NCBI GenBank assembly: GCA_034439715.1
Contig: JAWXAY010000010.1
Span: 1 to 64,000, forward strand
Origin: Pseudomonadota bacterium
Lineage (GTDB): Bacteria > Bdellovibrionota > Bdellovibrionia > Bdellovibrionales > SG-bin7
Direction: 5' to 3'
Length of the DNA: 64,000 nucleotides
Shown: positions 1 to 64,000 of the stretch, piece after piece
Layout of the letters: every line of letters starts with the position of its first letter
Numbering within the stretch: the stretch's first letter is position 1
Translations under genes and position numbers: made by a program
The notes under the pieces: generated by a model
Database searches by the model: none
Seen by the model: the letters and a program-made list of their open reading frames with translations, nothing else
Told to the model about the DNA's origin: nothing

Positions 1-414
1 AGACTTGCAAGTCGTGGTGAACAAGTGCCAACACCACTCGAACACGCCCGCAAAACTCGAGCCGCATAGTCAATAACCGCCCTTATGACTTGGTTACGGT
101 CTTCCAGAAAGAAAAATAACTTTATGGTCTATTCTGATCGGACTCATTCGGTCTCCTGATGGAGGCCAATAAAATCATACGAAAAATAATAATCACAATT
201 TGCGGTGCATGAGCCTGGTGTAACACATATTATCCAACATAATGTCCGACCCGCCCAGGTTTATGAGTTAGCGGCCATTTGCTTCACGGCTACTATTAAT
301 GTTTCTAGCGGCTTGCTCCCGAGGCAGCTTCGGTTTTCAACGGAATACCGAATTTAGAATAAATTTTGAGTTTTTAATACCACGGTTCCGTCTTCATTTT
401 GAACGACAGATGTC

Positions 415-1389
415 TTACTGCTCAAATGGATCGACTCCAGTCTTTTTCCGTTCTTCCACCTTTGCGACATACCATGAGCTTAGTCCCGCCGTCGTCAGTA
501 CCGCAAAAATAACAAGTAATGAAATCCAACTTGGAATTTTGATGAAATCGACCAAAAGCATCTTTACACCAATAAATCCTAAAATCGCAGCAAGCCCCGG
601 TTTCAAATAACGAAGTTTCGTAACCCAATCTGCAAGAACAAAATAAAGTGCTCTAAGGCCTAAAATTGCCAGGATGTTAGAAGCAAATGCGACGAACGCA
701 TCTTGGGTGACTGCGAATACCGCAGGAATCGAGTCCACTGCAAAAACGAGATCCGTCACTTCAATTACGACGAGCGCCAGAAAAATAGGTGTAGCCTTTC
801 GCACTCCGCCTTCCATAACAAAGAAGTGGCTTCCATTAAATTTATCCGTAGTCGGAAGAAGTCGCTTCAACAAACGAATTGACCAGTTTTCTTTGGCATC
901 AATTTTTTCATCCGTCTCACGCAAAAATTTAACTGCTGTTATGACAAGAATGAGTCCAAAAATATAGAGCACCCAATGAAATGAATTTAGTAAATGGGCA
1001 CCTAACAGAATAAATACAGCCCGCAGTACAATTGCGCCCAACACTCCATAAAAAAGGACACGGTGCTGGTAAGCATCTGGGATTCGAAAAGAACTGAAAA
1101 TCAGTAAAATAATAAAAAGATTATCTACGCTGAGGCTTTTCTCAACCAAGTAGCCAGTTAAAAACTCTAGACCAAGTTCCGTGCCAAAAGACATCGCAAA
1201 CCAGGCGTTGAAGCTAAGGGCAATGGCAATCCAGATTCCACTTTCAAGCAAAGCCGCCTTGGTTTGAACTTTGTGATTCCCACGTCCAAATAAACTTAAG
1301 TCGATTACCAGCAGGACAAGAATACCAAGAGTAAACGCAATCCAAAGCCATGGAGGTGCAACAGAGATGTCAGTGACGAACTTACTCAT
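415..1389 (-). CDS. TerC family integral membrane protein
   Basis: 324 aa, multi-TM, TerC/Alx-like sequence pattern; last gene of a tightly packed minus-strand operon. Confidence 0.75.
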   Translation of the reverse strand: MSKFVTDISVAPPWLWIAFTLGILVLLVIDLSLFGRGNHKVQTKAALLESGIWIAIALSFNAWFAMSFGTELGLEFLTGYLVEKSLSVDNLFIILLIFSSFRIPDAYQHRVLFYGVLGAIVLRAVFILLGAHLLNSFHWVLYIFGLILVITAVKFLRETDEKIDAKENWSIRLLKRLLPTTDKFNGSHFFVMEGGVRKATPIFLALVVIEVTDLVFAVDSIPAVFAVTQDAFVAFASNILAILGLRALYFVLADWVTKLRYLKPGLAAILGFIGVKMLLVDFIKIPSWISLLVIFAVLTTAGLSSWYVAKVEERKKTGVDPFEQ

Positions 1390-1399
1390 TTATCCTCCC

Positions 1400-1930
1400 T
1401 TATGAAGGCTTCAGTTTCGCGGGGCTACTCTCAGATGCATGAAGCACCTTTTCAGTGTAGGCCAGCGCCAGAGTTGAAAATAAAAATACGATGTGAATAA
1501 TGACCTGCCACTTAATATGATCGGGATCTTTCTTGCTGACGTCGATGAAGGACTTCAGGAGATGAATACCCGAGATACCTACTAAGGCTCCGGCTAACTT
1601 TACTTTTAGAGTTCCAGCGTTAATTTTTTCAAGCCAGTCGGGACGGTCCTCATGTTTGTCCAAGTGAATGCGACTTACAAATGTTGCGTATCCACCGATG
1701 ATAACCATAACGAGGAGGTTCAAAACCATAGTTATATCAACTAGAGTCAAAATCCCGAGCATCAGAATTTCTTCAGTGATTGAATTAACTGTTGCGCAGA
1801 GGTGCACAAGCTCCACCAAAAATTTGTAGGTGTAAAGTACAGCTCCTACGATAAGGCCACCATAAATGGGTGCTTGAATCCAACGGCTTGCAAAAATTAT
1901 TTGCTCAAAAAAATTCTCAATGCGTTTCAT
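1400..1930 (-). CDS. yqhA: UPF0114 (YqhA) family membrane protein
   Basis: 176 aa; N-terminal FEQIIFASRWIQAPIYGGL resembles E. coli YqhA; 10 bp upstream of terC-like gene. Confidence 0.65.
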   Translation of the reverse strand: MKRIENFFEQIIFASRWIQAPIYGGLIVGAVLYTYKFLVELVHLCATVNSITEEILMLGILTLVDITMVLNLLVMVIIGGYATFVSRIHLDKHEDRPDWLEKINAGTLKVKLAGALVGISGIHLLKSFIDVSKKDPDHIKWQVIIHIVFLFSTLALAYTEKVLHASESSPAKLKPS

Positions 1931-1942
1931 AGATGCCCCAAC

Positions 1943-2266
1943 CTAAAATACTTTCCGTAGCATTCCTAAAAATCCCTTCGGCTCCTGGCTTTCAAGGAGA
2001 ATTTGAAGTTCGCCATTGTCAAAATAAATACCTTGGCATTGAACACATTTATCTACCTTGATTCGCGTGAGTTCAATTTCTTCCATTTGATCACCGCACT
2101 TTGGACACTTCATCCAATTCGGATTATTGGATTGATCTGTCATTTCAATTTTCTTGGCGTCCAACTCAATGCGCTTTCGCTCAAGCAAATCCTTGTTGAG
2201 TTTATAGAAATAGGCTTCTTCTTGGCTATATTGGTCGCGATCCTGATTCATATCCTGTCTCCTCAT
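1943..2266 (-). CDS. TFIIB-type zinc-ribbon (zf-TFIIB) small protein
   Basis: CPKCG...CVQCQGIYFDNGEL motif, two CxxC pairs; paralog of the ORF at 6651-6914. Confidence 0.6.
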   Translation of the reverse strand: MRRQDMNQDRDQYSQEEAYFYKLNKDLLERKRIELDAKKIEMTDQSNNPNWMKCPKCGDQMEEIELTRIKVDKCVQCQGIYFDNGELQILLESQEPKGFLGMLRKVF

Positions 2267-2567
2267 TTTTAGTTAAAGATTCTGTGTAGCTATTTTTTTT
2301 CGACCGACCATGGGCGCTGTTCGTCACATCGCGAAAACGTTGGTTTTCAAACTGATACCCAGATTTTTTTGCAACCGACCGACGCCTAATCATTCTCCAA
2401 ACGACCCAACTGATAACTAATACAGGAAGGATCGCCCACAAATATCCACGTGCTCCAATTGCAGTCGCCTGGATCAGGCGTACTATAACAGGAGAAAATC
2501 GAACTAACGCGATAACCAGGATAAGCATCAAAATATATCGGAGGAGTCCGTTTCGTTGAGCTTTCAC
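2226..2567 (-). CDS. Small membrane protein, possible NfeD-like partner of the SPFH protein
   Basis: Two hydrophobic helices followed by a basic tail; 4-nt overlap with the upstream SPFH gene; start codon uncertain. Confidence 0.4.
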   Translation of the reverse strand: MKAQRNGLLRYILMLILVIALVRFSPVIVRLIQATAIGARGYLWAILPVLVISWVVWRMIRRRSVAKKSGYQFENQRFRDVTNSAHGRSKKNSYTESLTKNEETGYESGSRPI

Positions 2568-3400
2568 TGTGTCTTGATATTTCCAATTGGCAGTAAGATG
2601 TTAGCGCCGCCACTGCTTCCTCCGCCGCCAATTACTAGTGGTGAGACACCATTCCATTTTTCTACTATTTGCAGCTGCACTAAACCTGGGTTGTCCTGTA
2701 CTGCGCGACCACGAACCCGAATGGCCTCGGCCTCACCTTTAGCGCGAATCACCGCGGTCTGCGCTTCGATTTCTGCTTTAGCTTGCGTAAACTTTGCTTT
2801 CGCAGCTTCTTGCTCTTGTACCATTTTCGCTTCGATCGCTGTCTCAAGCTCCTTAGAGAGCGCCACATTCTGAATAACCACATCCTCGATCACCAGTAAA
2901 TCACCCACTTTTGCCCGCGCCGCCTCGAGAGTCTTGGCTTTCACCTCTTCACGTTTTTTTACAATCTGTTCGGCACTTTGTAGCGCTGTGACTTCCTTGA
3001 GTGCCTCACTTATTCGTGGCGCGATTAAGCTGTCGAATGGATCGCCGGAATAATCACGGAACATTTTCACGATCATGCTTTCGGGAATTCGATAAAGTAC
3101 TCTCAATTCAACATCGATCTGTTGAAGATCAGAAGAATAGCATTCTGTCTTAGCGATGGTGGTTTGTTGGCGTACAGATATTGGGACGACGGTCGTTACC
3201 AACGGAAGTTTGAAGCCTAATCCTTCAGGAGCAAAAACTGGAGATACCTTACCCATGGTTACAGGCACGCCGCGATGCCCAGGCGGGATGATAAACGTGC
3301 TACCAATGGCCATCACAGCCACAACAAAAATGATAAACCCGATCTTGATGAGTTTCGCATTTTGCTTGAGGTTTCTAAAAAATTCTTCGCCTGGATCCAT
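2564..3400 (-). CDS. SPFH/band-7 (prohibitin/HflC-like) protein
   Basis: N-terminal TM then SPFH core and Ala/Glu-rich coiled coil, Gly-rich C-terminus. Confidence 0.75.
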   Translation of the reverse strand: MDPGEEFFRNLKQNAKLIKIGFIIFVVAVMAIGSTFIIPPGHRGVPVTMGKVSPVFAPEGLGFKLPLVTTVVPISVRQQTTIAKTECYSSDLQQIDVELRVLYRIPESMIVKMFRDYSGDPFDSLIAPRISEALKEVTALQSAEQIVKKREEVKAKTLEAARAKVGDLLVIEDVVIQNVALSKELETAIEAKMVQEQEAAKAKFTQAKAEIEAQTAVIRAKGEAEAIRVRGRAVQDNPGLVQLQIVEKWNGVSPLVIGGGGSSGGANILLPIGNIKTQ

Positions 3401-3441
3401 TCTGTACTCCCCTGGTCTTTTGTTATGAATTTGTCAGTGTA

Positions 3442-3471
3442 TCTAATTTTACAATTTATAAAATTAGATAA
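3442..3471. promoter_or_regulatory. Perfect 11-bp inverted repeat (TATCTAATTTT-N8-AAAATTAGATA) upstream of the SPFH operon start
   Basis: Read directly from the sequence; 40-70 bp upstream of the CDS starting at 3400 (minus strand). Confidence 0.4.
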
Positions 3472-3502
3472 TTAAGACAATATAGTTTGTTTTAATCGAA
3501 TG

Positions 3503-3543
3503 TTAATAGAGCGTGAACGTCTTAGTCAGCTTTGGAGCAATCG
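3503..3543 (-). pseudogene. Relic of a LysR-family gene 3' end (duplicate of 4328-4368)
   Basis: About 36 of 41 nt identical to the 3' end of the LysR gene at 4328; minus-strand translation IAPKLTKTFTLY* versus IAAKLVKTFTLY*. Confidence 0.5.
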
Positions 3544-3575
3544 TTTTTAAGTTTTCCTTGTGATTGAGATACAGA

Positions 3576-4118
3576 CTAAGAACGGGAATTATCTGATGGG
3601 GTAAAAATTTTCGCTTCCACCAAATGGCCACCGCGTACAGTTGCCCCCAATACCAATCCAGCACAAATAAGAACGAGATTTTTTATGATATGGTGGCCCT
3701 CCATAGTGAGAGCAAACGGAGCTTGATCAAAGACAACTTCTGGCAAAAAGATAATCGGTGTAGATGTCGCCAGCATTTGCAAAAACAGAAACAGCAGAGT
3801 AGCTCGCATGCAAATTTTAAAAAGAAGGCCAAGCCCGATAAGACACTCAATCGTAGCCAGCATGTAGACCGCAATAGGTGCGGGCAAGTTTCCGAAAGTG
3901 ACAATCTCTGTAGTGCGTTCGATCAATCCGATAGTAGGACTCAGGTTAGGAAAAAACTTAAGGGCTCCAAACCAGATAAAAATTAAACTAAGACTCACGC
4001 GCAAGTATGTAACGCTATACTTAGCCATCCAGCCGGTAATCGCTGTATCGATTTTCTCAAAAGGCTTGGATACAATTTCCATTGCCGCATATTTATCTGG
4101 AAACATGCCACAAGCCAA
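3576..4118 (-). CDS. DUF417/YkgB-like (DoxX-related) membrane protein
   Basis: 180 aa, four predicted TM segments, family-like pattern. Confidence 0.5.
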   Translation of the reverse strand: MACGMFPDKYAAMEIVSKPFEKIDTAITGWMAKYSVTYLRVSLSLIFIWFGALKFFPNLSPTIGLIERTTEIVTFGNLPAPIAVYMLATIECLIGLGLLFKICMRATLLFLFLQMLATSTPIIFLPEVVFDQAPFALTMEGHHIIKNLVLICAGLVLGATVRGGHLVEAKIFTPSDNSRS

Positions 4119-4327
4119 TAAAATAATCGGGAGTCAGTCAACCGCTAGAAGGGAAGAAGTCGACACGGCTATAATCAGCTTGGCTGAATAATTAAACCAG
4201 CATAGGCACATACATGGCCCTGAGGTTCACTTGCGATAATTTTTTGGTAAGGCGCAGGTTCGACTAGCTGGAGTTTTCCAGCGCCCTCTAGAATAGATCA
4301 AATTAGGTAGCTTGTTATAATCAAAAA

Positions 4328-5215
4328 TTAATAGAGCGTGAACGTCTTTACCAGTTTTGCAGCAATCAGATTTTCAAGTTTTCTCTGGGCTGATACCAGC
4401 CAAATTTCCTCATGCACACCTTTCAGTGTCCCTATGTTCTGGAGTAATCCCTCTTTAATCAAATCCTCACTGGACACTTCTGAAAGCGGGGCAAGCCCGA
4501 TTCCTTGTTTCGCAAGCAGTATTTGCAAACTGGTGTCCTGAGTTTCTGCTGTGGGAATAATGCGGATATTCTGAAGCTTAAAATAGTGGTTTAAATCATG
4601 TCTTAGTTTGCTATGGACCGTCGGAAGCACGAATGGTTGATCATTAAGAGAGTGAGGAAATGTTCGCTTAAGTTTTCGGAAAGCTGGACTGCCAAATATA
4701 GACACGGGTAGTTTTGCCACCGATTTTGAAAACGCCTGCCTTATCTCTAAACCCGGAGGCGGATAATTAGACAAAATCAGATCAATTTTATGATTGTAAA
4801 GCTCGCGAAATAACTCGTCACCCTTTCCTTCAAGGATAGAAACTGTGCAAGTGGAAGAAATTTTATAAGCTTCCATAACCAAAGAAAGTATTACGCTTTT
4901 TGGTACACTATCAAGGGCGCCAACTTGCAGATGAGTCTGGTCGCCACTCGTGCGATCTTGTAGCACCTCAATCATTTCATCGCCAAGCCTAAATATTTCA
5001 TTTGCATAATCAAGAGCTGCTTTTCCAGCCTCAGTGAGAATCATTTTTCGATTGCGACGTTCAAAAAGAGGTTTCCCAATCATTTCCTCTAGCTGTTTAA
5101 GTTGAGTGCTAAGCGTTGGCTGGCCCAAACGTAGCTTTTCGGCAGCCTTTGCAATTCCACCCTGCATAGCGATTGTTCGGAAATAGTAGAGGTGATGATA
5201 GTTTAGCCACTGCAT
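4328..5215 (-). CDS. LysR-family transcriptional regulator, NhaR-like
   Basis: N-terminal LNYHHLYYF...HTH motif typical of the NhaR subgroup; 295 aa. Confidence 0.8.
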   Translation of the reverse strand: MQWLNYHHLYYFRTIAMQGGIAKAAEKLRLGQPTLSTQLKQLEEMIGKPLFERRNRKMILTEAGKAALDYANEIFRLGDEMIEVLQDRTSGDQTHLQVGALDSVPKSVILSLVMEAYKISSTCTVSILEGKGDELFRELYNHKIDLILSNYPPPGLEIRQAFSKSVAKLPVSIFGSPAFRKLKRTFPHSLNDQPFVLPTVHSKLRHDLNHYFKLQNIRIIPTAETQDTSLQILLAKQGIGLAPLSEVSSEDLIKEGLLQNIGTLKGVHEEIWLVSAQRKLENLIAAKLVKTFTLY

Positions 5216-5324
5216 AAAACGTCTTTCTTAATAGTTTGTTTTAACATAACTGTTTGATTGCATTTATCGTCTTTAAATAAGAATCCGTCAAGGCTATACT
5301 GGATGCAATTGTGGAGGTGTTTTT

Positions 5325-5696
5325 ATGTTCACGGTTGTTTTTAAAAATCTAGATAAATCAGATTTAACAAAAGAAGCTGTAATCACAAGACTGCAAGAAA
5401 CCATCGATCGCTTTCCCGATCTTGTAGGGCATAAAATTACAGTAACTTTAAGCATGGAGAATTCGCCACAGCAGGCAGGCCCCGACCATTTTACCGTAAA
5501 AGTTCATGTACGCGGCAAGAAGTATCGGGATGTGCTGATTGAGAAGTCAGCAATGAACTTATACTTGGCGCTAGCCGACGTGAACGAACATCTTTTAGAA
5601 AGACTGAATCGCATGGGAGACCGCACAAGAGTAAAGCTGCGAAGTAAACGGATACGATTATTAGACCATCCAGATGAAGTTGAGGATGGGTTATGA
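5325..5696 (+). CDS. Ribosome-associated inhibitor / hibernation factor (HPF/RaiA-like)
   Basis: 123 aa; beta-alpha-beta-beta-beta-alpha pattern resembling the sigma-54 modulation protein family; overlaps htpX start by 4 nt. Confidence 0.45.
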   Translation: MFTVVFKNLDKSDLTKEAVITRLQETIDRFPDLVGHKITVTLSMENSPQQAGPDHFTVKVHVRGKKYRDVLIEKSAMNLYLALADVNEHLLERLNRMGDRTRVKLRSKRIRLLDHPDEVEDGL

Positions 5697-6598
5697 CTTG
5701 GTTTAAAAGAATTGGTTTATTTTTAGCGGTGAACGTCTTAGTGATGGTCACCATTTCGCTGATCTTGAATGTTTTGGACGTGAAGCCCTACCTAACCCCG
5801 TATGGCCTCAATTACCAATCTCTTATGATTTTCTGTTTAGTCTGGGGTATGGGCGGAGCCTTCATCTCACTCGCACTTTCTCGAATTATGGCGAAGTGGA
5901 TGATGGGAGTTAAAATTATTTCTCCTGATACGAAAGATTCCGATCAACGCGAACTCCTTCAGATGGTCCACGTACTTGCAAGAGCCGCACATTTGCCAGC
6001 CATGCCTCAAGTGGGAATTTATGAATCCCCCGAAGTAAATGCATTTGCTACGGGTCCAACTAAATCACGTTCTCTAGTTGCTGTTTCGAGCGGACTGCTT
6101 CAACGCATGAAGCACGCTGAAGTTAATGGCGTATTGGCACATGAAGTAGCCCACATTGCCAATGGGGACATGGTAACAATGACACTGATCCAAGGAGTAG
6201 TGAACGCTTTTGTGATGTTCCTTGCTCGTGTTATTGCCTTTGCTCTTACAATGGCTGGGCGAAAAGATGATCAGGAAAGCCAAGGAACTCCGTTTACATA
6301 TTATGCAGTTCAGATGATTTTAGAAATCGTTTTCATGATACTTGGTTCGGTGGTCGTTGCTAAATTCTCTCGATACCGTGAATTTAGAGCCGACGCTGGC
6401 GGTGCTCGGCTGGCTGGGCGAGAACATATGATTCAGGCATTGGAATCATTAAAGAAAACATTTGAAAGCGTTAATCCAACGGAACAGCCCGCTATTGCGG
6501 CTTTAAAAATTTCAAGCAGGCCTGGCGGAATTATGAAATTATTTTCAACGCATCCACCACTTGAAGAGCGAATCAAAAGATTAAGAGCAGCTGTTTAA
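5693..6598 (+). CDS. htpX: Zn-dependent protease HtpX (M48)
   Basis: HEVAHIANGD HExxH motif, N-terminal TM helices, 301 aa. Confidence 0.85.
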   Translation: MTWFKRIGLFLAVNVLVMVTISLILNVLDVKPYLTPYGLNYQSLMIFCLVWGMGGAFISLALSRIMAKWMMGVKIISPDTKDSDQRELLQMVHVLARAAHLPAMPQVGIYESPEVNAFATGPTKSRSLVAVSSGLLQRMKHAEVNGVLAHEVAHIANGDMVTMTLIQGVVNAFVMFLARVIAFALTMAGRKDDQESQGTPFTYYAVQMILEIVFMILGSVVVAKFSRYREFRADAGGARLAGREHMIQALESLKKTFESVNPTEQPAIAALKISSRPGGIMKLFSTHPPLEERIKRLRAAV

Positions 6599-6650
6599 TA
6601 AATGCGACTTTTATACAAATGTCTTAAAGAACAAACATCGGAGGAAAAAA

Positions 6651-6914
6651 ATGAAATGTCCAACCTGTCCAGAAGTTACATTGGTTATGACGGACCGACA
6701 AGGAATTGAAATCGACTACTGTCCACAGTGCCGAGGCGTGTGGCTTGATCGTGGCGAACTTGATAAGCTCATCGAAAAATCGGCTTTACCTCAAACTTCA
6801 TCTGCAAGTAGACAGGCTGTCCGGTTTGAAGACGATAGGGACTCTAAAGATGATTATCGTAAAGATCATTACCATAAAAGAAAAAAGTCCTTTCTTTCGG
6901 AGATATTTGATTAA
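6651..6914 (+). CDS. TFIIB-type zinc-ribbon small protein
   Basis: MKCPTCP...CPQCRGVWLDRGELDKL; paralog of 1943-2266; good RBS GGAGG. Confidence 0.6.
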   Translation: MKCPTCPEVTLVMTDRQGIEIDYCPQCRGVWLDRGELDKLIEKSALPQTSSASRQAVRFEDDRDSKDDYRKDHYHKRKKSFLSEIFD

Positions 6915-6932
6915 TTTAGAAAAAGGAAAAAT

Positions 6933-7304
6933 ATGATCTCTTATTCGATCTACAAAATCGTTCATCTCGTAGGCGTCATGATGGTTTTTCTTTCGCTGGG
7001 CGGGGTCATCATGCACGCGATCAATGGTGGTGGACGAGAGCATTCTTGGCGTAAGCCTGTCGCCATCACTCATGGCATCGGATTACTTCTCGCGCTTGTG
7101 GGAGGCTTCGGCCTTCTCGCTCGTCTCGGTGTCATGCACGGAACACTGCCAGGATGGGTAATAGCGAAGCTAGGAATATGGTTAGTCTTCGCAATTCTGG
7201 TTGGTGTCGTTATCAAAAAGAAATCTTGGGCCAAGCCAGTTTGGATTATCGCATTAGTTCTCGGTGGAGCAGCGGCGTATCTTGCTGGAAGTAAGCCGTT
7301 CTGA
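6933..7304 (+). CDS. Small membrane protein (4 TM)
   Basis: Hydrophobicity pattern only. Confidence 0.4.
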   Translation: MISYSIYKIVHLVGVMMVFLSLGGVIMHAINGGGREHSWRKPVAITHGIGLLLALVGGFGLLARLGVMHGTLPGWVIAKLGIWLVFAILVGVVIKKKSWAKPVWIIALVLGGAAAYLAGSKPF

Positions 7305-7323
7305 AATTATTCACTGGAGAAAA

Positions 7324-7902
7324 ATGGGGCTTTCTGAGAAATTTCATAACAGAATACAAAGATACATCAAGATCTTACAAAAATATGCTGATCGCATTTG
7401 GTATCCGCCCCTTATTGGAATGCTTGCGGCTCTTGATAACTTCGTCATTATCATACCCAATGATGGGATTTTGATTTCAAGTTCCATGCTAACACCCCGA
7501 CGATGGTTTTCTCTAGCCCTCAGTGTTGCAATTGGATCTACCGTTGGCGCAAGCATACTGGCTTCCTTCGTGGAAACCCAAGGGTTTGAGTGGATTCTTG
7601 AAATGTACCCAGGAATAAACGAAACAAAATCCTGGATTTGGACAGCAGATTTTTTCGAAAAATACGGAATGCTTCTGGTTTTTATCGTAGCGATTACACC
7701 TGTGATGCAGCAGCCTTCGATTATTGTTGCGAGTTTGGCTGAAACTCCACTTTTTTTATTAGCCGCCATCGTATTTTCAGGAAGATTTATCAAGTTCCTG
7801 TTAATGGCCTATGTCGGATCTCACGCGCCGAGATTTCTTAACAAAATGTGGGGACTTAAAGGCGAGTTGAATGATGTGGGAATAAATAGGGACACGCTCT
7901 AG
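7324..7902 (+). CDS. YqaA-like (DedA/VTT-related) membrane protein
   Basis: ATG at 7324 preceded by GGAG; WYPPLIGMLAALDNFV...IPND pattern. Confidence 0.45.
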   Translation: MGLSEKFHNRIQRYIKILQKYADRIWYPPLIGMLAALDNFVIIIPNDGILISSSMLTPRRWFSLALSVAIGSTVGASILASFVETQGFEWILEMYPGINETKSWIWTADFFEKYGMLLVFIVAITPVMQQPSIIVASLAETPLFLLAAIVFSGRFIKFLLMAYVGSHAPRFLNKMWGLKGELNDVGINRDTL

Positions 7903-7903
7903 C

Positions 7904-8545
7904 CTAGTACAGCTGCCCCAGAATCAGCCTTGGATCGGGATAAATTCGTAAAGCCATTTGTAAATCTAATGTGGAAACTACGCCTGGCATATCGCAACAA
8001 TTTGGTTTGATGAGAGAAATTTGTACGTGAACATGCGGTGGCCATCCACCATTTTCTAATTTACTTCCAACATGTGCAATCACATCTCCTTTTTTAAAGG
8101 ACGCTCCTTTTTTCAGATCTTCAATCGAATGATGGCGTAGGTGTCCATAAAGCACCCAAAATCGTAATTTTTTAATCTGATGAGACGTGATCAGCGTTCC
8201 GCCGTAGTCACCCAAAGCAGAGTTTACTGTTTTGCAAAATATTTTTCCGTCTAAGAAGGCATAGACGGGAGTACCTTCCGGTGCACCTAAGTCAATCCCC
8301 ATATGGACGTCTCGTTTTTGTTGATTGCATCCTTTTTCTAAAAACAGGTCCAAATTGTACATGTTGGGTCTTTGCTCATTATATTTACCAATCCCAAATG
8401 GATTCAATGCTGCTCTATCTGAATTATTTCCGTTGGCAAAATCAAAAACTTCATACTGATCTGGTAAGATGATGACAGGGTGAAAATCATAACCGCCAAA
8501 CAATTTAATTAAATTCAAAGATTTGTTCCCCATGAAAGGCGCCAC
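7904..8545 (-). CDS. M23 family peptidase (LytM domain)
   Basis: HMGIDLGAPEGTPVYA ... GHL ... HVHVQI motifs. Confidence 0.7.
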   Translation of the reverse strand: MAPFMGNKSLNLIKLFGGYDFHPVIILPDQYEVFDFANGNNSDRAALNPFGIGKYNEQRPNMYNLDLFLEKGCNQQKRDVHMGIDLGAPEGTPVYAFLDGKIFCKTVNSALGDYGGTLITSHQIKKLRFWVLYGHLRHHSIEDLKKGASFKKGDVIAHVGSKLENGGWPPHVHVQISLIKPNCCDMPGVVSTLDLQMALRIYPDPRLILGQLY

Positions 8546-9806
8546 AAATTTTTGCAGGAAGTTTTTGTCCGATGAAGCAACTGTTTTTTGAAAGACTTGA
8601 AATGTCCTTCTCGGTAAAAATAGATGGCTCCGCTAGTAGATCGACTAGAACACCGTGAAATTTTGAGCCGAGTTCAAATTCATCAAGTCCATTTTTTAAA
8701 TTCAGGAAATTTGCGGGATTTTTTGAAAAAACCTGCACTAGTCTTTGGCTCGTTATTTTGCCATTCTTCCAAGCCTCAATAAGAACTTTTAAAGTGGTTT
8801 CTAAACCTAATGTTCCAAAAGCCGCATGCTCAAAAGAGCCTGTCTTTTTTGGAGGTTCGTGAGGCGCATGATCTGTCGCCACAAAATCAATGACCCCTTC
8901 TGTAAGCCCATTCCAGAGAGCAACTTGATCATTTTTAGAACGGATCGGTGGATTCATCTTGAAAGACGAATTTTCTCCGTCAATTGTTTCGGTATTGAAA
9001 AAAAGATGGTGTGGACTTACTTCAGCGGTAACACGTAGGCCTTCAGCTTTGGCGGTTTTTACGAGCTGGACGGTTTTAGCACACGATACATGTAGAACAT
9101 GATACCGAGCCCTAGGATACCGTCTTAACAATCGTAAATCGCGCTCGACCATTTGCCACTCGGGCTCCTCAGGGTAAAGCTTCACCCCAAGCTTTTGTTG
9201 CGCGGGCCCTGATGCAAGCACGCCACCATGGCCAAGGTACTCGGCGTGCTGCAGGAGAGGGATATTTAGATCTTGAAGTCTTGAAAAAGCTAAAGTCATA
9301 ACCTCATCTTCTAAGACACCGAGACCGTCATTGGTGAAGGCGACGACACCGGAACGAACCAAGGTTTCAAAATCAGTAAGCTCAGATGAATTTAAATTTT
9401 TAGTAATTGCCGCCGACCACAAAACCGAGACGCCATAGTTTTCTTCAAACTCTCGAACCTCATTTTTTCCTTGGTTGAGCACTTCGACGCAGTCAATTGT
9501 CGGCTGTGTATTTGGCATTGTTAACACTGCCGAGTAGCCGCCCTTTAGCGCAGCTAGCAAACCCGTTGCGGCAGTTTCCTTTTGCTGCTGGCCAGGAACT
9601 CGTAAATGAGCTTGCACATCAACACCCGAAGGAAGAAGTGCCTTGCCGCCAAGGTCGATGACCGTGCCCACATTCGCTATTTCAGACTTCATTTGTAAAA
9701 TGCGTCCGTCCTTGATCAGAAGATCCATCTTTTTTGGCTCATGATCGGACGACCACACGCTGGCATTTTTTAATACATAGAGGCAACAATTTTTTTTCTT
9801 CATCAA
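8505..9806 (-). CDS. Dihydroorotase-like amidohydrolase with altered metal-binding motif
   Basis: DHOase class I pattern with TDHAPH and VAFTNDG, but the first HxH motif reads DVQAHLRVPG (His to Gln); 4-nt overlap with sbtB-like gene. Confidence 0.6.
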   Translation of the reverse strand: MMKKKNCCLYVLKNASVWSSDHEPKKMDLLIKDGRILQMKSEIANVGTVIDLGGKALLPSGVDVQAHLRVPGQQQKETAATGLLAALKGGYSAVLTMPNTQPTIDCVEVLNQGKNEVREFEENYGVSVLWSAAITKNLNSSELTDFETLVRSGVVAFTNDGLGVLEDEVMTLAFSRLQDLNIPLLQHAEYLGHGGVLASGPAQQKLGVKLYPEEPEWQMVERDLRLLRRYPRARYHVLHVSCAKTVQLVKTAKAEGLRVTAEVSPHHLFFNTETIDGENSSFKMNPPIRSKNDQVALWNGLTEGVIDFVATDHAPHEPPKKTGSFEHAAFGTLGLETTLKVLIEAWKNGKITSQRLVQVFSKNPANFLNLKNGLDEFELGSKFHGVLVDLLAEPSIFTEKDISSLSKNSCFIGQKLPAKICGAFHGEQIFEFN

Positions 9807-10111
9807 ACTCTTTCAAATTTTTCAGGGCGTAAAATTGAAATATCAGATGAGTAAGTGATCAGAGAGTAATTTTCGAAAAACTTCTCTGCCAGCGCTTTCA
9901 TAATTTTTAAGGCAAGTTGCGGCTCTACGACGATTTCGATTTTTGATTTTAAATCAGGAATTTCGCCACTGCTTTTTTCTCCGTTGCCTTGACCCCTGAC
10001 TTCTGTGACGGTGAAGCCTGTGGCCCCGAGGTCTTGACTGATGGTCAAAATACTTGAGCTTAAAACGGGCTCGCAAATAATGGTGACAAGTTTAAAATTC
10101 ATGAGTTTCAT
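9803..10111 (-). CDS. sbtB: PII-like signal protein SbtB
   Basis: 102 aa; strong similarity pattern to cyanobacterial SbtB (KLVTIICE...GFTVTEVRGQG...YSLITY); immediately downstream of sbtA. Confidence 0.75.
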   Translation of the reverse strand: MKLMNFKLVTIICEPVLSSSILTISQDLGATGFTVTEVRGQGNGEKSSGEIPDLKSKIEIVVEPQLALKIMKALAEKFFENYSLITYSSDISILRPEKFERV

Positions 10112-10120
10112 AATCTCTCC

Positions 10121-11113
10121 TTATCCAGCAAGCCATTCGGCGAATTTAAAAAACAATGGAATTCCTACGACTAAATTAAATGGAAAAGTGACGGCTAAAC
10201 TCGCAGTTAGATAGTAAGTGGGATTAGCCTCAGGCAAGGTCATGCGAACCGCAGGTGGTGCTGCGATGTAAGACGCACTCGCTGCCATCGCTCCAAGCAC
10301 CGTGGCACCTCCGACAGAAAGACCAGACCAGTGCCCCAGAAAAACACCCAATGCACCATGGAGAATGGGTAACAATATCCCGAGGGGTATGAGGGGTAAA
10401 CCTACTTTTTTAAGATCAGAAAGTCTGGCTCCTGCGACAATTCCCATTTCTAAAAGAAACAATACGAGAGCGCCCTTGAATCCTGTTTCAAAAAATGGCT
10501 TTATCGGCTCGTAGGCATTTGCTCCCATGAGAAGACCTATCACCAAACCACCAACCAGCAAAATCATAGAGCGACCTGTTAGAATTTCATGAAAGATGGC
10601 AGACTTGGTTTTTTTATCGCCACTTGATACTAATGAATTATTTTTCGCTCGTTTCAGCGCGCCTATAGCTAGTGCGATATGAATGCCCGGACTTTCTAGC
10701 AGAGTTAACAGCGCCGGCATAAAACCCTCTGCCGTTTTCCCCATGTGTTCGATAAATTGATTTGCCGCAATGAATGTAACCGCGGAAACTGAACCGTAAT
10801 GTGCGGCCAGTGCAGCCGCATCGACCTGTCCAAATCGCCCCAATTTTCGCATGATTATATAGGCCGAAATTGGAGTAACGCATCCCAAAACGAGAGTTGC
10901 AAAAGCCGGCCAAGCAATAATTTGAAAAGTACTTTCAGACAGCTCAACTCCGCCTTTTAATCCAATCGCTAATAAAAGATAGATGGATAATGAAGAGTAG
11001 AGATCTTTTGGCAGACTTAGTTCACTCTTCATTAATTTCGTTACAACTCCAAGCACAAACGCTAGCACTATGGGTGATAATAAGTTTGTTCTTAAGATTT
11101 CGAATGCGGTCAA
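10121..11113 (-). CDS. sbtA: SbtA-family (DUF897) sodium/bicarbonate transporter-like permease
   Basis: 330 aa, about 10 TM; SPIVLAFVLG, IGLKGG and DAAALAAHYGSVSA motifs parallel cyanobacterial SbtA. Confidence 0.7.
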   Translation of the reverse strand: MTAFEILRTNLLSPIVLAFVLGVVTKLMKSELSLPKDLYSSLSIYLLLAIGLKGGVELSESTFQIIAWPAFATLVLGCVTPISAYIIMRKLGRFGQVDAAALAAHYGSVSAVTFIAANQFIEHMGKTAEGFMPALLTLLESPGIHIALAIGALKRAKNNSLVSSGDKKTKSAIFHEILTGRSMILLVGGLVIGLLMGANAYEPIKPFFETGFKGALVLFLLEMGIVAGARLSDLKKVGLPLIPLGILLPILHGALGVFLGHWSGLSVGGATVLGAMAASASYIAAPPAVRMTLPEANPTYYLTASLAVTFPFNLVVGIPLFFKFAEWLAG

Positions 11114-11130
11114 AGTTCAGTCCTTTATTT

Positions 11131-12006
11131 TCAAGGGTTACAAAATTCACATTCAGACGAGTCGAGTTCACGCTGACCATCAGGCCTTGGCCTCTCTTCT
11201 TTTGTTTTACACCGTGGACATGCGAGCAATACGGCTTTAGCAATTCGACTAGGGACTCCACAATCACCGCACGGAAGGCCAGGAATTCCTTCGACAACTG
11301 TAAACCCTGGAAACTCGCAAGTCGGACAAAGTGAGTTAAGACTTTCGATTAACTTTACTCCCGCTTTATGAATCGCGTTTCTTCGGGTAGCATTGTGGCA
11401 GGCCCGCAGATCGGTCATTAGTACAACCCGCGCGGTTTTTGAGGCGACAAAACAATCAAGCATTGCTTGGCCGACTGCTCGCTCTGTATGAAGCCCCTTA
11501 AAGAGCGGTGTTAACAAACCCTCGGGGTGCACGATCACCCCATGTTCGGGGAAATTAATTTCTTTTAAAAATGCTCGAAAATCATCTCGGGGTCCCAGAA
11601 TTTTTTCTGCGTGAATTGGATCTGTCGCCAAATATTCAGCATAAATTTCGCTCCCAGTTTCGCGGTCCCACAACAGAAGTGACTCAAGGTCTGTTTGCAT
11701 AAAACCAATCAGTGGATGCGGACCGAAACTGCCTTCGCTGGCAAGAATCAATTGAGCTTCAGAGTGTTGGTCCGCAGCCGCTTTTATTTTCTTTCTTAAA
11801 GTTTCCCGAACCGATCCCGTACGTTCGACTTCGCCCGAGAAGGTACCAAACTCATCGGTATCAATAAGCGTCGCAATACAGTTCACACCAAGTTCGGCCA
11901 ACAATGGTTTAAGAAGCGCTTCTTTGCCATGCTTTGTCGCAAAGTAAAATGTCTTGCCATGAAATGGATGTGGGGCGGCAACTGCCATAGCCTTAAGTAT
12001 CGCCAA
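11131..12006 (-). CDS. Hypothetical protein with C-terminal 4x CxxC zinc-ribbon cluster
   Basis: CPTC...CGDC...CPRC...CEFC in the last 60 aa; first gene of the sbtAB operon. Confidence 0.4.
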   Translation of the reverse strand: MAILKAMAVAAPHPFHGKTFYFATKHGKEALLKPLLAELGVNCIATLIDTDEFGTFSGEVERTGSVRETLRKKIKAAADQHSEAQLILASEGSFGPHPLIGFMQTDLESLLLWDRETGSEIYAEYLATDPIHAEKILGPRDDFRAFLKEINFPEHGVIVHPEGLLTPLFKGLHTERAVGQAMLDCFVASKTARVVLMTDLRACHNATRRNAIHKAGVKLIESLNSLCPTCEFPGFTVVEGIPGLPCGDCGVPSRIAKAVLLACPRCKTKEERPRPDGQRELDSSECEFCNP

Positions 12007-12046
12007 ATCTGGTTACACGGTAAAACATATAAAATATTTGAAATTC

Positions 12047-12061
12047 ATCTATTAAACAGAT
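12047..12061. promoter_or_regulatory. LysR-type T-N11-A box (ATCTATTAAACAGAT)
   Basis: Dyad in the 61-bp divergent intergenic region between the sbt operon and the LysR gene. Confidence 0.35.
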
Positions 12062-12067
12062 AGGCTG

Positions 12068-12940
12068 GTGGGCGTGGAATGGCTTAACTATCATCATCTC
12101 TATTATTTTTGGACCGTAGCTAAAGAACAAAGCTTCACTAAAGCGGCTTTGAAATTGCGAATTGCACAATCGGCCGTGAGCTTTCAAGTAGCGCAGCTTG
12201 AGGATTTTTTAGGAAAAAAGCTGATTCTGCGTTCGACCTCAAAAAAATTAGTCCTCACTGAAGAAGGTCAGATTGTTTTCAATCAGGCCGAAGAGATTTT
12301 TCGGCAAGGCAAAGAGCTTGTCGATGGTATCAAAGAAGGCGGAATTCAATCCACACTAAGAGTTGGCGCACTTGGAAGTTTATCAAAGAATCTTCAAATT
12401 AGACTACTAAGACCAGTCATCGATCGAGCTGATTTTGAAATCACAGTCGATGTCGGAGACGCTCAAGCCTTGTTGAGTCGTCTTCAAACATTTAAATTAG
12501 ATGCCATTCTTTGTGATGTTCCTTTTCCACATTCGGAAAATGAACCCTTAATCCAGCGCGAAATAGCGCGCGAGCCCATTTGTCTGATTGCCCGAAAACT
12601 TAAGCAGAGTACACCACTGCAAGTACGACTTGCTAAATATGGAATATATCTTCCTGCGCGCAGCAATCCAGTTACTTCCGAAATAGAATCATTTCTCAAA
12701 AGTCAAAAAGATCGAATCAAGATTAAAGGTTATATTGATGATATTGCTTTACTTCGCTTGTTAGCAATTGAAACCGATAGTGTTGTAGCTATCCCGCGAG
12801 TTGGAGCCGCTCGAGAACTGCAAAATAAAACAATTGTGGTGCAACATCAGTTTAGATCTATGTATCAAAAGTTCTATCTCGTGCTTCGCCAAAATGGATC
12901 ACGTTCAGAAAAAATACTTAGGTTTTTGGATCAAGTTTAG
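12068..12940 (+). CDS. LysR-family regulator, NhaR-like (paralog of 4328-5215)
   Basis: GTG start; WLNYHHLYYFW...HTH; divergent from the sbtAB operon. Confidence 0.8.
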   Translation: MGVEWLNYHHLYYFWTVAKEQSFTKAALKLRIAQSAVSFQVAQLEDFLGKKLILRSTSKKLVLTEEGQIVFNQAEEIFRQGKELVDGIKEGGIQSTLRVGALGSLSKNLQIRLLRPVIDRADFEITVDVGDAQALLSRLQTFKLDAILCDVPFPHSENEPLIQREIAREPICLIARKLKQSTPLQVRLAKYGIYLPARSNPVTSEIESFLKSQKDRIKIKGYIDDIALLRLLAIETDSVVAIPRVGAARELQNKTIVVQHQFRSMYQKFYLVLRQNGSRSEKILRFLDQV

Positions 12941-13351
12941 ATCTGTGATAGAGTAGTTTCTTAAGCCGCACATTTAGTCGATTGCACAAATGCCAGATAT
13001 TACATACGAGTAAAAATTAATTCGTGCGATTGAGGCAAACGTGCTTGCATCTGTCGGTCAATTCTCGACCTCCAGTGGATTGACTGAGGCACTTGTATAT
13101 CAAGGGAAAAAGAAAATTCTCGGAGCAGTCTTAGACTTGTCCACTGGACGTGTGAATTATCTTGAAATATAAAAACACGCTTCCCGAAACCAAAATCGAG
13201 CGTGGCGGCGTCATAATTTATTAGAATTGTGAATGCACGATGCGATGGAGTATTGTTCAACTGAACAGTCATGTCGACGTTAGTCCTGGCCCATATTTGA
13301 TTGTCTCAGGGGTGGGTATCGTAGATCGAAATTTGAACCGATATTTACCTC

Positions 13352-13657
13352 ATGTTAGATAATCCTAAGTTCAAAATGACATTCGTAAAAGTACTGAGAC
13401 CAGCCCCAACTGATTCACCGACTAGAGATCCGATCTGGAAGTTTGTTCACGTTACAAAAGTAAGAAAAAAAAACGATACTTATCGGTGCGCTTATTGTCG
13501 TGGAAGTTCAAAAGTAGTTTTGCATCTTAATGGTAATGTCGTCCCACATGTGGAACATTCTGCCAAGGCCGATGCTTTGGTCAATAACTGCCGCACTTTG
13601 GAAGAAGGCTTCAATGAGCTAGCATTTATTGAAACTCACAAAAGTTTATTAGAATAG
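13352..13657 (+). CDS. Hypothetical protein
   Basis: ORF only; CxxC pair; convergent with the S8 gene. Confidence 0.25.
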   Translation: MLDNPKFKMTFVKVLRPAPTDSPTRDPIWKFVHVTKVRKKNDTYRCAYCRGSSKVVLHLNGNVVPHVEHSAKADALVNNCRTLEEGFNELAFIETHKSLLE

Positions 13658-13722
13658 AGGAATGACCACTACCATGGAATAGCGGCCATTCTCTGGAACA
13701 AAGCAATAGCCTGTCATGCAAA

Positions 13723-16191
13723 TTATACTTCGATTGGTGTCGCGATCATGTTTTCAATGGATGCATAAATATCTGTATCTAATTCTGGCGAAGAGATCGT
13801 GACGATTAAGCTGTACCTTGCATCTTTATCAGTGTGGCCTTCGCGGTGTTTCTCCCTCCACCAACCAACGACAGGGAAAACAGCAATGTGCGCCTTTTTA
13901 GCGAGATCAGATGCTTTGCCTGTCCAAAAATCAGAATGAAGCGAACCCTTCGTGCGAATCTGAGGGCCGAGATACCATTCATCGGCGTCACCGGTAGAAG
14001 TAACGCTATCTCTGCCAGACTCTTCATTCCACCTTGCTCGGTTGATTCGCACTTTGAATTGGTCCTGAGATTCATCAGCTGTTTGCATTTCGAATCTCAA
14101 TCCGTGTGATTGATACCGAAACTTTCCGGTCCATCCTCGACGCGCGGGATAGGGTTCAATAAAATAAGATAAAGTTACTCTCATAGTAACGACGGTTTCA
14201 CCAAGTGCTTCTAAAGCATCTATTGGCCAGGGCAGCGCATGTAAATTCATTTCGTTCATAGAGTCGCCGTCAAAAGGCCGAAGGCTATCTTGAGCTATTA
14301 ATGTTAGATGGTTACTTGCACTGAAGAGCGCTCTTTCAAGGCTCGGAACTCCATAACCGCAGCAACGAAGTAAGGTCTCTTTCTGCATTCTTGTGAAGGT
14401 TGGATAACGTGTAAGCATCTGCTGCGTCCAGTATGCAGAATGTGCGATCATTCCGCGCACTGTTTCGGGCCAAAACTGCGGATATTTTTGTGCGATCCTG
14501 GCAGCAATATGAGAGGCCTCTGCCGTTGCCGCACTTGTATCGGCCATCCAAGTAAAAAATGATCCTCCGGTGCGGATTCGATCAGTCGAAAGTAACAACA
14601 TCGAGTCGGGACGAACAACTCGGCCCGAATCCGAATGTATTGCAGCATTACCGCCCTCGAATACGACATCAGGTTTGATTGGCCATTTTCCTCTTTCCCA
14701 GGTTAGCGAAGTGGAACTGCTTGGGCAAAGATCTCCAGCGGGAGCAAGCGAACTCCATCCTGCATAAGCGGGATCAGTGATCTCAATTTTTTCAGTAAAG
14801 GCTCCGACAGTTAGAGCGTTCCATGATTGGGCAGGATCGTGAATGCTCTCAACTTCATTCACTGCCGGGTAATCGTTGAATGTTGTCTCGTCGGTGTTAC
14901 CTGCAGAGATAATAAATAAATGTCTCTTATCTTCAATCGTCAGGCCCACGCAAATTTTATCGACGGCAGCAGACCAAGAAGAGGGTTTGCCTCTGTCTCT
15001 TCCATCGAGAGCAGTGACTGCCATCGAAAGGATTCGATCATTAAATGGATCGATTGACGTGACGTGCGCGACCGCTTCTTCCGTGAGATTTCCATAGAGC
15101 TGAGGATCATTCGCTCCGGGAGGCGGAGGCAACAGCTTTACGGATTCGAGCTGGCAAGGAACAGTTATTCTTGTCGTACTTAATAGTGCGGAGTTTAAAT
15201 CGCGGTACAATACGATTCCAGCCATTCCAGATCCGTGGCCATCATGATCGTCTACGCCCCACGCAGGCATGAGACTGATCTGTTTATTCGCTGGCAAATA
15301 AGATTGAATCAAAGGGTGAGTTCGACTGATGCCAGTATCGAGAATGCAGACTGTAGGTACATCCCCATTTTGAGGATCAGTCAGGCCAACAAGAGCATCA
15401 ATCCATTCACGCTGTTCTGGTGGATACATTGATAAGAACTCAGATACAGTTTCCTTTGCTCTTCTAAGTTCAGCTATCAAATCAAATGATTCGATAGATA
15501 TGGCGAGTTGAGCAGGCTCACAGTATGCCAAGATAACTTTTCGGTCTGGAAAATCGATTACTCCCGTACCGGTTAAGATCTGGCGGCGATCAGCAACCTG
15601 TTTAAACCGATCAACAACATCTTCGACATCTCCTCGTAACCAAACTTCCCACCAAATTTTTTCCTGATCGGCTGGAAACAGCTCAGGCATATCAGTCCAA
15701 AAAGATTGAAGGACCGCTAGTCGAATGCTCTCGATTCCATTAACCAAAGGTAAATTTTTAGGTTTTCCGCTTTTTAAATCTTCGTCTTTGTATTGCTCAA
15801 CCTTTTTAATAAAAACAGAAAGCTTTTCGTCAGGTACGAAAACTGTAGCGATTACTTGTGGCTTCGAATCGACATCAACTGTTTTTACTGAGACTAGCTC
15901 GATGTCTTTTGACGGCAAATCAAGGCTTTCAATGGCCAGATCGTGGCCAGGCTTACCTGAAAACTCCAAAAATATTCCTTTGGATTCCAGCTGCTCCTGC
16001 GCCGCCTTTTGCTTGAGCTCGGGAATATCTCGACCAATATTTTTTAGCTCTGATAATAATTTTCTAGCATGGGACTTTCTGGGCCGACTCGGAATCGATA
16101 GGCTCGAACCAAAGGAACTTGTTGACGTGTATTTTTCAGATACAGCACTACTATCGATTAAAAAATGTCTAAGATTTTTTCGAACCGGCAA
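13723..16191 (-). CDS. S8 family subtilase with long N-terminal extension (IetS-like)
   Basis: ILDTGI (Asp), HDGHGSGMAG (His), ADTSAATAEASHIAA (Ser) motifs; 822 aa; directly downstream of the AAA ATPase. Confidence 0.7.
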   Translation of the reverse strand: MPVRKNLRHFLIDSSAVSEKYTSTSSFGSSLSIPSRPRKSHARKLLSELKNIGRDIPELKQKAAQEQLESKGIFLEFSGKPGHDLAIESLDLPSKDIELVSVKTVDVDSKPQVIATVFVPDEKLSVFIKKVEQYKDEDLKSGKPKNLPLVNGIESIRLAVLQSFWTDMPELFPADQEKIWWEVWLRGDVEDVVDRFKQVADRRQILTGTGVIDFPDRKVILAYCEPAQLAISIESFDLIAELRRAKETVSEFLSMYPPEQREWIDALVGLTDPQNGDVPTVCILDTGISRTHPLIQSYLPANKQISLMPAWGVDDHDGHGSGMAGIVLYRDLNSALLSTTRITVPCQLESVKLLPPPPGANDPQLYGNLTEEAVAHVTSIDPFNDRILSMAVTALDGRDRGKPSSWSAAVDKICVGLTIEDKRHLFIISAGNTDETTFNDYPAVNEVESIHDPAQSWNALTVGAFTEKIEITDPAYAGWSSLAPAGDLCPSSSTSLTWERGKWPIKPDVVFEGGNAAIHSDSGRVVRPDSMLLLSTDRIRTGGSFFTWMADTSAATAEASHIAARIAQKYPQFWPETVRGMIAHSAYWTQQMLTRYPTFTRMQKETLLRCCGYGVPSLERALFSASNHLTLIAQDSLRPFDGDSMNEMNLHALPWPIDALEALGETVVTMRVTLSYFIEPYPARRGWTGKFRYQSHGLRFEMQTADESQDQFKVRINRARWNEESGRDSVTSTGDADEWYLGPQIRTKGSLHSDFWTGKASDLAKKAHIAVFPVVGWWREKHREGHTDKDARYSLIVTISSPELDTDIYASIENMIATPIEV

Positions 16192-16206
16192 TTAAACCCT
16201 CACCAT

Positions 16207-17190
16207 TCACTTTGACGAGAGGGTTCGTTCTTTTAGACAATTCAGAACCATTTCTGTAGTGATCTTATTGTTATCCGGACTGAGAATCTGAAGTTTTATC
16301 GAGTCTTCGCATGCTCTAGAAATTTCAGCGAAGCTAAGTCCTTTGCTCTCATTTACGATTTTTGTCATATCGAGAGATTTCACTCCAAGATTTGCAAATT
16401 TACTTTTAATCGTGAGTACAATCAAATCTTCAGTCGGGAGTCGATATTGGATGCAATCATCGAAACGTCGAAACAGGGCCTTGTCTAAAAGATCAGGATT
16501 ATTAGTGGCCGCGAGAATTATACTTTCGGAATTACTTTGCTCTAAGAATTGTAGAAATGAATTGAGTACTCGGCGAATTTCTCCAACGTCATTGGAATTT
16601 GTTCGATGAGAACCAATGGCATCAAACTCATCAAAGAAATAGACTCCGCGAACTTTATCAATGTTATCAAATATGAGTCGCAACTTTGCAGCTGTCTCAC
16701 CCATAAATTTTGTAATGAGGCCATCAAGCAAAATTGTATAGAGGGGTAAGTTAAGCTCTCCGGCTAACGCAAATGCAGTTTTTGTCTTTCCAGTTCCGGG
16801 TGGACCAAATAGGAGAACTTTTCTTCGAGGAGACAACCCATGATTGGTGATCTTTTCCTTTTGTTTTTGTTCAAGGATAATTCGATACAATCTTGCGTTT
16901 GTTTCTTCCGGAAAAATTAAAGAGGACAATCGTTCCTTAGGATAGGAAACCGAAAGTAAACCTGCCAGCTCACCTCTAGGTTGAGAGATATGGGCCACAG
17001 CGGGTTGTTTTGTCCTTCCAAAACCCTTTTCTTTTGCTTCTTCTATAAGTTGTCGGATTTCGTCTGCAAGTTTAGAATGTCCTTGCTTAGCGGCTTGCGC
17101 TGCGACCTGCATGGCGACAGAATAAAAGCGGCTGTCATCCCCTTCGGAATGGCTTTTGATCAAAGCTTTTAACTGATCGGAATTAGCCAT
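16207..17190 (-). CDS. AAA+ ATPase (IetA-like)
   Basis: Walker A GPPGTGKT, Walker B FFDEFD, sensor ATNNP and LFRRFD second region of homology; 327 aa. Confidence 0.75.
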   Translation of the reverse strand: MANSDQLKALIKSHSEGDDSRFYSVAMQVAAQAAKQGHSKLADEIRQLIEEAKEKGFGRTKQPAVAHISQPRGELAGLLSVSYPKERLSSLIFPEETNARLYRIILEQKQKEKITNHGLSPRRKVLLFGPPGTGKTKTAFALAGELNLPLYTILLDGLITKFMGETAAKLRLIFDNIDKVRGVYFFDEFDAIGSHRTNSNDVGEIRRVLNSFLQFLEQSNSESIILAATNNPDLLDKALFRRFDDCIQYRLPTEDLIVLTIKSKFANLGVKSLDMTKIVNESKGLSFAEISRACEDSIKLQILSPDNNKITTEMVLNCLKERTLSSK

Positions 17191-17234
17191 ATTTTATCCT
17201 TGACTGCCAGTGTTAGAATAGCGGTCGGATTAGA

Positions 17235-17753
17235 TCATTGTCGATATAATTCGGTCAATCCGTGCTGTTCCAAACTTTGGGCGGAAGCACTCCAGTTTTT
17301 AAGCACGTTAAACACCGTTTTCACATGCCACTTAGCCCCCTTCTTTCGACAGGGGACATTTAGGCGGTTCATTTCTTCGACTATCTGCCTGTAAGAGAGC
17401 CCTTCCTTACGAAAGGCCTTCAGTTGATTGATTGCCCTTAGCTCGGAAGGGTTGGAAGTAAGCTGCCCGGCTATCCGCCGAGTCCCAAATTTTTCCGGTT
17501 CCAAGATCAACCGATCTGGGGGTCTTAACGGAATCTGATAGTGCATCAAATACCGCCGAACCGTCTTTCTGGAGGAAAGAGTTTGACCGGCGATTTCATC
17601 CATTGACGCCCCTTCTTCGAGGTATTTCTGCCGGAGGAAACTCTCGTTTCTAAATGACTTTACGGTCGTGAACTGCAATACATTGGTCATTGGCAGCGGA
17701 GGAAACAATGGTTGCGTCCATCCGTCGAGACTGAGCCAATTTTTCTCGGTCAT
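17235..17753 (-). CDS. HTH plus recombinase-domain protein lacking a catalytic resolvase domain (serine-recombinase remnant or regulator)
   Basis: LSYRQIVEEMNRLNVPCRKKGAKWHVKTVFNVLKN resembles the Recombinase domain of large serine recombinases; HTH segment MDEIAGQTLSSRKTVRRYL; start taken at internal Met. Confidence 0.4.
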   Translation of the reverse strand: MTEKNWLSLDGWTQPLFPPLPMTNVLQFTTVKSFRNESFLRQKYLEEGASMDEIAGQTLSSRKTVRRYLMHYQIPLRPPDRLILEPEKFGTRRIAGQLTSNPSELRAINQLKAFRKEGLSYRQIVEEMNRLNVPCRKKGAKWHVKTVFNVLKNWSASAQSLEQHGLTELYRQ

Positions 17754-17948
17754 TATGATGCATTTGAAATAACGAGGGTTTTTGAAATTACCCACCTTTT
17801 TCAAAAGTAAACAAAAAGTCAGAAAATCAACCACCACCCACGACGTTTTGAATTCTCACAGGAATTTTTATATGATGGGATTCGCGTGTATAAGTGAGGG
17901 GTCGAGTGTCGTCGACCACCATAAAAATGATCGTCCAAAGAGTTATTC

Positions 17949-19412
17949 ATGCGAATAATACCGATCATATTTTTCTTTCTTGGGTGCGCTTCCGTCGAGC
18001 GCCAAACGCCTCTTTCGTCTGCAACTATGAATCGAGTTTTATTTCAGTTGCGAGTTGGTAAAGAGTCACTCGCCAGTCGTCAGGCCCAGATTGCGATTAC
18101 AGTTCCAAACTCAGTCAAAAAATTTCAAGCACCGATATGGTATGGGAATGCTCCCTTATTTCTGAAATATGTTTCGGATATTAAAGCAGTGGACTCTGAG
18201 GGAACGACGTTATCTACAAGGATTGAAAATAATGTCGTTGAGGTAAAGCCCAGTAAGGCACCCGTTTACACTCTGAACTACACCTATAACGTACCTCAGA
18301 AAATTTCAGGTGCAGTCGATCTATCGATTCCCGTGCTAAATGCACAGTATGGCCGCTTTGACAACAACCTCACTTTTCTGGCGCCAGAAGGTTTGTCGGA
18401 CATGCCAGCTAAATTGACTGTTTCAGCTCCAAAGAATTGGAAAATTGCAACGGGCTGGGGAATGCAAAACGAAAATCTTGTTCCTAAAGTTTCTCAACTT
18501 ATTTCCGGTATGATCGCGATGGGAAAATATAATTTTTCAAGCGCTCAGGTTGGAGAAACGAACGTCGACTTTGGTATTATTGGAGATTTTCCCCATGATA
18601 TTGTAAAAAAGCAGTTTATCAGAGTTTTAGAAAGCCAGCAGAATGCTGTCGGACCACTAGCATCACGTTACATTTTAGTTGTCCTGCAGCCGGCGGTAAC
18701 AGATTCATGCAAGGGGACATCACTAACGAACGCTTTGGTTGTGAATATTCCGCCAAAAACAAAACTTGAACCATTTAATTTCCAAGCTATCGGCACGATC
18801 AGCCATGAACTTTTCCATCAATGGAACGCACATTACATTACGCCGGCACTTGAAGAAGGCGCGTACTTGTTTACAGAGGGCTTCACCAACTATTTTGCGG
18901 TTGCGGCCTTAGTGCAAGCTAAGCTAGTGCCAGAAAAAGCATTTGGGCGCTTTTTGTGGAAATATAGAAGCATGCTGGAAAGCAATCCAAGATATCCTGG
19001 AGCGGACTATGCAGCAATTCAGGCAGGATTATCAAAGGATGAGAAGCTACTAGATCTGGCCTATACTAAAGGGCCTTTTGTCGCGGTTCTTTTAGACTTG
19101 GCACTGCGAGAAGACACCGGCGGGAAAGAGTCTTTGCCCACTTGGTTTCAAGCTTTAGGAAAACAATTTGGCGGAACAAAGGGTTATCTTGTTCAAGATC
19201 TTCGTGAATCTGTGGTGAAACTGACTGGGAAGGCTGAAGGCAAAGCCGCTAAGGTTTTTGATCACGCCTTTTTGGGTGGAGAGAAATTGGATCTTGATAC
19301 TTTGTTTTCTGATCTTGGAATTAAATGCTCAAAGACTGGCGAATGCAGTCTTTCTAAACTTTCCCCTGAAAAGAAAATTTTGCGATCAAAATCATTTTCG
19401 GCAAGAAACTGA
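17949..19412 (+). CDS. Lipoprotein zinc metallopeptidase (gluzincin, M1/M61-like)
   Basis: Signal peptide plus lipobox FLGC; HELFHQW HExxH followed by downstream Glu. Confidence 0.5.
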   Translation: MRIIPIIFFFLGCASVERQTPLSSATMNRVLFQLRVGKESLASRQAQIAITVPNSVKKFQAPIWYGNAPLFLKYVSDIKAVDSEGTTLSTRIENNVVEVKPSKAPVYTLNYTYNVPQKISGAVDLSIPVLNAQYGRFDNNLTFLAPEGLSDMPAKLTVSAPKNWKIATGWGMQNENLVPKVSQLISGMIAMGKYNFSSAQVGETNVDFGIIGDFPHDIVKKQFIRVLESQQNAVGPLASRYILVVLQPAVTDSCKGTSLTNALVVNIPPKTKLEPFNFQAIGTISHELFHQWNAHYITPALEEGAYLFTEGFTNYFAVAALVQAKLVPEKAFGRFLWKYRSMLESNPRYPGADYAAIQAGLSKDEKLLDLAYTKGPFVAVLLDLALREDTGGKESLPTWFQALGKQFGGTKGYLVQDLRESVVKLTGKAEGKAAKVFDHAFLGGEKLDLDTLFSDLGIKCSKTGECSLSKLSPEKKILRSKSFSARN

Positions 19413-19425
19413 AAGGTTATTAAAC

Positions 19426-19722
19426 CTATGCCTTCTTGGCGACTCTCGGCACTAAGCTGATCGCAATATCGCAATCAACAATGCTTGCCGCTTTTGAAAG
19501 AGTTTGTAGAGATACACCCACGTGGTCATCAAATACACGATTTGTTGTCGTTGGACTGTGGAAAGCTTTGCGAAAAGCGTTTTTCTTCACCTTCTTGCGC
19601 CTGATCTGTTTTTCGAGTTGATTAACAAATGTGCGCTTGGCAGCCTTTGCCGCAACTTCAGTTTCAAGATTCTCTTCAGCCAAAAAATCGTCAAAAGACG
19701 AGCCCGTTAATTTGTTTTTCAT
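19426..19722 (-). CDS. HTH-type antitoxin (XRE-like) of a type II TA pair
   Basis: 98 aa; HTH VGVSLQTLSKAA; 4-nt overlap downstream of the toxin gene. Confidence 0.55.
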   Translation of the reverse strand: MKNKLTGSSFDDFLAEENLETEVAAKAAKRTFVNQLEKQIRRKKVKKNAFRKAFHSPTTTNRVFDDHVGVSLQTLSKAASIVDCDIAISLVPRVAKKA

Positions 19723-20168
19723 TTCTTTCTCCTTGTCGTCTTCGCGACGGTTTCAGCAGATTTTTGTTCATGAATCCATTCCTTCATTCGCTTCCACGCC
19801 AAATCGAGTTCTGACTTTGGAGTCTTCCTCGTGGTCTTACGAAAAAAGTGAACGAGGACCATGAGGTTGTCATAAACAAAAAATAAAGTTCTATACTCCA
19901 ACGTCTCCACTGTATGCCGAGCCTCGTAAACCGACTTTTCGTATTGACCTGAACTGGATCGCAAGCGGTCAACGTAAGGTCGATCTACTCGCCAATTTAA
20001 CTCCACAAAACGAATGTCTTCGCCCACAACCGTTTTGGTGGGCCGACCTAAGTCTCTCAAAATCTCCTTCACAGGCTCATGACCAGCTGGAGTTTTGAAA
20101 AAGACCGCGTTGATTTTCTTCTTGATATCTATATCGGCCACATTTCCAATGTACTTTATAGAGTACAT
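19719..20168 (-). CDS. RelE/ParE-superfamily toxin, phage Gp49/HigB-like (DUF891)
   Basis: LEYRTLFFVYDNLMVLVHFFRKTTRKTPKSELDLAWKRMKEW matches the Gp49-like killer-protein signature; true start may be internal. Confidence 0.6.
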   Translation of the reverse strand: MYSIKYIGNVADIDIKKKINAVFFKTPAGHEPVKEILRDLGRPTKTVVGEDIRFVELNWRVDRPYVDRLRSSSGQYEKSVYEARHTVETLEYRTLFFVYDNLMVLVHFFRKTTRKTPKSELDLAWKRMKEWIHEQKSAETVAKTTRRKK

Positions 20169-20322
20169 ATTTGCAAGTATCTTTTAGCGTACTGCCTCAG
20201 ATTGAGACACAGGATGAAACATATGAGTCTACAAGCTGTTTTCTGTACCAGACTGGGAAATTCTCTTTAGAATCTTCATCACAGTTGCTGCCTGCCACCT
20301 CGCTCCACGTTTACGGCTGGAA

Positions 20323-21300
20323 CTAACAGTTGGCCTGACACAATAGATCTGACTCAAATAATTTAAAGTGTTCATTTAATACTTCGACGTTATGGGATAA
20401 TTTGGACCTAAGAATTTTTATGAGATTGTGAAATGATTGCGGCAATTCTATCTGTACCGAATCTCTTTTAGTTTGCCCAATTTTTTCAAACAGTCTCAAT
20501 GATTGCTCGATTAAATTAATATGAGGCTGAGAAGCGTACCAAACCGGTTGAGCTAAATCATCCATAAGTACACCCACAAAATAGCGCAAAATTAAATCCA
20601 AATTCTTTGTAGAATCTCGATTCAAATGAGGATTGAAGAGCTTAGTTTGTATTTCTTCATACAGTTCCTGGTTCTTGGTAAAACCCTCTTTTTGGCCTCC
20701 CAAAAGATGGTCTGCCAAATCATGCGTTCCAAAGAAAGCGACCTGATGTTTTCTCAAAAGCTGCACTTGATCGAAAGCATAATTATTTTCTATTTCCCAC
20801 TTATTGGTTTTTAAATAATTTATAGAATGTTCTTGTGAGCTACAGAGAAAGGAACTCAATGCCCATTTGGAAACAATGACCAACTCCAATCCTCGTTGGG
20901 CATAACGACGGGCTACCTGATTTGGAAAAATAACAATCTGATCAAGCAAACCCTCCTCATTTATAGAAAGTGGATGGAGAATTAGGCTAAAATCTGGATG
21001 CTGAGGTTTAAATTCTAGGTGGTCTGGAATCCACAATCGAATTCCAATTTCTTGGCCGAGACTAATAATTTCAGATTTCCAAGGATTACCTGGAAAATCC
21101 TCCAATTTAATTCCCATGGTAGCACTCAGACGATCCCATTCCCTATTTCCCATTTCAAACTGAAGACCAAGACAAGTTAATAAAGATGCATATAGGGGTT
21201 CTTCAAGAAATGAAAAAACCTCCCCCTTCTCTTTTATTTTGGAAATGAGTTTATCTTTGAGATGGGGAGGTGTGGGAAAATTTTGCCAAATACGATTCAC
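20323..21300 (-). CDS. Hypothetical protein
   Basis: 325-aa ORF with good coding continuity; no confident family. Confidence 0.4.
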   Translation of the reverse strand: MNRIWQNFPTPPHLKDKLISKIKEKGEVFSFLEEPLYASLLTCLGLQFEMGNREWDRLSATMGIKLEDFPGNPWKSEIISLGQEIGIRLWIPDHLEFKPQHPDFSLILHPLSINEEGLLDQIVIFPNQVARRYAQRGLELVIVSKWALSSFLCSSQEHSINYLKTNKWEIENNYAFDQVQLLRKHQVAFFGTHDLADHLLGGQKEGFTKNQELYEEIQTKLFNPHLNRDSTKNLDLILRYFVGVLMDDLAQPVWYASQPHINLIEQSLRLFEKIGQTKRDSVQIELPQSFHNLIKILRSKLSHNVEVLNEHFKLFESDLLCQANC

Positions 21301-21304
21301 AAAC

Positions 21305-21619
21305 TTATTCTTCTAAAATTAAATCTTTCTTGAATGTATCAAGACAAAATTGGGCTTTTTCTTGATGACCAGCTTTATTGACGACCCCTTCCGGTGACAT
21401 ATGACCTTTAATGTAGGCTAAACATTTTTCAGAATCAGTTAAAAGATGACAGTAGGGATTGTATCTTCCCGCTTTTTCAGTTTGTTCAAAGGGCCCAATG
21501 GCACAGTTTCCAGCCAATTGATCAATGTCAGGTCCACGTGGAGGAAATTCTTCTGCCATCAAACCACTTGCTGTTAGGAGCGTTGCCACGGAAACTAGTA
21601 TCTTGTTTTTTGTTCTCAT
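21305..21619 (-). CDS. Small secreted Cys-containing protein
   Basis: Signal peptide; 104 aa; 4 Cys. Confidence 0.4.
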   Translation of the reverse strand: MRTKNKILVSVATLLTASGLMAEEFPPRGPDIDQLAGNCAIGPFEQTEKAGRYNPYCHLLTDSEKCLAYIKGHMSPEGVVNKAGHQEKAQFCLDTFKKDLILEE

Positions 21620-21737
21620 TAATCTTTCTCCTTGGTTGAGGTGTATCTTTCTAGGTACTCTGGAGTAAATTATGCTCGATATTTATTAATTTAAAAAATG
21701 AATTGATTTCATATGTTTTGTTGAATATTTTAGAACA

Positions 21738-22604
21738 ATGACTATCGATCAACTCCTCTACTTATCAGTAACTGCTCAAACCCAACATATTGGTAAAGCG
21801 TCGAAGATTTTAAATGTGAGTCCTAGCGCCATTAGCCATAGTATACGAAATTTAGAACTCGACTTAGGTATTAAGCTCTTTGAAAAATCAGGTAAAAATA
21901 TTTACCTTACCGAATCTGGTAAACTCTTTTCCTTACAAGCTCGAAAACTTCTAGATCAAGCTGAAAGTTTGCGTTCGAACTTTCGCTCTCAACATCTTCC
22001 GCTCGAGGGTGTCTTTCGTATTGGTGTAACTCATACCCTCTCCCATCTCTATGTCACACCTGCATTAGGGAGGATACAAAGGAAGCATCCTAAATTGGTT
22101 CTTGAAGCTTATAGCCTAAGATCTTCTCAAGTTCTTGAAATGGTTTCTCTAGGTAGACTTGATTTAGGAATATGCTTCTCGCCCAATCCTCATCCCACAA
22201 TCCAAAATATTCATAAATGGAAAATTCAACTCAAAATTGCCGTAAAGAAAAAGCATCCCCTTATTGGAAAATCACGAGATCATATTATTTCGCAACTTTC
22301 AATATACCCTCATGCCTCACCAAAAGCGTTTTCGGGAATTGAAATTTGCGAAAATCATCCCGCGCTTTTGAAATTTGGAATAAAACCCAAGGTCTCGCTC
22401 ATGTTTGATTCTTATGACGTGGCTATTTCTTATGTTAAGAATACAGACGGGTGGTGTCTCCTTCCGGAATTTCTCATCGAGTCGGCAGGCCTAGAAACTT
22501 TTCCGAATTTAGATCTCTATGCTCAGTCTAGTATTGACATTCTAACGCCTCGTGGTCGAAGTCTGCCCGCACCTATTCTAGACGAATTATTGTTATTATT
22601 TTAA
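21738..22604 (+). CDS. LysR-family transcriptional regulator
   Basis: N-terminal HTH (LNVSPSAISHSIRNLELDLG) and LysR substrate-binding region. Confidence 0.75.
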   Translation: MTIDQLLYLSVTAQTQHIGKASKILNVSPSAISHSIRNLELDLGIKLFEKSGKNIYLTESGKLFSLQARKLLDQAESLRSNFRSQHLPLEGVFRIGVTHTLSHLYVTPALGRIQRKHPKLVLEAYSLRSSQVLEMVSLGRLDLGICFSPNPHPTIQNIHKWKIQLKIAVKKKHPLIGKSRDHIISQLSIYPHASPKAFSGIEICENHPALLKFGIKPKVSLMFDSYDVAISYVKNTDGWCLLPEFLIESAGLETFPNLDLYAQSSIDILTPRGRSLPAPILDELLLLF

Positions 22605-22615
22605 AAAGACGCCAA

Positions 22616-24361
22616 TTACATTTTCTCAGGTGTAGGAATGCCCAAAAGGTCCAAGCCATTTTTTAGCACTCGGCCCGCGGCGTAGGCTAAGGCGAGGCGT
22701 GTAGTTTTTAACTCATCGTTGGCCGCAGTCCCGATAGGGCAATCGTGATAAAACTGATTGAACTTTTTAGCTAAGTCATAAAGGTAGTTGCAAACAAGCG
22801 CCGGCTTATGATTTTCAGCGGCACTTAAAACTGTGGCATTAAAATGCATGAGGTACACACATAAATTGACTTCAGATTTTTCGGCGAGGAGAGACCAGTC
22901 GGGTTTTATTTTGGCGTCAAAGTTCAGTTTGCGACAGAGGCTTTCAATACGAGCGTAGGAGTACTGAATGAAAGGTCCTGAGTCTCCATCAATTTTTAGC
23001 CACTCCTTCATATCAAATATAATTTGCTTGTTGTTGTCCATCCGAAGCATTCCGTAAAAAATTGCACCCTTGGCCACTTGAGTGGCTACCTTATTAATTT
23101 CAGGCTCGGTCCACTCGTCCTTGTAACGTGAAAGGTATTGGTCATTTACCACGCGCTCCATTTCGTGGATCAAAGAAATGAGAGGCACAATATTACCTTT
23201 GCGTGAACTCATAGCACCATCAGGGAGTTCTACAAAATTATACTGCAGATGAAAGCAATCTTTAGCCTGCGGAAATCCGAGAAGTTCTAAAACTCTAAAT
23301 ACTTGTTTAAAATGTAGAGCCTGCCTCATATCGACGACATAAATACTTTTTTGAATTTTGAAGTCTTCAAATTTTCGGCGCGCCAATTCTAAATCTTTAG
23401 TAGCGTATAATCCTGTGCCATCAGACTTTAACAACAAACAAAATCCCAGATTCTCTTTGGTCAGATCTAAACCGACTGCACCCTCTGACTTTTGCAATTT
23501 ACCTTCTGCCAAAAACTTTTTAACAAGTTTTACCGAGTCTGCATCGACTTCAGATTCCCAATACCAAGAGTCAAACGTGACGTCGGCCCAAGCATAAACG
23601 CTTTTCATCAGATCAATAGACCATTCGCGAGTTTCTTTCCAAAGTTCGTAATACTCACCTTTTTTTGCCTCTAGCTGTTTTAAAATTAGAGTGAGCTGTT
23701 CTTTATTTTTGGGTCCGTTCGGCGTGTTTTCTTCGTCTTCAAGTGCAATATGACCTCTTGAATAGTGCTTTCCCAACCACTCGCCGCGGTTAGTGGTCGG
23801 TACGGATTCTTTATTGTGATACTTCATATACCAGAGGCATTTGGCTACGTGAGTTCCCATATCGCCTGGAAATGTCGAGGCAATAATATTATAGCCGGAG
23901 TATTTTAAAACTCTCACCAGAGAGTTACCCAAACAGAGGTTTCTCATGTGGCCGACATGTAATTCTTTGTGAGTGTTAGGTTGAGAGTACTCCACCATTG
24001 TTTTTGGCGCATTTTCAGTGAGCGCTGTTTTGAAATAGGAACCACTGAGTATGGGTGTAATTATTTTTTGACCTACGCCGGCAGTTTTGAGTTTAAAGTT
24101 GAGGTAAGGTCCGGCAGCCACTGCAGAATCGATGATCTCGTCTGGTTTTACTTTTTCTTGGAGAGTCTTAGAAATCTGCGGAGGCCCTTGACGTAACAGT
24201 TTTGCCAGTTGAAAACAACCAAACGCCAAATGGCCCATTTCAGGATTTGGCGGTTCAACGAGGTTTTCATACACTTGCTTTATAGTTGCCGAATTTTCGG
24301 GAAGTAACGGGTGTATTATTTCTGCAATATGAATTTTAACGGGATTATGCAGAAGCCTCAT
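22616..24361 (-). CDS. argS: Arginine--tRNA ligase
   Basis: HVGHMRN (HIGH) and MSSRKG (KMSK-like) motifs, ArgRS N-domain; 581 aa. Confidence 0.9.
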   Translation of the reverse strand: MRLLHNPVKIHIAEIIHPLLPENSATIKQVYENLVEPPNPEMGHLAFGCFQLAKLLRQGPPQISKTLQEKVKPDEIIDSAVAAGPYLNFKLKTAGVGQKIITPILSGSYFKTALTENAPKTMVEYSQPNTHKELHVGHMRNLCLGNSLVRVLKYSGYNIIASTFPGDMGTHVAKCLWYMKYHNKESVPTTNRGEWLGKHYSRGHIALEDEENTPNGPKNKEQLTLILKQLEAKKGEYYELWKETREWSIDLMKSVYAWADVTFDSWYWESEVDADSVKLVKKFLAEGKLQKSEGAVGLDLTKENLGFCLLLKSDGTGLYATKDLELARRKFEDFKIQKSIYVVDMRQALHFKQVFRVLELLGFPQAKDCFHLQYNFVELPDGAMSSRKGNIVPLISLIHEMERVVNDQYLSRYKDEWTEPEINKVATQVAKGAIFYGMLRMDNNKQIIFDMKEWLKIDGDSGPFIQYSYARIESLCRKLNFDAKIKPDWSLLAEKSEVNLCVYLMHFNATVLSAAENHKPALVCNYLYDLAKKFNQFYHDCPIGTAANDELKTTRLALAYAAGRVLKNGLDLLGIPTPEKM

Positions 24362-24861
24362 CGACCCTCAGGTTTACCAGGAGCTCGGGTGATCGGCGTA
24401 TTTAATCCAGGAGTAGGCGCATCCTCGCTTTCCGATTTTAGCCCAGAATGTTCACCAACAACTCGAATGGCGCTAGAAAGTTTTTCGTCGACAATAGAAT
24501 TTCGTCTTAAGACTTCGTTCATTTGAATCAAGCGCATAGTGACGGTTCTGGTAATTCCCATAAACCATTTGGGAACCTCTTTAAGCTGTTGATCGATCGC
24601 CGACTTTTCAATTTTAATCGTGGTAACCTTTGTCAGAGCAACAGCGTTGGCCGAATGGGGCATGGTAGCAAGCAATGAAAGCTCGCCAATATATTCACCT
24701 GAGTTTACGAGAGCTAGTGGTATTTTTCTGTTCTCATTATCCATTTTGAAAATCTCAACTTGACCCTCTTTAATGATGTACAAACAAGTTGCCGCCTGCT
24801 TCTCGGTTAATAAATAATCTCCTGGCTTAAATTTTACTATTGTGGATTTTGGGTCTGCCAT
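24358..24861 (-). CDS. Cyclic nucleotide-binding domain protein
   Basis: cNMP-binding beta-barrel pattern (GEYIGELSLL...A.A); overlaps argS start. Confidence 0.6.
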   Translation of the reverse strand: MADPKSTIVKFKPGDYLLTEKQAATCLYIIKEGQVEIFKMDNENRKIPLALVNSGEYIGELSLLATMPHSANAVALTKVTTIKIEKSAIDQQLKEVPKWFMGITRTVTMRLIQMNEVLRRNSIVDEKLSSAIRVVGEHSGLKSESEDAPTPGLNTPITRAPGKPEGR

Positions 24862-24870
24862 TTTTCACCT

Positions 24871-25623
24871 CTAAAAATATAGTTTTAAGCCAGCGAGAGT
24901 TCCCGCCGAACTTGTTTTTGTTAGTGTACCTGAAGCCGAGGTTAATTCCAAATCTTCGTTAAACCAAGTGCCTTGAATTCGTAGAATGCCAAAGTCTAGA
25001 AAGAGAGTGGCCTCAATATTTTTACCCAAAAGGTCGGTGGCTAGATCAGACCTACTCTTTAAGATCTGTTGGTACAGGCCGATAATTCCCAATTTCTTAG
25101 CTAAATAGAGGGTAACAGAAGCACCCGCCATATTATTTTTGAAGGTTTCAATTTCTGCGCCAGAACCATCGCGGCGATTTCGTATTCCATAGAACAGCGT
25201 GAGATTGGTGTTTTGAAGATAATTGCCAAAAATTCGGAAGTTAAACGAACCATCCCAGCCAGTTTGGTGGTTGGTGGCATCTATGTACTGCCCTTCAAAC
25301 CCAAATATAGTGCTATAGGCACCGAGCAAGCCCCTCGTTATCTTGAAGTTAGCATTGGTATCAGTGACGTCCTGAGTGATCGTTTGGTCAAAAGTGGCAG
25401 ACTCGGCACCGATATAAAACTCGTACTTAATATCTTTTGTGTGAGCCGCTAGCCACATATCTTGAGAACTCATCTTTTTCTTGGTATCGAACCAGTCGGC
25501 GATGGTCCAACGCTTCTTTTGTTTCTCTTCTTGTTTTTTTGCTATGTTTATAATGTATTCGCCCTCAATGGCATGTGCAGAAATTGCAAAAAACGAAAGG
25601 AGAGAAAAGAGTATTTTTATCAC
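24871..25623 (-). CDS. Outer-membrane beta-barrel protein (hypothetical)
   Basis: Signal peptide, alternating pattern, C-terminal LKLYF. Confidence 0.45.
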   Translation of the reverse strand: MIKILFSLLSFFAISAHAIEGEYIINIAKKQEEKQKKRWTIADWFDTKKKMSSQDMWLAAHTKDIKYEFYIGAESATFDQTITQDVTDTNANFKITRGLLGAYSTIFGFEGQYIDATNHQTGWDGSFNFRIFGNYLQNTNLTLFYGIRNRRDGSGAEIETFKNNMAGASVTLYLAKKLGIIGLYQQILKSRSDLATDLLGKNIEATLFLDFGILRIQGTWFNEDLELTSASGTLTKTSSAGTLAGLKLYF

Positions 25624-25734
25624 AGTCTTACATTTAACTTTTTATTCAGAATTTTGAAAAGCATTGATTTTAATGCGGCGTGGTCCCAAAAGCCGGTCTA
25701 AGGACCGGCAGTCAAAACAAAGCGTAAGTGTCAG

Positions 25735-26466
25735 TTACATTTTCATGATAACCGAGATCGCGCCGCCAAATGCGCCAAGTTCAGAATTTGGACAATTGGG
25801 GTGAAGCTCTTTGCCCTTAGCTGCACCATGACAGCTCAAACAATTAGAGCCATAGTACTCGGGTATGATGTAACGAGCTTGGTTTTTTTCGGCTTGAACT
25901 TCAAAGTAGCCTTTGTTTTTCTCCCAGCCTTTTGTGGCAATCATTTCGTTCATGATTTTTCTTTCCCAGTCGTCAGCTTTGTTCTTGGGATTAATAAGAC
26001 AGTCGTCGGTAACGGTCAAACGTACCTCGTATTTTCCGCTACTTGTTGCTTTAAGTTTTTGACCAATTTCACGAGCAAACCGAAACGGTAAAAGTTTGTT
26101 GGGGTAGTGTTTTGACGCCGCCCAAGTTTCTTTAAAACCGTCGGCAAATGCTTTTGTAAATACGGTGTCAATGGAGTCTTTTAGATTTTTTGTAGCCTCA
26201 TTTGTAATATCAATTTTGATGCCAGTGGCTTCTAAATACTTTCTATCAACGGCCTTTTGTATTCCAGCCATATCAAGTCCGGCATCTTTTGGGTTGGTCT
26301 GCATGCTTTTGATATTATCTGCTACCACTGCACGTGCTGAGCGAAAAATTTTTGTGAGCGTTTTGGCGGTTTCTTCGTCAGCTACACCAAAGGCTGGCGA
26401 AGCAAAGCCGACCAGTACTAAAGTCATTCCTATTTTGAGAAAGTATGAAGAATTTAATAAAATCAT
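25735..26466 (-). CDS. c-type haem (CxxCH) DUF3365/Tll0287-like sensor protein
   Basis: Signal peptide; single CLSCHG motif near C-terminus; start may be at internal Met (26427). Confidence 0.5.
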   Translation of the reverse strand: MILLNSSYFLKIGMTLVLVGFASPAFGVADEETAKTLTKIFRSARAVVADNIKSMQTNPKDAGLDMAGIQKAVDRKYLEATGIKIDITNEATKNLKDSIDTVFTKAFADGFKETWAASKHYPNKLLPFRFAREIGQKLKATSSGKYEVRLTVTDDCLINPKNKADDWERKIMNEMIATKGWEKNKGYFEVQAEKNQARYIIPEYYGSNCLSCHGAAKGKELHPNCPNSELGAFGGAISVIMKM

Positions 26467-26635
26467 AAAAGAGCTCCCGGGTTACAAACAGAGTAGAAAA
26501 AAGAATGAATATGCTATTGATTTTGAAAATCTGATTCCGATACTGCAAGTGTAAAAGGAGAATAATGACTACCTTCGCCGTGTTGCGTTGGGACTAAAGG
26601 TGTAAATCGGATATGAAATTTTGGGAGCGCGCTAA

Positions 26636-27148
26636 GTGAGTGAAGACATAAAACAACTCCAAAGGGATGGAAACGAAAGTTCTGTTAATGACGAAAACAT
26701 TAATAATAAGTACCTTCTTTTTCGCCTTGGAGAAGAGCTTTATGGCACCCCTTTGTTGGGAGTACGCGAAGTGGTTGAACCTCAGGCCCCAAAGCCAATT
26801 CCCAATACGGCAAAACACTTTTCGGGAGTCATCAATATTCGTGGAGAAATTGTGGGAGTATTAGACTTGAGAACCAGGTTTAATCATAATGCAGAGACCG
26901 GAGTTAATATGGCGCTCATGGTTTTTAGTACCGACGGCGGCCCGATGGCAGGGTTGGTAGATCGAGTGGAGTCGGTTATAAGTCTTTCAGAAAAAGAAAT
27001 CGAACGCAATCCCAACATAGGAATCGAAATTCTCCGTGAAGCGCTGATTGGAGTCGGCAAGTACAACAAGCATCTTATTACGTTGATTGATTTACACAAA
27101 ATATTACAAGCACATAGTTCAGAGAATAACAAAAAATTAACAGGTTGA
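26636..27148 (+). CDS. cheW: Chemotaxis coupling protein CheW
   Basis: CheW domain pattern (YLLFRLGEELYG...GVINIRGEIVGVLDLR); GTG start. Confidence 0.75.
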   Translation: MSEDIKQLQRDGNESSVNDENINNKYLLFRLGEELYGTPLLGVREVVEPQAPKPIPNTAKHFSGVINIRGEIVGVLDLRTRFNHNAETGVNMALMVFSTDGGPMAGLVDRVESVISLSEKEIERNPNIGIEILREALIGVGKYNKHLITLIDLHKILQAHSSENNKKLTG

Positions 27149-27170
27149 TAGGCATTCAGAGGGAGCGGTA

Positions 27171-29396
27171 ATGAAAAAACGTACTAGGTGGTCACTCAAG
27201 GCGAAAGTGATGTTGCTATCACTCGGCATGATGGCTGCAATGGGCTTCATCACATTTGTGATAGTTTTGGTACTAAAAGGCAAACAGCAAGATTTGGCTC
27301 AAGCCAATATGGGCTCGCTCGCTCAGGGCTTAGGAGCAGCAGTTGCGATGCAGTTTAAACAGCGCTATGGAGACATCCAAACATTTGCTTCAAACAATAC
27401 GCTGCTCTTAACGGATCAAGCGGCAATTCAGGCAGTGCTCGACAAGTACGTTGAACTCTACAAAATATATAATGTGATTGCGATGTATGACATCGAAGGC
27501 AATTTTGTGGCGGCAAACACTAAAACTGCAGACGGCAAGCCTTTGTTGTACCCCGCAGAATTAAAGAAGATTTTAGGGTCAGAAAGATGGTTTACCGAAA
27601 CTAAAGCCCAGAGATATTCCGACGATAAAGAGAATAACTTAGCAGGAACTTTCGTTGAAGATTTTCAAATAGATCCCCTGTCAACCGCAGTTTATGGTGA
27701 GCCTCGCTACGGCAATAGTTTTAGTAAGGCTATTGTTAATAGTGATGGCCGTGTGATGGGTGTATTAACAGCACGTGCCGACTTTAAGTATATTGAGGCC
27801 GAGTTTCAAAACTACTATAAAACAATTAGCAATAGTGGCATTGAAGCCGTCGAGCTAACAATGATTAACAGTAAGGGCCAGGTCTTGATTGACTATGATC
27901 CCTTCTATAACAATCAAAATATTGAAGTACTCCACAAGCCCGACGTGATCCTGAGTCTTAATCTTGCCGACAAAGGTGTTGAGGCCGCACAAAGCTTGGT
28001 CGCCGGAAAGTCAGGCGCAGGGGCAGCAATGCATGCTCGCAAAAAAGTTCAACAATTTGTTGGATATGCCTCGCTAAAGGATTTTAACGGATTTCTCTCT
28101 AATTTTAATTGGGGCATTTTACTTCGTGCCGAAGAAGAAAGCGTACTCGGCGGAATTTACGCCTCTGTGAGACCCTTATATTGGTTTGCCGTACTGTCAT
28201 TCTTTGTAGCTGCGATCATTGGCTTTTGGTGGGCAAATCAGATGAGTGCTCAATTGGTAGCGGTCTCGGGCAAATTAAGAGCGGGAGCTGATGACACTTT
28301 TAAAACTTCAGAAGAAATGCAAATTTGTTCTCGCGAGTTAGCTGTATGTAGTAACGAACAGGCCGCTGCCGTTCAAGAGACAATTGCTGCGATGGAAGAA
28401 ATGAACAGCATGATTAACCAATCAGGTGAATACATTTCTGAGTCGTTACAATCGGCGAAACGGGTATCTGAAAAAACAGAAGAAGGCGCGCAAAATATGC
28501 GTCAGATGGTGGATGCCATGGAAGCCATTCAAGAGGCTAACAGTCAGCTTCAAAATATGGCTAACATTATTAACGAGATTTCTGCAAAAACAAATGTCAT
28601 TAACAGTATCGTGTTTAAAACGCAGTTGCTTTCATTCAACGCATCAATTGAGGCGGCTCGTGCGGGACAACACGGTAGAGGTTTTGCGGTAGTTGCAGAG
28701 GAAGTCGGAAACCTCGCGCAAATGTCAGGAGCTGCGGCGAAAGAGATTAAAAGTTTATTAGATGACTCGCAAAAGCAGGTACTACAAATTGTTGAAATCA
28801 CAAGAGCTCGGTCTACCGACGGGCAGGGTGTTTCTAAGCGCGCTCAAAAAACATTTGACGAAATTGCACAAGAAATTAAAACGATTACCAGCCAAATTGA
28901 GAGTGTTAACGATGCCGCTCGTGAACAAGAAAACGGTGTACAACAGACTACTGTTTCTATGAGTAAACTGGATGATGCCACGACTCGTAGCGCCCGCATG
29001 GGTCTGGAGATCTCAGGTGCAGCCGATAATTTGGGGGATCAGAGCCGTCGCTTAAACCAAATCATGAGAGCCACAATGCTTCTTGTGCAAGGTTCGGTTG
29101 AAAAAGAAAACCGCAAAAAGGCAGACTATGTTGATCAAATTCTTGACGAAGGGAACCATATTGGGTCGGGTGTCCAAGATGCAGCAACAGATCGAGAGGT
29201 CGAAAAAATTCTCACTGAATCTGCTGCTGTTGGCAAAAAGGTCGCTACGACCGGTCTTAAAAAGTTTGTTGAGGGCTCCGGTAAACCCGAGAAAATCATT
29301 TCAATAGCTGGCCAGCAGGGTGATGGCGGCCAAGCGGGGTCACAAAAGTCGGATGATGTCGATGCAGATGATACTTCGTTTAAGAAGACCGTCTAG
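27171..29396 (+). CDS. Methyl-accepting chemotaxis protein with periplasmic sensor domain
   Basis: N-terminal TM, about 280 aa periplasmic domain, second TM; MCP signalling domain (FAVVAEEVGNLAQMS). Confidence 0.85.
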   Translation: MKKRTRWSLKAKVMLLSLGMMAAMGFITFVIVLVLKGKQQDLAQANMGSLAQGLGAAVAMQFKQRYGDIQTFASNNTLLLTDQAAIQAVLDKYVELYKIYNVIAMYDIEGNFVAANTKTADGKPLLYPAELKKILGSERWFTETKAQRYSDDKENNLAGTFVEDFQIDPLSTAVYGEPRYGNSFSKAIVNSDGRVMGVLTARADFKYIEAEFQNYYKTISNSGIEAVELTMINSKGQVLIDYDPFYNNQNIEVLHKPDVILSLNLADKGVEAAQSLVAGKSGAGAAMHARKKVQQFVGYASLKDFNGFLSNFNWGILLRAEEESVLGGIYASVRPLYWFAVLSFFVAAIIGFWWANQMSAQLVAVSGKLRAGADDTFKTSEEMQICSRELAVCSNEQAAAVQETIAAMEEMNSMINQSGEYISESLQSAKRVSEKTEEGAQNMRQMVDAMEAIQEANSQLQNMANIINEISAKTNVINSIVFKTQLLSFNASIEAARAGQHGRGFAVVAEEVGNLAQMSGAAAKEIKSLLDDSQKQVLQIVEITRARSTDGQGVSKRAQKTFDEIAQEIKTITSQIESVNDAAREQENGVQQTTVSMSKLDDATTRSARMGLEISGAADNLGDQSRRLNQIMRATMLLVQGSVEKENRKKADYVDQILDEGNHIGSGVQDAATDREVEKILTESAAVGKKVATTGLKKFVEGSGKPEKIISIAGQQGDGGQAGSQKSDDVDADDTSFKKTV

Positions 29397-29405
29397 TCAG
29401 GTCTT

Positions 29406-30230
29406 ATGGGCGTTTTAGCATTAAAGCCAGAAGAAAAAGAGGAGATCTTTGAAATTATCGAAAAGATCACGGGCACTTATCAGCAGGGTAAGTACCGTCG
29501 TAAAATTTTGGCAACTAATGTAGCCCGGCGGATTACAGCTGCGGGCTTTGATAATTTAGAGGAATATCTCAAGTACACTTGGTCTAACAAAAGTGAGATG
29601 GCAGAGTTTGTATCGGCACTGACCATTCACACAACAAATTGGTTTCGTGAAAACAAACATTACATCCGACTTGAAGACCACTTGGTTAAAGGGGGATTCA
29701 AACTTAGTAACGAAAAATTCAAACTCTTAAGTGCGGCGTCCTCGAGCGGTGAGGAGGCCTACTCATTTGGATTAGTCTTAGAGCACTTTCGAAATATGGT
29801 GCCTGGATTTGATTATGAAATCGTCGGTCGTGATATTGACCCGATCAGTGTGGCCGCAGCTAACAGGGGTATTTACAAAATTAACGATGACATTGCCAAA
29901 ATCAAAAGTGAATTTCAGAGATTTCTTCTTAAAGGCTCTGGTAAAACCAGTGGGTTTTTTACACTCGATAAAGAAATTAGAGACAGAACTCGATTTGAGG
30001 TTAGAAGTTTAACCGAACTCCAGCCAGACAACGAAGAACAGTTTGACTGGGTTGTGTGTCGAAATGTCCTTATATATTTCAAACCTGATGACGTTGACGT
30101 TATCATCCGCCGCATTCTCGCGAAGGTAAAACCAAAAGGAATGCTAGTCCTAGGTTCTGCAGAGGCCATTGACCCGCAAAAATTTGGGTTATCAGCAGCG
30201 GGTACCTCTTGTTATTTCCGCAAACTTTAA
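29406..30230 (+). CDS. cheR: Chemotaxis protein methyltransferase CheR
   Basis: IHTTNWFRE, SAM-binding SSGEEAYS and VCRNVLIYF motifs. Confidence 0.8.
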   Translation: MGVLALKPEEKEEIFEIIEKITGTYQQGKYRRKILATNVARRITAAGFDNLEEYLKYTWSNKSEMAEFVSALTIHTTNWFRENKHYIRLEDHLVKGGFKLSNEKFKLLSAASSSGEEAYSFGLVLEHFRNMVPGFDYEIVGRDIDPISVAAANRGIYKINDDIAKIKSEFQRFLLKGSGKTSGFFTLDKEIRDRTRFEVRSLTELQPDNEEQFDWVVCRNVLIYFKPDDVDVIIRRILAKVKPKGMLVLGSAEAIDPQKFGLSAAGTSCYFRKL

Positions 30231-30454
30231 TAGCTACCCTCCACGACCAAGGTTTGCTCACAAAGAATTCCTGGCCGAACGTCTAGCAGTTGCTCAGATT
30301 CTAAGCCCCCCCTGAATTCTTTAAACAATTTGGTTGACATAGCCAGACGTAAATCTCCAAACTTATCAAGAAGGTTAAAATAGTTTTTAAAAGCTTTAGT
30401 GTTAAACAAGGTTTAAATACTAAGAAGAAAATTTAATAATAAGGAGAACAACAT

Positions 30455-31786
30455 ATGTTACGACAACTAAAAGGTTTAGGGCTAGTAGCCGCTGCCACAG
30501 CCGTTTTCGGTCTTGTGTCAATTGCTTCAGCCGAAGTGAATTTTGAGAGTAGTGGTGGAATGAAGTGGCGCGGTGAAGAATACAGCGATACTTTTACAAA
30601 TGCTGGTTTAGACTCGCGATCAACGGATTTTTCGAGCATGTCCATTAATTGGGATTTAAAATTTATGCCAGATCCAAAAGTAATGGTTTTTTTTCAACCT
30701 AAGTTTGTAAAAAATCTTGGGGATGATCCTGCTGGTTCTAAAGGTGCAGCAACAAATGGTGATGGTTACAACGATAGCGGATTAGACGTTCATCAGGGAT
30801 ATTTGACTTATAAAGCTCATGACCGTGCATCAGTTACGGTGGGTCGCTACGAAATGAACTATGGCGATGAATACTTGATCGGTTCAGATAGCTGGACATT
30901 TACTGGTCGCGCTTTTGATGGTTGGAAAGTAAACTACAAATGGTCAAAAGGCTGGCTAGATGCTTTCTATAACAAAATAAAAGATAAAGATGCTGGTCAT
31001 GCCGGTGCGGTTGGGGTTAATGGAGATGATTCTGATTTCTATGGACTTTATCATAGCATGGCTTTAGGAAGTACCGTATCTGCTTTTGACTTATATTATT
31101 TAGTTAAATCAGACCGGACGACTCAGACTACGCCTGGGCCAACTGCTCTGGTAAATACAACTGGCCTCCGCGTAAAAGGCGGCAAGGGCGCAGTTGACTT
31201 CACTGCTGAGTACAACACTCAAAGCGGTGAGACAAACGCTGGTGCCGTAACGACAGATCTCGAAGATGCTGGCAGCATGCGCGCAAATGTGGGATTCACT
31301 TTCAAACAAAACTGGCGCTTAGGATTAGAGTATGCAGCGTCTGATCGTAACTATGATCAGCTCTTCCCAAGTGGTTCCAATTGGCTCGGCGATATTAGTC
31401 TATTTAGCCGTCGAAATATTACAGATACTGCTGTTTCTATATCTGGTACCATGATGGAACACATGACAGTTAATGCTACTTACCATATGTTATCCAGAAC
31501 CGAAGATGGCGCTGACAAAAATGGTGCCTTCACTTCAGTCTATGACTTTGGTGGAGTTGCCTACGGCGCAGCGGCAGCAGGCAATGATTCCGCTGTTGGA
31601 AATGAACTAGATTTAAATGTTACTTGCTCAAAAATGAAGGCCTTAGCTTGGACACTTGGCTATTCACAATTTAGTGCAGGCGATTATTTGACTAGTACTA
31701 CTGCGGGGTTAAGTGCTGCAGATCAAGATGATAAAAAAATGAGTTCAATTTCCTGGGTATACCTACAAGCTGTTGCAAAGTTCTAA
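30455..31786 (+). CDS. Outer-membrane porin-like beta-barrel protein
   Basis: Signal peptide (ASA-EV), Gly/aromatic-rich, C-terminal AVAKF. Confidence 0.5.
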   Translation: MLRQLKGLGLVAAATAVFGLVSIASAEVNFESSGGMKWRGEEYSDTFTNAGLDSRSTDFSSMSINWDLKFMPDPKVMVFFQPKFVKNLGDDPAGSKGAATNGDGYNDSGLDVHQGYLTYKAHDRASVTVGRYEMNYGDEYLIGSDSWTFTGRAFDGWKVNYKWSKGWLDAFYNKIKDKDAGHAGAVGVNGDDSDFYGLYHSMALGSTVSAFDLYYLVKSDRTTQTTPGPTALVNTTGLRVKGGKGAVDFTAEYNTQSGETNAGAVTTDLEDAGSMRANVGFTFKQNWRLGLEYAASDRNYDQLFPSGSNWLGDISLFSRRNITDTAVSISGTMMEHMTVNATYHMLSRTEDGADKNGAFTSVYDFGGVAYGAAAAGNDSAVGNELDLNVTCSKMKALAWTLGYSQFSAGDYLTSTTAGLSAADQDDKKMSSISWVYLQAVAKF

Positions 31787-31820
31787 TCTGATTTAACTGA
31801 CGATTAGGTAACTTTAACAA

Positions 31821-31847
31821 AAGCCCGCTCTCAAGCGGGCTTTTTCT
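31821..31847 (+). terminator. Rho-independent terminator
   Basis: AAGCCCGCT-CTCAA-GCGGGCTT hairpin followed by TTTTT, 35 bp after the porin stop. Confidence 0.8.
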
Positions 31848-31883
31848 TTGCTCAAATTGGGCTCGAGTGTTATCCAAAACCAT

Positions 31884-32891
31884 ATGACCGAACAAGCCCT
31901 ACTTGCCCATCTAAAATCCAATCCCTATGTGTTGGCTCCCATGGCCGGGATCACAGATTGTGCCTTTCGTACTTTTATGAAAGAGATGGGGGCTGGTATT
32001 GTAATTACAGAACTAGTGTCTGCAATGGGACTTAAGTACTGCAGCACCAAAACCAAAATGTTGATGGCCTTTGATGAAGTTCAGCGTCCTTTCGGCATTC
32101 AACTTTTTGGCGAAACACCTGAAATTTTGGCTGAGGCCGCTAAAGAGTCCCAAGACTTTGGTGCTGATTTTATTGATCTCAATTTTGGCTGTCCGGTTGC
32201 TAAGGTCGTGCGAAAGGGGGCGGGTGCTGCTGTTTTGCGTGACTTGATAACCCTCAGAAATATATTGAGAACTGTAAAACAAGCCATCCAAATTCCACTC
32301 ACAATAAAAGTTCGTACAGGTTGGGATAATGAAACTCGAAATGCCGATGAAGTCGTGCGCCTGGCGCATGACGAGGGCATAACCTGGGTCACCATTCACG
32401 GACGAACCCGCGCACAAGGTTATAGTGGTTTATCTGATTGGGATTATATTTCTTGGGTAAAGGCGCAAAGTCGAATACCAGTGCTGGGCAATGGTGACGT
32501 GAGTTCGGCGGGGGTTGCAAGAATGCGGCTCGACCAAAGTAAGTGTGACGGCGTAATGATCGGTCGAGGTTGTTTAAAGAACCCTTATATTTTTCATGAA
32601 GCACTAAGTGGAACACAGGTAGTTGAAAAAAACTACGCAGCCCTCAGTGAACGCCTCCAAGAGCTTTACTATAGTAATTTTCCAGAGCGATACGCCTTAA
32701 TACAGTTGCGAAAGTTTGCTATGTGGCAATCGACGGGTCTCCCAGACTCATCCAAGTTTAGAGGTGATATATTTTCAGCCACCACCAAGGAGGCCCTAAA
32801 TTCAGTGATTGAATCTTATTTCTTGCGGGTGCAAAATTTAATTAAAGAAGATACAAGTCACCAGGCTTTTTTGATGGGTGGTCATGGATAG
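31884..32891 (+). CDS. dus: tRNA-dihydrouridine synthase
   Basis: LAPMAGITD and DLNFGCP FMN/TIM-barrel motifs; ATG at 31884 chosen over the upstream TTG that overlaps the terminator. Confidence 0.8.
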   Translation: MTEQALLAHLKSNPYVLAPMAGITDCAFRTFMKEMGAGIVITELVSAMGLKYCSTKTKMLMAFDEVQRPFGIQLFGETPEILAEAAKESQDFGADFIDLNFGCPVAKVVRKGAGAAVLRDLITLRNILRTVKQAIQIPLTIKVRTGWDNETRNADEVVRLAHDEGITWVTIHGRTRAQGYSGLSDWDYISWVKAQSRIPVLGNGDVSSAGVARMRLDQSKCDGVMIGRGCLKNPYIFHEALSGTQVVEKNYAALSERLQELYYSNFPERYALIQLRKFAMWQSTGLPDSSKFRGDIFSATTKEALNSVIESYFLRVQNLIKEDTSHQAFLMGGHG

Positions 32892-33831
32892 AAAGATCGA
32901 GAAAGTCTTAGTTGAGGCCCGCGGAGTCAATAAGCACTACCCCAATTTTTGTGATTTAAAAAATATCAGTTTTAGTTTTGACGTCGGAAAGAGTTACGGA
33001 GTTCTTGGTCCGCGCAATAGCGGCGTTACGGGCCTGCTGCGTTTGATTTATTGTACGGCATTCTCAGATAAAGGTGAGGTCATGGTTTTGGGTTACAATG
33101 CCAAAAATCAACCTCGGGAGATTAAATCAATTGTTGGCGTGGTGCCGGATGCTCTCAGTCTCGAGGAAGATCTCACCGTGATAGAACAATTAACAGTTTT
33201 TGGTAAATTTTATGATCTTGCTGGCCCAGTGGTTCAAAATCGTGCGCGAGAACTCCTCCAGCAAATGGAACTTGGCGGTCTTGAGGGTTACTCCACCCGA
33301 CACCTTAGTTTGTTCCAAAGAAAAAAACTATGTTTGGCGCGGGCACTTTTACATCAGCCTCAACTTTTAGTACTTGATGAACCAACAAAGGGCCTGACCA
33401 GCAATGACAAAAAGTGGTTTTTACAGATGTTACAATTTGTTCAAAAGGCCAATATTAATTTAGTTATTGGAACATCTAATTACGGGGATGCCTTGGAACT
33501 CTGTGACTATATTTTATTTTTGCATAATGGAAGGGTCATAGAGCAGGGCGAAGCCAAATCATTGCTAACAAATATCGTAGGCACTACCGTCATAGATTTT
33601 CAAAGTCCACCCGCTGAGGTCGAGTATCAGCTAGCAAAATTTAGTAATAGTTACGAAGTCTTTATTGTTGATAACCGAGTGCGAATCTTTTTCAAGGAAG
33701 GCCAAGATATAAAAGAGGCTCTGACAAAGATTTTAAGCGACAACATTATTACCCGTAAACCTAATCTCGACGATATTTTCGTAAAACTTATTGGTCATTC
33801 GCTGGAGCAAAAGCCATGGGCGACAACCTAA
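32878..33831 (+). CDS. ABC-transporter NBD-like protein with degenerate catalytic motifs
   Basis: Walker A reads GPRNSGVTG (no Lys), signature LSLFQRKK, H-loop His replaced (TSNYGD); Walker B LLVLDEPT retained. Confidence 0.65.
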   Translation: MVMDRKIEKVLVEARGVNKHYPNFCDLKNISFSFDVGKSYGVLGPRNSGVTGLLRLIYCTAFSDKGEVMVLGYNAKNQPREIKSIVGVVPDALSLEEDLTVIEQLTVFGKFYDLAGPVVQNRARELLQQMELGGLEGYSTRHLSLFQRKKLCLARALLHQPQLLVLDEPTKGLTSNDKKWFLQMLQFVQKANINLVIGTSNYGDALELCDYILFLHNGRVIEQGEAKSLLTNIVGTTVIDFQSPPAEVEYQLAKFSNSYEVFIVDNRVRIFFKEGQDIKEALTKILSDNIITRKPNLDDIFVKLIGHSLEQKPWATT

Positions 33832-34628
33832 GGGGGCTTGCTAGAGATTTATGGTTCCTTCCAAAATTGAGGGTTGGCGCCTTCAATGTGTGGAGCCACT
33901 ACTTTCTCGTTTTTCGACAAGCGCCGCTTATTAATTTTTTTTGGGTCAGCGTTGAACCACTTGTCTATTTGTTTGCTATTGGAAATGGCGTTGGCTCTTT
34001 AGTAGCTGAAGTAAATGGAGTTTCTTATTTTGAGTTTTTCTTTCCTGGACTACTTGCCATATCTGTCATGATCACTACCAGTTACGAAACTACTTATGGC
34101 ACTTACAACCGAGCTTACTTTAGCAAAACATTTGCGAACTTATTTTTAACGCCAATTAGTTCCATGGATTTACTCTTAGGCGAGATTCTATGGGCTGTAT
34201 TTAAGGGATTGCTCAGTGCTTTAACTGTAGTGCTTGTGCTTTATGTCGACAAATATTTATCGCTGGGACAGCTTTTTTCTTTACTAGGCGCCTCAGTGCT
34301 TCTCTGCTGGTTTTTTTCTTCTCTCGGGTTATTTATTACTTCAATCGTAGGATCATCAGAATCATTTATTTATTATCAATCTGGATTTTTAATTCCTATG
34401 GCAATGCTTTGTAATACCTATTTTCCAATGACCAATTATCCAGAGACCGTACAGGCATTGATAAAAATATTACCCTTGAGCCAGGGAGTATTTTTATTTC
34501 GAGCAATAATGGAAGGTAGATTTGAATTATCATTTTACCTTGCTGTACTCTACTTTTTGATTTTGAGTTTTCTTTTTACAAATTGGTCACTACAAAGAAT
34601 GTCGAAAAAAATAGAGACGCTAGTCTAA
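33816..34628 (+). CDS. ABC-2 family transporter permease
   Basis: 6-TM ABC-2 pattern; overlaps the NBD-like gene. Confidence 0.65.
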   Translation: MGDNLRGLARDLWFLPKLRVGAFNVWSHYFLVFRQAPLINFFWVSVEPLVYLFAIGNGVGSLVAEVNGVSYFEFFFPGLLAISVMITTSYETTYGTYNRAYFSKTFANLFLTPISSMDLLLGEILWAVFKGLLSALTVVLVLYVDKYLSLGQLFSLLGASVLLCWFFSSLGLFITSIVGSSESFIYYQSGFLIPMAMLCNTYFPMTNYPETVQALIKILPLSQGVFLFRAIMEGRFELSFYLAVLYFLILSFLFTNWSLQRMSKKIETLV

Positions 34629-35608
34629 ATGAGATGATTATCTTTGCACCAACGGATGCTGTTTTCGATTGCAACATCAGCTGAACGAGCCTTAAATCCA
34701 AGTTCCCTTTTCGCTTTTTCATTTGAAAACCAATGGTAAAGTTGCGAGATCCAAGCGGTCTCACTGCTAATGGGAGCCTTTTTACCAATTTTAGCCAGTT
34801 GATCGCCAACTAGTCCCAGTAATCTCAATGCGCCATTGGGCAAAAATATTTTTGGGGGATTTACCCCAGAGGCCTTTGCTATTTTCGCAAACAAGTCTTT
34901 AATCAATATATTTTCACCAGATAAAATGTAACGCTCTCCATTTCGACCCTTTTGCCAAGCCGACCACATGGCATCTACTACATCTTCAAGCGCCACGACA
35001 TTGGCTCCTCCAGATGTATAAAATGGGAATTTCCCTTTTGCTACTTTAAGTTGGGTGCCGCGACTTCCTTTTTTTGCATCGCCGGCGCCATAAATAGTTG
35101 AGGGATTTACAATTACTGCGGCGAGACGATTTAATCTTGCGGCCCTGCGGACATACATCTCTGCGGCGTGTTTAGTATCAAAATAACCAAGATGTAAATG
35201 TCGCAAATTAAATTTGGCAGACTCATCTAAAATTATCTGAGGCGAAAAGCTGGCGCCGATTGCAGAAACACTACTGACGTGTAAAAGACGAGGGACCCTA
35301 TGCGCTATGCAGGCATCTACTATATTTTTAGTACCATGATAATTTACCTGAACCATCGTCTTACGCTCATTGGGCGTGTAGGCAACTAGACCTGCAAGAT
35401 GAAAAACCCCTTCCATATTCTTAGTGACAGAAAAAACCGACTCGCGATCTGTGATGTCGCCCAACACTGGTGTGATACCCCATTTTTGTATTTCATCAAG
35501 GTTTGATAGACTTCGAACCAGAGCAAACGTTTGGTGGTTTTCCTCGCGAAGGCGCTTGGCCATCCAGTGACCCAAAAAGCCATTTGCTCCTGTGATAAGA
35601 ATTTTCAC
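34625..35608 (-). CDS. NAD-dependent epimerase/dehydratase (extended SDR)
   Basis: N-terminal ITGANGFLG Rossmann motif. Confidence 0.7.
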   Translation of the reverse strand: MKILITGANGFLGHWMAKRLREENHQTFALVRSLSNLDEIQKWGITPVLGDITDRESVFSVTKNMEGVFHLAGLVAYTPNERKTMVQVNYHGTKNIVDACIAHRVPRLLHVSSVSAIGASFSPQIILDESAKFNLRHLHLGYFDTKHAAEMYVRRAARLNRLAAVIVNPSTIYGAGDAKKGSRGTQLKVAKGKFPFYTSGGANVVALEDVVDAMWSAWQKGRNGERYILSGENILIKDLFAKIAKASGVNPPKIFLPNGALRLLGLVGDQLAKIGKKAPISSETAWISQLYHWFSNEKAKRELGFKARSADVAIENSIRWCKDNHLI

Positions 35609-35729
35609 CTAGTCTCCATAATGGGTAAGCATAGACACTTTGGCGCCTAGACACAAGGCCCGAAGAAAAAAATCTCGGATACTCAATTGGCCCAAGCCAT
35701 GACAAAATAAAAATATTAGAGGTGTCAGT

Positions 35730-36497
35730 TTGAAATGGGATAAGGCAAGTCTCTTTGGCTTAGTATTTGGAATCGGTGGAATTCTTCTTGGGCAAGTATT
35801 AGAGGGTGGGCATATCGGCTCTCTTGTTCAAACCACTGCATTTTTTATTGTTTTTGGTGGCACACTCGGAGCTGTTCTTATCAGCTCTACGCAAGAAGAT
35901 CTTAGAACAGCGGTCGCCCTATTTAAAACTGCTTTTCAAGAAAGTGAGGGTCAACGACCCGAAGAAATTATTGCGCAAATTACTCAGGCTGCCCAGATCG
36001 CAAGAAAAGACTCCATCCTCGCTTTAGAGAAAAACATTTCCTATTTTTCTAATAGCTATATGAAGAAAGTTTTTCGTTATGTTGTAGATGGAGTTGAGAG
36101 CCACACCATTCGAGAAGTGTTTGAGCACGAGATAGAACTCGAAGAAGAACACATGTTGGGCGGTGCAAAGGTTTGGATGGAGGCCGGTGGATTTGCGCCA
36201 ACGATAGGAATCATTGGAGCAATTTTGGGCCTTATACATGTTATGCAAAATCTCACAGATACGGGTAATCTCGGAAAGGGCATAGCGGTCGCATTCGTGG
36301 CCACTATTTATGGAGTGGGTTCGGCCAATCTAATTTTTATACCTATTGCGAATAAAATTAAGAGAAAAATAAAACAGCAGTCACTTCAGAAGGAGCTTGT
36401 TTTAGAAGGAGCGATATCGATTGTCAGTGGCATGAATCCTCACATAATTCACGAAAAACTTAACTCTTATTGGTTTGACAAGATGGAGAGAAAATAA
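35730..36497 (+). CDS. motA: Flagellar stator protein MotA/PomA
   Basis: MotA/TolQ/ExbB channel pattern, 255 aa, followed by motB. Confidence 0.75.
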   Translation: MKWDKASLFGLVFGIGGILLGQVLEGGHIGSLVQTTAFFIVFGGTLGAVLISSTQEDLRTAVALFKTAFQESEGQRPEEIIAQITQAAQIARKDSILALEKNISYFSNSYMKKVFRYVVDGVESHTIREVFEHEIELEEEHMLGGAKVWMEAGGFAPTIGIIGAILGLIHVMQNLTDTGNLGKGIAVAFVATIYGVGSANLIFIPIANKIKRKIKQQSLQKELVLEGAISIVSGMNPHIIHEKLNSYWFDKMERK

Positions 36498-36500
36498 AAA

Positions 36501-37229
36501 ATGGCTCGGCGCCGTCGCCCAGGTCACCGTCCTGAAGAACCCGAAAACCACGAGCGCTGGCTAATTTCATACGCCGACTTTATAACCCTTTTATTTGCAT
36601 TTTTTGTGGTCATGTATGCAACAGCCCAACGAAACCCAGAAAAAGAAAAACAATTCGAAAAATCTATTCGAAAATATCTTTATGAGGTAGCCAGTTTTGG
36701 CGGCGAGGGAGCAGGAGACAGCGGAACGGGAACATTGCAGGTTTCATTGGGCAAAAAGGGTCCCGCTGAGCTTAAAGACCTTATTGCTCGCGAGCTAAAA
36801 CCAATTTCTGAAGGAGCTGACGGCAATTCGATCGTAGAAGAGATTACCCACGACAGTTTAGGGGTGAGAATTCGCTTAGTGGCGTCGGGACTTTTTCGAG
36901 CAGGATCTGCAAAACTTAACGATTCAGCTTTTGAGCCATTAAAACAGATTGGCGAAATACTAGAGAAAATGGACGGCAAAATTATCATTGAGGGGCATAC
37001 GGATAACACGCCCATTAAGACCCGAGAATTTCCGAGTAATTGGGAGCTCTCCTCAGCTCGGGCTACTCGACTAGTGCGGCACTTGATTGAATGGCAGGGT
37101 TTGACTCCCAATAAAATTCTAGCGGTAGCCTATGCTGATCAAAAGCCACTTGTCCCGAATAACAATGAAAAAAATCGGGCCAAAAATCGGCGCATAGAAA
37201 TATTTATCACAAGTAAGGACGAGCTCTAG
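36501..37229 (+). CDS. motB: Flagellar stator protein MotB (OmpA-like C-domain)
   Basis: ISYADFITLLFAFF plug/TM; OmpA-like IEGHTDNTPI ... NRRIEI. Confidence 0.75.
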   Translation: MARRRRPGHRPEEPENHERWLISYADFITLLFAFFVVMYATAQRNPEKEKQFEKSIRKYLYEVASFGGEGAGDSGTGTLQVSLGKKGPAELKDLIARELKPISEGADGNSIVEEITHDSLGVRIRLVASGLFRAGSAKLNDSAFEPLKQIGEILEKMDGKIIIEGHTDNTPIKTREFPSNWELSSARATRLVRHLIEWQGLTPNKILAVAYADQKPLVPNNNEKNRAKNRRIEIFITSKDEL

Positions 37230-37242
37230 ATTTGGGTGCAAT

Positions 37243-37863
37243 TTATCGATATTGAATTTGAATCGATTTCATTACCACAGGCGTAAGCGGCTTATCACGG
37301 AGATCTCGCTTTGTTTCCGAAATTGATTTTACAATATCCATTCCCTTTGTTACCTGGCCGAAAATTGTAAAGTTTCTGTTAAGATCAGGTTGAGGAGATA
37401 AAGTAATAAAAAACTGACTTCCAATTTTTTCGCCCTTGGGCGATGCCATAGCGACAATACCGGCCTCGTCGAACTCGAGATCAGGGTTAATCTCTTGATC
37501 AACGCTCACTCCCGGCCCACCTGTTCCGTCACCCGCAGGATCTCCGCCTTGGACCATGAACCCAGGTACAACACGGTGAATGGTCAGCCGATCATAATAC
37601 CGGCTTTTAACTTTCTTTCTGGTCTCGATATCTACGGTTTCTTTTAGACCTTTAACTAAGCTTATAAAGTGAGTGACGGTCTTAGGTGCATGGGTGTGAA
37701 ACAATTTAATATCGAAGCTTCCCATGGAAGTTAAAACTACAGCGTAAACAGCTTTTGGTTTTTTGGCGGACTGAGCAGCAAATGAAGCATTTCCAAATCC
37801 CGGAAGGCAACCTAGATAAAACACAATTGCGAAAAAAAGTTTATAAATATTATGCGTTCTCAT
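37243..37863 (-). CDS. Peptidyl-prolyl cis-trans isomerase, cyclophilin type (secreted)
   Basis: HRVVPGFMVQGGDP cyclophilin signature; signal peptide. Confidence 0.85.
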   Translation of the reverse strand: MRTHNIYKLFFAIVFYLGCLPGFGNASFAAQSAKKPKAVYAVVLTSMGSFDIKLFHTHAPKTVTHFISLVKGLKETVDIETRKKVKSRYYDRLTIHRVVPGFMVQGGDPAGDGTGGPGVSVDQEINPDLEFDEAGIVAMASPKGEKIGSQFFITLSPQPDLNRNFTIFGQVTKGMDIVKSISETKRDLRDKPLTPVVMKSIQIQYR

Positions 37864-37878
37864 ACTCTAAACCTTAGG

Positions 37879-40371
37879 TTAACTGGGCGGACTAAGTGGG
37901 TCAAGACTTTTGAAAGTCAGCTGATTCTCAATAAGCACCTTCATAACAGAGTCTAAGAGTGCCTTTGGATCAGTTTCAAAGAGCCGGGCAATTTTTTCGA
38001 TGTGTGGTTGGTTTAGATTTAAGTCTGAACCCGGGGCCGAAGAGACAAGTTGTTTGATTTGTTCAAGCTGGCGTAAATAAAGGTAGTTTTTTAATAGACC
38101 GGCAGAATGCTCCAGCCAAGCAGAACTATTTTGAGAAAGAGAGTGAATCATTCCCAAAGTAGAAGTATCACGACTAAATATCTGTTGATTAAGTATGGCC
38201 CACTGACAATTAAACTCAATATCTAATAAAGCTCCCCGAGAATATTTTAGATCGACACCATGGGTGGGCTCTAACTCGAGCTGCCGCTTTACATTCATTA
38301 GTTCGATTCGATCATCTTCGGTTATTTTTTTGGTAATAGCATACTGGGCCGGAAAAAAACTGGGATCGCCCAGGGCCCGAGATTTGAGATAGGCCTGGCG
38401 CTCCCAGATTTTAGCAGTTTTGTTTAAAAACTCTTCTAGCTGTTCTCGACTGACAATAATGGGACCTGCCTTTCCAGAAGGGCGCAGTCTAAAGTCTAAA
38501 CTGTAGAGGTGGCCGCCGCGATTTTTTTGCGTAAGTCGGGTTATCATGCGTTTGGCAACGGCATGATCATCCTTATCGGGACTATTGGGAGTGATAAAAA
38601 TAAAATCAAGATCAGAATTCAATCCTAATTCATGCCCAGACCACTTACCCATCGCCAAAATACCGATCTGGCTTTTCGGAAAATCTTCTTTGGTTTTGCT
38701 TAAGAGGTGCGTTACTATTCTGTCTGCCGAATCAGATAAGGCCTGCGTGAGGCGGCCAATATCCTTATGTAATAAAAACTGACTCGAACAAATTATTTCG
38801 GAGAGAAGTTTATTGTCGCCAAGATCTTCTATAAGGGAGTTTATATCTGTTGTATGAATTTCGATGGTCTTCAGAATAAAGCTATCCAGTAACTCTGGGC
38901 GCGAAATTAAAATATGGCTTAAATAAGGAGAAAGTGAAAAAAGCCAAACCAATTCCTTGGTAATTTCAGGATTTCGGTTAAGCATGGAGAAAAAACTAGC
39001 TTTCGCCCGAACAGATTTCAAAAAATCTGCCAGAAGAAGAATTGGGAGGTCCTTCTCTTGAGTCGTGCGGTTGAGCTCTAATATAAAACTTTGTAAAAAA
39101 ATAAGACGTTCACGTTCATCTCTCTGAGAGTTTGATGACAATACCTTTGTTTCTATAAGAGTGGGCCAGATCTCAACAATTTTGGGGCTGTGAGCTCCAT
39201 GTTTTTTTAGCCAGGCGAACTGCTCAGGCAATTCCTTCGGAATTTCAATTTCTGAGCTCGCGCTACCGATAAGCGACGAAACCAAAAGGTCGGTTTTCTG
39301 TGAACGAGCACCTATTTCCCTCCATGCCTGCGGGTCAAGAGGTGATGAATCTAGCTTCCAACTGTGGGTTTGTTGATCAAGTTTCGACTGAACTAGGTTT
39401 TCAAGGCGACGGTAATACCAATATGTTTCACTAAGAAACTCCGCATCTTCAAAGGATAAAATTTTACAGTCCTGTAAAAGTTGAATCGCTTTAGAAGTTG
39501 AACCTGTTTGCAGTTGCGGGTTTTTTCCGCCATGAATCACCTGAAGTGCATGAATATAAAGTTCGATGTCTCTAATGCCGCCAACACCTAGCTTGAGATT
39601 AAAAGAGCGCTCGTCCTGATTAAGATAAAAATGCTGAATTTTGCTCCGCAGGGTCTTTAGGTCCTCGAGGAGTGTATAATCGAGATGTTTACGAAAGCAG
39701 AATTTTTTCCGAAATGATTCAATAGATGCGATAATATCTTGATTTCCCAGTAGTGGCCGCAGGCGAATGAGGGCTAGGCGCTCCCAGGTCTCTCCATAGT
39801 TTCCGTAGTAGTCTTCAAATTGAGAGGGTGTACTTATAATGGGCCCCATGCGACCACCAGGTCGTAAATCTACGTCGACACGAAAGAAAAAACCAAAATC
39901 AGATTTTTGTGTCAGCGACATTAAAAAATCAGAGAACGAGCGTCTGTCGATAGGTTGGTTCTCTTTTTGCAAAAACATGAGATCTATGTCAGAGCTCAAA
40001 TTTAATTCTTCGGCTCCCAGCTTACCGACTGCCAAAATCGTAATGTCATGACGGGATAAATTTGATTGGGCGTATACGCTGCGAATAACTTCGTCTGAGA
40101 ATCGGCTCCAATATCGACATACGGCTTCAGGGGTAGCGGATTTAAAGTAATTGGCAAGAACACATTCAACAAATTTGTTAACGCGAGTCTTTCGTAATTG
40201 CTCTAGAGTAGAAGTCGAATCCCGATCAAGTATTCTTCTATAGTCTGTGAGTATCGGAAATAATTTTTGTGCTTCGGCAATTTGATTTAGAGAATACGAG
40301 CTAACTTCGGGCAAAATCATGTTAGTCAAGAAATGGTGACCAAACGGGTTTCTCGTAATTAAAGTTATCAA
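37879..40371 (-). CDS. glnE: Glutamine synthetase adenylyltransferase/adenylyl-removing enzyme GlnE
   Basis: Two nucleotidyltransferase motifs (GKLGAEELNLSSDIDLMF; GKWSGHELGLNSDLDFIF); true start likely at internal Met near 40320. Confidence 0.7.
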   Translation of the reverse strand: MITLITRNPFGHHFLTNMILPEVSSYSLNQIAEAQKLFPILTDYRRILDRDSTSTLEQLRKTRVNKFVECVLANYFKSATPEAVCRYWSRFSDEVIRSVYAQSNLSRHDITILAVGKLGAEELNLSSDIDLMFLQKENQPIDRRSFSDFLMSLTQKSDFGFFFRVDVDLRPGGRMGPIISTPSQFEDYYGNYGETWERLALIRLRPLLGNQDIIASIESFRKKFCFRKHLDYTLLEDLKTLRSKIQHFYLNQDERSFNLKLGVGGIRDIELYIHALQVIHGGKNPQLQTGSTSKAIQLLQDCKILSFEDAEFLSETYWYYRRLENLVQSKLDQQTHSWKLDSSPLDPQAWREIGARSQKTDLLVSSLIGSASSEIEIPKELPEQFAWLKKHGAHSPKIVEIWPTLIETKVLSSNSQRDERERLIFLQSFILELNRTTQEKDLPILLLADFLKSVRAKASFFSMLNRNPEITKELVWLFSLSPYLSHILISRPELLDSFILKTIEIHTTDINSLIEDLGDNKLLSEIICSSQFLLHKDIGRLTQALSDSADRIVTHLLSKTKEDFPKSQIGILAMGKWSGHELGLNSDLDFIFITPNSPDKDDHAVAKRMITRLTQKNRGGHLYSLDFRLRPSGKAGPIIVSREQLEEFLNKTAKIWERQAYLKSRALGDPSFFPAQYAITKKITEDDRIELMNVKRQLELEPTHGVDLKYSRGALLDIEFNCQWAILNQQIFSRDTSTLGMIHSLSQNSSAWLEHSAGLLKNYLYLRQLEQIKQLVSSAPGSDLNLNQPHIEKIARLFETDPKALLDSVMKVLIENQLTFKSLDPLSPPS

Positions 40372-41731
40372 AAGTGAGCCTTCGTTCCACTGAGCCGTCT
40401 AGATTCACTAAAAATATTTGGTAGGAGCCGGTTCGGTTGCTTCGAAAAACTATATTTCGGCCATCGGGAGAAAAAGAAGGATCTTCGTTATTGGCAAGTT
40501 TTGAACTTCCTCGTTTAGGCGAACTCGTCAGGCGAATCATATTTGTACCGTCGGCGTTCATTAAAAATATATCAAAATGGTCATTTTCTTGCCCGGCAAA
40601 TACAATGAGCTTGCCATCAGGAGACCATGCAGGGGTTGAGTTATACCTGCCGGCAAAAGTGAGGCGGTTGACATTTCCACCATTGATATCCATGACGTAG
40701 ATCATGGGATGGCCGCCACTTCGGTCAGACGAAAAAAGTATTCGACGACCGTCAGGGCTTGCGTAGGGTTCGACGTTCATTGCGCCTAAGGGACCAGCAG
40801 TAATTTTAATTAGTTTTTTATTATCAAAGTAATAGCGAAAGATGTCAGGGTGACCTGTCTTTCGAGTATTCGTGAAAAGCAAACTTTTTCCATCAGGATG
40901 AAAGTTAACGCCAGAATTGGTGCCAGGATCATCAGAAATCACTGTCGAACTTCCTGAGGCGAGGTCGTGCAGCAGAAGATCGACGTTTCGCATTTTAAGT
41001 TTAGGTTTATAAAGCATGGCTGAATAAGCTACTTTTTTGCCGTCGGTTGACCAAGATGGCGATATGGTCACAGATTTATTGTTGGTAATTTGTTTTATGC
41101 TCCCTTCAAAAGCATCCCAATCCATTACATATAGCTCTTTAAAATCTTTTCCTCCACGGTCACTTGTGACTGCGAGTTTAGAAACAAAAAAACCTTTTTT
41201 GCCGGTCAAGCTGAGCAAAATATCATTAGCGAACCTGTGGGCCATATAGCGAGCGTTTTTTGTTTCGCCTTGATATTTTTTACCGAGAAGAAGTTTTGAG
41301 CTAGGGACATGATATAGATATACTTCGAGATCAATGGAGTTCGCTTTGATATTATAACCGGCCCTTATCAAAAAATCAGCGCTGATTTGTTTCCAGTTTT
41401 CAAAATTAAATCCATTGGGTTCTACTGTGACGGGCTTCAAGCCGGTTTTATTGGGGTCTTCAAGATAAGCTTTGCTGTCAATAAAAGTAAAATAACCGCT
41501 GATCTCTAAGTCATTTTTGAGGACATCGAATAATGTTTTTCCTGTCTCCACATATTTTGTAGATACGCCGGGGTTACCAAAAAACTGAAACTGGGGCATA
41601 GCCAAAAGACTTTTTTTAACTAACGTTGCCTGACCCACCTGAAGAATTGGTTTGTTATCCGCTGCACTTTGCGCAAAAGTACTTACAGTAAAAATTAGCT
41701 GAGTGATTAAAAACAACATTTTCATTTTCAT
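40322..41731 (-). CDS. tolB: Tol-Pal system beta-propeller protein TolB
   Basis: Signal peptide, N-domain, repeated SPDG/FHPDG WD40-like propeller motifs. Confidence 0.8.
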   Translation of the reverse strand: MKMKMLFLITQLIFTVSTFAQSAADNKPILQVGQATLVKKSLLAMPQFQFFGNPGVSTKYVETGKTLFDVLKNDLEISGYFTFIDSKAYLEDPNKTGLKPVTVEPNGFNFENWKQISADFLIRAGYNIKANSIDLEVYLYHVPSSKLLLGKKYQGETKNARYMAHRFANDILLSLTGKKGFFVSKLAVTSDRGGKDFKELYVMDWDAFEGSIKQITNNKSVTISPSWSTDGKKVAYSAMLYKPKLKMRNVDLLLHDLASGSSTVISDDPGTNSGVNFHPDGKSLLFTNTRKTGHPDIFRYYFDNKKLIKITAGPLGAMNVEPYASPDGRRILFSSDRSGGHPMIYVMDINGGNVNRLTFAGRYNSTPAWSPDGKLIVFAGQENDHFDIFLMNADGTNMIRLTSSPKRGSSKLANNEDPSFSPDGRNIVFRSNRTGSYQIFLVNLDGSVERRLTFDNFNYEKPVWSPFLD

Positions 41732-41735
41732 TCCT

Positions 41736-42467
41736 CTAGTCAGGGTAGGCTACAACCATGCCGTCAATCATTAAAACTTGCTTAAGGCGATCGGGTGGGG
41801 CCGGCAATGGGCTGGCCTCCATAATAGCCTTTAGCACCAACTTATCATAAATTTCATTACCAGAGGATTTTACCAAACTCCGATCAATTACGTAACCCCT
41901 CTCGTCTATTTTCACCAGAACATGGGTTCTAAGGCCAGAATCTTTTAACCACTGCGGCAAAATAAAATGAAGTTTTACCTTTGCTCGTGCTAGATCAAAA
42001 TATTTATCGTATTCCAGTTTTGCGACACCAACAACCTCGCTTCCGGGCGACAATACGTTCCCTTTATATAGTGTGGGCTGGGGAGGTGGTGGCACCTCAG
42101 GTTGTGGCGCTGGTTCAGTCTTTTTTTTCATTTGATTTTTAAGCTTGTCGAGTGCTTCTTTTTGTTCGAGTTTAGTTTTGGCCAAATCAAATGTCGGCGT
42201 TTTTGGTTTTTCTATTGGTTTTTCGACCGGTTTTTCCAGCGCAACCTTTTCAGGTTCAACTTCGGCCGGCTCATTGATTTTTGGCATTACTTTGTCAGGA
42301 AGAGATACTAAGTCTACGCGAACAGCGTTGTTAATTATTATCGCTTCACCTGAAAAAAAAACTGCTTTAATTGTAAAAAGAAAAAACACTGCTATATGGC
42401 CAATCAAAGAATTTGTTAAATTCTTTTTGAGATCGGGATCTTCGAGCACTAAGTATTGTAATTTCAC
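41736..42467 (-). CDS. tolA: TolA/TonB-family energy transducer
   Basis: N-terminal TM, Pro/Glu/Lys-rich linker, TonB-type C-terminal domain; position between tolR and tolB. Confidence 0.65.
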   Translation of the reverse strand: MKLQYLVLEDPDLKKNLTNSLIGHIAVFFLFTIKAVFFSGEAIIINNAVRVDLVSLPDKVMPKINEPAEVEPEKVALEKPVEKPIEKPKTPTFDLAKTKLEQKEALDKLKNQMKKKTEPAPQPEVPPPPQPTLYKGNVLSPGSEVVGVAKLEYDKYFDLARAKVKLHFILPQWLKDSGLRTHVLVKIDERGYVIDRSLVKSSGNEIYDKLVLKAIMEASPLPAPPDRLKQVLMIDGMVVAYPD

Positions 42468-42880
42468 TTTATGTTTTTAGGAAGGGTTACCAGGCCAATA
42501 TTCAAAATGCCCGCGGCTCGAATCTCTGCCATTGCCTCGGCAACGAAGCCATAAGAAACAGTTTTATCTGCCTGGATGTAAATTTGTTTGTTTTTTCGTG
42601 TTTTAAAAATAGCCCTAAGTTTTTCACGAAGTTTTTCCATTTCGATTGAAGTCTTACCAACAACAATCTTCTCGCTCTTGTTAATGGATAAAACAAAGGG
42701 TTCTTCTTTGGTTTCAACGCCTGATGCCGCCGTCTCAGGGAGTTCGATTTCAATTCCCTGCTGCATCAAGGGAGCTGTCACCATAAAGATAATCAACAAG
42801 ACAAGCATAACGTCCACAAAGGGAGTAACGTTGATTTCACTCATGACGGATCGTTGCTGCCGACTAGATTGGGTCTGCAT
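42464..42880 (-). CDS. tolR: TolR/ExbD biopolymer transport protein
   Basis: INVTPFVDVMLVLLIIFMV motif; 138 aa. Confidence 0.8.
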   Translation of the reverse strand: MQTQSSRQQRSVMSEINVTPFVDVMLVLLIIFMVTAPLMQQGIEIELPETAASGVETKEEPFVLSINKSEKIVVGKTSIEMEKLREKLRAIFKTRKNKQIYIQADKTVSYGFVAEAMAEIRAAGILNIGLVTLPKNIK

Positions 42881-43581
42881 TATTTTTCTCTAAAAAAATT
42901 GCGTTTGGCGATATTCAAAAAATCAGAAGCAAATGAGGTCAGAGAGAGCTCCTCTTTTCTGAGTTTGGTAATATAGTGATTATAAAAAACCACCGCTGGA
43001 ATGGCGGTTAGTAAACCGATGGCTGTAGCAATTAAAGCATGAGAAATACCCGGCGCAACAACATCCAGACGCGCTGATTGTGTCAATCCAATTTGGCGAA
43101 AGGCAGTCATAATTCCCCAAACAGTTCCAAAGAGACCTATAAATGGTCCCGTGTTTCCGATCGTAGCTAAAAAGCTAAGTTTGTCTTCGAGCGCCGCAAT
43201 TTCTTGATCAATTGTTTTGTTGAGCGATCTCTGTAAATTGTCGATTCCCGAGAGTAGCGGCTGGGGAGTGGTAGTATCTTGCGTCGCTTTTGCACTTGCT
43301 AACTTCTGAAGCTCTAAGTAGCCATTTTTGAAGACCCGAGAAAGGGGACTCTGACTGTTTGTCTGAACTTGTTGGTAAATTGTGTCAAGAGAGGTGGCTT
43401 TCCAAAAGCTTTCTAGAAAGGGCTCGTTGGCGGATCGTACCGAACCGAATTGTTTTCGTTTTGCCAAAATAATCGCCCAAGAGAATACGGATAAAGCTAC
43501 TAGAGATAAAAGTGTCAATTGTACTATAATGCCAGCGTCCCAAAGGGAGCCCCACATACTTGAATGGACTTGCATGTTCAT
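42880..43581 (-). CDS. tolQ: TolQ/ExbB proton channel protein
   Basis: MotA/TolQ/ExbB family, 3 TM, 233 aa. Confidence 0.8.
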   Translation of the reverse strand: MNMQVHSSMWGSLWDAGIIVQLTLLSLVALSVFSWAIILAKRKQFGSVRSANEPFLESFWKATSLDTIYQQVQTNSQSPLSRVFKNGYLELQKLASAKATQDTTTPQPLLSGIDNLQRSLNKTIDQEIAALEDKLSFLATIGNTGPFIGLFGTVWGIMTAFRQIGLTQSARLDVVAPGISHALIATAIGLLTAIPAVVFYNHYITKLRKEELSLTSFASDFLNIAKRNFFREK

Positions 43582-43618
43582 CTTTAAAACCTAATTCGAA
43601 ACAAAGAGGCACGCAAGA

Positions 43619-44383
43619 TTATTGTTGGTTCTGCCGCGTCTTGAGCCAACTGATCATTTTGGGCGCGTCATCAGTAATAATTCCTGAAAACTTAAGATCT
43701 ATAAGGCGCTTCCATTGCACTTCGTTGTTGGCTGGACCAAACAATGTGGGTACGTGCCTTTTTTTAAGCTCATTTAGTAAATTCAAAGAAAAATTATTTT
43801 CTTCTTTAATAAAATCAGCCCAAAAAATTTGCCCTTCAAGTCTTGGTAGGGCTTCTAGCTTCAATGTGGACATTAAATATAGGCGAGAGGCCTCAGCCCG
43901 GCTAACTACGAGGGGGACTGTCGGCAATTCACGATGAATCTCGCGCGCCACATTTTCGTGGGGAGAGTGAAAAAAAACTCGTGATAATGTTTTCGCATTC
44001 TTTATTCGTTCGATTAATTTATGTTCTATTCCCTTGGTGTAGGCTGTAATGCTGATAAAGGTGGCGGGTGGGTCATTTAGGTTTTTTAAATGCGTTAGGA
44101 TTTTATCCAGAAGTTCTTCCCAACTTTGGTCGGGGAGTTGAAAAAAATAGGCCAGCTGGACGTTGGGAAGAGTTGACACCTCGGAGGCGAAATTATTTTG
44201 AAAATCAGAGACATTGCTTACCCGCTGAATAACTAAAAACTGAGACCCCAGAGGGTCCACAACTTTTTCGTAAGAGTTAGTAAATCGGCCTCGTCCATAA
44301 AGGTAAATATAAGCTAAGAAAAAACCTATTAAAGTAACAGTTGTTACTATTATTAAATCTCTAAAGGCTTTTCTTGTACTCAT
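43619..44383 (-). CDS. Membrane-anchored glycerophosphodiester phosphodiesterase-like protein
   Basis: N-terminal TM; C-terminal GIITDDAPKM resembles the GDPD family end motif. Confidence 0.4.
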   Translation of the reverse strand: MSTRKAFRDLIIVTTVTLIGFFLAYIYLYGRGRFTNSYEKVVDPLGSQFLVIQRVSNVSDFQNNFASEVSTLPNVQLAYFFQLPDQSWEELLDKILTHLKNLNDPPATFISITAYTKGIEHKLIERIKNAKTLSRVFFHSPHENVAREIHRELPTVPLVVSRAEASRLYLMSTLKLEALPRLEGQIFWADFIKEENNFSLNLLNELKKRHVPTLFGPANNEVQWKRLIDLKFSGIITDDAPKMISWLKTRQNQQ

Positions 44384-44551
44384 AATTTACCAGATTATTT
44401 AGACATTAGTTAAATAAGGCCATATATTTTGCCGCACCCAAATAGGCTAAAAAACAACCTATATATATTGACTTTATGTGTCGCTGGTTTTAAATCTATT
44501 CGAGTCTGGGCAATTTATCCCTATCTGAACCTAAAAGTCAAAAGGTGGTCC

Positions 44552-45004
44552 ATGAAACTAAATAGAAAGATGGAATACTCTTTGATGGCTTTAAAGCACA
44601 TGAGCCAAAAAAGTCCAGGCGAACTTACGTCAGCCAAAGAAATTTCGGATCTCTATGGTTGCCCAATTGATGCCACGGCAAAGGTCTTACAAGTGATGAC
44701 CCGCCATGACCTATTGAAGTCCGTTCAAGGTGTTCAGGGTGGGTACTTAATTCAGCGAGATCTTTCACGCCTTACATTTTTTGATTTAATTGGGATGATC
44801 CTTGGCCCGATGGGGTTTGTAAAGTGTCTGCCGGGTGGACATGCGCATTGCGAGATTCAGGATCGCTGTAATATCGTGGGTGCCATGGGTGTTCTCAATG
44901 ATAAAATAATGCAGTTTTATAAAAAGATTGCGATTAAAGACCTGCTTGAGCCGCGAAAAAATTCGACAAGTGCCCATCATTTATTAGAGGAAATTCATTC
45001 ATGA
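44552..45004 (+). CDS. Rrf2-family transcriptional regulator (IscR/SufR-like)
   Basis: [14 protein letters not shown] wHTH; Cys cluster [15 protein letters not shown]; RBS AAGGTGG; upstream of suf operon. Confidence 0.75.
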
Positions 45005-46425
45005 GTGCGAGTTCACAATCTGAATATAAACATGGCTTCGTCACAGACATTGCGCAAGATTCTTTGCCAAAAGGACTTAATGAAAATATTGTGCGTGCAC
45101 TTTCAAAAAAGAAAAAAGAGCCTGAATTTTTATTAGAGTATCGCTTAAAGGCTTATCGCTATTGGCAGACGATGAGCGAGCCCCGGTGGGCCCACGTCCA
45201 CCATGAGCCCATAAATTTTCAGGACATTTCTTACTACTCGGCGCCGCGATCGCAAAAAGATGGACCCAAGAGTCTTAATGAGCTCGATCCTGAGCTTCTT
45301 GAAACTTTTGAGAGATTGGGAATCCCTCTTTCCGAACAAAAACGAATTTCAGGAGTGGCGATAGATGTCGTTTTTGATAGCGTATCTTTGGGTACCACTC
45401 ATCAGGCGGACCTCGAAAAAGTCGGGGTCATTTTTTGCTCGTTTAGCGAAGCAGTGCAAAAGCATCCCGACCTTATCAAAAAATATTTAAGTACGGTCGT
45501 TCCGCACACAGACAACTACTATGCCGCCCTTAATTCCGCGGTTTTTTCTGACGGATCTTTTTGTTATATTCCTAAAGGACTGCGTTGCCCATTGGATCTG
45601 TCGACCTACTTTAGAATAAACGCCAAAGAAACTGGCCAATTTGAGCGGACGCTTGTTGTGGCCGACGAGGGCAGTTACGTCAACTACCTTGAGGGGTGCA
45701 CGGCACCTCAACGAGATGAAAACCAGCTGCACGCAGCCGTCGTCGAACTCGTGGCCTTAAAGGATGCCGAGATTCGATATTCAACTGTGCAGAACTGGTA
45801 TGCAGGCAATAAAGCCGGAAAAGGCGGCGTCTACAACTTTGTCACAAAACGGGGAAAGTGTTTTGAAAATGCTAAAATTTCTTGGACCCAAGTGGAGTCA
45901 GGTTCCGCGATTACCTGGAAGTACCCATCTTGTATTTTACAAGGTGACAACTCCGTGGGAGCCTTTTATTCCGTGGCTCTTACACATGATAAAATGCAAG
46001 CCGACACTGGTACTAAAATGATTCATATCGGTAAAAACACTCGCAGCACGATTCTTTCTAAGGGAATATCAACGGGCGAATCTGCCAACACCTATCGTGG
46101 ACAGGTCAAGATTATGCCGTCGGCTGATGGGGCGCGAAATTACTCACAATGTGATTCAATGCTTGTTGGGGATCGCTGCCAAGCCAATACGTTTCCGTAT
46201 ATTGAAAACAAGAACCCCACGTCGACCATTGAGCACGAGGCCACAACATCTAGAATTAGCGAAGACCAGCTTTTCTATTTGGAATCTCGAGGAATTAATA
46301 AAGAGGGCACGGTATCTCTTTTGGTAAACGGTTTTTGTCGTGATGTTTTTAAACAGTTACCACTTGAGTTCTCTGTAGAGGCCGTAAAGTTAATAGAAAT
46401 GAAATTAGAAAACAGCATCGGGTAG
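45001..46425 (+). CDS. sufB: Fe-S cluster assembly protein SufB
   Basis: 474 aa SufB pattern; operon position. Confidence 0.9.
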
Positions 46426-46433
46426 GAGAAGAG

Positions 46434-47204
46434 ATGTTAGAAGTAAAAGATCTTTGTGCAGAAGTTGAAGGCAAAAAAGTACTTAATGGCTTTAGCCTTT
46501 CAATAAAAGCTGGAGAGGTACATGCGATCATGGGCCCGAACGGTTCTGGCAAGAGTTCATTTGCAAAAGTAATTGCCGGACATCCAGCATATCGGGTGAC
46601 TCGAGGCGAGGTGAAATACGAAATCAATTTCAAAAAGAAAAACCTATTTGAACTGTCCACAGATGAGAGAGCTAAGGAGGGCGTTTTTTTGGCCTTTCAA
46701 TACCCCGTAGAAGTTCCCGGCGTACTTAATGATGTTTTTTTACATATGTCCTACAACCAAATTTGTAAACATCAAGGAACCCCCGAGTTATTATTAAACG
46801 ATTTTCAAAATCTTTTGTCTAAGAAGGCACAATGGGTAGGTTTGGACCGTTCTTTTTTTAGTCGCTCGCTCAACGTAGGATTTTCTGGCGGTGAGAAAAA
46901 GAAAAACGAAATTTTACAAATGGCCTTGCTTAATCCGCGGCTCTGTCTGTTAGACGAGACTGATTCCGGCCTTGATATAGATGCACTAAAAATTGTAGCT
47001 GGCGGGATAAATAAAGTTCGCTCAAAAAATAATGCAATAATATTGATTACGCATTACCAAAGACTTCTTAATTTTATCGAGCCCGATTATGTTCATGTTC
47101 AACATGAAGGTAGAATTATTAAATCGGGAGATAAGTCGTTGGCCTTAAGACTTGAAAACGAGGGATATGACGGAATTCTCAAAGAAGCTGGCTTGGGGAC
47201 ATAA
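46434..47204 (+). CDS. sufC: Fe-S cluster assembly ATPase SufC
   Basis: Walker A GPNGSGKSS, ABC signature FSGGEKKK. Confidence 0.9.
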   Translation: MLEVKDLCAEVEGKKVLNGFSLSIKAGEVHAIMGPNGSGKSSFAKVIAGHPAYRVTRGEVKYEINFKKKNLFELSTDERAKEGVFLAFQYPVEVPGVLNDVFLHMSYNQICKHQGTPELLLNDFQNLLSKKAQWVGLDRSFFSRSLNVGFSGGEKKKNEILQMALLNPRLCLLDETDSGLDIDALKIVAGGINKVRSKNNAIILITHYQRLLNFIEPDYVHVQHEGRIIKSGDKSLALRLENEGYDGILKEAGLGT

Positions 47205-47207
47205 GGC

Positions 47208-48470
47208 ATGGAGGCGGTTGCGGCAGCACATAAAATTTTTATGAACTCACACCGAGCGGACAGGGCGGAGGTAAACGAAATTCGCCTGCGAGGACTCGCG
47301 GAATTTATGGCCCTAGGCCCGCCCTCAAGCAAAGATGAGGATTGGAAATATACAAACCTTAAAAAATTATCAGAGCTTGTTTTGCGCTATAGTTACGCCA
47401 CAAAAGCTGTTGAGAACAATTATTTAGTAATAGAAGAGTTGCTTGAAAAAAATCGTGTTGGAAAAAACAGAGTTGTGTTTTTAAATGGTAAGGTTTTGCC
47501 CGAGCTCAGCATGTTGACAGTTAAAGACGAGTACGTTGTCAACGGGGCAATAACTACGCCTGTAGCTCCAGCAAAAAATCTACTGGCAAATCTAAATAAT
47601 GCTTTTTTAATATCGCCGCTCGAAATTAGTATTAAAAATGATGCCAAAGTTGTTGCGCCGATTTGGATCGTTAACGTTTCCTCAAACAGTGTTGTTTCAA
47701 ATACAAGTGTAGGTATAAATTTTGGTGTCAACAGCTCGGCGGAGTTGGTAGAAGCTTTTTTTAGTTTGGATGATAAACCATGCTTTGTTAACGCGTTAAC
47801 TAAAATAAATGTGAACGCGGGGGCCTCAGCAGATCATTTTATTTTTCAAGACCTCGGGAAGCAAGATGGGATTGCACATTCTCTTTTACTTATTTTGGAA
47901 CAAGATGCTACATTTGGCTCTCTCAACTTGGCTAAGAGCTATGGTTGGTCGCGGAATAGTATCTGGGCCGAACTAAAAAAGCCCGGAGCTCATGTGTCAC
48001 TGTTTGGGTTAAATCTACTTAGCGACGAGCAATTTATTGATCATTGCCTTAAGGTAATTCATGCGGCGGCTCAAACTAAAAGCAGGCAGTTGTACAAGGG
48101 TGTCCTAAGTGGAAAATCTAAGTCTATTTTTAACGGTAAAATCACCATAGACAAAGGTGCAATGGGCGCTTTGGCTGAGCAGTTGAATAAAAATATTATT
48201 TGCGATCGAAATTCTGAGGCAATCACTCGTCCTCAGTTAGAAATTAATGCCGATGATGTTAAGGCAACCCACGGTGCCACGATTGGCAAAATAAACCCCG
48301 AAGAACTTTTTTATTTGGAGAGCAGGGGTCTTTCTGCTGAACAAGCGCGACGCCTTTTAACAGAGGGTTTCGTGCGTGAGGTTTTGGATCTGGGTTTAAA
48401 ACCTCAATTGAGAATCTGGGCCCTCGATCAATTAAATATCGGCGAACTGGTAGGTAAAAATGTGGTCTGA
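47208..48470 (+). CDS. sufD: Fe-S cluster assembly protein SufD
   Basis: SufB/D family fold, operon position. Confidence 0.8.
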   Translation: MEAVAAAHKIFMNSHRADRAEVNEIRLRGLAEFMALGPPSSKDEDWKYTNLKKLSELVLRYSYATKAVENNYLVIEELLEKNRVGKNRVVFLNGKVLPELSMLTVKDEYVVNGAITTPVAPAKNLLANLNNAFLISPLEISIKNDAKVVAPIWIVNVSSNSVVSNTSVGINFGVNSSAELVEAFFSLDDKPCFVNALTKINVNAGASADHFIFQDLGKQDGIAHSLLLILEQDATFGSLNLAKSYGWSRNSIWAELKKPGAHVSLFGLNLLSDEQFIDHCLKVIHAAAQTKSRQLYKGVLSGKSKSIFNGKITIDKGAMGALAEQLNKNIICDRNSEAITRPQLEINADDVKATHGATIGKINPEELFYLESRGLSAEQARRLLTEGFVREVLDLGLKPQLRIWALDQLNIGELVGKNVV

Positions 48471-49686
48471 AAAAGAAATTAACGAGATACGGGAAATGTT
48501 TCCGGCACTGAAGCAAAAAGTGCGTGGTCAGAATTTGGTTTATCTCGACTCCGCCGCAACGGCACTCAAGCCACTAAGTGTGTCTCAGGCCATTTTTGAC
48601 TTTGATTCGGTTGAAGCTTCTAACGTGCATCGCGGGGCCCATTACTTGAGTGGAAAAGCTACCGAGCGTTTTGAGGGAACCCGAGACTTGGTTAAACAGT
48701 TTTTAAACGCAGGGTCCGCGGATGAAATTATATTTACCTCTGGTACCACGGAGGGCATCAATCTTGTGGCGAATTCTTTTGTTTCTACCTTTTGCCAGTC
48801 CGAGGATGAAATCGTAGTGACGGAGATGGAGCACCACTCGAATTTTGTGCCCTGGCAAAAAATAGCTAAAGAAAAAAATCTTAAGTTTAAGGTTATTCCG
48901 GTCAAGATGTCGGGAGAACTGGACCTCGAAATGGCTAAAAAAATCATTACCGATAAAACAAAAATAGTCGCGCTTTCCTATGTTTCAAATGTTTTGGGAA
49001 ATATAAACCCCATAAAAAAAATAATTGCACTCGCTAAAGCTAGTGGAGCAAAAACTTTAATCGATGCCGCCCAAGCGGTGCCCGCTTTTGCTATAGATGT
49101 TCAAGATCTTGACTGTGATTTTTTAGTTTTCTCGGCGCACAAACTTTATGGCCCATTTGGTGTCGGGGTTTTATACGGGAGAAAAAAAATTTTACAGGAA
49201 ATGTCTCCTTGGAAGTCGGGTGGCGGCATGATAGATAGTGTCACCTCTCAAGGAAGTACCTATGCAGATGTTCCTAATCGATTTGAGGCGGGTACGCCAA
49301 ATATTTCAGGTGTGATAGGGCTCGGTGTCGCTCTAAATTTTGTAAGAATCCTTGGCTATGCTAATATTTCGGAATATGAAGGTCAGTTGCACTCATATCT
49401 TCTTGATAGAATTAGTGACCTTAAAAGTATTAATGTTTACGGAGAGACCGAAAATAAAGTTGGCATCATTGGCTTTAATATGATTTCTGCACATGCTTCT
49501 GACGTCGGATCTATTCTCGATCAACTGGGCATAGCAGTTCGCTCGGGACATCATTGTGCACAACCGCTCATGACTCGATTTGCAGTACCGGCAATGGTTC
49601 GATGTTCGCTCGGCGTTTACAATACGACAGACGAGATAGATCGCTTCGTCCAGGGACTCAACAAGGCACAGGAGATGCTATTATGA
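48460..49686 (+). CDS. sufS: Cysteine desulfurase SufS
   Basis: PLP-dependent aminotransferase class V pattern; SGHHCAQP near C-terminus. Confidence 0.9.
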   Translation: MWSEKEINEIREMFPALKQKVRGQNLVYLDSAATALKPLSVSQAIFDFDSVEASNVHRGAHYLSGKATERFEGTRDLVKQFLNAGSADEIIFTSGTTEGINLVANSFVSTFCQSEDEIVVTEMEHHSNFVPWQKIAKEKNLKFKVIPVKMSGELDLEMAKKIITDKTKIVALSYVSNVLGNINPIKKIIALAKASGAKTLIDAAQAVPAFAIDVQDLDCDFLVFSAHKLYGPFGVGVLYGRKKILQEMSPWKSGGGMIDSVTSQGSTYADVPNRFEAGTPNISGVIGLGVALNFVRILGYANISEYEGQLHSYLLDRISDLKSINVYGETENKVGIIGFNMISAHASDVGSILDQLGIAVRSGHHCAQPLMTRFAVPAMVRCSLGVYNTTDEIDRFVQGLNKAQEMLL

Positions 49687-50246
49687 ATCCTCAAGAATTT
49701 TTAATTAGAGTTCAGCCTACGCCTAACCCCCAGGCCTTAAAATTTATTATGAATGAAGTGGTGAAGACAGAGGGTAAGGCTACATTTACTTCAGCGGTTG
49801 AGGCGAATGGAATCCAAATGGCGCGTGACATCTTTGAATTGAACACAGTAAATCAGTTACATTTCTTCGATAACTTTATAACGGTTACGTTTAATGACGG
49901 CATTTATCCCTCTGAACAAGAGGAACTCGTCATAGCGATTGTTCGCAGAGATATTTTAGTTCACGATGCTAATTTTAAGGTAGAGGCTGACCTAAAGCCC
50001 AGCCGAATTCACCTTTCCCCCGAAATACAGAAAGTCGAATCCATTCTGGACAGAACTATTCGGCCTGGCCTTCAAGGTGATGGTGGTGACATAGAAGTTA
50101 TTTCTTATAAAGACCATCATCTAGAAGTAAGGTATGAGGGGGCTTGTGGAACGTGTCCAAGTTCGACGACCGGGACTTTAATGGCCATTGAATCGATTTT
50201 GCGTGATGAGTTTGATCCGCAAATTTCGGTCACGACTGTTCTCTAA
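49683..50246 (+). CDS. NifU/Nfu-type Fe-S scaffold/carrier
   Basis: Nfu N-domain plus C-terminal CGTCPSS; ATG overlapping sufS stop (ATGA). Confidence 0.7.
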   Translation: MNPQEFLIRVQPTPNPQALKFIMNEVVKTEGKATFTSAVEANGIQMARDIFELNTVNQLHFFDNFITVTFNDGIYPSEQEELVIAIVRRDILVHDANFKVEADLKPSRIHLSPEIQKVESILDRTIRPGLQGDGGDIEVISYKDHHLEVRYEGACGTCPSSTTGTLMAIESILRDEFDPQISVTTVL

Positions 50247-50360
50247 TTGGCATTTTTAGAATGGTCTCTGGTCTAGGATTTATTAAGACAAATTCTATCT
50301 ACGAATTCTATCGACGAATTCGATCGTGAGCGTTAAGCTTATAGATGAGCTTAGGAATAT

Positions 50361-52139
50361 ATGAAAGATTCAACTGCATTAAAATGGACCGTTGAAAAGC
50401 GGCCGATATATGAATTTCTAAGAAAGAGTCCCTATTTTGTGGGCGTTTCTGACGAGATGATCACCAAGCTGGCTAACGTCTGTGATCTCCAACATTTTTT
50501 TCCTAATTCAAAAATAATGACCGAAGGCGAAATAAATAACAAAGTTTATTTTGTGCTAGTTGGTCGAGTAAAAGTGGCCGTCAGTGGAGAAACTATCGCC
50601 AACATGGGGCGCGAAGGCGATATCTTCGGTGAGATGAGTGTTATCAGCCATGAGCCAGTATCTGCGACGATTATTGCTGAAACTCCCGTAGAACTTTTTT
50701 CTCTTGATTTTAAGACGCTCAAAGAAAAACTAGGGGCGGATTCAGTTTTCATAGAAAATGGACTATTTCGAATTTTTTCACAACTATTAACCCGTAAGTT
50801 GGCACTCACCAATGAAAAGGCGGAGAGTTTCGAAAAAGTAAATCGTGATTTAACGAGTACGCACACAAAACTTCAAAAAGTGACTGATATTCTTGAAAGC
50901 TCGCTGGATGAAAGAAGTAAAATATTAAATGAACAGTCTGAGGAACTTGTAAAGCGAAATGCCGAACTAGAGCGTAGCCAAAGAAAGAGTGAAGAGCTTA
51001 TGCAGTCAAAGGATCTTTCGTTTGCCAAGCTCAAATCTTTCTACGAACAGCACCTTCCGACTCTGCAGTCGCAGCTTGGAAAGCTTGAAAAAATAGGCGA
51101 TGAACAACTTAAATCATCAATTGAACGGGTCGTTGTAGAAATTGAAGATCTTATGGAGATGATGGCTCCTGTATCAGAGTGGGGCGAGGTCAGTGATGCA
51201 CTAAAATTAAAACAGGTTTTGTTTGTGCACCCAGATCGCAAACAGCAAGTCTATGCGCGCTTGGCCTGGGCAGCAGCAGTTGGGGGCTTAGAATATGCCA
51301 CTGACGAAGCGTCACTCCGCGAAAAATTAGCAGCCCAAATGTATGACATTATTTGTGTTGATCTCAGCTTTATTAGTCAAATTGAAGGAATTCATCAGCT
51401 CTATCCGCGCGCCGAAATTGTGTTACTAATTTCAAGTGAAATTAAAGATAACCTAGGAAAAATTTTAGACCTGCCCTACGTTACTAAACTTTTATCAATA
51501 ACATTTGAAGATAGAAACCTTACGATCAAGAATTTTCATACAACTCTGAGCAAAATCGCCAACAAAGATTATTTTGGTATTAAAAAATACCTACATTCTC
51601 AAGTGGAAATTAAACGTCAAAAGGTAAATGCCAGTGATGAGCGTTCGAGACTCATTGAAAATATGTCTAGTTACTTTAGAGATTTAGGTGTTAGAGCCTC
51701 GATCGTTGATCGTGCACGCACGGCTGCTGAAGAACTCCTGATGAACATTATATACGATGCGCCGGTTGATTCTGGCGGTAAGCCTCTTTATAATCAGCTT
51801 CCGAGAACGACTGCTGTACAACTTCGGGCTCACGAGTGTGGTGAATTTCTTTATGCCTGCGATGGAGTAATGCTCGCCGTATCATCTCTTGACCCATTTG
51901 GGAGCTTGAGTCGTGACACGGTTTTAAAGTATCTTGAAAGCTGTTATTCGAATAAGGCGGGAACGCTCAACGTTGCAAAAGGTGGGGCCGGTCGCGGCTT
52001 ATTTATGTTAGTGCAAAATGCAGATATAGTGATTTTTAATGTTAAAAAGGGCATCCAGACAGAAGTCATCTGTTTGTTCAGTGTGGATATGGCGTCTGCC
52101 AACAAAACGAATTCTCCCTCTATTCACCTCTTTTTCTAA
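50361..52139 (+). CDS. cNMP-binding domain protein with coiled coil and C-terminal HATPase_c-like (anti-sigma kinase-like) domain
   Basis: cNMP motif GDIFGEMSVI; C-terminal AEELLMNIIYDA ... GAGRGLFM. Confidence 0.5.
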   Translation: MKDSTALKWTVEKRPIYEFLRKSPYFVGVSDEMITKLANVCDLQHFFPNSKIMTEGEINNKVYFVLVGRVKVAVSGETIANMGREGDIFGEMSVISHEPVSATIIAETPVELFSLDFKTLKEKLGADSVFIENGLFRIFSQLLTRKLALTNEKAESFEKVNRDLTSTHTKLQKVTDILESSLDERSKILNEQSEELVKRNAELERSQRKSEELMQSKDLSFAKLKSFYEQHLPTLQSQLGKLEKIGDEQLKSSIERVVVEIEDLMEMMAPVSEWGEVSDALKLKQVLFVHPDRKQQVYARLAWAAAVGGLEYATDEASLREKLAAQMYDIICVDLSFISQIEGIHQLYPRAEIVLLISSEIKDNLGKILDLPYVTKLLSITFEDRNLTIKNFHTTLSKIANKDYFGIKKYLHSQVEIKRQKVNASDERSRLIENMSSYFRDLGVRASIVDRARTAAEELLMNIIYDAPVDSGGKPLYNQLPRTTAVQLRAHECGEFLYACDGVMLAVSSLDPFGSLSRDTVLKYLESCYSNKAGTLNVAKGGAGRGLFMLVQNADIVIFNVKKGIQTEVICLFSVDMASANKTNSPSIHLFF

Positions 52140-52185
52140 TTTTGAGACATTTAAATAAAATCAATGATTTGCCGAAAAGTCGAGT

Positions 52186-54078
52186 GTGATGATTAAGAAG
52201 ACCGAGTCTGCTCGTTATTCGGAAGACGAGAAAGAAATTATTTTTTCCTATGCTGAAAGATTGACGGGCTCGTGCCAACGGGGCCGGTACAGAAAAGAAA
52301 TTCTTCTTAATAACGTTGAAAAAAGAATGCACGCCCGCGGTCTTACAAATCTAAGTCACTACTTGAAGTTTGCGACGACCGATGCCGAAGAAAAAAAATA
52401 TTTGCTTTCAGCGTTGACCATTCATACAACGGCTTGGTTTAGAGAGCCAAGCCACTATAGTAAAATTGAAAAGCTTGTTATCGAAAATATGTCAGAATTT
52501 GAGGAGAGGCCCTTAACAATGATGTGTGCAGCCTGCTCAACCGGTGAGGAAGTCTATTCGTTTGGGCTTGTATTTGAATCTATTCGCGCTTCATTTCCAA
52601 AGTTCAATTACAAAATCGTGGGCTTTGACATTGATCCCATCAGTGTCGAAAAGGGCCAAAAAGCAGTCTATCCCGCAGAGGACATTCTAAAATCGATATC
52701 TGAAAAATTCACTAAGTTTCTGTTGGTGGGCAGCGGTAAGACCGAAGGCCGCTTTACTCTTGACAAAGAAATTCGTAGCCGCTGTGAGTTCACGGCCTTT
52801 AGCTTGAAAGACGAGTGGCCCAGCACCGACCTGTTTGATATAGTTACCTGTCGAAATGCACTTATATATTTCGAGCCCAACGTTATGGCAACGATCGTAA
52901 ATAATTTAACTAAGCTCATGAAGCCCAACGGTCTTTTTGTTGTTGGCACCAGTGATTTTATTGATGCGCCAAAAAATAAACTTCATGACTTGGGCAAATC
53001 CATTTATGTCTTTGAGGGCGAGGCGCCACTTTCAAAATTTGCGAACGGCCCCAAAATACTAGTTGTGGATGACTCATCAACTATTAGGAGTATGTTAACA
53101 AAACTTTTGATTAAGTCGGGTTTTCGAGTTGATGCTGTGGAGTCAGCTGCAGAGGCTTCTGAGTTTTTACGTAAGAATAATGTGAACCTAATAACTCTGG
53201 ATCTCCATATGCCCGGCATGGATGGTCAGACATGGTTAAGTCAGCAAAGGGCCAGTGGACTAAAAACGCCCGTGGTAATCATTAGCGGCGCCAATCCAAC
53301 TGAAGCAAAAAGCGTGTTACATGCACTAGGCAGTGGAGCGCAAGATTACTTCGAAAAAGAAAAACTCATGGAGGCGCCTAAAACAATTGTGCAGTCGCTT
53401 TTTGCGATAATTGAAAGTTATGATAAGAGAAAAAATAGAAAGGTAAACATCGAAGCTAGCAAAGACGAGAGCGTAGCCTTAAAACTTACTAAAAAACCAC
53501 CTCGTAGGCGCCCGGACTTAATTTTACTGGGGGCAAGCACGGGAGGGACCGAGGCACTTAAAATAATATTAGATAAAATGCCAATCAATTCGCCACCCAT
53601 TATCGTGGTACAACATATTAGTAGTGGATTCGCAAAAGCCTTTCACGAAAAACTGGCGTCAAGCTCGGGGTTAGTAATGGCCGAAGCTGCGCCCGGTGTT
53701 CAACTAAAACCCGGGCATCTTTACATGGCTCACGGTGATTATCATATCGAACTTACTAAAAAGTATGACGAACTTTTCGTTAAAAATTCGTATTTGGCTC
53801 CCATAAATGGCATCAGGCCAAGCATTGATCATTTATTTAGATCGGCCGCAGTAACAGACTCTCATTTAATGGCTGGAATTCTTACCGGCATGGGGCGAGA
53901 TGGCGCACAAGGGTTGTTAGAGATAAAGAAAAAGGGTGGGATTACATTAGCCCAGGACGAAGACTCATGTGTAGTTTTTGGCATGCCCAAAGTAGCGATT
54001 GGCATTAACGCCGCAAGTATAGTGGCAAATCTCGTAGAAATTCGCGCTGAAATAAAGGCGGCAATTGCCGGCGAGTAA
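52186..54078 (+). CDS. CheR methyltransferase - REC - CheB methylesterase fusion protein
   Basis: N-terminal CheR (IHTTAWFRE, TGEEVYS, TCRNALIYF), REC (VVDDSSTIR ... LDLHMPGMDG), CheB (GASTGG, IVVQHISSGFA, GMGRDG). Confidence 0.8.
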   Translation: MMIKKTESARYSEDEKEIIFSYAERLTGSCQRGRYRKEILLNNVEKRMHARGLTNLSHYLKFATTDAEEKKYLLSALTIHTTAWFREPSHYSKIEKLVIENMSEFEERPLTMMCAACSTGEEVYSFGLVFESIRASFPKFNYKIVGFDIDPISVEKGQKAVYPAEDILKSISEKFTKFLLVGSGKTEGRFTLDKEIRSRCEFTAFSLKDEWPSTDLFDIVTCRNALIYFEPNVMATIVNNLTKLMKPNGLFVVGTSDFIDAPKNKLHDLGKSIYVFEGEAPLSKFANGPKILVVDDSSTIRSMLTKLLIKSGFRVDAVESAAEASEFLRKNNVNLITLDLHMPGMDGQTWLSQQRASGLKTPVVIISGANPTEAKSVLHALGSGAQDYFEKEKLMEAPKTIVQSLFAIIESYDKRKNRKVNIEASKDESVALKLTKKPPRRRPDLILLGASTGGTEALKIILDKMPINSPPIIVVQHISSGFAKAFHEKLASSSGLVMAEAAPGVQLKPGHLYMAHGDYHIELTKKYDELFVKNSYLAPINGIRPSIDHLFRSAAVTDSHLMAGILTGMGRDGAQGLLEIKKKGGITLAQDEDSCVVFGMPKVAIGINAASIVANLVEIRAEIKAAIAGE

Positions 54079-54285
54079 ACCATGCTTTTTGGCACCATGA
54101 ATAAATGACTCGGTAAGGATTTCAAATCAGCGCTCCGTACTATTTAAGCGACTTAATAATCATAAGTATTTTCAATACATCAGAAACTAGAGTCGATTGT
54201 TTCATATACTTATTTGCTGGCATGGACTTTGAAGTGGGAACTGATGACGATTTATTTCAATATGTTTTCTTGAAGGAGATTTCCC

Positions 54286-55536
54286 ATGAAAGTTGGTCTG
54301 GAAGCAATAGCTTTTGATATTCCAAAATTTTATGTCGACATGACAGAGTTAGCGCATTACCGAAGCATTGATCCCGCTAAGTTCACTAAAGGTCTTGGCC
54401 AACTAGAAATGTCTGTGGCCTCGCCCTGTGAGGACACAGTAACTTTGGCGGCGGGTGCAGCCATTAAACTGATGCACGGCTTTAATATTGATAAAGAATC
54501 AATCGGACTTTGTGTCGTGGGCACTGAGACTCCTATAGATCAAAGTAAGCCCATAGCTTCTCACATCCACGAGATTTTAGGACTCCCTAAAAATTGTCGC
54601 GTTTTTGAAACAAAACACGCTTGTTACGGGGCGACGGCAGCCCTTGCCATGGCTACAGATTGGATTCTATCGGGACGGGCGCAGGGCAAAAAAGCAATAA
54701 TAATAGCAAGTGATATTGCTCGCTACGGGTTGAAAACTGCAGGCGAACCCACGCAAGGTGCTGGTGCCGTGGCGATGCTGATTTCAGACAACCCAAAATT
54801 GCTAGAGTTAGAAACCAATTATGTTGGTAACTACTCAGAACAGGTTATGGATTTTTGGCGACCAACATACTCTAAAGAAGCTTTTGCTGATGGTCATTTT
54901 TCAATTCAATGTTACTTAACGGCCTTAGCAGGTTCCTACGACGCCTACAGAGAAAGTTTTACGAAACAGCATGCCGATGCTCCTGAAATGCTAGCCAGTC
55001 GTTTTGCCGCTTGTTTGTATCACGTGCCGTTTGTCAAAATGGCGAATAAAGCTCACCACAAATTAATCGAACACGAAACGAAAACTAAAATAGAAAAAGA
55101 TGACCCACGCATGAATGACGTCATCAAGGACTTTAATGAGCGGGTGGCTGGTAATTTAAATCTCAACGCCAGGATTGGAAATGTATATACTGGCTCTCTG
55201 TATCTTTCGCTTTTTAACTTCCTGGAACAGAATAGCGCCAAAAACGTGGGCCGCGCGATTAGTCTATTTAGTTATGGCAGCGGCTGCACCTCAGAATTTT
55301 TTAGCGGAATTGTACAGCCCGGCGCAGAATTAGCTTTACAAAAAGTTTCGTCGCAGTCGGCATTGAATTCCCGCATTCGCATTCCCGTTGATCATTATGA
55401 AAAAATGTTGAATGCATCGGCCGAATCCGACCAAAATAATGTCGAGGTTTCTGATCCTAAAACTTGGCATATTACAGGTCCGGTACTTTATTTAGGAAAT
55501 AAAGACCACAAACGACAGTATGCCGTTAATCAGTGA
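54286..55536 (+). CDS. mvaS: Hydroxymethylglutaryl-CoA synthase
   Basis: N-terminal EAIAFDIPKFYVDM, catalytic Cys region (ETKHACYGATAAL), 416 aa. Confidence 0.8.
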   Translation: MKVGLEAIAFDIPKFYVDMTELAHYRSIDPAKFTKGLGQLEMSVASPCEDTVTLAAGAAIKLMHGFNIDKESIGLCVVGTETPIDQSKPIASHIHEILGLPKNCRVFETKHACYGATAALAMATDWILSGRAQGKKAIIIASDIARYGLKTAGEPTQGAGAVAMLISDNPKLLELETNYVGNYSEQVMDFWRPTYSKEAFADGHFSIQCYLTALAGSYDAYRESFTKQHADAPEMLASRFAACLYHVPFVKMANKAHHKLIEHETKTKIEKDDPRMNDVIKDFNERVAGNLNLNARIGNVYTGSLYLSLFNFLEQNSAKNVGRAISLFSYGSGCTSEFFSGIVQPGAELALQKVSSQSALNSRIRIPVDHYEKMLNASAESDQNNVEVSDPKTWHITGPVLYLGNKDHKRQYAVNQ

Positions 55537-56344
55537 ACCGACCTAATACCGGCGATAAGAGCAATAATATTACCGGTATTGAGGCAAATAAAACCACAAT
55601 AAACGCACCTGCGGGCAGATCCCAGATGTGACTTAGGGTCATACCAATAAAGCTTAAAGCAAATCCTAGAGCCCATCCAAAAAAAAGGCGAGCACGAATA
55701 CTATTAAAAAACAAGGTTCCCACGACAGCGGGTACAATTAAATAAGCGAATACCTGCAGTACTCCGGCGACGCTCACAGAGGACGTAATGACTACGCCGA
55801 ATAATACATAAAATAGAAAGTCCCAATACCCCGTCTTTTCTGTTTTTTTGCCAAATGAGGCCGCAATGAGTTGTCTTCTAAAAACAAAATGAATACCAGC
55901 AACGATGCTATAAATGATTCCAGTTTTTATGACGTCAAACCAAGTTACCCACAATACCTGACCTACTAGTAGATCTTTAATGTGCTCTGCTCCATGCGCA
56001 ATGCGGTCAACGACAAGAACTACAGCAGCAGAAGCTAACGCATAGACGATGCCGATGATTGCTTCTTGTGAAAATAATTTTTCGTGACGTCTTGCCAATG
56101 CAAAAAGGCCGGCGACGGCGAATGTGCTAAATAGAGAAATAAAATAGGTCCCAGCCGAATTGTGTTCAAAGCCAAATAATATCGCGATCGTGGCTCCAAA
56201 AGCAGCTACTTGCGCTAGACTGAGATCCACAAAAATCACCCCACGTGCCAGCACATGTAATCCCAAATAACAATGAATTCCGGCCAAGATTAGACACATC
56301 ACAAACGGTGCAGCTAGAAATGTTAGGGCGTTCACCAGCTCCAT
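55526..56344 (-). CDS. Metal (Zn/Mn) ABC transporter permease, ZnuB/MntB family
   Basis: ABC-3 permease pattern, 272 aa. Confidence 0.75.
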   Translation of the reverse strand: MELVNALTFLAAPFVMCLILAGIHCYLGLHVLARGVIFVDLSLAQVAAFGATIAILFGFEHNSAGTYFISLFSTFAVAGLFALARRHEKLFSQEAIIGIVYALASAAVVLVVDRIAHGAEHIKDLLVGQVLWVTWFDVIKTGIIYSIVAGIHFVFRRQLIAASFGKKTEKTGYWDFLFYVLFGVVITSSVSVAGVLQVFAYLIVPAVVGTLFFNSIRARLFFGWALGFALSFIGMTLSHIWDLPAGAFIVVLFASIPVILLLLSPVLGRFTD

Positions 56345-56367
56345 TATTTATTCCTCTATTCATTTCT

Positions 56368-57291
56368 CTAGTTATTATTTTGATCCACAATGCCTTTTAC
56401 TAAGTTTTCGTACAAGTCGTCTATTGTAGCAATTCCCTCGGCGCCATCCACAGCGACAGGAACGGTTGCCGATCGAATCGAGGGAATTGTTTGTTTAATT
56501 TTTTCTGTCACCGTTGGGGCAAAATAATTTTCTACGAGTATCAATGAAATTTGGTCTTTCTTGATGGTATCTATTACTTTAAGAATATGTGCGCTGGTTG
56601 GAGGAATTCCCGGCTTTGGTTCTAGGATTACGGGATTTTCAATTTGAAATCGGTCTAAAAAATAAGTGAGCGTTCTGTGATAGGTGACAGCTTTTTTTAT
56701 ACCAGCCGCTTGAATTCTCTGTTGCCACTCTTTGGTTTTCTTTTGCATTCTCAATTGCAGAGCGAGCGCATTTTTTTGATACTCAGCAGTATTCGCGCTG
56801 TCAAGCTCACCTAGTCGCTCAGCAATTTTCAAGGCGATTTCACCAGTTCTGATAGGATCTAAAGTGACATGTGGATTACCAAATGGGTGTACATCACCAT
56901 CGGCTCTGCTGATTCGACCGATGGGTATTTCTAACGGTTTTACAAAGGTTCCCACCTCGAGGTAGCCTTTTTGGCCCTGATTTATTTTTGGGTTCCTCGC
57001 TCCGCGGATAAGGCTGGGTAGCCAACCCACTTCTAAATCCAGTCCAATTGCAATCAGCAGATCAGCTTTGCTTACTTTAGTCATATAAGAAGGCTTGGCT
57101 TCTATAAAGTGAGGGTCCTGCGTGCCCTTAGCAATTGAGTTTACGTTAATGAATTTTTGTCCAACTTCATTTGTGATTGCGCGTAAGTCAGTAGTGGTTG
57201 TGACTACGTTAAGTTCAGCCAGAGCGCTAACTGCTGATAAATTGAAAGTACTCAATATAACGGGAATTAAAATAGAGTTTAATAAACGCAT
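56368..57291 (-). CDS. Metal ABC transporter substrate-binding protein, ZnuA/TroA family
   Basis: Signal peptide at internal Met (MRLLNSILIP...); TroA-like pattern with His-rich segment. Confidence 0.7.
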   Translation of the reverse strand: MRLLNSILIPVILSTFNLSAVSALAELNVVTTTTDLRAITNEVGQKFINVNSIAKGTQDPHFIEAKPSYMTKVSKADLLIAIGLDLEVGWLPSLIRGARNPKINQGQKGYLEVGTFVKPLEIPIGRISRADGDVHPFGNPHVTLDPIRTGEIALKIAERLGELDSANTAEYQKNALALQLRMQKKTKEWQQRIQAAGIKKAVTYHRTLTYFLDRFQIENPVILEPKPGIPPTSAHILKVIDTIKKDQISLILVENYFAPTVTEKIKQTIPSIRSATVPVAVDGAEGIATIDDLYENLVKGIVDQNNN

Positions 57292-57304
57292 TTTGAACTC
57301 CCCA

Positions 57305-58375
57305 TTAATAGGTATGCGCTGGGTGCACACCGATACTAATGTTATACTGAAGAGCCACCACATGATCCACATTGTTTTTGCCTTGTGTGTTGATGCGATT
57401 ATACTGCATCCTGAATCCCGAAAATTCAGAGGGTAAGAATCCCAAGAGAATACTTTGCTTATTCTGAAATGGGATAACATCCGGATGAGGTAATCCCACA
57501 TACTCATATCGTAGTTGCAGCCACCAACGCTCTGCAAATTGGTATTGTATCCAAGTAGCGACCCCGCCCAATTTTTCTGTAGTCTCTGCGGTAGTGGGTT
57601 CTGTAAATCCCCTTCGATTTGCCTGTAAATATTCGGTCGACCATATTAGGGCGTGATACTTACCACCTTTTTCAGGTCTCCATTTAGAAGTCAGATCGAT
57701 GCCAAAGATAGAACTGTTTCTGTCGAGCTGGTTACGTCCTTCTGCCGCCGATAGACCAAGCTCAAGGGTTAAGTCTGAACTCAAATCCCAAAGATTTTTA
57801 ATGTGTACCAACCCACCCGAATGGCGAGATTTAGGACTATTAAAGATGGTTTCATTGCTGAGACTAAACGCCTGCAACACTATCTCCGAATACCATTTAG
57901 CAGGTATCAAAATAGCTGCTGAAACACCTGATTCATTGATGCCCTCGTCACCCAATAACGTCTGGTGAATTAATGGGGCGTCGACAAAAGGAAAAGCATG
58001 TGCGTGCAACTCATTGTGCCTTCCCAGTGCCAATTTAAATTTGCCGGCCTTTAAGATCATATGTGGTAGTGAAATCGTCTCAATAAAAACGTCTTCGGGT
58101 TCGATGACAAACCCGGGATCACCGGCTTCTTGGCCGACCGCCAATAGTACTTTAGCTTTCGTATAAGGATCGACGTCAGCCGTAAATTGTATTTCAGCTT
58201 CTTGCAGAGAAAATCCATTGTGGGGAACATCTAAGCGATCATTTGAAATGTCAGTGCCTGACAAAAATAATCCTAAAAAATTTGCGCTGATGTCAGGATT
58301 AAAGGCTTTTGTGTTTTGTGCAAGTGCGCCGAGTGGAAATGCGCAAAAAATTAAAATAGGTAACAGTTTAGTCAT
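57305..58375 (-). CDS. Outer-membrane beta-barrel protein (hypothetical)
   Basis: Signal peptide MTKLLPILIFCAFPLGALA; Gly/aromatic alternating pattern. Confidence 0.45.
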   Translation of the reverse strand: MTKLLPILIFCAFPLGALAQNTKAFNPDISANFLGLFLSGTDISNDRLDVPHNGFSLQEAEIQFTADVDPYTKAKVLLAVGQEAGDPGFVIEPEDVFIETISLPHMILKAGKFKLALGRHNELHAHAFPFVDAPLIHQTLLGDEGINESGVSAAILIPAKWYSEIVLQAFSLSNETIFNSPKSRHSGGLVHIKNLWDLSSDLTLELGLSAAEGRNQLDRNSSIFGIDLTSKWRPEKGGKYHALIWSTEYLQANRRGFTEPTTAETTEKLGGVATWIQYQFAERWWLQLRYEYVGLPHPDVIPFQNKQSILLGFLPSEFSGFRMQYNRINTQGKNNVDHVVALQYNISIGVHPAHTY

Positions 58376-58425
58376 AGGGGCTCCAAATAAATTTTGGTAA
58401 TTAAAAAAATAGGAACTAAAAAACA

Positions 58426-58698
58426 TTAGGAGACGTGTGGAGGTGCCCGGGCAGGTGAGTTAAGGACTATTAAGGGCGACAATATTATACGCTCCAACTT
58501 AGGAAGCAAATAGGTCTCAATTTGAATAGCTATTAAGAAAATAATTGGATCACAAGTGATTGTTATTGTGTTTGATTGAACTTCGCAAATTGGACAGTGA
58601 TGCTTTTCATTGTTAGACCCTTGAGGTTCATGGCTAAAGTCGTGGAACTGTAAGGCCAGAAGTGCAACAATTATGATTAAAGGCAACAATTTACGCAT
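58426..58698 (-). CDS. Small secreted His/Cys-rich protein
   Basis: Signal peptide; FHDFSHEPQGSNNEKHHCPICE segment. Confidence 0.35.
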   Translation of the reverse strand: MRKLLPLIIIVALLALQFHDFSHEPQGSNNEKHHCPICEVQSNTITITCDPIIFLIAIQIETYLLPKLERIILSPLIVLNSPARAPPHVS

Positions 58699-58712
58699 CA
58701 GAGGAGAGTATA

Positions 58713-58738
58713 GTGACTTTCAAAAAAAAGTCACTAGA
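58713..58738. promoter_or_regulatory. Perfect palindrome TAGTGACTTT-caaaaa-AAAGTCACTA upstream of small His-rich gene / zinc-uptake cluster
   Basis: Read directly from the sequence. Confidence 0.4.
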
Positions 58739-58785
58739 AGAAAATACTCTTCGTTTAATAGGCGTGCTTATGAGCAATGCTGTTC

Positions 58786-59739
58786 CTATTCTAGGTATCT
58801 CTGCATTTGATTATACCCTAATCTCGCTATAGCGGCCCTTTGATTGCAGTGTCGACAGAGTAGTCTTAGGTTTTTGATGTCTGAAGACCCACCCAAGCTT
58901 AGCGGGTTTAGATGATCAATCTCCAAGGCATATTCGGAACTACAATTTTGGCATTTTCCTGCAGCTTTACGCCAAACATCTTTTTTTAATTTTATAGAAA
59001 TATATTGTCTCGTGGGTTTTGTCGTTGTGATCACCGCTACTTTCGGCGCCGGCGGTATGTTTTTGGGCAAATCGATTTTCTGTTTCTTTCCTATTTTAAG
59101 TTCTCGGCGCAAAGGATCCAGTTCATTTAATGCCATTTCACAAAGTTCATTGATAAGGTCTGAGGTATTTAGGCCCGGCTTTCGATGGGCAATCAGGCCC
59201 TTAATTCGATTCATCTTAGAAAGTAAATTCTGATCAGCCGAAAATCTCACCTCAGTAACTTCTGGCGTAACTTGTCTGAATTTTTCTACGACGGGTTTGG
59301 GCGGAACAGAAGATCTCGATATTAAAATTTTCTCCCCTTCACGACTGGATTTGTTCGAAAGTTCCTCTAAAACTTTAAACTTTTCATGAGGACTCATGGC
59401 AGACAGTTTTTCTTCTTGGTTAAAAAACGTTTTAGCTTGAACAACATTACTTAAACTCAATTCGCCTCTTGAAATTTTTTCTTCAATTGTTGGAATCTCT
59501 GTAATCATACGCATGGCCACAATTCTTCGCTGGGCCTGGCTTTCTGAATACTTAAGAGCCTGCATGCAGTACGAAAACAAACTGGGAAATCCCAGAGCAG
59601 AATAGAGTCTTCGTCTTTGGATTTCCTGCAAGTGACGCAGGATCTCGGTTAAGACTTCGCGCTCGGATGTCACCAGTGATTTTGTTTTTTCAAGTAACTC
59701 TTTGTCAGATAAACTATTTAAGTTCATAAAGCCCCCCAT
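58786..59739 (-). CDS. HNH endonuclease domain protein
   Basis: C-terminal CQNCSSEYALEIDHLNPLSLGG...NLRLLCRHCN HNH motif. Confidence 0.7.
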   Translation of the reverse strand: MGGFMNLNSLSDKELLEKTKSLVTSEREVLTEILRHLQEIQRRRLYSALGFPSLFSYCMQALKYSESQAQRRIVAMRMITEIPTIEEKISRGELSLSNVVQAKTFFNQEEKLSAMSPHEKFKVLEELSNKSSREGEKILISRSSVPPKPVVEKFRQVTPEVTEVRFSADQNLLSKMNRIKGLIAHRKPGLNTSDLINELCEMALNELDPLRRELKIGKKQKIDLPKNIPPAPKVAVITTTKPTRQYISIKLKKDVWRKAAGKCQNCSSEYALEIDHLNPLSLGGSSDIKNLRLLCRHCNQRAAIARLGYNQMQRYLE

Positions 59740-60001
59740 TTAAACCAAACATAACACGGTATTTTTCGCACGAATTTTTCCTCCTTAAACCGACGCAAGC
59801 TGGTTTCTAAAAATAGAGAGTTCGCAGGCCTGCATAGTTATGGCAGCACTCAGCTAAAGGCCCGCAAGTGACTTTAACAAGGGTGCAGTGCTGGCGATGC
59901 AATGACGTATAAATTTTTTCGAAAATTTATTAAACTGATGTCAAGGAAAGTTTAAAAAAATAATACCAAAATATTAAAAATGGAATTAACTTGTATGAAA
60001 A

Positions 60002-60469
60002 TCAGTGAATGATTTTTAGGCCCTTAAGACTGTAAGGCACTTGGGATTTCATGGCCTTTGTTGACTGAGCGCCAACTTTATCTGATTCAGGAGGCGTCAA
60101 AATTTGGGTTGTCCCATACTTTACCCCATCCTGAAGTTCGTAAACAGAAAAAACCACTTTCCACTGACTTGATTTAAATCGCACCACGATTTCAGAGTGT
60201 ACCGTGGTGCCGGCCTTCACGTCGTTATGGTTGACAGTTGTGGTGCCCTGCACCAGTTCCACTTCGGGGGGTAAAATCCAGTCCATGGTAAGCTCGTTAT
60301 AATCTTGTGCCACGGTAGCCTTGCCGGTTAATGTGATGTCGAGGTTTGGATCATCGTATTTTGTTTGAGACGGAATTATTTCAAGTGCCAGCGGGCCCTT
60401 ACTTTTAGAAATTGCACCATTTGAAAAAAGCAATAGTCCTACTAAAAAAAAATTTGAAATTAAGGACAT
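60002..60469 (-). CDS. Small secreted protein (hypothetical), downstream of metalloprotease
   Basis: Signal peptide; 155 aa. Confidence 0.4.
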   Translation of the reverse strand: MSLISNFFLVGLLLFSNGAISKSKGPLALEIIPSQTKYDDPNLDITLTGKATVAQDYNELTMDWILPPEVELVQGTTTVNHNDVKAGTTVHSEIVVRFKSSQWKVVFSVYELQDGVKYGTTQILTPPESDKVGAQSTKAMKSQVPYSLKGLKIIH

Positions 60470-62253
60470 ACTTGTGCTCCTCCCGCGGTCAAGGTGTAGT
60501 TAATGCTCCCCGCGCCAGTATAATATTGCACGACCACTAAATAATGTCCAATTGCTAAGGAGGGCGTTAACGATACACTTCCATTATCAGTAGTGCTGTC
60601 GTTAAAAAGGACCATGTCTGAAACATCAAGTTCAATGGGGCTATAGTTATTAAAGAGATTGTGGTCGCGTCTCATAATAAATAAATCCATATCTTCGCTG
60701 CCTGGAGAGGAATAATTGAGGGTAAAATTTATAGTACCATTTGATGTTTTGATATAATCCCAATAATCAAAAGAGATATAGGCGCCACTTCCATTAGTGG
60801 CGGTAGTAGTACTTTTAGGAATTGCAGTAGTACACGCGCCCCCTTGAACCTTTGTGGCGTAGCCTGTGCGATTAGCGACCTGATTCTCACTACCTAAAAG
60901 TGCAGTGTAGCTGGTGCTGCCAGAAAATGCCGCGTGAACTTCTTGAAAAAGTCCGAAAGACCTAAAGTTTACGCTTAATGTTTTTAATGCTGTAAATGCG
61001 GCCCACAGTTGATCAAAAGTGCCGGCGCCATTTACAGTATCAAAGCTATCGTCCCCAGCATTTGTGGCGTCTACGGCGTCATAGAGTGATCTCGTAATGC
61101 CAAACTCTCTAAAGTTTCCTTCTCCCGCCTCGTTACCTTTATCAAAACAACCAGAACCGGGTATGTTTTGAGTTTGGCAGATATATTCTGTGCTCACATT
61201 AAAGTATATCTGCGGAGACCCGCTTATGTTTCCGACAGTGTCGCGGTAAAAAGAAACTCCAGTAACTGCCGCTTGTAAAAAATTTGCCCAACCTTCGCTC
61301 CACGCTAGCCGTGCATCAATCGCCGTTGTGCCCGAATGGCCACCGCCGGGAGAGTCAGACGTCGAATAGTGAGCTTCGATAAAATGGCCATACTCGTGAA
61401 TAATAATTGAAGAATCAAAATGATCGGTATCCGCACTGTCGGTATCGCCGCTAATGCCACCCAAGATATATAAATAATCTTGGCTAGGCACATAAAAACT
61501 TAAGCCACTGCCATTATCACCAAGATAAGAGTTGGGATTAAAACCCTTTGTCCAATATACGTTTACCTTAAAGGTAGGTGTATAAGGTGTGCAGGTTAGA
61601 CTTTGGCTCTCAAAAGATCCGGTCATGCTGGCACACGAAGCTGTTTTAGTGACCAAGTATTGGTTGGTGTCTAAGATTTTATCTAAAATGTTAAAAGCAC
61701 CGCCCTCAAGAGTTCCGGTAGCAGGGGCAGTAATTGTACCAACGCTTTTTGAGGAATCAGGCGTAAATGTTGTTGAAATAGTATAGTGGGTATTGCTTGT
61801 CGGATTATTAAGTATGCTAGCTTTATACTGTGAATTATTGGCACGTGAGCTTATTTTCACGGTCCATGTCTCGCCAGTCGTGTTTGCCTGAAAAGAAAAA
61901 TTCCCGCTGCCGTCAGTTTCTGCACATTGAGCAATAGCACCGGCTTCGTTATAAACGACGACTTCGGCAAAGCGAATGGGTTTTGGTGTTGGATCAACTC
62001 CACCCAGGCCGCTCGAAGAGGATGTGCGAAATTGGTACTTGGCTGTACCAGTAATAGTTGCCGGCGAAGAATAGGTGATAGAATTTGAACAATAATTCGC
62101 CTCAGCTCTCACCGAAACTGAAGTATCAGGCCGGTTTTTGCCACACCCTGAGTAAATCAAAACTATCGCGAGCGGGAGTAATGGAATGAGTAAAAATTGG
62201 CGGCCAATCATCATGATCTTATCGGCAAAAGAACCACAAAAATTAAGTCTCAT
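60460..62253 (-). CDS. Secreted zinc metalloprotease (HExxH) with C-terminal beta-rich domain
   Basis: IIIHEYGHFIEAHY; signal or lipoprotein-like N-terminus; Thr/Ser/Gly-rich. Confidence 0.55.
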   Translation of the reverse strand: MRLNFCGSFADKIMMIGRQFLLIPLLPLAIVLIYSGCGKNRPDTSVSVRAEANYCSNSITYSSPATITGTAKYQFRTSSSSGLGGVDPTPKPIRFAEVVVYNEAGAIAQCAETDGSGNFSFQANTTGETWTVKISSRANNSQYKASILNNPTSNTHYTISTTFTPDSSKSVGTITAPATGTLEGGAFNILDKILDTNQYLVTKTASCASMTGSFESQSLTCTPYTPTFKVNVYWTKGFNPNSYLGDNGSGLSFYVPSQDYLYILGGISGDTDSADTDHFDSSIIIHEYGHFIEAHYSTSDSPGGGHSGTTAIDARLAWSEGWANFLQAAVTGVSFYRDTVGNISGSPQIYFNVSTEYICQTQNIPGSGCFDKGNEAGEGNFREFGITRSLYDAVDATNAGDDSFDTVNGAGTFDQLWAAFTALKTLSVNFRSFGLFQEVHAAFSGSTSYTALLGSENQVANRTGYATKVQGGACTTAIPKSTTTATNGSGAYISFDYWDYIKTSNGTINFTLNYSSPGSEDMDLFIMRRDHNLFNNYSPIELDVSDMVLFNDSTTDNGSVSLTPSLAIGHYLVVVQYYTGAGSINYTLTAGGAQVCP

Positions 62254-62290
62254 ATTGAAACACTCTCGTCTCTATTGTATAAGAATAAAT

Positions 62291-62548
62291 ATGGAAAAGG
62301 GCTGCAATTCTGACATCACGGCTTTAGGCAAATCGTACCATGTCCAGACTGAGGACTGGGGCCTTAAAAACCCATTTATTGTTAGCCAAATATTTCGCAA
62401 TGGTGCAATTGTGAAAAGTGTAAAGAATCCCTACGAAAAAATACTTCCGCGTGGGCTAAGGTCTGATAGTCCCTCCATTCGTCTGGCTCTACGCAAGCAG
62501 CATCAAGAAATTCTAGACCTTCTCAATTCTGGTCAATTCGTTCTATAA
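62291..62548 (+). CDS. Hypothetical small protein
   Basis: ATG at 62291; precedes ftsE. Confidence 0.3.
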   Translation: MEKGCNSDITALGKSYHVQTEDWGLKNPFIVSQIFRNGAIVKSVKNPYEKILPRGLRSDSPSIRLALRKQHQEILDLLNSGQFVL

Positions 62549-62564
62549 CCGTTAACATATAAGA

Positions 62565-63248
62565 ATGATTTCACTATCTCATATTTATAAGACCTATCCC
62601 GGGCCCATTCATGCACTCAGTAATTTTGATTTAAATATAGAAAAAGGGGAGTCGGTATTCATAACTGGTCCCAGTGGCTCAGGAAAAACAACTTTGTTTC
62701 GTTTGGTGTCTGGCTTTGATCGACCCAGTTCGGGAGCGATTTCTGTCGCTGGATTCAATATCAATGAACTTACTGAAAAAGAAGTTCCCTATTTTCGTAG
62801 AAATATTGGTGTCGTGTTTCAAGATTTCAGATTACTAAAAGATCGTACCGTTTTTGAAAACGTTGCATTACCTCTTGAAATCAAAGGTCAAAAATTTGTC
62901 GGTATAAAACAAAAAGTAAATGAGATGCTCGATATTGTTGGTCTCACGTTTAAGCGCGAACAACATCCGGAGCAGCTGTCGGGCGGAGAGCAGCAGCGGG
63001 TCGCTATTGCGCGCGCCCTCATTCATCAACCAGGCGTATTAATAGCGGACGAGCCGACAGGTAACTTGGACGAAGAGCTAAGTTTGGGAATAATGGAGCT
63101 GCTAGATAAGGTCAATGCTCAAGGCACCACGGTACTAATTGCCACTCACGATATGGACCTCGTCAAAAAAAAGCGGCGCCGAGTGATTCAGATTAAATCA
63201 GGTAACATTGTAAAGGACTCAAAAAATGAACCAAATGCTTTGGGCTAA
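62565..63248 (+). CDS. ftsE: Cell-division ABC ATPase FtsE
   Basis: Walker A GPSGSGKTT, signature LSGGEQQR, Walker B LIADEPTGNLD. Confidence 0.9.
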   Translation: MISLSHIYKTYPGPIHALSNFDLNIEKGESVFITGPSGSGKTTLFRLVSGFDRPSSGAISVAGFNINELTEKEVPYFRRNIGVVFQDFRLLKDRTVFENVALPLEIKGQKFVGIKQKVNEMLDIVGLTFKREQHPEQLSGGEQQRVAIARALIHQPGVLIADEPTGNLDEELSLGIMELLDKVNAQGTTVLIATHDMDLVKKKRRRVIQIKSGNIVKDSKNEPNALG

Positions 63249-63963
63249 TTTAAAGAGAACCTGGACCCATCACTTTGGAACTCAGATGACTACTCTCATA
63301 GTATTGGCGGCATCATATGCGATTATTTGTTCATTTTTGACCTTAGGTCAAAATTTGAGAAACATTTTATCGCTTTGGGGTGACTCAATTCAAATGACGG
63401 TTTTTTTAAAGGAAGAAACAAAAGAAGATAGTGGCAACGAAAAACTGACTCAACTAAAAACGAGGCTACAAGCTATAAACGGCGTAGATGATGTAAAATA
63501 TGTTTCGAAGCAAGAGGCCGCCGAAAAATTTAAAATGGAAATGTCGGGCTTTATGCCAGAAGTCTTTCAGGACGAAGAATTTATCGCACCATTTCCATCG
63601 AGTTTTATTATAAGTTTCAAAGACCAACTAAAGCAAAAAATCGACACCCTAAGGCTTGCAGAAATTGCTAAACAAATATCAGGTTTTGAGGGAGCCGAGG
63701 ACATTGCTTATGGTCAAGACTGGCTCAACAACTATGCCAGCTTTATTAAGGGAATAAATAGTATGGGGCTGGCATTGGTTTTAGTTCTCCTTTCAGGAAG
63801 TGTCTTCGTAGTCGGCACCTCTATAAAGACTTCTATTTCTGCGAGACGCGATGAAATCGAAATTATGGAACTCGTCGGGGCTACAAGTCAGATGATCAGG
63901 TGGCCCCTTGTCGTCGAAGGACTTTTTTTAGGACTTTTGGCTTCAACTGTGGCTGGTTTCTAA
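63226..63963 (+). CDS. ftsX: Cell-division permease-like protein FtsX (ORF ends prematurely at poly-T run)
   Basis: TM1, periplasmic domain, TM2 and start of TM3; overlaps ftsE end. Confidence 0.7.
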   Translation: MNQMLWANLKRTWTHHFGTQMTTLIVLAASYAIICSFLTLGQNLRNILSLWGDSIQMTVFLKEETKEDSGNEKLTQLKTRLQAINGVDDVKYVSKQEAAEKFKMEMSGFMPEVFQDEEFIAPFPSSFIISFKDQLKQKIDTLRLAEIAKQISGFEGAEDIAYGQDWLNNYASFIKGINSMGLALVLVLLSGSVFVVGTSIKTSISARRDEIEIMELVGATSQMIRWPLVVEGLFLGLLASTVAGF

Positions 63964-64000
63964 CTTTTTTTGCTTTTACCTTTGTTAGAGAGTCCATGGC

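Follow-up and report, generated by a model that had tools for sequence, protein, structure and literature searches.

The window, a 64,000-nucleotide stretch of DNA, carries an SbtA-SbtB pair together with a DUF6671 protein beside a divergently oriented LysR-family gene. We think it fairly probable that this locus serves a non-photosynthetic, Bdellovibrio-like bacterium as an operon for acquiring inorganic carbon (DIC) under LysR control, with DUF6671 as an optional accessory of the DIC pump. The closest genome locus is that of a Pseudobdellovibrionaceae MAG, and the assignment of the host to the relatives of Bdellovibrio is supported.

Layout of the locus, its regulator and the SbtA-SbtB pair

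The coordinates of all six genes were confirmed, and profile searches gave the genes the same assignments as the original prediction (Table 1).

Table 1. Features of the locus and their positions in the window
Feature	Coordinates	Strand	Evidence and remarks
LysR-family regulator, NhaR-like	12068..12940	+	PF00126 and PF03466 matches; divergent from putative operon
Palindromic LysR-type box TATCTGTTTAATAGAT	12047..12062	-	ATC-N9-GAT, including T-N11-A; 5 nt from LysR start codon
DUF6671 protein	11131..12006 (likely 11131-11988)	-	PF20376, 147.9 bits
SbtA-family Na+/bicarbonate symporter homologue	10121..11113	-	PF05982; TTG start, AAGGA ribosome-binding site
PII-like SbtB homologue, 102 aa	9803..10111	-	PF00543, 57.7 bits
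Dihydroorotase (PyrC), type-I-like, 433 aa, QxH replacing HxH	8505..9803	-	TIGR00857, 303.5 bits
M23-family metallopeptidase-like protein, 213 aa	7904..8533	-	PF01551, 57 bits; start overlaps dihydroorotase 3' end

The 4-nt overlaps that had been described between these genes apply to the SbtB/dihydroorotase (DHOase) junction alone, where the overlap is 1 nt (TGATG) or 4 nt (TTGA). The other junctions are a 17-nt gap with the ribosome-binding site between DUF6671 and SbtA, a 9-nt gap with GGAGAG between SbtA and SbtB, and an overlap of 14-41 nt, set by the choice of start, between DHOase and M23. Every junction is close enough for one transcript, and the five genes may be co-transcribed. A scan for consensus promoters and terminators found sites no more numerous than in shuffled sequence and thus neither backs nor contradicts a single transcript. 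The distance of 61 bp given for the divergent start codons is correct for the maximal ORF starts at 12006 and 12068. Because homologue lengths suggest that the ATG at 11988 (285 aa) is the likely DUF6671 start, the gap would then be 79 nt.

The divergent regulator contains HTH_1 and LysR_substrate domains according to a profile search. Its description as a NhaR-type LysR agrees with its best NCBIfam model, NhaR (NF008284), yet this match scores 117 bits against a cut-off of 219 bits. Related LysR genes (140-575 bits) are divergent beside DUF6671 clusters in loci L001, L003, L005, L009 and L077, and the LysR gene in L170 is likewise divergent. The T-N11-A site proposed at 12047-12061 lies inside the palindrome, a putative LysR target that is found once in the window (1 match versus 0.06 expected) and is conserved in relatives. 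An identical box occupies the same position in L005, as does a box with one substitution in L089. In L003, L004 and L009, whose cargo is isocitrate dehydrogenase (IDH)-DUF6671, a similar ATC-N9-GAT box directly adjoins the start of the LysR gene, and in L001 the same type of LysR faces DabB-DabA-DUF6671. At the level of sequence, the reading of the locus as SbtA-SbtB with a divergently encoded LysR and a conserved putative binding box is supported.

The 330-aa permease, identified as SbtA in the original prediction, matches PF05982 Sbt_1 over its full length with 377 bits (cut-off, 27). The P-II match of the protein encoded directly downstream likewise agrees with its identification as a PII-like SbtB. 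The sole solved relative of the window SbtA is Synechocystis SbtA (7cye; E 4.8e-30, in two stretches), to which its sequence similarity is low (108 bits). When compared with the residues named in PMC8352866, the window protein keeps part of the Na+/substrate crossover motif (equivalents of G111, S114, A320, S322 and S324), and the equivalents of Y140 and S327 are changed to Leu and Ala. Two of the four residues of Synechocystis SbtA that docking predicts to contact bicarbonate are conserved. Solved relatives of the window SbtB are TTHA0516 (2cz4, E 3.6e-14), Cyanobium 7001 SbtB (6mm2, E 3.3e-9) and Synechocystis slr1513 (E about 1e-5); the window protein lacks the C-terminal Cys105/Cys110 redox pair of the last.

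The locus resembles cyanobacterial sbtA-sbtB (Synechocystis slr1512/slr1513, with the LysR regulator CcmR/NdhR) in the Pfam family of its permease, in the PII-like gene directly downstream and in having a LysR-family regulator. It differs in that this regulator is NhaR-like and operon-adjacent rather than CcmR, that the pair is co-oriented with DUF6671, PyrC and M23 genes, and that the host is a Bdellovibrio-like heterotroph, with no carboxysome or RuBisCO context among the neighboring genes that were inspected. SbtA of heterotrophic Flavobacteriia has been connected with the anaplerotic fixation of carbon (PMC5932025), and DABs occur in heterotrophs, where bicarbonate supplies carboxylases (bioRxiv 10.1101/476713). 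A beta-carbonic anhydrase is present at 19 of 80 independent SbtA loci, which ties the SbtA clade of the window to bicarbonate.

DUF6671 and its genomic neighborhoods

The Cys-rich 291-aa protein had been regarded as a mere passenger of the locus. Its C-terminal cluster of four CxxC pairs (CPTC, CGDC, CPRC and CEFC) is confirmed and it matches the DUF6671 family; it is instead the most informative gene of the locus. An AF2 model (pLDDT 91.8, pTM 0.84) predicts an ITPase/Maf/YjjX-like nucleotide-binding fold followed by a C-terminal module of eight cysteines, which are predicted to form two Zn sites. Among 143 representatives, residues H20, K22, R56, K67, E85, E102, D193, R195 and R202 and all eight cysteines are at least 98% conserved. 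A profile search of solved structures returned no sequence relative, and the predicted structure is the sole basis for the ITPase-like assignment. Compared with the ITPase/Ham1/Maf/YjjX pyrophosphatase fold, to which no sequence-level similarity was found, DUF6671 has approximately 90 extra residues (a second alpha/beta region) in addition to the cysteine module, and its genomic context is DIC uptake rather than nucleotide-pool sanitation. No publication on DUF6671, nor any naming it as a DAB component, turned up in the searchable literature.

DUF6671 neighborhoods were sampled at 80 species-level loci. These represent at least eight phyla, among them Bdellovibrionota, Bacteroidota, Bacillota, Cyanobacteriota, Chloroflexota, Verrucomicrobiota, Pseudomonadota and Planctomycetota. 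SbtA is a neighbor at 29 of the 80 loci, DabAB at 7 and beta-carbonic anhydrase at 6, with any of the three at 38. A LysR gene is found at 31 loci, on the opposite strand at 28 of them. The other recurrent neighbors are NADP-isocitrate dehydrogenase directly upstream (25/80; NF006673, 763 bits), Sua5/TsaC (TC-AMP synthase; TIGR00057) directly downstream (19/80), and a same-strand DHOase (13/80). At 25 of the 80 loci there is no DIC, IDH, Sua5 or DHOase neighbor; most cyanobacterial loci are among these and have ABC exporters as neighbors instead. Only 3 of 80 independent SbtA loci have DUF6671, which indicates that it is an optional add-on, dispensable for SbtA function.

Another of the closest known systems is the group of DAB (DabBA)/MpsAB vectorial carbonic-anhydrase DIC pumps, which heterotrophs also possess. 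Related Bdellovibrionota and other phyla carry DabB-DabA in place of SbtA-SbtB in the same context of LysR and DUF6671, and two proteins, 62% identical to each other, are fusions of DabA and DUF6671. There are no Dab genes in the window; the role presumably shared by the two systems is the supply of bicarbonate for central metabolism. DUF6671 is unrelated to DabC, the small membrane protein published as the third subunit of DAB.

Dihydroorotase, M23 and gene order in relatives

Divergent LysR with DUF6671-SbtA-SbtB forms a core that is present in 4 of 4 close relatives with a visible upstream flank, as seen in L005, L089 and L170. DHOase is next in four of five relatives: it follows this core in L089 and L170, and L006 has DUF6671-SbtA-SbtB-DHOase with the LysR side beyond the contig end. 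The M23 gene is next in one of two relatives with a visible downstream gene; it stands at the operon end in the window and L089 only and is absent from L170 and every other locus. Of the five-gene arrangement sought in other genomes, the core and the DHOase order recur, but with M23 so restricted and DHOase missing from L005 (DUF6671 78% identical), one conserved five-gene module is not supported.

The dihydroorotase-like amidohydrolase proved to be a dihydroorotase, its TIGR00857 score lying above the cut-off of 279 bits. It aligns over its full length with the type I enzyme of B. anthracis (3mpg, 262 bits) and keeps five of six metal ligands (equivalents of H61, D151, H178, H231 and D304); the first His of HxH (H59) is Gln and D150 is Asn. 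Gln at the first ligand is also found in the solved P. gingivalis DHOase (2gwn). The QxH/TNDG form is common to 120 of the 120 nearest homologues inspected, so the window enzyme looks like its clade's ordinary PyrC, not a specialized copy. In contrast to both reference enzymes, its gene lies in the putative DIC-uptake operon and not among pyr genes. The M23 peptidase assignment held as well: the protein has a further match, to the middle of NF004799 (PRK06148; E 7.7e-36), and its translation contains HxxxD (HMGID) and HxH (HVH) motifs, with no N-terminal signal sequence evident by eye.

Alternative explanations and proposed mechanism

According to the bicarbonate-to-pyrimidine module of the original prediction, SbtA and SbtB would feed bicarbonate specifically to carbamoyl-phosphate synthesis, with the operon DHOase a dedicated part of the channel. 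The overlapping SbtB stop and DHOase start codons, the recurrence of this order in relatives, the same-strand DHOases near DUF6671 and a DUF6671-DHOase pair without SbtA in L088 lend this idea partial support. Bacteroidota DHOase genes that recur beside DUF6671/SbtA are moreover of a different type (2gwn-like; NF006688, 630 bits), indicating that the adjacency arose independently, at least twice. However, DHOase neither consumes nor produces bicarbonate, the window enzyme has the form of an ordinary PyrC, its orthologues in L086 and L087 (55-62% identity) adjoin DsbD with no sbt genes nearby, L005 dispenses with it, and a DHOase is near only 1 of 80 independent SbtA loci. Neither carbamoyl-phosphate synthase (carA/carB) nor aspartate transcarbamoylase (pyrB) is among the recurrent DUF6671 neighbors, and IDH and Sua5/TsaC are as frequent or commoner there than DHOase, which points to a broader CO2/bicarbonate theme; we therefore consider a dedicated pyrimidine channel unlikely.

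The prominence of IDH and Sua5, neither of them a transport protein, means that DUF6671 could serve metabolism rather than pumps. It might be an enzyme of CO2/bicarbonate-linked metabolism, with a metabolic or house-cleaning task, in a LysR regulon with IDH, Sua5/TsaC, PyrC and DIC importers; one example would be a nucleotide pyrophosphatase-like enzyme whose substrate is an adenylated or carbamoylated intermediate. The nearby DHOases, the nine invariant polar residues, which resemble an active site, and a fold family (ITPase, Maf, YjjX, HcgB) of nucleotide-processing enzymes make this a possibility to be taken seriously, but a maintained DabA fusion speaks for a physical association of DUF6671 with a pump, a substrate cannot be named, and there is no sequence-level tie to any characterized enzyme, leaving it somewhat doubtful. 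A third reading, which we regard as quite improbable, has a NhaR-type Na+-responsive regulator controlling a Na+-coupled permease that serves Na+/pH homeostasis, or carries another small anion, instead of supplying carbon. The best model of the regulator and the altered Y140 and S327 equivalents of the docked bicarbonate site would fit such a transporter, as would the alkaliphily of several DUF6671/SbtA carriers, such as Alkalibacterium, Alkaliphilus and Bacillus alkalicola. Yet CO2 scarcity fits alkaliphily too, the regulator falls below the NhaR cut-off, DabAB, a CO2-hydrating pump, replaces SbtA in equivalent contexts, and 19 of 80 SbtA loci include a beta-carbonic anhydrase.

In the DIC-acquisition mechanism that we infer, the LysR protein would bind the ATC-N9-GAT palindrome within the 61-79-nt divergent control region and, upon a presumed inducing signal, turn on a single transcript, DUF6671-sbtA-sbtB-pyrC-M23. 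Judging by homology, SbtA would bring in bicarbonate with Na+, and a PII-like SbtB trimer would gate SbtA by adenine-nucleotide status. The DHOase would be the host's normal PyrC, drawn into the operon within this lineage, such that the pathway from bicarbonate-dependent carbamoyl phosphate would be co-expressed with DIC uptake, and M23 may be a recent lineage-specific passenger. DUF6671 would be soluble, contain zinc and have a nucleotide-binding, ITPase-like fold. Because it is found beside SbtA, the unrelated DabAB and beta-carbonic anhydrase, and covalently fused to DabA, it may be an optional cytosolic accessory of DIC pumps generally, either a regulator or a nucleotide-dependent enzyme, whose target or partner would be the cytosolic face of SbtA or DabA. 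Its recurrence in many phyla next to a second type of inorganic-carbon pump unrelated to the first, or in fusion with it, makes it probable that DUF6671 is a component of bacterial carbon uptake that has not been described before.

Gene content and layout of the operon

Profile searches upheld all of the gene assignments of the original prediction, which had described five co-oriented minus-strand ORFs and a LysR regulator (see table). The permease matches the SbtA family over its full length and was not reassigned by the profile search, and the four CxxC pairs described in the Cys-rich protein, which belongs to DUF6671, are present. The genes had also been said to be joined by 4-nt overlaps; reading the DNA junction by junction, we found this at one junction only. 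A 17-nt spacer containing AAGGA separates the DUF6671 gene from the TTG start of sbtA, a 9-nt spacer containing GGAGAG lies between sbtA and sbtB, the stop codon of sbtB overlaps the start of the dihydroorotase gene pyrC (TTGATG), and the 3' end of pyrC overlaps the start of the M23 gene by 14-41 nt. All of these junctions are tight enough to allow co-transcription. A scan of the window for consensus promoters and terminators returned a number of sites no better than that of shuffled sequence.

Features of the operon and its surroundings in the window (scores and cut-offs in bits)
Feature	Position	Strand	Match
Second NhaR-like LysR paralogue	4328-5215	minus	
HPF-like gene	5325-5696		PF02482
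HtpX-like gene	5693-6598		
M23 peptidase, 213-aa ORF	7904-8533 or 7904-8545	minus	PF01551, 57 (cut-off 28.7)
Dihydroorotase, 433-aa ORF	8505-9803 or 8505-9806	minus	TIGR00857, 303.5 (cut-off 279.05)
SbtB (PII-like), 102-aa ORF	9803-10111	minus	PF00543 P-II, 57.7 (cut-off 25)
SbtA, 330-aa ORF	10121-11113	minus	PF05982 Sbt_1, 377.1 (cut-off 27), residues 14-325
DUF6671, 291-aa ORF	11131-12006	minus	PF20376, 147.9 (cut-off 23.8)
Candidate LysR box, palindrome	12047-12062		TATCTGTTTAATAGAT
LysR regulator	12068-12940	plus	HTH_1 PF00126, 69.7; LysR_substrate PF03466, 53.6
S8 subtilase	13723-16191	minus	IetS, 122
AAA ATPase	16207-17190	minus	PADLOC IetA, 253
Recombinase-like fragment	17235-17837		PF07508, weak
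98-aa partner of the toxin	19426-19722		
Gp49/HigB-like toxin	19719-20168		PF05973

The zinc motifs of the M23 protein, HxxxD (HMGID) and HxH (HVH), are intact in the translation, and the protein strongly matches the central segment of large hypothetical fusion proteins named "PRK06148" (E 7.7e-36). It has no evident signal peptide and would be an M23 domain of the cytoplasm whose translation is coupled to that of pyrC.

The arrangement was compared with that of close relatives. The nearest genome locus, from a Pseudobdellovibrionaceae MAG (L006; 88% DUF6671 identity), reads DUF6671-SbtA-SbtB-DHOase, with the upstream flank lost at a contig end. A second relative (L089; 92% identity in the dihydroorotase, DHOase) has a LysR fragment followed by DUF6671-SbtA-PII-DHOase-M23. 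At 77% DUF6671 identity, L170 carries LysR and DUF6671-SbtA-PII-DHOase and then an unrelated 1332-aa gene, and at 78% L005 carries LysR and DUF6671-SbtA-PII with no DHOase after PII. The five-gene arrangement thus recurs in its entirety, M23 included, in L089, while DHOase is absent from L005 and M23 from L170. From these gene orders we take LysR and DUF6671-sbtA-sbtB to be the stable core; within the genus-level group of the window, DHOase is often added and M23 less often. Two DHOase orthologues (62% and 55% identical) adjoin DsbD, with sbt genes absent, and in L088 an orthologue at 69% directly follows a DUF6671 gene, with SbtA absent.

DUF6671 and its gene neighbours

An AlphaFold2 model of DUF6671 based on 35 sequences is of high confidence, with a pLDDT of 91.8 and a pTM of 0.84. 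Foldseek matched it to YjjX (E 5.5e-5) and also to Ham1, Maf and HcgB, so that the predicted fold is one held in common with the ITPase/Maf/YjjX superfamily. Because profile searching of the full set of PDB sequences turned up no relative from that superfamily, returning only insignificant zinc-finger matches (TraR, E ~0.2), our label for DUF6671 is ITPase-fold-like, short of membership in the superfamily. Among 143 representatives of 34-59% identity, conservation reaches at least 98% for H20, K22, G48, F50, R56, K67, E85, G86, E102, D193, R195, A196, R202, all eight Cys and the terminal N-P. Such a set of residues is consistent with a pocket that has many basic and acidic groups and serves ligand binding or catalysis, and with two Cys4 zinc sites. 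In the literature searched we found no mention of DUF6671, and nothing on SbtA together with Sua5.

DUF6671 relatives occur in at least 595 species genomes from Bdellovibrionota, Bacteroidota, Bacillota, Cyanobacteriota, Chloroflexota, Verrucomicrobiota, Pseudomonadota and Planctomycetota, and 1580 clusters (50% identity) match the family at E<=1e-3. We surveyed gene neighbours at 80 species-level loci, the best-scoring of the at least 595 and dominated by Bacteroidota. For this survey, ORFs were called crudely (the longest ORF, with a 70-aa minimum), and neighbours were clustered without prior labels, named by Pfam and NCBIfam and then profile-scored within 6 kb of DUF6671. SbtA lies near DUF6671 at 29 of the 80 loci (28 on the same strand), the unrelated inorganic carbon (DIC) pump DabB-DabA at 7, beta-carbonic anhydrase at 6 and any DIC gene at 38. 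NADP-isocitrate dehydrogenase (25/80; NF006673, 763 bits) is usually directly upstream and the TC-AMP synthase Sua5/TsaC (19/80; TIGR00057) usually directly downstream, while dihydroorotase is present at 13/80 and LysR at 31/80, in 28 cases on the opposite strand. Any listed enzyme or pump was found at 55 loci. With Bacteroidota so dominant, all of these counts lack phylogenetic independence; the key associations nevertheless each recur in four to six phyla. At one locus (L065) DabA and DUF6671 form a single 1035-aa ORF, and an independent 1029-aa protein (P0233), 62% identical to it, has the same architecture. Since the fusion is found in two independent proteins, we take it to be under selection and not an assembly artefact. 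DUF6671 is not the published third DAB subunit, DabC, which is a small membrane protein and unrelated.

The view from SbtA was obtained by scanning metagenome contigs with an SbtA alignment, which returned 80 loci at 43-67% identity to the window protein. A PII-like gene follows sbtA at about 51 of these, beta-carbonic anhydrase is present at 19, DUF6671 at only 3, DHOase at 1 and M23 at none. Therefore SbtA-SbtB, at times with carbonic anhydrase, is the common module and DUF6671 an optional addition; DUF6671's own placement is strongly biased to DIC genes. In Bacteroidota, the SbtA gene of most DUF6671 loci is not followed by SbtB.

Several other neighbours were seen. ABC exporter genes, not DIC genes, adjoin DUF6671 in most cyanobacterial loci; the loci of this kind (L024, L044, L045, L058, L082, L085) are mostly from Cyanobacteriota, L058 being from Alkaliphilus (Bacillota). 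One cyanobacterial locus, from Halomicronema (L069), reads sbtA-sbtB-DUF6671. Two small conserved ORF families (~81 and ~93 aa), each at 8-9 Bacteroidota loci, sit just upstream of DUF6671 (e.g. L012, L042, L074); Pfam and NCBIfam searches with them gave no match.

Transporter, regulator and dihydroorotase

The only solved relative of the window permease is Synechocystis SbtA (7cye, E 4.8e-30), which aligns with both halves (residues 11-161 and 172-328). For the Synechocystis protein, docking and mutagenesis led to the proposal that S114, Y140, S324 and S327 hydrogen-bond bicarbonate, with Na+ held by main-chain atoms (PMC8352866). The window protein keeps S114 and S324 of this docking-derived site, has Leu for Y140 and Ala for S327, and retains the equivalents of G111, A320 and S322 of the Na+ crossover. 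An exact look-up of its sequence in the searched assemblies gave no match. The window SbtB is nearest to T. thermophilus TTHA0516, followed by Cyanobium 7001 SbtB (E 3.3e-9) and Synechocystis slr1513 (~1e-5). Unlike Synechocystis SbtB, which carries a C-terminal Cys pair as a redox switch, it terminates with ...RPEKFERV, its only Cys being residue 13. Since such a pair is not universal among SbtB proteins, we regard its absence as a mark of difference and not as grounds for exclusion. At the sequence level, membership of the SbtA and SbtB families is firm, and we infer bicarbonate as the SbtA substrate.

The regulator had been described as NhaR-type. NhaR is indeed its best NCBIfam model, yet the score is below the equivalog cut-off (NF008284, 117.2 bits versus 219), and the protein is NhaR-like without being an NhaR orthologue. 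The T-N11-A site predicted in the divergent control region lies within a candidate palindromic box that occurs once in the window versus 0.06 expected and is conserved in relatives. The same LysR type is found in Bdellovibrionota loci beside DabB-DabA-DUF6671 (L001) and beside isocitrate dehydrogenase-DUF6671 (L003, L009, L077). L003 and L009 have a similar ATC-N9-GAT box beside the LysR start codon, L001 and L077 have the TATCTATTT half of it, and Bacteroidota loci have their own conserved box, CATAA-N9-TTATG, at the equivalent place. The second LysR paralogue in the window is 29% identical to the operon's regulator, has the N-terminal WLNYHHLYYF motif in common with it and is divergent from the HPF-like and HtpX-like genes.

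The closest solved enzyme to the window DHOase is that of B. anthracis (262 bits), and equivalog-level DHOase models all score under cut-off (e.g. NF006837, 336 versus 575). Five of the six B. anthracis metal ligands (H59, H61, D151, H178, H231, D304) are kept; H59 is replaced by Gln, and the D150 equivalent is Asn. The resulting QxH/TNDG form is common to all 120 nearest homologues inspected (55-98% identity, named dihydroorotase in the source), and the solved P. gingivalis enzyme (2gwn) also has Gln as its first ligand. Gln is therefore probably compatible with DHOase activity, and on the same grounds we set aside the reading of a degenerate or inactive DHOase-like paralogue. The window enzyme would most simply be the clade's ordinary PyrC; no second DHOase was found within the 64-kb window. 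The cluster-linked DHOases of Bacteroidota (L042, 9796-11148, and 12 other loci) are 2gwn-like overall (444 bits), with a type-I-style G-I-T-D-D-G ("TDDG") in place of the G-L-K carboxylated-lysine motif of 2gwn. These might be low-CO2 isoforms, and may represent a bridging-ligand variant that matures without CO2.

Probable inorganic carbon uptake in a heterotroph

The evidence best supports reading the locus as a DIC-uptake operon that a heterotroph keeps under LysR control; all functional statements here derive from gene context, sequence and a predicted structure. SbtA and SbtB would function as in cyanobacteria, as suggested by homology and by loci where DabAB takes their place within the same DUF6671 and regulatory setting. 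For DUF6671, the neighbourhoods in many phyla and the DabA fusion suggest a cytosolic protein that would work with DIC pumps as an optional partner. In heterotrophic Flavobacteriia, SbtA has been counted as one of the genes for anaplerotic carbon fixation (PMC5932025), and DABs occur in heterotrophs, where bicarbonate feeds carboxylases (bioRxiv 10.1101/476713).

The original prediction had proposed a bicarbonate-to-pyrimidine supply module. Two non-orthologous DHOase types linked to DUF6671/SbtA lend this real but limited support; however, the linkage tracks DUF6671 and not SbtA, is absent in sister lineages, comes without the bicarbonate-using enzyme and has its match in the linkage to CO2-releasing isocitrate dehydrogenase and to TsaC/Sua5, an enzyme that consumes bicarbonate or CO2. 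A general regulon for CO2 and bicarbonate accounts for more of the data than would a channel dedicated to pyrimidines. Within such a regulon, our tentative proposal, which we hold to be possible but short of probable, is that DUF6671 is a new, widespread cytosolic DIC-uptake component that serves both SbtA and DabAB, acting as a zinc-bearing, nucleotide-dependent regulator or enzyme that couples bicarbonate import to metabolic steps linked to bicarbonate or CO2, namely those of isocitrate dehydrogenase, TC-AMP synthase and pyrimidine synthesis, under a dedicated LysR regulon in heterotrophs. That DUF6671 is instead an enzyme of CO2/bicarbonate-linked metabolism and not a pump regulator seems to us only somewhat less likely.

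A further question was whether a mobile element carries the DIC cluster as cargo. An IetA/IetS-type anti-phage defence pair (13723-17190, minus strand) comes directly after the LysR gene, and the stretch at 17235-20168 resembles a small islet of mobile or defence type. Conjugative type IV secretion genes (TraC, TrbC, CagX) flank the LysR/DUF6671 cluster in L089 (1-5500 and 15700-17000) and L001 (1-1100), and L089 also carries a DarT/Macro toxin-antitoxin pair. The secretion genes and the islet raise this possibility; neither an integrase nor a tRNA was found next to the operon, and a tRNA search across the window found none. The cluster may lie at a mobile-element insertion hotspot or travel with such elements.

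To our knowledge, almost nothing is known of the regulation and accessory factors of DIC pumps beyond cyanobacteria and chemoautotrophs, even as engineers now work to put SbtA and DAB pumps into crop plants and industrial microbes. Found repeatedly beside both pump types and fused to DabA, DUF6671 is a concrete candidate for the role of missing component or regulator and one that is cheap to test, and the conserved LysR box offers a way to approach the inducing signal. Heterotrophs, a Bdellovibrio-like lineage among them, maintain a structured "low-CO2" cluster that draws in CO2/bicarbonate-linked housekeeping enzymes, which bears on why many bacteria require CO2 for growth.

Follow-up and report, generated by a model that had tools for sequence, protein, structure and literature searches.

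An intact IetAS pair of the Ti-plasmid type, probable accessory cargo of an exchangeable slot in a Bdellovibrio-like genome

Three genes follow one another on the minus strand of the window, by which we mean the whole stretch of 64,000 nucleotides analysed here, a chromosomal piece of a Bdellovibrio-like MAG (Table 1). A gene coding for a protein with two HTH motifs comes first, followed by genes for an AAA+ ATPase (ietA) and for an S8 subtilase (ietS). The HTH gene stops 44 bp before the start of ietA, as had been predicted, and ietA and ietS, adjacent and co-directional with the ATPase gene first, are separated by 15 bp rather than by the 16 bp first counted. A search of the window with Rfam returned no family. 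A GC-skew minimum near 24-26 kb was considered as a possible origin and discarded, as no DnaA-box cluster was found.

Table 1. Coordinates of the genes, domains and borders of the ietAS locus in the window.
Feature	Position	Strand	Remarks
Two-HTH gene	17235..17753	-	172 aa from ATG 17753; 200 aa from GTG 17837
Left conserved DNA block	17476..17743		5' half of HTH gene; blastn
Sigma-70-like promoter match	17215..17244	-	End of HTH gene; weak, 9/12 consensus only
ietA	16207..17190	-	327 aa, ATG start; putative antitoxin/regulator, classical-clade AAA+ ATPase
ietS	13723..16191	-	822 aa, TTG start; putative toxin/effector, predicted cytoplasmic S8 subtilase
IetS Y4kK_N domain	15367-16191	-	aa 1-275; PF27160
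IetS S8 catalytic domain	14350-15360	-	aa 278-614; Pfam S8; D285, H319, N432, S553
IetS beta-rich C-terminal domain	13726-14349	-	aa 615-822
Hairpin	13660..13691	-	14-bp stem, terminator-like, between convergent ietS and 101-aa gene; terminator scan
AZC_3924 (PF27389) gene	13352..13657	+	101 aa, convergent with ietS, slot flank gene
Right conserved DNA block	13275..13692		101-aa AZC_3924 gene, 77 bp upstream and hairpin; blastn, boundary alignment

IetA consists of a helical N-terminal region of about 100 residues, followed by a single AAA module (Pfam AAA, 2.3e-29). Its closest sequence relatives in the PDB are p97/VCP D2 domains (2e-48). All the motifs that had been predicted to be intact were located, both as motifs and by alignment to p97: Walker A (GPPGTGKT, residues 129-136), Walker B (YFFDEFD, 184-190), sensor 1 (AATNN, 227-231) and the RR fingers (RRFD, 241-244). 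The same alignment places pore loop 1 at residues 161-164 (KFMG). IetA resembles the D2 part of p97/Cdc48-type unfoldases in sequence, pore loop included, but is built of one AAA module.

Read from its TTG codon, IetS starts with M1 and P2, which are conserved in at least 90% of 40 homologs. D285, H319, N432 and S553 are invariant across 40 homologs (44-72% identity). The S8 peptidase with a full Asp/His/Ser triad that had been proposed is therefore real, while its C-terminal extension, put at some 250 residues, comes to about 208. Because the Pfam S8 match begins at residue 278, the N-terminal extension amounts to about 277 residues, in agreement with the rough estimate of 270. It had been taken to be of no known function. 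It is the family's own Y4kK_N domain (PF27160), present in the precomputed Pfam annotation of an identical protein (P0001) and of nearly all of the 120 homologs listed. Towards the end of this domain, at residues ~240-275, lies an invariant stretch, AELRRAK. An exact-sequence look-up of the IetS protein gave no record, no signal peptide was found on it, and a PDB sequence search had no match, so that IetS has no solved relative. At the level of the fold, part of Y4kK_N resembles the I9-type propeptides of pro-subtilases that retain their prodomains (Tk-SP, PCSK9, CspB). IetS departs from these enzymes in that it is predicted to be cytoplasmic and to carry a long helix and two tandem ferredoxin-like domains, for which likeness to ACT domains is equally good: in a Foldseek search with the N-domain it is tandem ACT domains, not propeptides, that rank nearest, with TM-scores that are low (0.2-0.35).

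The combination of an IetA ATPase with an IetS S8 protease, reportedly an anti-phage family brought to light by Gao et al. in 2020, had been recognized in the original prediction. Profile matches and full-length similarity to the founding pair, that of the Agrobacterium plasmid pTiC58 (NC_003065.3, 97873-101373), now bear it out. In the profile search that had been recommended, run with PADLOC, IetA matches model PDLC02196 at 1.2e-75 (aa 2-321 of 327) and three additional IetA models, while IetS matches PDLC02198 at 4.9e-36 (aa 272-818), seven IetS models matching in all. The IetS models leave the N-terminus unmatched, as they do in pTiC58 IetS; indeed, the match pattern of the window pair is that of the founding pair. 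The two IetA proteins are 54% identical over aa 1-322 and the two IetS proteins 39% identical over aa 5-820. Gene order is the same, sizes are close (328/836 aa on pTiC58, 327/822 aa here) and the plan Y4kK_N, S8 and C-domain is shared. Location and surroundings differ: the pTiC58 pair is carried by a conjugative plasmid and flanked by DUF6088/LysR genes, that of the window is chromosomal and lies between an LSR-type HTH gene and AZC_3924. The NCBIfam equivalogs add a nuance. IetA scores 210.7 bits against the IteA model NF042959, with a cut-off of 510, and IetS 58.5 bits against the IteS model NF042956, with a cut-off of 900, only its S8 core (aa 271-639) being aligned; the pair therefore belongs to a subclade different from the reference and is not to be named an IteA/IteS equivalog.

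The family is large. It counts more than 3,898 homologs, with relatives across many phyla, and homologs occur on 480 plasmids, of which 331 are conjugative. In seven homolog loci, which display five distinct arrangements, the AAA and S8 genes stay together and the flanks vary, with Type ISP R-M, an integrase and SACS/NOV_C among the neighbours. Judged from its sequence, the pair reads as a standard, intact member of this already known and widespread family, quite ordinary as a system. We hold it to be probable that it represents an intact IetAS toxin-antitoxin/anti-phage module of the Ti-plasmid type (Y4kL/Y4kK), lodged here as accessory cargo in a swappable slot.

The HTH gene is of another kind. 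An HTH plus a 'Recombinase' domain, with no catalytic domain, had been read in it. The Pfam Recombinase match is marginal (21.0 bits for a cut-off of 21.1, over 37 aa only) and HTH matches in Pfam and PHROG are weak, but a PHROG integrase match (1.2e-5) and the family at large lend the reading support. No Pfam match to the Resolvase catalytic domain (PF00239) exists in the ORF. Three homologs (P0133, P0164, P0225) pass the Pfam Recombinase threshold at 24.9-26.7 bits. A profile search with the family collected 1,897 cluster representatives, among which P0178, P0196, P0209 and P0235 are fusions to large serine recombinases (LSRs; Resolvase and Recombinase by Pfam), profile positions 2-153 aligning to their residues ~512-730. 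Further, in L050-52 a homolog directly adjoins an LSR ORF. The original prediction had hesitated between a mobile-element scar and a co-opted DNA-binding regulator, and these were the right alternatives: the ORF is a stand-alone copy of the module that ends some large serine recombinases at their C-terminus. By tblastn, the window as a whole contains no remnant of an LSR. Scanning metagenomes with the HTH alignment yielded only two loci, and a scan of viral contigs none.

This gene is the proximal border of a cargo slot and not a component of IetAS. Its 5' half, the left block, is 79-90% identical to otherwise unrelated contigs, and contig L055, from sample SRR34294544, carries a 99.8% identical HTH-ietA-ietS cassette with a different left flank, diverging from the window exactly at 17743. 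On the other side, the right block is 91% identical to L057, whose cargo is PDC-M11 in place of IetAS and whose copy of the AZC_3924 protein is 94% identical to ours, in a family rare enough for a homolog search to return only two close homologs. The hairpin, kept in L057, marks the distal edge of the slot. It is found again in L047 (9272-9303), there without the 101-aa gene. As a dispersed repeat it was rejected, occurring once in the window. The slot in related bacteria holds other, mostly defence-type genes: on other contigs the neighbour of the HTH gene is PDC-M11A/B (6.6e-135 and 9.5e-30), or else an OLD/AriA-like ATPase, DUF6119 or a sensor kinase. The last of these, in L058, implies that the slot is not reserved for defence. 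In an 'empty' arrangement (L061) the HTH gene stands beside homologs of the window genes at 7904-12006, with no IetAS, and backbone genes are common to different contexts. IetAS is here accessory cargo between a serine-recombinase-derived HTH gene and the hairpin with AZC_3924. A damaged triad or a place in the core synteny would have spoken against the original prediction; the triad has kept its residues, and the locus appears not to belong to the core synteny. Synteny anchored on ArgS in 39 GTDB genomes is too remote a comparison to weigh on this point: the nearest ArgS is only 70% identical, and no neighbour gene is shared, not even the one overlapping ArgS. GC content is not atypical, and between 12.9 and 18 kb neither terminal repeats, inverted or direct, nor target duplications rose above chance. 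The promoter-like sequence found where the HTH gene ends could perhaps drive ietAS independently, a tentative reading since matches of this kind are no more frequent than shuffled sequence would give.

Could the HTH protein nevertheless be a transcriptional regulator dedicated to ietAS, in a system of three genes? It shares the strand of the pair at a short distance, and the identical trio on L055 persists despite another left context. Yet no HTH homolog adjoins IetAS in any of the seven homolog loci checked, for which reason we rejected it as a partner; its homologs have unrelated cargo for neighbours, in many cases convergent with them, and the links of the family are to serine recombinases. 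We consider such a role unlikely. Even less credible, and in our opinion highly improbable, is a housekeeping ATP-dependent protease in charge of quality control, or a protease used in predation by this Bdellovibrio-like predator. An unfoldase-like AAA+ ATPase paired with a peptidase calls the former to mind, and many S8 proteases encoded by predatory bacteria the latter; but relatives of the pair live beside R-M genes and integrases, on plasmids and in many phyla, homologs display a toxin phenotype, IetS would remain in the cytoplasm, lacking a signal peptide, and the 'empty' arrangement does without IetAS.

The closest contender would make the pair mainly an addiction module, stabilizing a small island or region by post-segregational killing, as on pTiC58, rather than a phage defence in this host. 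The founding member entered the literature as a TA system for plasmid stability (Yamamoto et al., 2009, as cited in PMC13069673; also PMC8562856), homologs are common on conjugative plasmids, and the unit that holds the window pair is mosaic and recombinase-associated. One role does not preclude the other, however, and against addiction alone stand relatives that confer Abi-type protection against phages and a slot whose alternative cargos (PDC-M11, OLD/AriA-like) are mostly of the defence type. We see addiction as the main role as a possibility, though a rather unlikely one, and retain a toxin-antitoxin/anti-phage module carried as accessory cargo as the preferred reading.

Tested homologs suggest how such a module might work. 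In these systems IetS is the toxin and IetA the antitoxin, attempts to obtain an ietA mutant failed, and defence requires protease activity (PMC13069673); IetAS was found to be of the Abi type, with an SPbeta gene as its trigger (bioRxiv 10.1101/2022.08.27.505566). An AAA/S8 pair of mycoplasma functions as a TA system, and losing the ATPase kills the cell (PMC8562856). This chromosomal operon (TA132/133, 353/757 aa against 327/822 aa here), found in regions with signatures of horizontal transfer, is likened to ours by gene layout. The ietHAS variant (PMC13069673) possesses a SNF2 helicase gene, which the window pair lacks. What the window shares with the anti-phage IetAS/IteAS systems is the ATPase and S8 protease pair, TA-like Abi defence having been demonstrated in other members. 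By homology with these members, IetS would be a cytoplasmic subtilase, toxic if unrestrained, that the AAA+ ATPase IetA would keep harmless; a phage cue may then free the protease, the infected cell halting its growth (abortive infection). Identical wiring could serve as an addiction module for the carrier DNA. The modelled build of IetS (long helix, two tandem ferredoxin-like domains with propeptide or ACT likeness, catalytic domain and beta-rich C-domain) is that of a pro-subtilase and, there being no signal peptide, suggests that the enzyme is probably latched by its own N-domain. IetA, being p97-like with an aromatic-hydrophobic-Gly pore loop, is probably a hexameric unfoldase or remodeller that uses ATP to engage IetS or its latch; when IetA is interfered with, the protease would be released.

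As a system, this textbook copy of a catalogued family with thousands of homologs adds little. The propeptide- or ACT-like tandem N-domain, together with the pore loop preserved in the p97-like ATPase, nevertheless points to concrete residues and constructs to test, the mechanism of IetAS being still unknown (PMC13069673). A bolder proposal, which we advance only as a speculation with the odds against it, has two separate parts. The region from ~13275 to ~17743 would be one of an undescribed family of small islands of the Pseudobdellovibrionaceae, serine-recombinase-associated and by now non-autonomous, made up of an HTH gene of LSR origin, a cargo, the hairpin and AZC_3924; their conserved ends would frame a defence system that is exchanged (IetAS, PDC-M11, an OLD/AriA-like ATPase or DUF6119). 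The other part makes the IetS N-domain a propeptide/ACT-like latch reset by the p97-like IetA, which, if true, would provide a testable mechanism for IetAS.

The locus is like the islands of large serine recombinases, and like defence hotspots, in that its border genes are conserved, its backbone is a mosaic of modules and different defence cargos replace one another; unlike these islands, the window has no recombinase, att-like repeats or evidence of excision. It offers a small, clean example of conserved, serine-recombinase-linked borders between which defence cargo is exchanged, and in the little-studied predatory lineage of Bdellovibrionota these borders could anchor the mining of new defence genes.

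In a Pseudobdellovibrionaceae-like genome, the AAA+ ATPase and S8 subtilase genes of the window, ietA and ietS, form an intact IetAS pair that belongs to the Ti-plasmid (Y4kL/Y4kK) clade. The system as such is already known, and what is added here is the context of a cargo slot, together with structural clues to mechanism. Three open reading frames are present as originally predicted (see Table): the upstream ORF is indeed 44 bp from ietA, while the gap between ietA and ietS measures 15 bp rather than 16 bp. The ATPase motifs said to be intact in IetA (Walker A and B, sensor 1 and RRFD) are all found and, with the pore-loop-1 motif, all five align in register with p97/VCP (PDB sequence search, best 2e-48). 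The full Asp/His/Ser triad attributed to IetS likewise holds: D285, H319 and S553, and also oxyanion-hole N432, are invariant in 40 homologs (44-72% identity), the S8 domain spanning aa 278-614 (Pfam).

Table. Coordinates of genes, motifs and overlaps at the IetAS locus and in related contigs
Feature	Position	Strand	Remarks
ietA	16207-17190	-	327 aa
ietS	13723-16191	-	822 aa, TTG start
Upstream ORF (HTH gene)	17235-17753 or to 17837	-	172 aa (ATG) or 200 aa (GTG); co-directional with ietA
AZC_3924 gene (PF27389)	13352-13657	+	101 aa
IetA Walker A	aa 129-136		GPPGTGKT
IetA pore-loop-1 motif	aa 161-164		KFMG
IetA Walker B	aa 184-190		YFFDEFD
IetA sensor 1	aa 227-231		AATNN
IetA RRFD	aa 241-244		
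Overlap of large serine recombinase (LSR) ORF and HTH gene	L050 934-959; L051 1676-1701; L052 800-825		three independent metagenome contigs

The predicted Iet pairing is borne out by the PADLOC models, which match IetA over its full length (1.2e-75) and IetS over aa 272-818 (4.9e-36); the upstream ORF has no PADLOC match. The IteA and IteS equivalog models of NCBIfam match so far below their cut-offs (210.7 versus 510 bits and 58.5 versus 900 bits, respectively) that the window copy is not of the subtype which they represent: it is neither an equivalog of IteAS in the sense of NCBI nor the helicase-bearing variant, ietHAS. Compared with the founding pair of pTiC58 (NC_003065.3 97873-101373), it has the same size, with 54% identity for IetA and 39% for IetS (aa 5-820), and it behaves identically with PADLOC, unmatched IetS N-terminus included. 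The IetS family is large (more than 3,898 homologs). Of 120 listed members, nearly all measure about 820 aa, every one carries PF00082 and 114 carry PF27160 (Y4kK_N) as well. The N-terminal extension, which had been described as of unknown function, is therefore a recognised domain of the family itself; our local Pfam scan returned PF00082 only on IetS, the copy used apparently being without the newer Y4kK_N model. Homologs are carried by 480 plasmids, 331 of them conjugative. Placement of the host draws on relatives of ArgS and on contigs 99.99-100% identical to the window, one of them from NCBI assembly GCA_964459655.1 and two from public sequencing runs.

Modelled alone (pLDDT 86.3, pTM 0.78), this N-domain shows a long helix at aa 38-65 and, after it, two alpha/beta units, the first at aa 72-136 and the second at aa 153-244; an invariant AELRRAK (aa 240-246) closes the second unit and leads into a low-confidence linker. 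Foldseek ranks tandem ACT domains first (probability at most 0.98, TM only 0.2-0.35), and both methods point to two tandem beta-alpha-beta-beta-alpha-beta domains placed directly before the catalytic domain. The tandem domains may represent an inhibitory propeptide or a ligand-sensing ACT-like module. The ietAS genes have been described as a toxin-antitoxin pair in which the protease is the toxin and the ATPase the antitoxin; defence depends on protease activity, and construction of an ietA mutant was not possible (PMC13069673). A Bacillus homolog acts by abortive infection, its trigger being yosG of SPbeta (bioRxiv 10.1101/2022.08.27.505566), and an AAA/S8 pair of mycoplasma functions as a toxin-antitoxin system, cells not surviving loss of its ATPase (PMC8562856). 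Going beyond these toxin and antitoxin roles, we infer that IetS would be a self-latched cytoplasmic zymogen, and that IetA, as a p97-like hexamer with its threading loop intact, would use ATP to hold or reset the latch; a phage product disturbing IetA might then free the protease.

The pair is constant in all seven loci with IetS homologs of 48-72% identity (IetA 64-82%), and its flanks vary: a Type ISP restriction enzyme and an integrase in some, a giant WD40 protein with a SACS/NOV_C protein, or ABC transporters, in others. The HTH gene is absent from all seven. On L042-L044, which carry the IetS homolog P0005 (57% identical), a 294-aa gene with a faint DUF4379 match only comes directly after IetAS, overlapping it by 4 nt, and lies between a Type ISP restriction enzyme gene and HTH_3, two unannotated, Endonuclease_NS and integrase genes; it may be an extra component in this subclade.

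What, then, is the upstream ORF? From one context to another it differs mostly by synonymous changes in its own frame, hence it is a real gene. All its direct domain matches are weak: in Pfam, Recombinase (21.0 bits, cut-off 21.1), Sigma-70 region 4 and HTH_23; in PHROG, an integrase region (1.2e-5); and also an invertase/HNH-type HTH. Profile searches of 1.84 billion representatives gave 1,897 relatives, 403 at E<=1e-10, the majority stand-alone proteins of 150-200 aa. The whole module also forms the C-terminus of four proteins of 671-737 aa (P0178, P0196, P0209, P0235), LSRs by Pfam (Resolvase and Recombinase, with or without Zn ribbon). A serine-recombinase ORF (565 aa or more) on L050-52 runs into the HTH gene with a 26-nt overlap in a different frame, which could mean that one gene has been split or that a programmed frameshift is at work. 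No recombinase is found anywhere in the window. With the module present at the end of some LSRs and none here, the alternatives first proposed, a mobile-element scar or a co-opted DNA-binding protein, are the right pair of options. Other relatives of 400-820 aa (P0140, P0145, P0151, P0152, P0156, P0159 and others) consist of the module's first HTH repeated 5-10 times in tandem, seen by Pfam as arrays of generic HTH domains only. On L047 (5016-5150) and L057 (2781-2918), an in-frame TAA lies two codons 5' of the conserved N-terminal block of the HTH gene, and on L047 no ATG precedes Met51, so that gene callers begin there; the 45 codons 5' of Met51 are conserved in both, with mostly synonymous changes and a possible TTG start.

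Homologs of the HTH gene (51-76% aa identity) adjoin different gene sets. L057 has PDC-M11A/B (PADLOC 6.6e-135, 9.5e-30) and an HTH_3 gene; L047-49 have that same HTH_3 gene together with DUF6119 and a resolvase-like gene; L050 has an OLD/AriA/GajA-like ATPase with a small resolvase; and on L058 the neighbours are a PAS sensor kinase, a P-loop protein and a second HTH paralog. The window and L057 have just two DNA blocks in common, 17476-17743 (90%) and 13275-13692 (91%). The latter holds the AZC_3924 gene, convergent with ietS. Its product is very rare (5.8 billion clusters contain just two close homologs), yet L057 has it at 94% identity, beside a different defence cargo. A terminator-like 32-bp hairpin, unique in the window (13660-13691), is present again at the distal edge of the cargo on L047, and another, just upstream of the HTH start, is common to L055, L057 and L047 and absent from the window. 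Backbone genes occur in different combinations between contigs: HTH_3 on L047 and L057 (84%), a 201/202-aa gene (67%) and a second, 201/181-aa gene (45%) on L047 and L050. On L055 the HTH-ietA-ietS trio is 99.8% identical to that of the window, with divergence beginning exactly at 17743. On the more distant L061 the HTH gene adjoins homologs of window genes 7904-8545, 8505-9806 and 11131-12006, inverted, with no IetAS, AZC_3924 or LysR gene in between. Taken together, these arrangements show IetAS in the window to be cargo that can be exchanged, lying beside a border prone to recombination. Around the cassette, neither terminal repeats nor target duplications were found, and GC content is unremarkable. 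Synteny anchored on ArgS, compared across 39 reference genomes, gave no information, since even the nearest genome reaches only 70% identity in ArgS and shares no neighbour gene. That a whole family of serine-recombinase-linked mini-islands shuffles defence cargo, possibly with a latch-and-unfoldase mechanism, is a tentative idea to which we give rather low odds.

Two genes away from the cassette, at 19426-20168 (minus strand), a Gp49/HigB-like toxin gene (149 aa, PF05973 1.6e-11) and a 98-aa gene without family match overlap by 4 nt, the two making a probable toxin-antitoxin pair. Between them and a LysR gene lie two co-directional orphans (20323-21619, minus strand) of 325 aa and 104 aa, without Pfam or PADLOC match, the shorter weakly matching a PHROG of unknown function (7e-05). 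Around 23000-26600, cumulative GC skew reaches its minimum and gene orientation switches from mostly minus to mostly plus; there is no DnaA-box cluster, so that a replication origin is not supported there. Finally, 9803-12006 (minus strand), labelled after the Pfam annotation of the identical contig L054, encodes DUF6671, then Sbt_1 (an SbtA-like bicarbonate transporter), then a P-II-like protein, an SbtA/SbtB-like pair unexpected for a Bdellovibrio-like organism.

Follow-up and report, generated by a model that had tools for sequence, protein, structure and literature searches.

The window, the whole 64-kb stretch of DNA that was analysed, carries three overlapping genes that encode a tRNA dihydrouridine synthase, an ABC-type nucleotide-binding (NBD) protein and an ABC-2 permease, in the arrangement that the first-pass annotation had described (Table 1). 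A terminator-like hairpin at the end of the upstream AlgE-like porin gene marks off the three genes as a separate transcription unit. The dusB product scored 307.6 against the DusB family TIGR00737 (cutoff 293), and the start of the gene matches the call on contigs encoding an identical NBD protein. Two starts are available for the NBD gene, GTG 32878 and ATG 32884, both leading to the same stop. The ATG appears preferable because it produces the 8-nt overlap with the dusB stop that is kept in all orthologues, and because it was the start called on four independent contigs; the protein would thus have 315 rather than the 317 residues first reported. The NBD and permease genes share 16 nt, and a GGAG precedes the permease ATG by 8 nt; the NBD gene thus overlaps both of its neighbours, in agreement with the coupling proposed earlier. 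Downstream, the convergent SDR gene keeps its place beside the locus across Bdellovibrionota.

Table 1 Features of the dusB–NBD–permease locus, with coordinates in the window.
Feature	Coordinates	Strand	Description
Terminator-like hairpin	31819..31844	+	11-bp stem and T-run at the end of the upstream AlgE-like porin gene
dusB	31884..32891	+	tRNA dihydrouridine synthase B, 335 aa; Pfam Dus 249 bits; first gene of the unit
NBD gene	32884..33831	+	Degenerate NodI/DrrA-type ABC nucleotide-binding protein, 315 aa; NBD core and C-terminal NodI_C-like domain
Walker A remnant	33007..33033	+	GPRNSGVTG (canonical GPNGAGKTT); Lys to Val, Thr retained
Q-loop remnant	33139..33156	+	VVPDAL (canonical VVPQED); Gln to Asp
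Signature remnant	33304..33327	+	LSLFQRKK (canonical LSGGMKRR); LSGG to LSLF
Walker B and D-loop	33364..33399	+	LLVLDEPTKGLT (canonical LLILDEPTTGLD); LLVLDE intact, D-loop GLT with Asp to Thr
H-loop remnant	33469..33486	+	GTSNYG (canonical TTHYME); His to Asn
C-terminal domain of the NBD protein	33589..33807	+	Best-conserved part in the degenerate clade (EVEY, RKPNLDD)
Permease gene	33816..34628	+	NodJ-type ABC-2 (type V) permease, 270 aa; ABC2_membrane; best NCBIfam NodJ
SDR gene	34625..35608	-	HpnA-like NAD-dependent epimerase/3-beta-HSD family SDR; convergent, 4-nt stop-stop overlap with the permease gene

Family and fold of the two proteins

The NBD protein matched Pfam ABC_tran (PF00005) with 66 bits (cutoff 25) over profile positions 1–136 of 137. 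Its AlphaFold model had a pLDDT of 92.6, and the best structural match of the model was 4YER (TM 0.81–0.89), which was also the best match in sequence. The protein is thus, by its PF00005 match and its predicted NBD fold, a member of the ABC ATPase superfamily. The permease scored 47.2 bits against Pfam ABC2_membrane (cutoff 26.9), and its model (pLDDT 85) had a type V fold and matched ABCH, KpsM, NosY, TarG and Wzm; the Pfam match and the predicted fold together identify it as an ABC-2 (type V) permease. Among NCBIfam models, the NBD protein scored best against DrrA (TIGR01188; 156, cutoff 312), with NodI (TIGR01288; 132, cutoff 424) as the next named family, and the permease scored best against NodJ (TIGR01291; 133, cutoff 207). 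All of these scores lie below the family cutoffs, and the window proteins are therefore not formal members of the NodI, DrrA or NodJ families.

The locus nevertheless resembles the NodI/NodJ (YadG/YadH-type) exporters in its two-gene NBD–permease operon, in an NBD protein of about 305–315 aa with a C-terminal NodI_C-type domain and in a 6-TM ABC-2 permease of about 260–270 aa, and its canonical positional orthologues resemble typical members of that group. It differs from them in scoring far under their cutoffs and in the replacement of the Walker A Lys, the Q-loop Gln, the signature, the D-loop Asp and the H-loop His, and nothing ties it to Nod factors. The same combination of NBD and C-terminal domain is found in the DrrA/DrrB daunorubicin-type exporters (TIGR01188), in Rv1218c/Rv1217c (PDB 8K1N) and in the TM_1403 NBD (PDB 4YER), but the motifs of those proteins are canonical, as in the alignment to 4YER.

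Loss of ATP-site motifs in the NBD protein

Canonical NodI-like proteins and the solved NBD 4YER, aligned without gaps to the window protein, were used to set the motif columns, and the motif coordinates were verified by translation. Five of the six catalytic motifs are lost, and only the Walker B Asp-Glu survives. The alignment upheld three earlier readings, namely that the Q-loop Gln is absent (the VVPDAL column holds Asp), that LSLFQRKK stands in place of LSGGQ, and that the H-loop His is replaced (Asn in TSNY opposite the canonical TTHY). Two others had to be corrected: Walker A had been described as lacking both Lys and Thr, but only the Lys is lost (to Val) and the Thr is present (GVT), and of the D-loop and Walker B, both said to persist, Walker B is intact whereas the D-loop has lost its Asp; the corresponding D-loop segment is GLT, GLS, GLV or GLN in the members of the degenerate clade of orthologues described below. 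Judged by these motifs, the protein is not a catalytically competent NBD at Walker A, the Q-loop, the signature, the D-loop or the H-loop, while it retains the hhhhDE pattern of Walker B (LLVLDE). In approximately 50 NodI-like NBDs that adjoin related permeases in metagenomes, all six motifs are canonical, and so the losses in the window NBD are not a matter of chance.

A sequencing or assembly error, or an alignment in the wrong register, might hide intact motifs. However, contigs from four independent samples (SRR6448212, SRR6448211, JGI 3300020213 and ERZ505514) encode exactly the same 315 residues, the orthologues carry the same substitutions, the alignments are free of gaps across all motifs, no other register restores them, and the structure model of the NBD is of high confidence. 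A search for evidence of an artefact found none, and the four-sample identity, the orthologues and the gap-free alignments in effect rule this explanation out.

Two features of the remaining site were considered. At P-loop position 44, a basic residue (GPR, GGK) was a candidate for compensating the lost Lys, but this is not general, since P0307 (GGSHSG), L030 (GAPHSG) and P0316 (GAPSSG) have none. A special meaning of the retained Walker B is weakened by the many other signature-less relatives that lack it, and a pair of neighbouring invariant residues is nothing unusual for a clade in which the commonest residue has a mean share of about 75% per position.

Purifying selection and stepwise decay in the orthologous loci

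The window NBD has approximately 13 orthologues with 43–84% identity, all with intact open reading frames and none with stops or frameshifts. Between the window and its closest orthologue (L010), pN of the NBD gene is 0.084 and pS is 0.707; the NG86 dN/dS is about 0.04 with saturated dS, and that of the neighbouring dusB is 0.06. Intact frames in about 13 lineages and a pN far under pS indicate that the NBD gene is under purifying selection and is not a pseudogene. The order dusB–NBD–permease–(convergent SDR) and the 8-nt overlap between dusB and the NBD gene are found in all clade members, which are a small group of uncultured Bdellovibrio-like bacteria keeping the exporter under strong selection. 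MAGs with the degenerate NBD include that of NCBI protein MDZ4660243.1, LWDK01 ('Proteobacteria bacterium SG_bin7') and CAYPZY01. All of these proteins are annotated 'ABC transporter ATP-binding protein'.

In other Bdellovibrionota, canonical positional orthologues (L021, L034 and L036) lie in the order dusB–bipA–NBD–permease..SDR. Intermediates that have lost the signature and the His while keeping Walker A and B were also found (L027/P0141, L025/P0139 and L109/P0313), and the locus of L027/P0141 is fully syntenic with that of the window. Since orthologues at the same locus are canonical or intermediate, the window clade is the endpoint of a stepwise decay, in which the signature and H-loop seem to have gone first, the Q- and D-loops next and the Walker A Lys last. 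In the permease tree, the clade was recovered in 60/60 bootstraps, and subclade A, which contains the window, was sister to subclades B and C in 58/60. Only subclade B keeps an intact Walker A GxxxxGKS, and A and C are without the Lys; given that A is sister to B and C, the Lys was lost independently in A and in C. Such a double loss would be expected of a site no longer under selection. Among more distant signature-less relatives, the Walker A Lys is kept in 37 of 40 representatives, and many other degenerate lineages have not kept Walker B. Subclade B and most of C have lost the A-loop aromatic (KLLHSD, KQNAND). The monophyly of all degenerate proteins was recovered in 0/60 NJ bootstraps of the permease tree, in which deep nodes are weak.

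The progressive loss of motifs, together with the divergence of the two genes, might instead reflect a relic in slow decay, in which the transporter function is lost and both genes drift towards loss, held only by their embedding in the dusB operon. The identity between the window and L012 is 43% for the NBD and 45% for the permease, compared with 64% for Dus and 61% for the SDR, and within the clade the two transporter genes have diverged 15–20 points beyond their flanking genes, unlike canonical pairs, in which the NBD is about as conserved as the neighbouring genes. This excess is consistent with constraint having relaxed on the system as a whole, and might represent slow decay rather than a new role. 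Against a relic, however, stand a pN far under pS at saturated synonymous divergence, the persistence of the frames through about 13 lineages, the many clade-specific invariant residues gained (W178, H214, Q126-Q127, EVEY and a C-terminal Trp), a permease that is highly conserved in the clade, long motifs included, and the maintained coupling by start/stop overlaps. We regard a relic as distinctly unlikely.

Search for a partner ATPase

The first-pass annotation had offered two readings of the NBD protein, a subunit that must pair with an ATPase encoded elsewhere, or a pseudo-ATPase. The sites of ABC ATPases are composite, one NBD giving Walker A, Walker B, Q and H and the other the signature and D-loop (PMC7756269). 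The window NBD lacks the Walker A Lys, the Gln and the His that it should give in cis, as well as the signature and the D-loop Asp that it should give in trans, so that no dimer containing it can have a consensus site. In the operon, NBD and permease are each encoded by a single gene, and a second NBD gene was found in the operon at none of the approximately 13 orthologous loci. Within the 64-kb window, the only other NBDs are SufC (46434–47204) and FtsE (62565–63248), which are canonical and have their own partners.

A canonical NodI-like ATPase from elsewhere might still power transport from one position of a heteromer while the dead NBD occupies the other. One-degenerate-site ABC systems are common, and their degenerate part serves in structure or regulation (PMC7756269). 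The profile search also matched tandem NBD proteins that are asymmetric in this way, and ABC parts can be separated in the genome, as in the case of a ZnuA/ABC-3 permease pair in the window that has no adjacent NBD gene. The 494–500-aa top matches (P0006–P0014), considered as fused partners, proved to be unexceptional YbhF/RbbA-like proteins, with two NBDs in tandem and one degenerate site. The known cases, including TM287/288, TmrAB, BmrCD, ABCG5/G8, Pdr5, CFTR and the tandem YbhF/RbbA-like NBDs, share with the window NBD the replacement of catalytic motifs in a retained fold, but they always keep one consensus site and degenerate complementarily rather than totally, one NBD lacking the Walker B Glu or the His and the other the signature; in the tandem YbhF/RbbA-like proteins, NBD1 has LSGGM and no His, and NBD2 has LPLGxKQR with the His. 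In the window, by contrast, a single NBD gene has lost both kinds of contribution, which leaves both sites of a homodimer dead, and neither the operon nor the orthologous loci appear to encode a system that pairs a degenerate site with a consensus site. In addition, a single permease gene predicts a symmetric TMD dimer, and by its position the locus is orthologous, not paralogous, to that of the canonical NBD. An obligatory partner ATPase, as first proposed, is therefore not borne out by the 64-kb window and the orthologous loci, and a heteromer energised from outside the operon is unlikely because the window NBD would spoil both composite sites. The other reading fared better: the protein is probably a non-hydrolysing pseudo-ATPase, conserved and under selection.

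Inverted conservation of the NBD in the clade

Conservation was measured as the share of sequences with the commonest residue, averaged per segment, for seven regions of the NBD. The P-loop segment scored 0.72 in the clade and 0.83 in canonical relatives, and the Walker B/D-loop segment 0.66 and 0.88; the helical subdomain scored 0.79 in the clade and 0.64 in canonical relatives, and the C-terminal domain 0.79 and 0.45. Thus, the ATP-site segments rank highest of all regions in canonical relatives and fall within the bottom three in the clade, whereas the helical and C-terminal domains are its best-conserved parts. Beyond the C-terminal domain lies a clade-specific tail in which a Trp is conserved.

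The window NBD may be unable to bind ATP. As a counterpoint, Walker B Asp165-Glu166 and P-loop Ser46-Gly47 are invariant in the degenerate clade, and the P-loop of subclade B has kept its GxxxxGKS; residual ligand binding is possible. A remodelled pocket might still take up a nucleotide or some other phosphorylated ligand, without hydrolysing it, and thereby gate or regulate the permease, in the manner of SUR or CFTR. The invariant Walker B and P-loop residues and the GKS of subclade B would fit such a sensor, and the Lys in 37 of the 40 distant signature-less representatives suggests that binding long outlived hydrolysis. But subclades A and C lack this Lys, the A-loop aromatic is gone from B and most of C, the basic residue 44 is not conserved, few parts of the protein are less conserved in the clade than the pocket segments, and many other degenerate lineages dispense with Walker B. 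On balance we consider a ligand-sensing NBD to be a minority possibility. SUR and CFTR do show that the ABC architecture can serve beyond ATP-driven pumping, as a regulator or a channel; they bind ATP at both sites and hydrolyse it at one, and are type IV full-length eukaryotic proteins.

Discussion

The best explanation of these data, to which we assign a probability of roughly one half, is that the pseudo-ATPase is a non-catalytic structural subunit of the NodJ-type permease and does not hydrolyse ATP. The protein would keep the NBD fold, the helical subdomain that faces the membrane subunit and the C-terminal dimerising or regulatory domain, but would form no catalytic ATP sandwich. A homodimer of it likely sits under a homodimer of the co-translated permease, and may assemble or stabilise the permease or set its conformation, so that the work of the complex would not be powered by ATP hydrolysis in the window NBD. 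We infer that the dimer docks on the permease in this way and that the complex is still functional; it could carry an envelope-related substrate by facilitated or otherwise-energised passage, or could have a membrane role other than transport. The exporter complex thus probably no longer runs on ATP. There is a precedent for such ATP independence in the SbmA/BacA-type transporters, in which an ABC-like transmembrane fold works without any NBD; they belong to another TMD fold class, and in them the NBD is absent rather than retained as a pseudo-enzyme.

The literature covered here, by an incomplete full-text search and in PMC7756269, describes only one-degenerate-site systems and no homodimeric, fully degenerate NBD, and the full-text search, of the same incomplete coverage, returned nothing on the dusB–NBD–permease locus of Bdellovibrionota.

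ABC transporters are defined by ATP-driven dimerisation of their NBDs, and the degenerate cases known to us always retain one working site. If the explanation as a structural subunit is true, a conserved system whose sole NBD is dead at both sites would mean that an ABC-2 permease with an NBD scaffold can be useful without an ATP cycle. More tentatively, and short of an even chance, a type V (ABC-2) lineage may have given up ATP altogether, its NBD being a selected pseudo-enzyme scaffold and its permease still working, by ATP-independent passage or in a non-transport role. The orthologues in Bdellovibrionota appear to preserve the whole path of decay in living sequences. This graded series, from canonical through signature-less with Walker A to fully dead, is a natural set of constructs that could separate the parts of an NBD needed for assembly from those needed for energy coupling. 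It also warns annotators that dead NBDs can carry the label of an ATP-binding protein.

The dead NBD and its locus

A gene for a 315-aa NBD-like protein of the NodI/DrrA type, here called the dead NBD, lies between dusB and an ABC-2 permease gene in a run of three overlapping genes that follows the terminator-like hairpin of an AlgE-like porin gene. The NBD start codon lies inside the end of dus (8-nt overlap with the dus stop), the permease ATG overlaps the NBD stop by 16 nt and has a GGAG 8 nt 5' of it, and the permease stop overlaps a convergent HpnA-like SDR (NAD-dependent epimerase/3-beta-HSD family) gene by 4 nt. An SDR gene faces the permease gene in this way in almost all Bdellovibrionota loci, accompanied in some (L021, L109) by a monofunctional transglycosylase and a PAP2 phosphatase. 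The SDR, with mtgA and PAP2 in relatives, is only a hint of an envelope-lipid or glycan setting for the transporter.

Features of the window
Feature	Coordinates	Strand	Remark
Terminator-like hairpin	31819-31844	+	closes AlgE-like porin gene
dusB	31884-32891	+	TIGR00737 score 307.6, above cutoff
ABC NBD-like gene	32884-33831	+	315 aa
ABC-2 permease	33816-34628	+	270 aa
HpnA-like SDR	34625-35608	-	TIGR03466 222 bits, below cutoff
suf iron-sulfur cluster operon	44429-50246	+	Rrf2-like regulator, SufB, canonical SufC, SufD, SufS, NifU-like protein
CheR methyltransferase-receiver-CheB methylesterase fusion	52186-54078	+	single 630-aa protein
HMG-CoA synthase	54286-55536	+	
ABC-3 permease	55526-56344	-	
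ZnuA-like binding protein	56368-57537	-	
ORF with C-terminal HNH endonuclease domain	58786-59739	-	317 aa

The suf assignments were read from ORF translations, with an NBD-query check on SufC only. No NBD gene was found beside the ZnuA-like/ABC-3 pair (55526-57537); since the window encodes no NBD beyond the dead one, SufC and FtsE, the ATPase of this importer must be encoded elsewhere. The CheR-receiver-CheB fusion is also conserved in L011 and L012, loci of related MAGs. The HMG-CoA synthase gene points to a mevalonate pathway, and the HNH-domain ORF possibly belongs to a mobile element.

Degeneration of the ATP-site motifs

The dead NBD matches PF00005 end to end (66 bits), and its motif columns were set by alignments, gap-free across the motif regions, with canonical NodI-like proteins and the solved NBD 4YER. 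These alignments bear out in substance the degeneration reported in the first-pass annotation, with two corrections: the Walker A Thr, described there as lost, is present, and the D-loop, described as persisting, has lost its Asp.

Catalytic motifs of the window protein
Motif	Window	Canonical	Change
Walker A	GPRNSGVT	GPNGAGKT	Lys to Val, Thr kept
Q-loop	VVPD	VVPQ	Gln to Asp
Signature	LSLFQ	LSGGM	GG to LF
Walker B	LLVLDE	hhhhDE	intact
D-loop	GLT	GLD	Asp to Thr
H-loop	TSNY	TTHY	His to Asn

None of these motifs departs from the canonical form in about 50 metagenomic NodI-like NBDs encoded beside related permeases, so the window pattern lies far beyond normal variation. Assemblies of four different samples contain contigs that encode the identical protein, which excludes sequence error and leaves an artefact with practically negligible probability.

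A small clade with an inverted conservation pattern

Homologues were sought among 5.8 billion proteins with a word-indexed search and among 1.84 billion representatives with a full HMMER profile search. Close relatives were a handful, and the HMMER scores broke sharply, with two representatives above 550 bits and the next below 300. With genome and metagenome loci added, the degenerate clade comprises about 13 members in three subclades: A (window, P0002, P0003; P-loop GPR[NH]SGVT), B (P0004/L011; GPRWSGKS, Walker A intact) and C (P0005, L012, L024, L029, L030, P0307, P0310, P0315-17; GG[KR]xSG[VI][FY]). No member retains the Gln, the signature, the D-loop Asp or the His; all retain the Walker B Asp-Glu and share the dusB-NBD-permease-(SDR) order with identical overlaps. 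Relatives are labelled Bdellovibrionales, Pseudobdellovibrionaceae, Oligoflexia or Bdellovibrionota, and the dead-NBD system is confined to uncultured organisms.

Against the closest orthologue, nonsynonymous divergence of the NBD gene is 0.084 and synonymous divergence 0.707 (saturated), similar to the housekeeping neighbour dusB. The gene is under selection and is not a pseudogene; that it belongs to a transporter relic in slow decay seems quite unlikely.

Conservation was scored as the fraction of sequences with the commonest residue, averaged per segment. Of the seven regions scored, the ATP-site segments rank highest in canonical proteins but fall within the bottom three in the clade (P-loop, 0.72 in the clade versus 0.83 in canonical proteins; Walker B/D-loop, 0.66 versus 0.88), whereas the helical subdomain (0.79 versus 0.64), N-terminal sheet (0.79 versus 0.59) and C-terminal domain (0.79 versus 0.45) score higher. 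By this measure the pattern is inverted relative to canonical relatives. Residues W178, H214, Q126-Q127, EVEY 245-248 and a Trp in the C-terminal tail are invariant and specific to the clade. Retention of a residual ligand-binding, regulatory pocket in the dead NBD is possible but unlikely.

The AlphaFold model shows a confident NBD and C-terminal domain (pLDDT 92.6; TM 0.81-0.89 to 4YER), and the modelled permease adopts a type V fold like that of ABCH, KpsM, NosY, TarG and Wzm, with the long clade-invariant motifs SYETTHGTYNRAHF and SESFIYYQAGFLIPMA. Within the clade, the NBD and permease have diverged more than their neighbours (window versus L012: Dus 64, NBD 43, permease 45 and SDR 61% amino-acid identity), while in canonical pairs the NBD tracks them (L021 versus L036: 59, 56, 51 and 59%). 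Because of this difference, constraint on the NBD-permease system is judged relaxed or shifted, not lost.

Order of motif loss

The locus is conserved throughout Bdellovibrionota, with an inferred ancestral order dusB-bipA-NBD-permease-(mtgA)-(SDR). Fully canonical NBDs occur in this arrangement in L021, L034 and L036, and likewise in L032, L044 and L023. Intermediates also occur at this locus. Two of them retain Walker A, the Q-loop Gln, Walker B and the D-loop: bipA-linked L109/P0313 (signature LDLFLKRK, His to Glu) and L027/P0141 (LSSEI, Gln replacing His), the latter in full synteny with the window (dus-NBD-permease-SDR-cNMP-MotAB-PPIase-TolB-TonB). In a third, dus-linked L025/P0139, the signature reads LSLGM and both His and Gln are lost. 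The profile search gave about 40 further signature-less single-NBD representatives, 37 of them with the Walker A Lys; few were placed by taxonomy or context, and such matches are enriched by a profile that was itself made from degenerate sequences. Together with the canonical NBDs and intermediates, these sequences indicate that the signature and H-loop were lost first, then the Q- and D-loops, and finally the Walker A Lys.

A permease tree offers a view independent of the NBD motifs; in it the degenerate clade is monophyletic (60/60 bootstraps) and B+C is sister to A (58/60). Since only B retains the Lys, it was lost twice. The signature may have been lost once or several times; monophyly of all degenerate lineages appeared in 0/60 replicates, but deep nodes are weak. 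In canonical L021, L034 and L036, bipA (typA) separates dusB from the NBD gene; the dus-adjacent degenerate lineages (window, L027, L025) lack it there. Its absence and signature loss are not strictly linked, because signature-less L109 still has bipA.

Comparison with known systems and mechanism

By architecture and best family matches, the window system is an ABC-2 system of the NodIJ/DrrAB type. However, it falls below curated cutoffs and fails 5/6 catalytic-motif tests, and should therefore not be annotated as a NodI or DrrA ATPase. Heterodimeric exporters share site degeneration, but the present case is of another kind, a single-NBD system with both sites dead. Tandem YbhF/RbbA-like proteins from the same profile search (P0150-P0284) show true one-site asymmetry, with complementary degeneration that is very regular over hundreds of sequences: NBD1 has LSGGM with His replaced by Ser/Thr/Pro, and NBD2 has LP(L/G)GxKQR with His retained. 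Full-text literature searches and a review (PMC7756269) yielded no account of a single-NBD case with both sites dead or of this Bdellovibrionota locus. As an observation drawn from sequence, the dead NBD is well supported, with a clear evolutionary series.

An ABC ATP site is composite: one NBD contributes Walker A/B, Q and H, and the other contributes the signature and D-loop (PMC7756269). The dead NBD is defective in both contributions; therefore, both sites of a homodimer would be dead, and no partner could give a heterodimer with a consensus site. The latter speaks against a partner ATPase encoded elsewhere, one of two options in the first-pass annotation, and we regard such a partner as unlikely. 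The operon holds a single NBD gene and a single permease gene. The best-supported reading, to which we give a probability of about one half, is that the dead NBD is retained as a non-catalytic structural subunit of a NodJ-type permease, in a complex that would no longer be driven by ATP hydrolysis.

Follow-up and report, generated by a model that had tools for sequence, protein, structure and literature searches.

The window, a stretch of bacterial DNA of 64,000 nucleotides, encodes a CheR methyltransferase, a receiver (REC) domain and a CheB methylesterase in one gene, ORF-B, whose product most likely (a probability of about 0.8) is a member of a large conserved family of CheR-REC-CheB adaptation enzymes; the window copy is an orphan, and the protein encoded directly upstream, ORF-A, is separate from it. 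This fused form is the norm in a whole bacterial lineage and no peculiarity of the source genome. In bacterial sensory adaptation, CheR and CheB work against each other, and it is the ratio of the two that determines the adapted kinase activity. The features discussed are collected in Table 1.

Table 1. Features of the window, with the evidence for each (aa, amino acid residues of the encoded protein)
Feature	Position	Strand	Evidence
Remnant che cluster: CheW, MCP, stand-alone CheR	26636-30230	+	Pfam
CheW	26636-27148	+	Pfam
MCP	27171-29396	+	Pfam
Stand-alone CheR	29406-30230	+	Pfam
ORF-A, four-part signalling protein, 592 aa	50361-52139	+	ORF list, Pfam, AF2 model, alignment
ORF-A: cNMP-binding-type beta-barrel, aa 1-125	50361-50735	+	Pfam
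ORF-A: helical/coiled-coil linker, aa 127-282	50739-51206	+	AF2 secondary structure
ORF-A: degenerate receiver-fold domain (pseudo-receiver), aa 285-400	51213-51560	+	
ORF-A: SpoIIAB/RsbW-type GHKL (HATPase_c_2-like) domain, aa 401-592	51561-52136	+	
ORF-A/ORF-B intergenic gap, 46 bp	52140-52185	+	Sequence, site scan
ORF-B, CheR-REC-CheB single-chain adaptation enzyme	52186-54078	+	ORF list, Pfam, P0001 match
ORF-B: CheR methyltransferase part, aa 1-275	52186-53010	+	Pfam, 1AF7 alignment, motif invariance
ORF-B: REC domain, aa 290-392	53053-53361	+	Pfam, 1A2O alignment, invariance in fusions
ORF-B: CheB methylesterase catalytic domain, aa 444-626	53515-54063	+	Pfam, 1A2O and 1CHD alignment

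The fusion protein and its family

The first-pass annotation of this DNA described a 630-aa open reading frame with CheR, receiver and CheB in a single polypeptide, 46 bp behind the upstream gene. The frame and the gap were both found as described, ORF-B lies on the same strand as ORF-A, and its domains are backed by Pfam. Translation from GTG 52186 gives 630 residues and from ATG 52189, one codon later, 629 residues; the 629-aa NCBI protein P0001 is 100% identical to ORF-B. Upstream, the start is limited by an in-frame TGA at 52165-52167. ORF-B is flanked by ORF-A on one side and by an HMG-CoA synthase gene on the other.

The three Pfam matches are far above chance, with E-values from 1e-21 to 1e-51. 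CheR (PF01739) matches residues 81-268 (131.3 bits against a cut-off of 27, 3.8e-38), Response_reg residues 291-392 (75.8 bits against 30.2, 3.8e-21) and CheB_methylest (PF01339) residues 446-623 (175.6 bits against 24, 1e-51), the last over the full profile, 1-174. A fourth profile proposed for this check, CheR_N (PF03705), gave no match in ORF-B at E<=0.01. It is carried by two ORF-B homologues, and conservation among fusions is 90% or higher for the N-terminal residues T27, G28, Q31, G33, R36, N43 and R47. ORF-B also scored below the NCBIfam cut-offs, clearly for the CheR equivalog PRK10611 (111.7 bits against 435) and closely for the CheB subfamily PRK00742 (265.3 bits against 293). Together with the undetected CheR_N, these scores indicate that ORF-B is a divergent relative of the textbook enzymes.

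The likeness to those enzymes is evident in alignments. The CheR part consists of a putative N-terminal helical region followed by a SAM-binding domain with a beta-subdomain; residues 35-273 are collinear with residues 35-270 of Salmonella CheR (1AF7), the alignment beginning at residue 35 in both proteins. Its motifs FRE 85-87, G120/E122, D148/D150 and N224..F229 align to the Salmonella motifs (FFRE-type Arg, GEE, DID and RNxxIYF), and we take their roles to be the catalytic and SAM-binding ones known in general for CheR. Residues 290-628 are collinear with Salmonella CheB (1A2O), with triad and receiver residues conserved. The receiver, which stands immediately upstream of the esterase, has D295/D296, the phospho-acceptor D339, S367 and K391, and it aligns to D10/D11/D56/K109 of 1A2O. 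In the esterase, the motifs GASTGG (449-454), QHISSG (476-481) and GMGRDG (568-573) contain S451, H477 and D572, presumably equivalent to Ser164, His190 and Asp286 of CheB. The Ser/His/Asp region is thus intact as first described: the quoted motifs are present and their catalytic residues unsubstituted relative to 1A2O. Across 58 aligned fusions that are 40-66% identical, the triad, receiver residues D296, D339 and K391, and all the CheR motifs named above are invariant (58/58), which argues that both halves are under purifying selection.

The same architecture is widespread in relatives, a distribution whose examination had been suggested earlier. Members were defined as single open reading frames of about 600-670 aa with collinear CheR, REC and CheB, a description that includes ORF-B (630 aa). 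Clustering of the database at 90% identity gives more than 120 clusters with this collinear architecture, and all three Pfam domains occur in 120 of the best 120. At 50% identity, approximately 100 of the 150 best representatives have 590-665 aa and a single collinear match over residues ~10-625. The members with a taxonomic label are mostly Bdellovibrionota/Oligoflexia MAGs.

The CheR and CheB of Salmonella and E. coli (1AF7, 1A2O) have the same folds as ORF-B, and their cheR-cheB gene order equals its domain order. Shared features are the SAM-binding and catalytic motifs of CheR, the Asp-Asp/phospho-Asp/Ser/Lys set of the receiver and the Ser-His-Asp triad. Unlike the Salmonella pair, ORF-B is a single chain in which ~15 residues link CheR to the receiver, and its sequence identity to those enzymes is low. 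Other fusions are known from annotation. KEGG orthology has a cheBR entry, and the commonly annotated cheBR type consists of a CheB part without REC, then CheR, followed by PAS and histidine-kinase domains; ORF-B differs from it in its CheR-REC-CheB order and in having no further domains. The annotated CheB/CheR fusions resemble ORF-B in uniting methylesterase and methyltransferase in one gene. By annotation name, these include the cheBR genes counted in Geobacter genomes (PMC8396549) and the CheB-CheR hybrid RC1_3878 of Rhodospirillum centenum (PMC2890560). A biochemical study of such fusions was not found in the literature, where CheRB/CheBR proteins turned up in passing mentions only, and no enzymatic or phosphotransfer data were found for any member with the CheR-REC-CheB architecture.

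Genomic settings and proposed mechanism

Four relatives have the fusion gene within a che cluster, and in none of these clusters is cheR or cheB present as a gene of its own. Three of the clusters have CheA plus CheW and/or MCPs. They are arranged as CheA-CheW-fusion with an MCP nearby (L009), as MCP-CheW-CheA divergent from fusion-CheY (L091), and as CheW-CheA divergent from CheY-CheX-MCP-MCP-fusion (L092). In the fourth (L093), the fusion stands beside CheX and two MCPs only, with no CheA or CheW within the 7-kb flanks. ORF-B itself is outside any che cluster, and the copies in L006, L008 and L010 are likewise orphans. The order suf operon, nifU, fusion is kept in L006/L007 and L008, and the relatives at 57-59% identity have the fusion gene immediately behind nifU, without ORF-A. 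ORF-B is thus an orphan paralogue, and related genomes preserve its place directly downstream of the suf Fe-S operon. The possibility that a CheA is hidden elsewhere in the 64-kb window was rejected, as tblastn found no homologue there.

The window does contain a remnant che cluster, at some distance from ORF-B. Its CheW and MCP, which share 79% and 66% identity, respectively, with the proteins of the SG_bin7 cluster, are candidates for the receptor partners of ORF-B; the MCP has no NWETF-like pentapeptide at its C-terminus. The stand-alone CheR gene of this cluster is real, and its product shares 45% identity with the CheR part of ORF-B, which bears out the paralogy noticed at first reading. 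Its best matches in a local BLAST are fusions, and it is 61-65% identical to residues 1-272 of these ~630-aa proteins. A remnant REC-CheB behind it was considered and rejected, since nothing recognisable follows the stop codon.

One gene encodes both predicted enzymes, so that methylation and demethylation of receptors would reside in one protein, as had been proposed from the sequence. By analogy with canonical CheR and CheB, the N-terminal half would use SAM to methylate glutamates of methyl-accepting chemotaxis proteins. A CheA kinase from another part of the genome would phosphorylate Asp339 of the central receiver, and phosphorylation would relieve the inhibition of the C-terminal Ser451/His477/Asp572 methylesterase, which would then remove the methyl groups. 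The fusion may set the opposing activities at 1:1 and bring both to the receptor array together. With CheR and CheB at 1:1 in one chain and the receiver in the centre, such proteins offer a test of how robust adaptation is to expression noise, and the family allows the study of one phosphorylation site governing two antagonistic activities.

It is unlikely, in our estimate, that one half is instead a pseudo-enzyme (for example, a CheR part that only tethers the esterase) or that the protein has a non-motility role on a substrate other than the window MCP. The orphan position away from any CheA, the stand-alone CheR retained by the window che cluster and the unreached NCBIfam equivalog cut-offs all point in that direction, but the CheR motifs and CheB triad are invariant in the 58 members, ORF-B included, and orphan copies at the same position are conserved at full length with 57-66% identity.

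ORF-A and its relation to the fusion

The upstream gene had been described as combining a cNMP-binding domain, a coiled coil and a GHKL-like C-terminus. All three parts are recognised by Pfam or in the AF2 model; the description had overlooked the pseudo-receiver between the last two. Pfam cNMP_binding matches residues 44-124 (53.8 bits against a cut-off of 27.5), and the CNB fold is present. In its pocket, Glu91 is kept, and the position of the phosphate-binding Arg is occupied by Val100; this Arg is absent in 25 of 25 aligned family members, which have V, C, A, S or I instead. The AF2 model places two linker helices at 127-245 and 248-282, with a break at 245-248. The invariant columns of the family alignment include no residue of this linker and no conserved His in it.

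In the same model, the C-terminus has a GHKL-type fold closest to the SpoIIAB/RsbW subclass. The seven residues of E458xxxN462, D511xxG514 and G542xG544xG546 are invariant in 33 sequences; they were matched to the N-box, the G1 Asp and the G2 glycines by inspecting the motifs rather than by superposing structures. The fold looks competent for ATP binding. Pfam HATPase_c_2 gave no match to ORF-A even at E<=10 and only E 0.028 for the short homologue P0160, and a profile search of the domain against PDB sequences returned no relative. N-box, G1-like and G2 motifs are shared with the partner-switching Ser/Thr kinases SpoIIAB, RsbW and SiaB and with Leptospira SenB/LvrC (1L0O, 6M36, 6KKO, 9QIH). 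Like ORF-A, 9QIH joins a receiver to a kinase-like domain; what sets ORF-A apart from those proteins is the cNMP-type domain at its N-terminus and ~155 residues of coiled coil. An assignment as histidine kinase was rejected: Pfam found no HisKA match, the fold prefers the SpoIIAB class, and the family alignment has no invariant or nearly invariant His anywhere.

Relatives of the SpoIIAB-like C-terminal part are encoded on at least 465 metagenomic stretches, and the full-length four-part type is found in 32 of the 80 metagenomic loci kept. A general clustering of the neighbours in 32 loci, not aimed at STAS or sigma-factor genes, gave no conserved adjoining signalling gene; the common neighbours are housekeeping genes only. 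ORF-A thus belongs to a sizeable family without Pfam annotation, which may merit a study of its own.

Two further proposals concern the regulation of ORF-B. Going by domain order and adjacency, phosphorylation of its receiver could switch the protein from net methylation of receptors to net demethylation, which would make a push-pull integral-feedback element of one polypeptide; in addition, the SpoIIAB-like kinase ORF-A, co-transcribed with the fusion in this narrow lineage, could modulate it in response to a small ligand in its Arg-less cNMP-type pocket. We regard this as improbable. The second proposal, and that of the first-pass annotation, is that the two proteins form a joint unit: ORF-A would sense a cyclic nucleotide and thereby control how ORF-B methylates and demethylates receptors. 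The two genes share a strand, their 46-bp gap has no terminator-like and no promoter-like site in the site scan, the pair recurs in a 74%-identical relative (L005) with a TGATG stop/start overlap, and ORF-A has the kinase fold described above. These points are outweighed by the distribution of the pair and by the pocket. The adjacency occurs only here and in L005 and is missing in the next relatives, where nifU directly precedes the fusion. ORF-A homologues at 36-39% identity sit in unrelated contexts, beside lgt/lspA/ileS-like or rpmE-like genes (names read from ORF translations), and those in L001-L004 never adjoin che genes. CheR or CheB neighbours were found at 0 of the 80 metagenomic loci, 26 of which are of the full-length type with at least 2 kb downstream. 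The Arg that would bind the cyclic phosphate is missing throughout the aligned family, and kinases of the SpoIIAB type are known to act on STAS-like proteins and are not known to act on CheR or CheB. The cyclic-nucleotide-responsive adaptation module is accordingly very doubtful.

ORF-A is best regarded as a separate signalling protein; nothing shows joint work with the fusion. In a narrow lineage, its gene would have come to lie between nifU and the fusion gene by insertion, and there the two are probably co-transcribed. The pairing is recent and probably incidental. The value of the locus lies mostly in correction: the fusion is nothing exceptional for its lineage, and the apparent cNMP-controlled module probably came about by a chance gene insertion.

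Origin of the fusion

CheB itself consists of REC plus esterase, so the cheR-cheB gene order matches the CheR-REC-CheB domain order. Since this gene order is widespread, loss of the cheR stop codon would be the simplest origin of the fusion. When genome contigs were scanned with the fusion alignment, the matches listed were for the most part neighbouring but separate cheR and cheB genes of other phyla. In 20 of 35 such unfused pairs, cheB continues the reading frame of cheR and only one stop codon separates the two. A single base error could therefore mimic a fusion, but the chance that ORF-B is an assembly or sequencing artefact, in which a lost stop or a frameshift joined separate cheR and cheB genes, is next to nil: an identical protein occurs on four contigs (NCBI, JGI, ENA and Logan), the architecture is continuous throughout the family at both clustering levels, and one related genome has three paralogous fusions, so that this explanation was rejected as effectively refuted.

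The CheR-receiver-CheB protein and its family

ORF-B, the fusion gene under study, starts with GTG and has ATG as the very next codon. A longer N-terminus is excluded because an in-frame TGA lies upstream of this start. The ATG version (629 aa) is 100% identical to a database protein, P0001, which is found on four contigs (NCBI, JGI, ENA, and Logan) and carries the public name "chemotaxis protein CheB". The first-pass annotation placed a CheR, a receiver, and a CheB in one polypeptide, and this architecture is borne out by three Pfam matches, all far over their cut-offs: CheR (aa 81–268, 131 bits), Response_reg (aa 291–392, 76 bits), and CheB_methylest (aa 446–623, 176 bits). Residues 290–628 are collinear with Salmonella CheB (1A2O), with the receiver residues (acidic pair D295/D296, phospho-acceptor D339, S367, and K391) and the esterase motifs GASTGG (S451), QH (H477), and GMGxDG (D572) retained, so the Ser/His/Asp region was correctly recognized. 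Residues 35–273 are collinear with residues 35–270 of Salmonella CheR (1AF7) in an alignment that spans the second half of the N-terminal helical domain, FFRE, GEE, DID, the beta-subdomain region, and CRNxxIYF. Pfam CheR_N was not matched at E ≤ 0.01, and the NCBIfam full-length models scored below their cut-offs for both CheB (265 vs. 293) and CheR (112 vs. 435). For these reasons, ORF-B is classed by sequence as related to the enterobacterial enzymes but divergent from them.

The architecture is widespread. In a search of 5.8 billion sequences, from which the best 120 clusters at 90% identity were taken, all 120 contained the same three Pfam domains in proteins of approximately 610–670 aa. 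Their taxon-labelled members were mostly Bdellovibrionota, Bdellovibrionales, Oligoflexia, Oligoflexales, Silvanigrellales, or Pseudobdellovibrionaceae MAGs. When 1.84 billion representatives at 50% identity were searched exhaustively with phmmer, 6,314 matches were obtained at E ≤ 1e-30, ordinary CheBs included. Approximately 100 of the best 150 were 590–665 aa long and matched in one collinear stretch over residues ~10–625; shorter proteins of ~480–550 aa gave two separate matching stretches, and those of 730–1050 aa contained extra sequence. Among 58 aligned fusions, 40–66% identical to ORF-B, the CheB triad, receiver residues D296/D339/K391, and CheR motifs R86, G120/E122, D148/D150, and N224–F229 were invariant, which argues that both halves are under purifying selection. 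Together with the breadth of the family, this invariance rules out, for practical purposes, a frameshift or lost-stop artefact. The fusion can thus be regarded as real and common, and ORF-B as unexceptional within a large, conserved, uncharacterised family of predicted single-chain adaptation enzymes.

Features discussed in the text, by position in the window
Feature	Coordinates	Strand	Size or remark
Gp49-like (DUF891) protein	19719–20168	−	
Small cNMP_binding protein	24358–24861	−	167 aa
Tll0287-like gene	25735–26466	−	haem-PAS-type sensor
CheW-MCP part of che remnant cluster	26636–29396		
Stand-alone CheR	29406–30230		part of CheW-MCP-CheR cluster
NifU/Nfu-like gene, mechanical ORF	49554–50246	+	230 aa from TTG
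Intergenic region upstream of ORF-A	50247–50360		
ORF-A	50361–52139	+	592 aa, ORF list
SpoIIAB-like domain of ORF-A	51561–52136		
In-frame TGA	52165–52167		
ORF-B	52186–54078	+	630 aa, ORF list
Four-gene block	55526–59739	−	
Overlapping gene pair	60002–62253	−	155 aa and 597 aa

Origin and genomic context of the fusion

Proteins commonly annotated as cheBR are ordered CheB-CheR, with PAS and kinase domains in addition, whereas the order in ORF-B is CheR-REC-CheB. Members of the ORF-B family are named "CheB/methyl-accepting protein methylase" by JGI. A "cheBR fusion" has been counted in Geobacter genomes (PMC8396549) and a "CheB-CheR hybrid" noted in R. centenum (PMC2890560), so fused CheB/CheR genes are already recognized in annotation. 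No experimental work on either of these or on the ORF-B family was found in the literature.

The domain order CheR-[REC-CheB] matches the gene order cheR-cheB, and a profile scan of genome contigs listed among its matches adjacent, unfused cheR-cheB pairs from many phyla. In 20 of the 35 such pairs tabulated from other phyla, the genes share a reading frame and only one stop lies between them. By sequence, such pairs are one point mutation from a CheR-REC-CheB fusion, and loss of one stop codon would be its simplest route of origin.

Fusion copies occur in several settings. The related MAG SG_bin7 has three paralogues, one of which (L009) lies in a Tll0287-like | CheA-CheW-fusion...MCP arrangement. 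Among more distant members, a fusion-CheY unit is divergent from MCP-CheW-CheA (L091), CheY-CheX-MCP-MCP-fusion is divergent from CheW-CheA (L092), and a third locus reads CheX-MCP...MCP-fusion (L093). Since none of these four clusters contains a separate cheR or cheB, the fusion is their predicted adaptation enzyme. Orphan copies also exist (L010). Orthologues of the window copy (57–59% identity) directly follow a suf operon, Rrf2-sufB-sufC-sufD-sufS-nifU, and the gene that comes after the fusion in L008 is HMG-CoA synthase, just as it is in the window.

The proposed paralogy of the stand-alone CheR to the CheR part of ORF-B holds, as the two are 45% identical. Its best matches are residues 1–272 of ~630-aa fusions (61–65% identity; P0012, P0017, P0011, P0020, and P0019), and the closest stand-alone CheRs in a large database reach ≤44%. 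The protein ends where the fusion linker begins, and no REC- or CheB-like sequence follows its stop codon. Its CheW-MCP-CheR cluster is syntenic with the SG_bin7 CheA-CheW-fusion...MCP region (CheW 79% and MCP 66% identical), with Tll0287-like on one side and Dus-ABC-ABC2 on the other in both genomes, and CheA, present at the SG_bin7 site, is absent. Because of this combination, the stand-alone CheR looks like what is left of a fusion after secondary loss of REC-CheB, in a cluster that also lost CheA. If so, ORF-B may provide the only predicted CheB activity of this genome stretch. The Tll0287-like gene and the che cluster are arranged divergently, as in L009, and two genes away from both lies the gene of a small protein that consists of a cNMP_binding domain (1.2e-20).

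ORF-A and its pairing with the fusion

The sole Pfam match in ORF-A, the gene upstream of ORF-B, is cNMP_binding (aa 44–124), in agreement with the first-pass annotation. An AF2 model built from 33 homologues (pLDDT 85.6) has four parts: a CNB beta-barrel (aa 1–125), a helix from 127 to 282 broken at 245–248, which fits the suggested coiled coil, a receiver-fold domain (aa 285–400), and a C-terminal alpha/beta domain. The GHKL/anti-sigma-kinase-like assignment of the C-terminus stands at the level of the fold, but no Pfam or PDB sequence profile detected this domain. It is SpoIIAB-like, and its family, which goes unrecognized by Pfam, has at least 465 metagenomic relatives; proteins of ~325 aa (P0160–P0167) consist of the pseudo-receiver and this domain only. 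No conserved signalling partner was seen near its relatives in metagenomic loci L094–L173. The receiver-like domain is degenerate, with Asp at the acceptor-equivalent position in only 10 of 30 homologues. In the cNMP pocket, Glu91 is retained and Val100 stands in place of the phosphate-binding Arg. As this position is V/C/A/S/I in 25/25 homologues, binding of cAMP or cGMP is doubtful.

The 46 bp gap to ORF-B is as described earlier, and a scan found no terminator-like site in it. Only one close relative, L005, shows the same adjacency: its ORF-A is 74% identical, the partial ORF that follows clearly encodes the fusion N-terminus, and the stop of one gene overlaps the start of the next in the sequence TGATG. 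The two genes are therefore likely co-transcribed in this lineage, judging from the gap and the overlap. The further proposal of a cyclic-nucleotide-responsive adaptation module is not supported, given the missing pocket Arg, the absence of ORF-A from the fusion site in the next relatives (57–59% identity, L006–L008), and the lack of CheR or CheB homologues in all 80 loci kept from the ≥465 relatives in the metagenome scan. Thirty-two of these loci are of the full-length type (26 with ≥2 kb downstream), and the only neighbours that they share resemble lgt, lspA, ileS, or rpmE, named from ORF translations. ORF-A homologues at 36–39% identity likewise lie amid unrelated genes. The link is lineage-specific and probably incidental; on the simplest reading, ORF-A would be an independent signalling gene recently inserted between nifU and the fusion gene.

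Upstream of ORF-A, the intergenic region has a short direct repeat (CTATCTACGAATTCTATCGACGAATTCGATCG), and no sigma-70-like promoter was called there. The preceding NifU/Nfu-like ORF overlaps sufS by ~130 bp; since its relatives are 186–187 aa long, translation probably begins at an internal ATG near 49680.

Other genes in the window

Between HMG-CoA synthase and a conserved gene pair lies a block encoding a ZnuB-like ABC-3 permease, a ZnuA-like binding protein, a 373-aa protein with no Pfam match, and an HNH endonuclease. It looks like an insertion, as the relative L008 does not have it. The overlapping pair has no Pfam match; L006 and L008 carry at the corresponding position a pair alike in size (152–154 aa and 564–605 aa), also with no Pfam match. 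The window also encodes a Gp49-like (DUF891) protein, from a family for which HigB-type toxin is the usual annotation.
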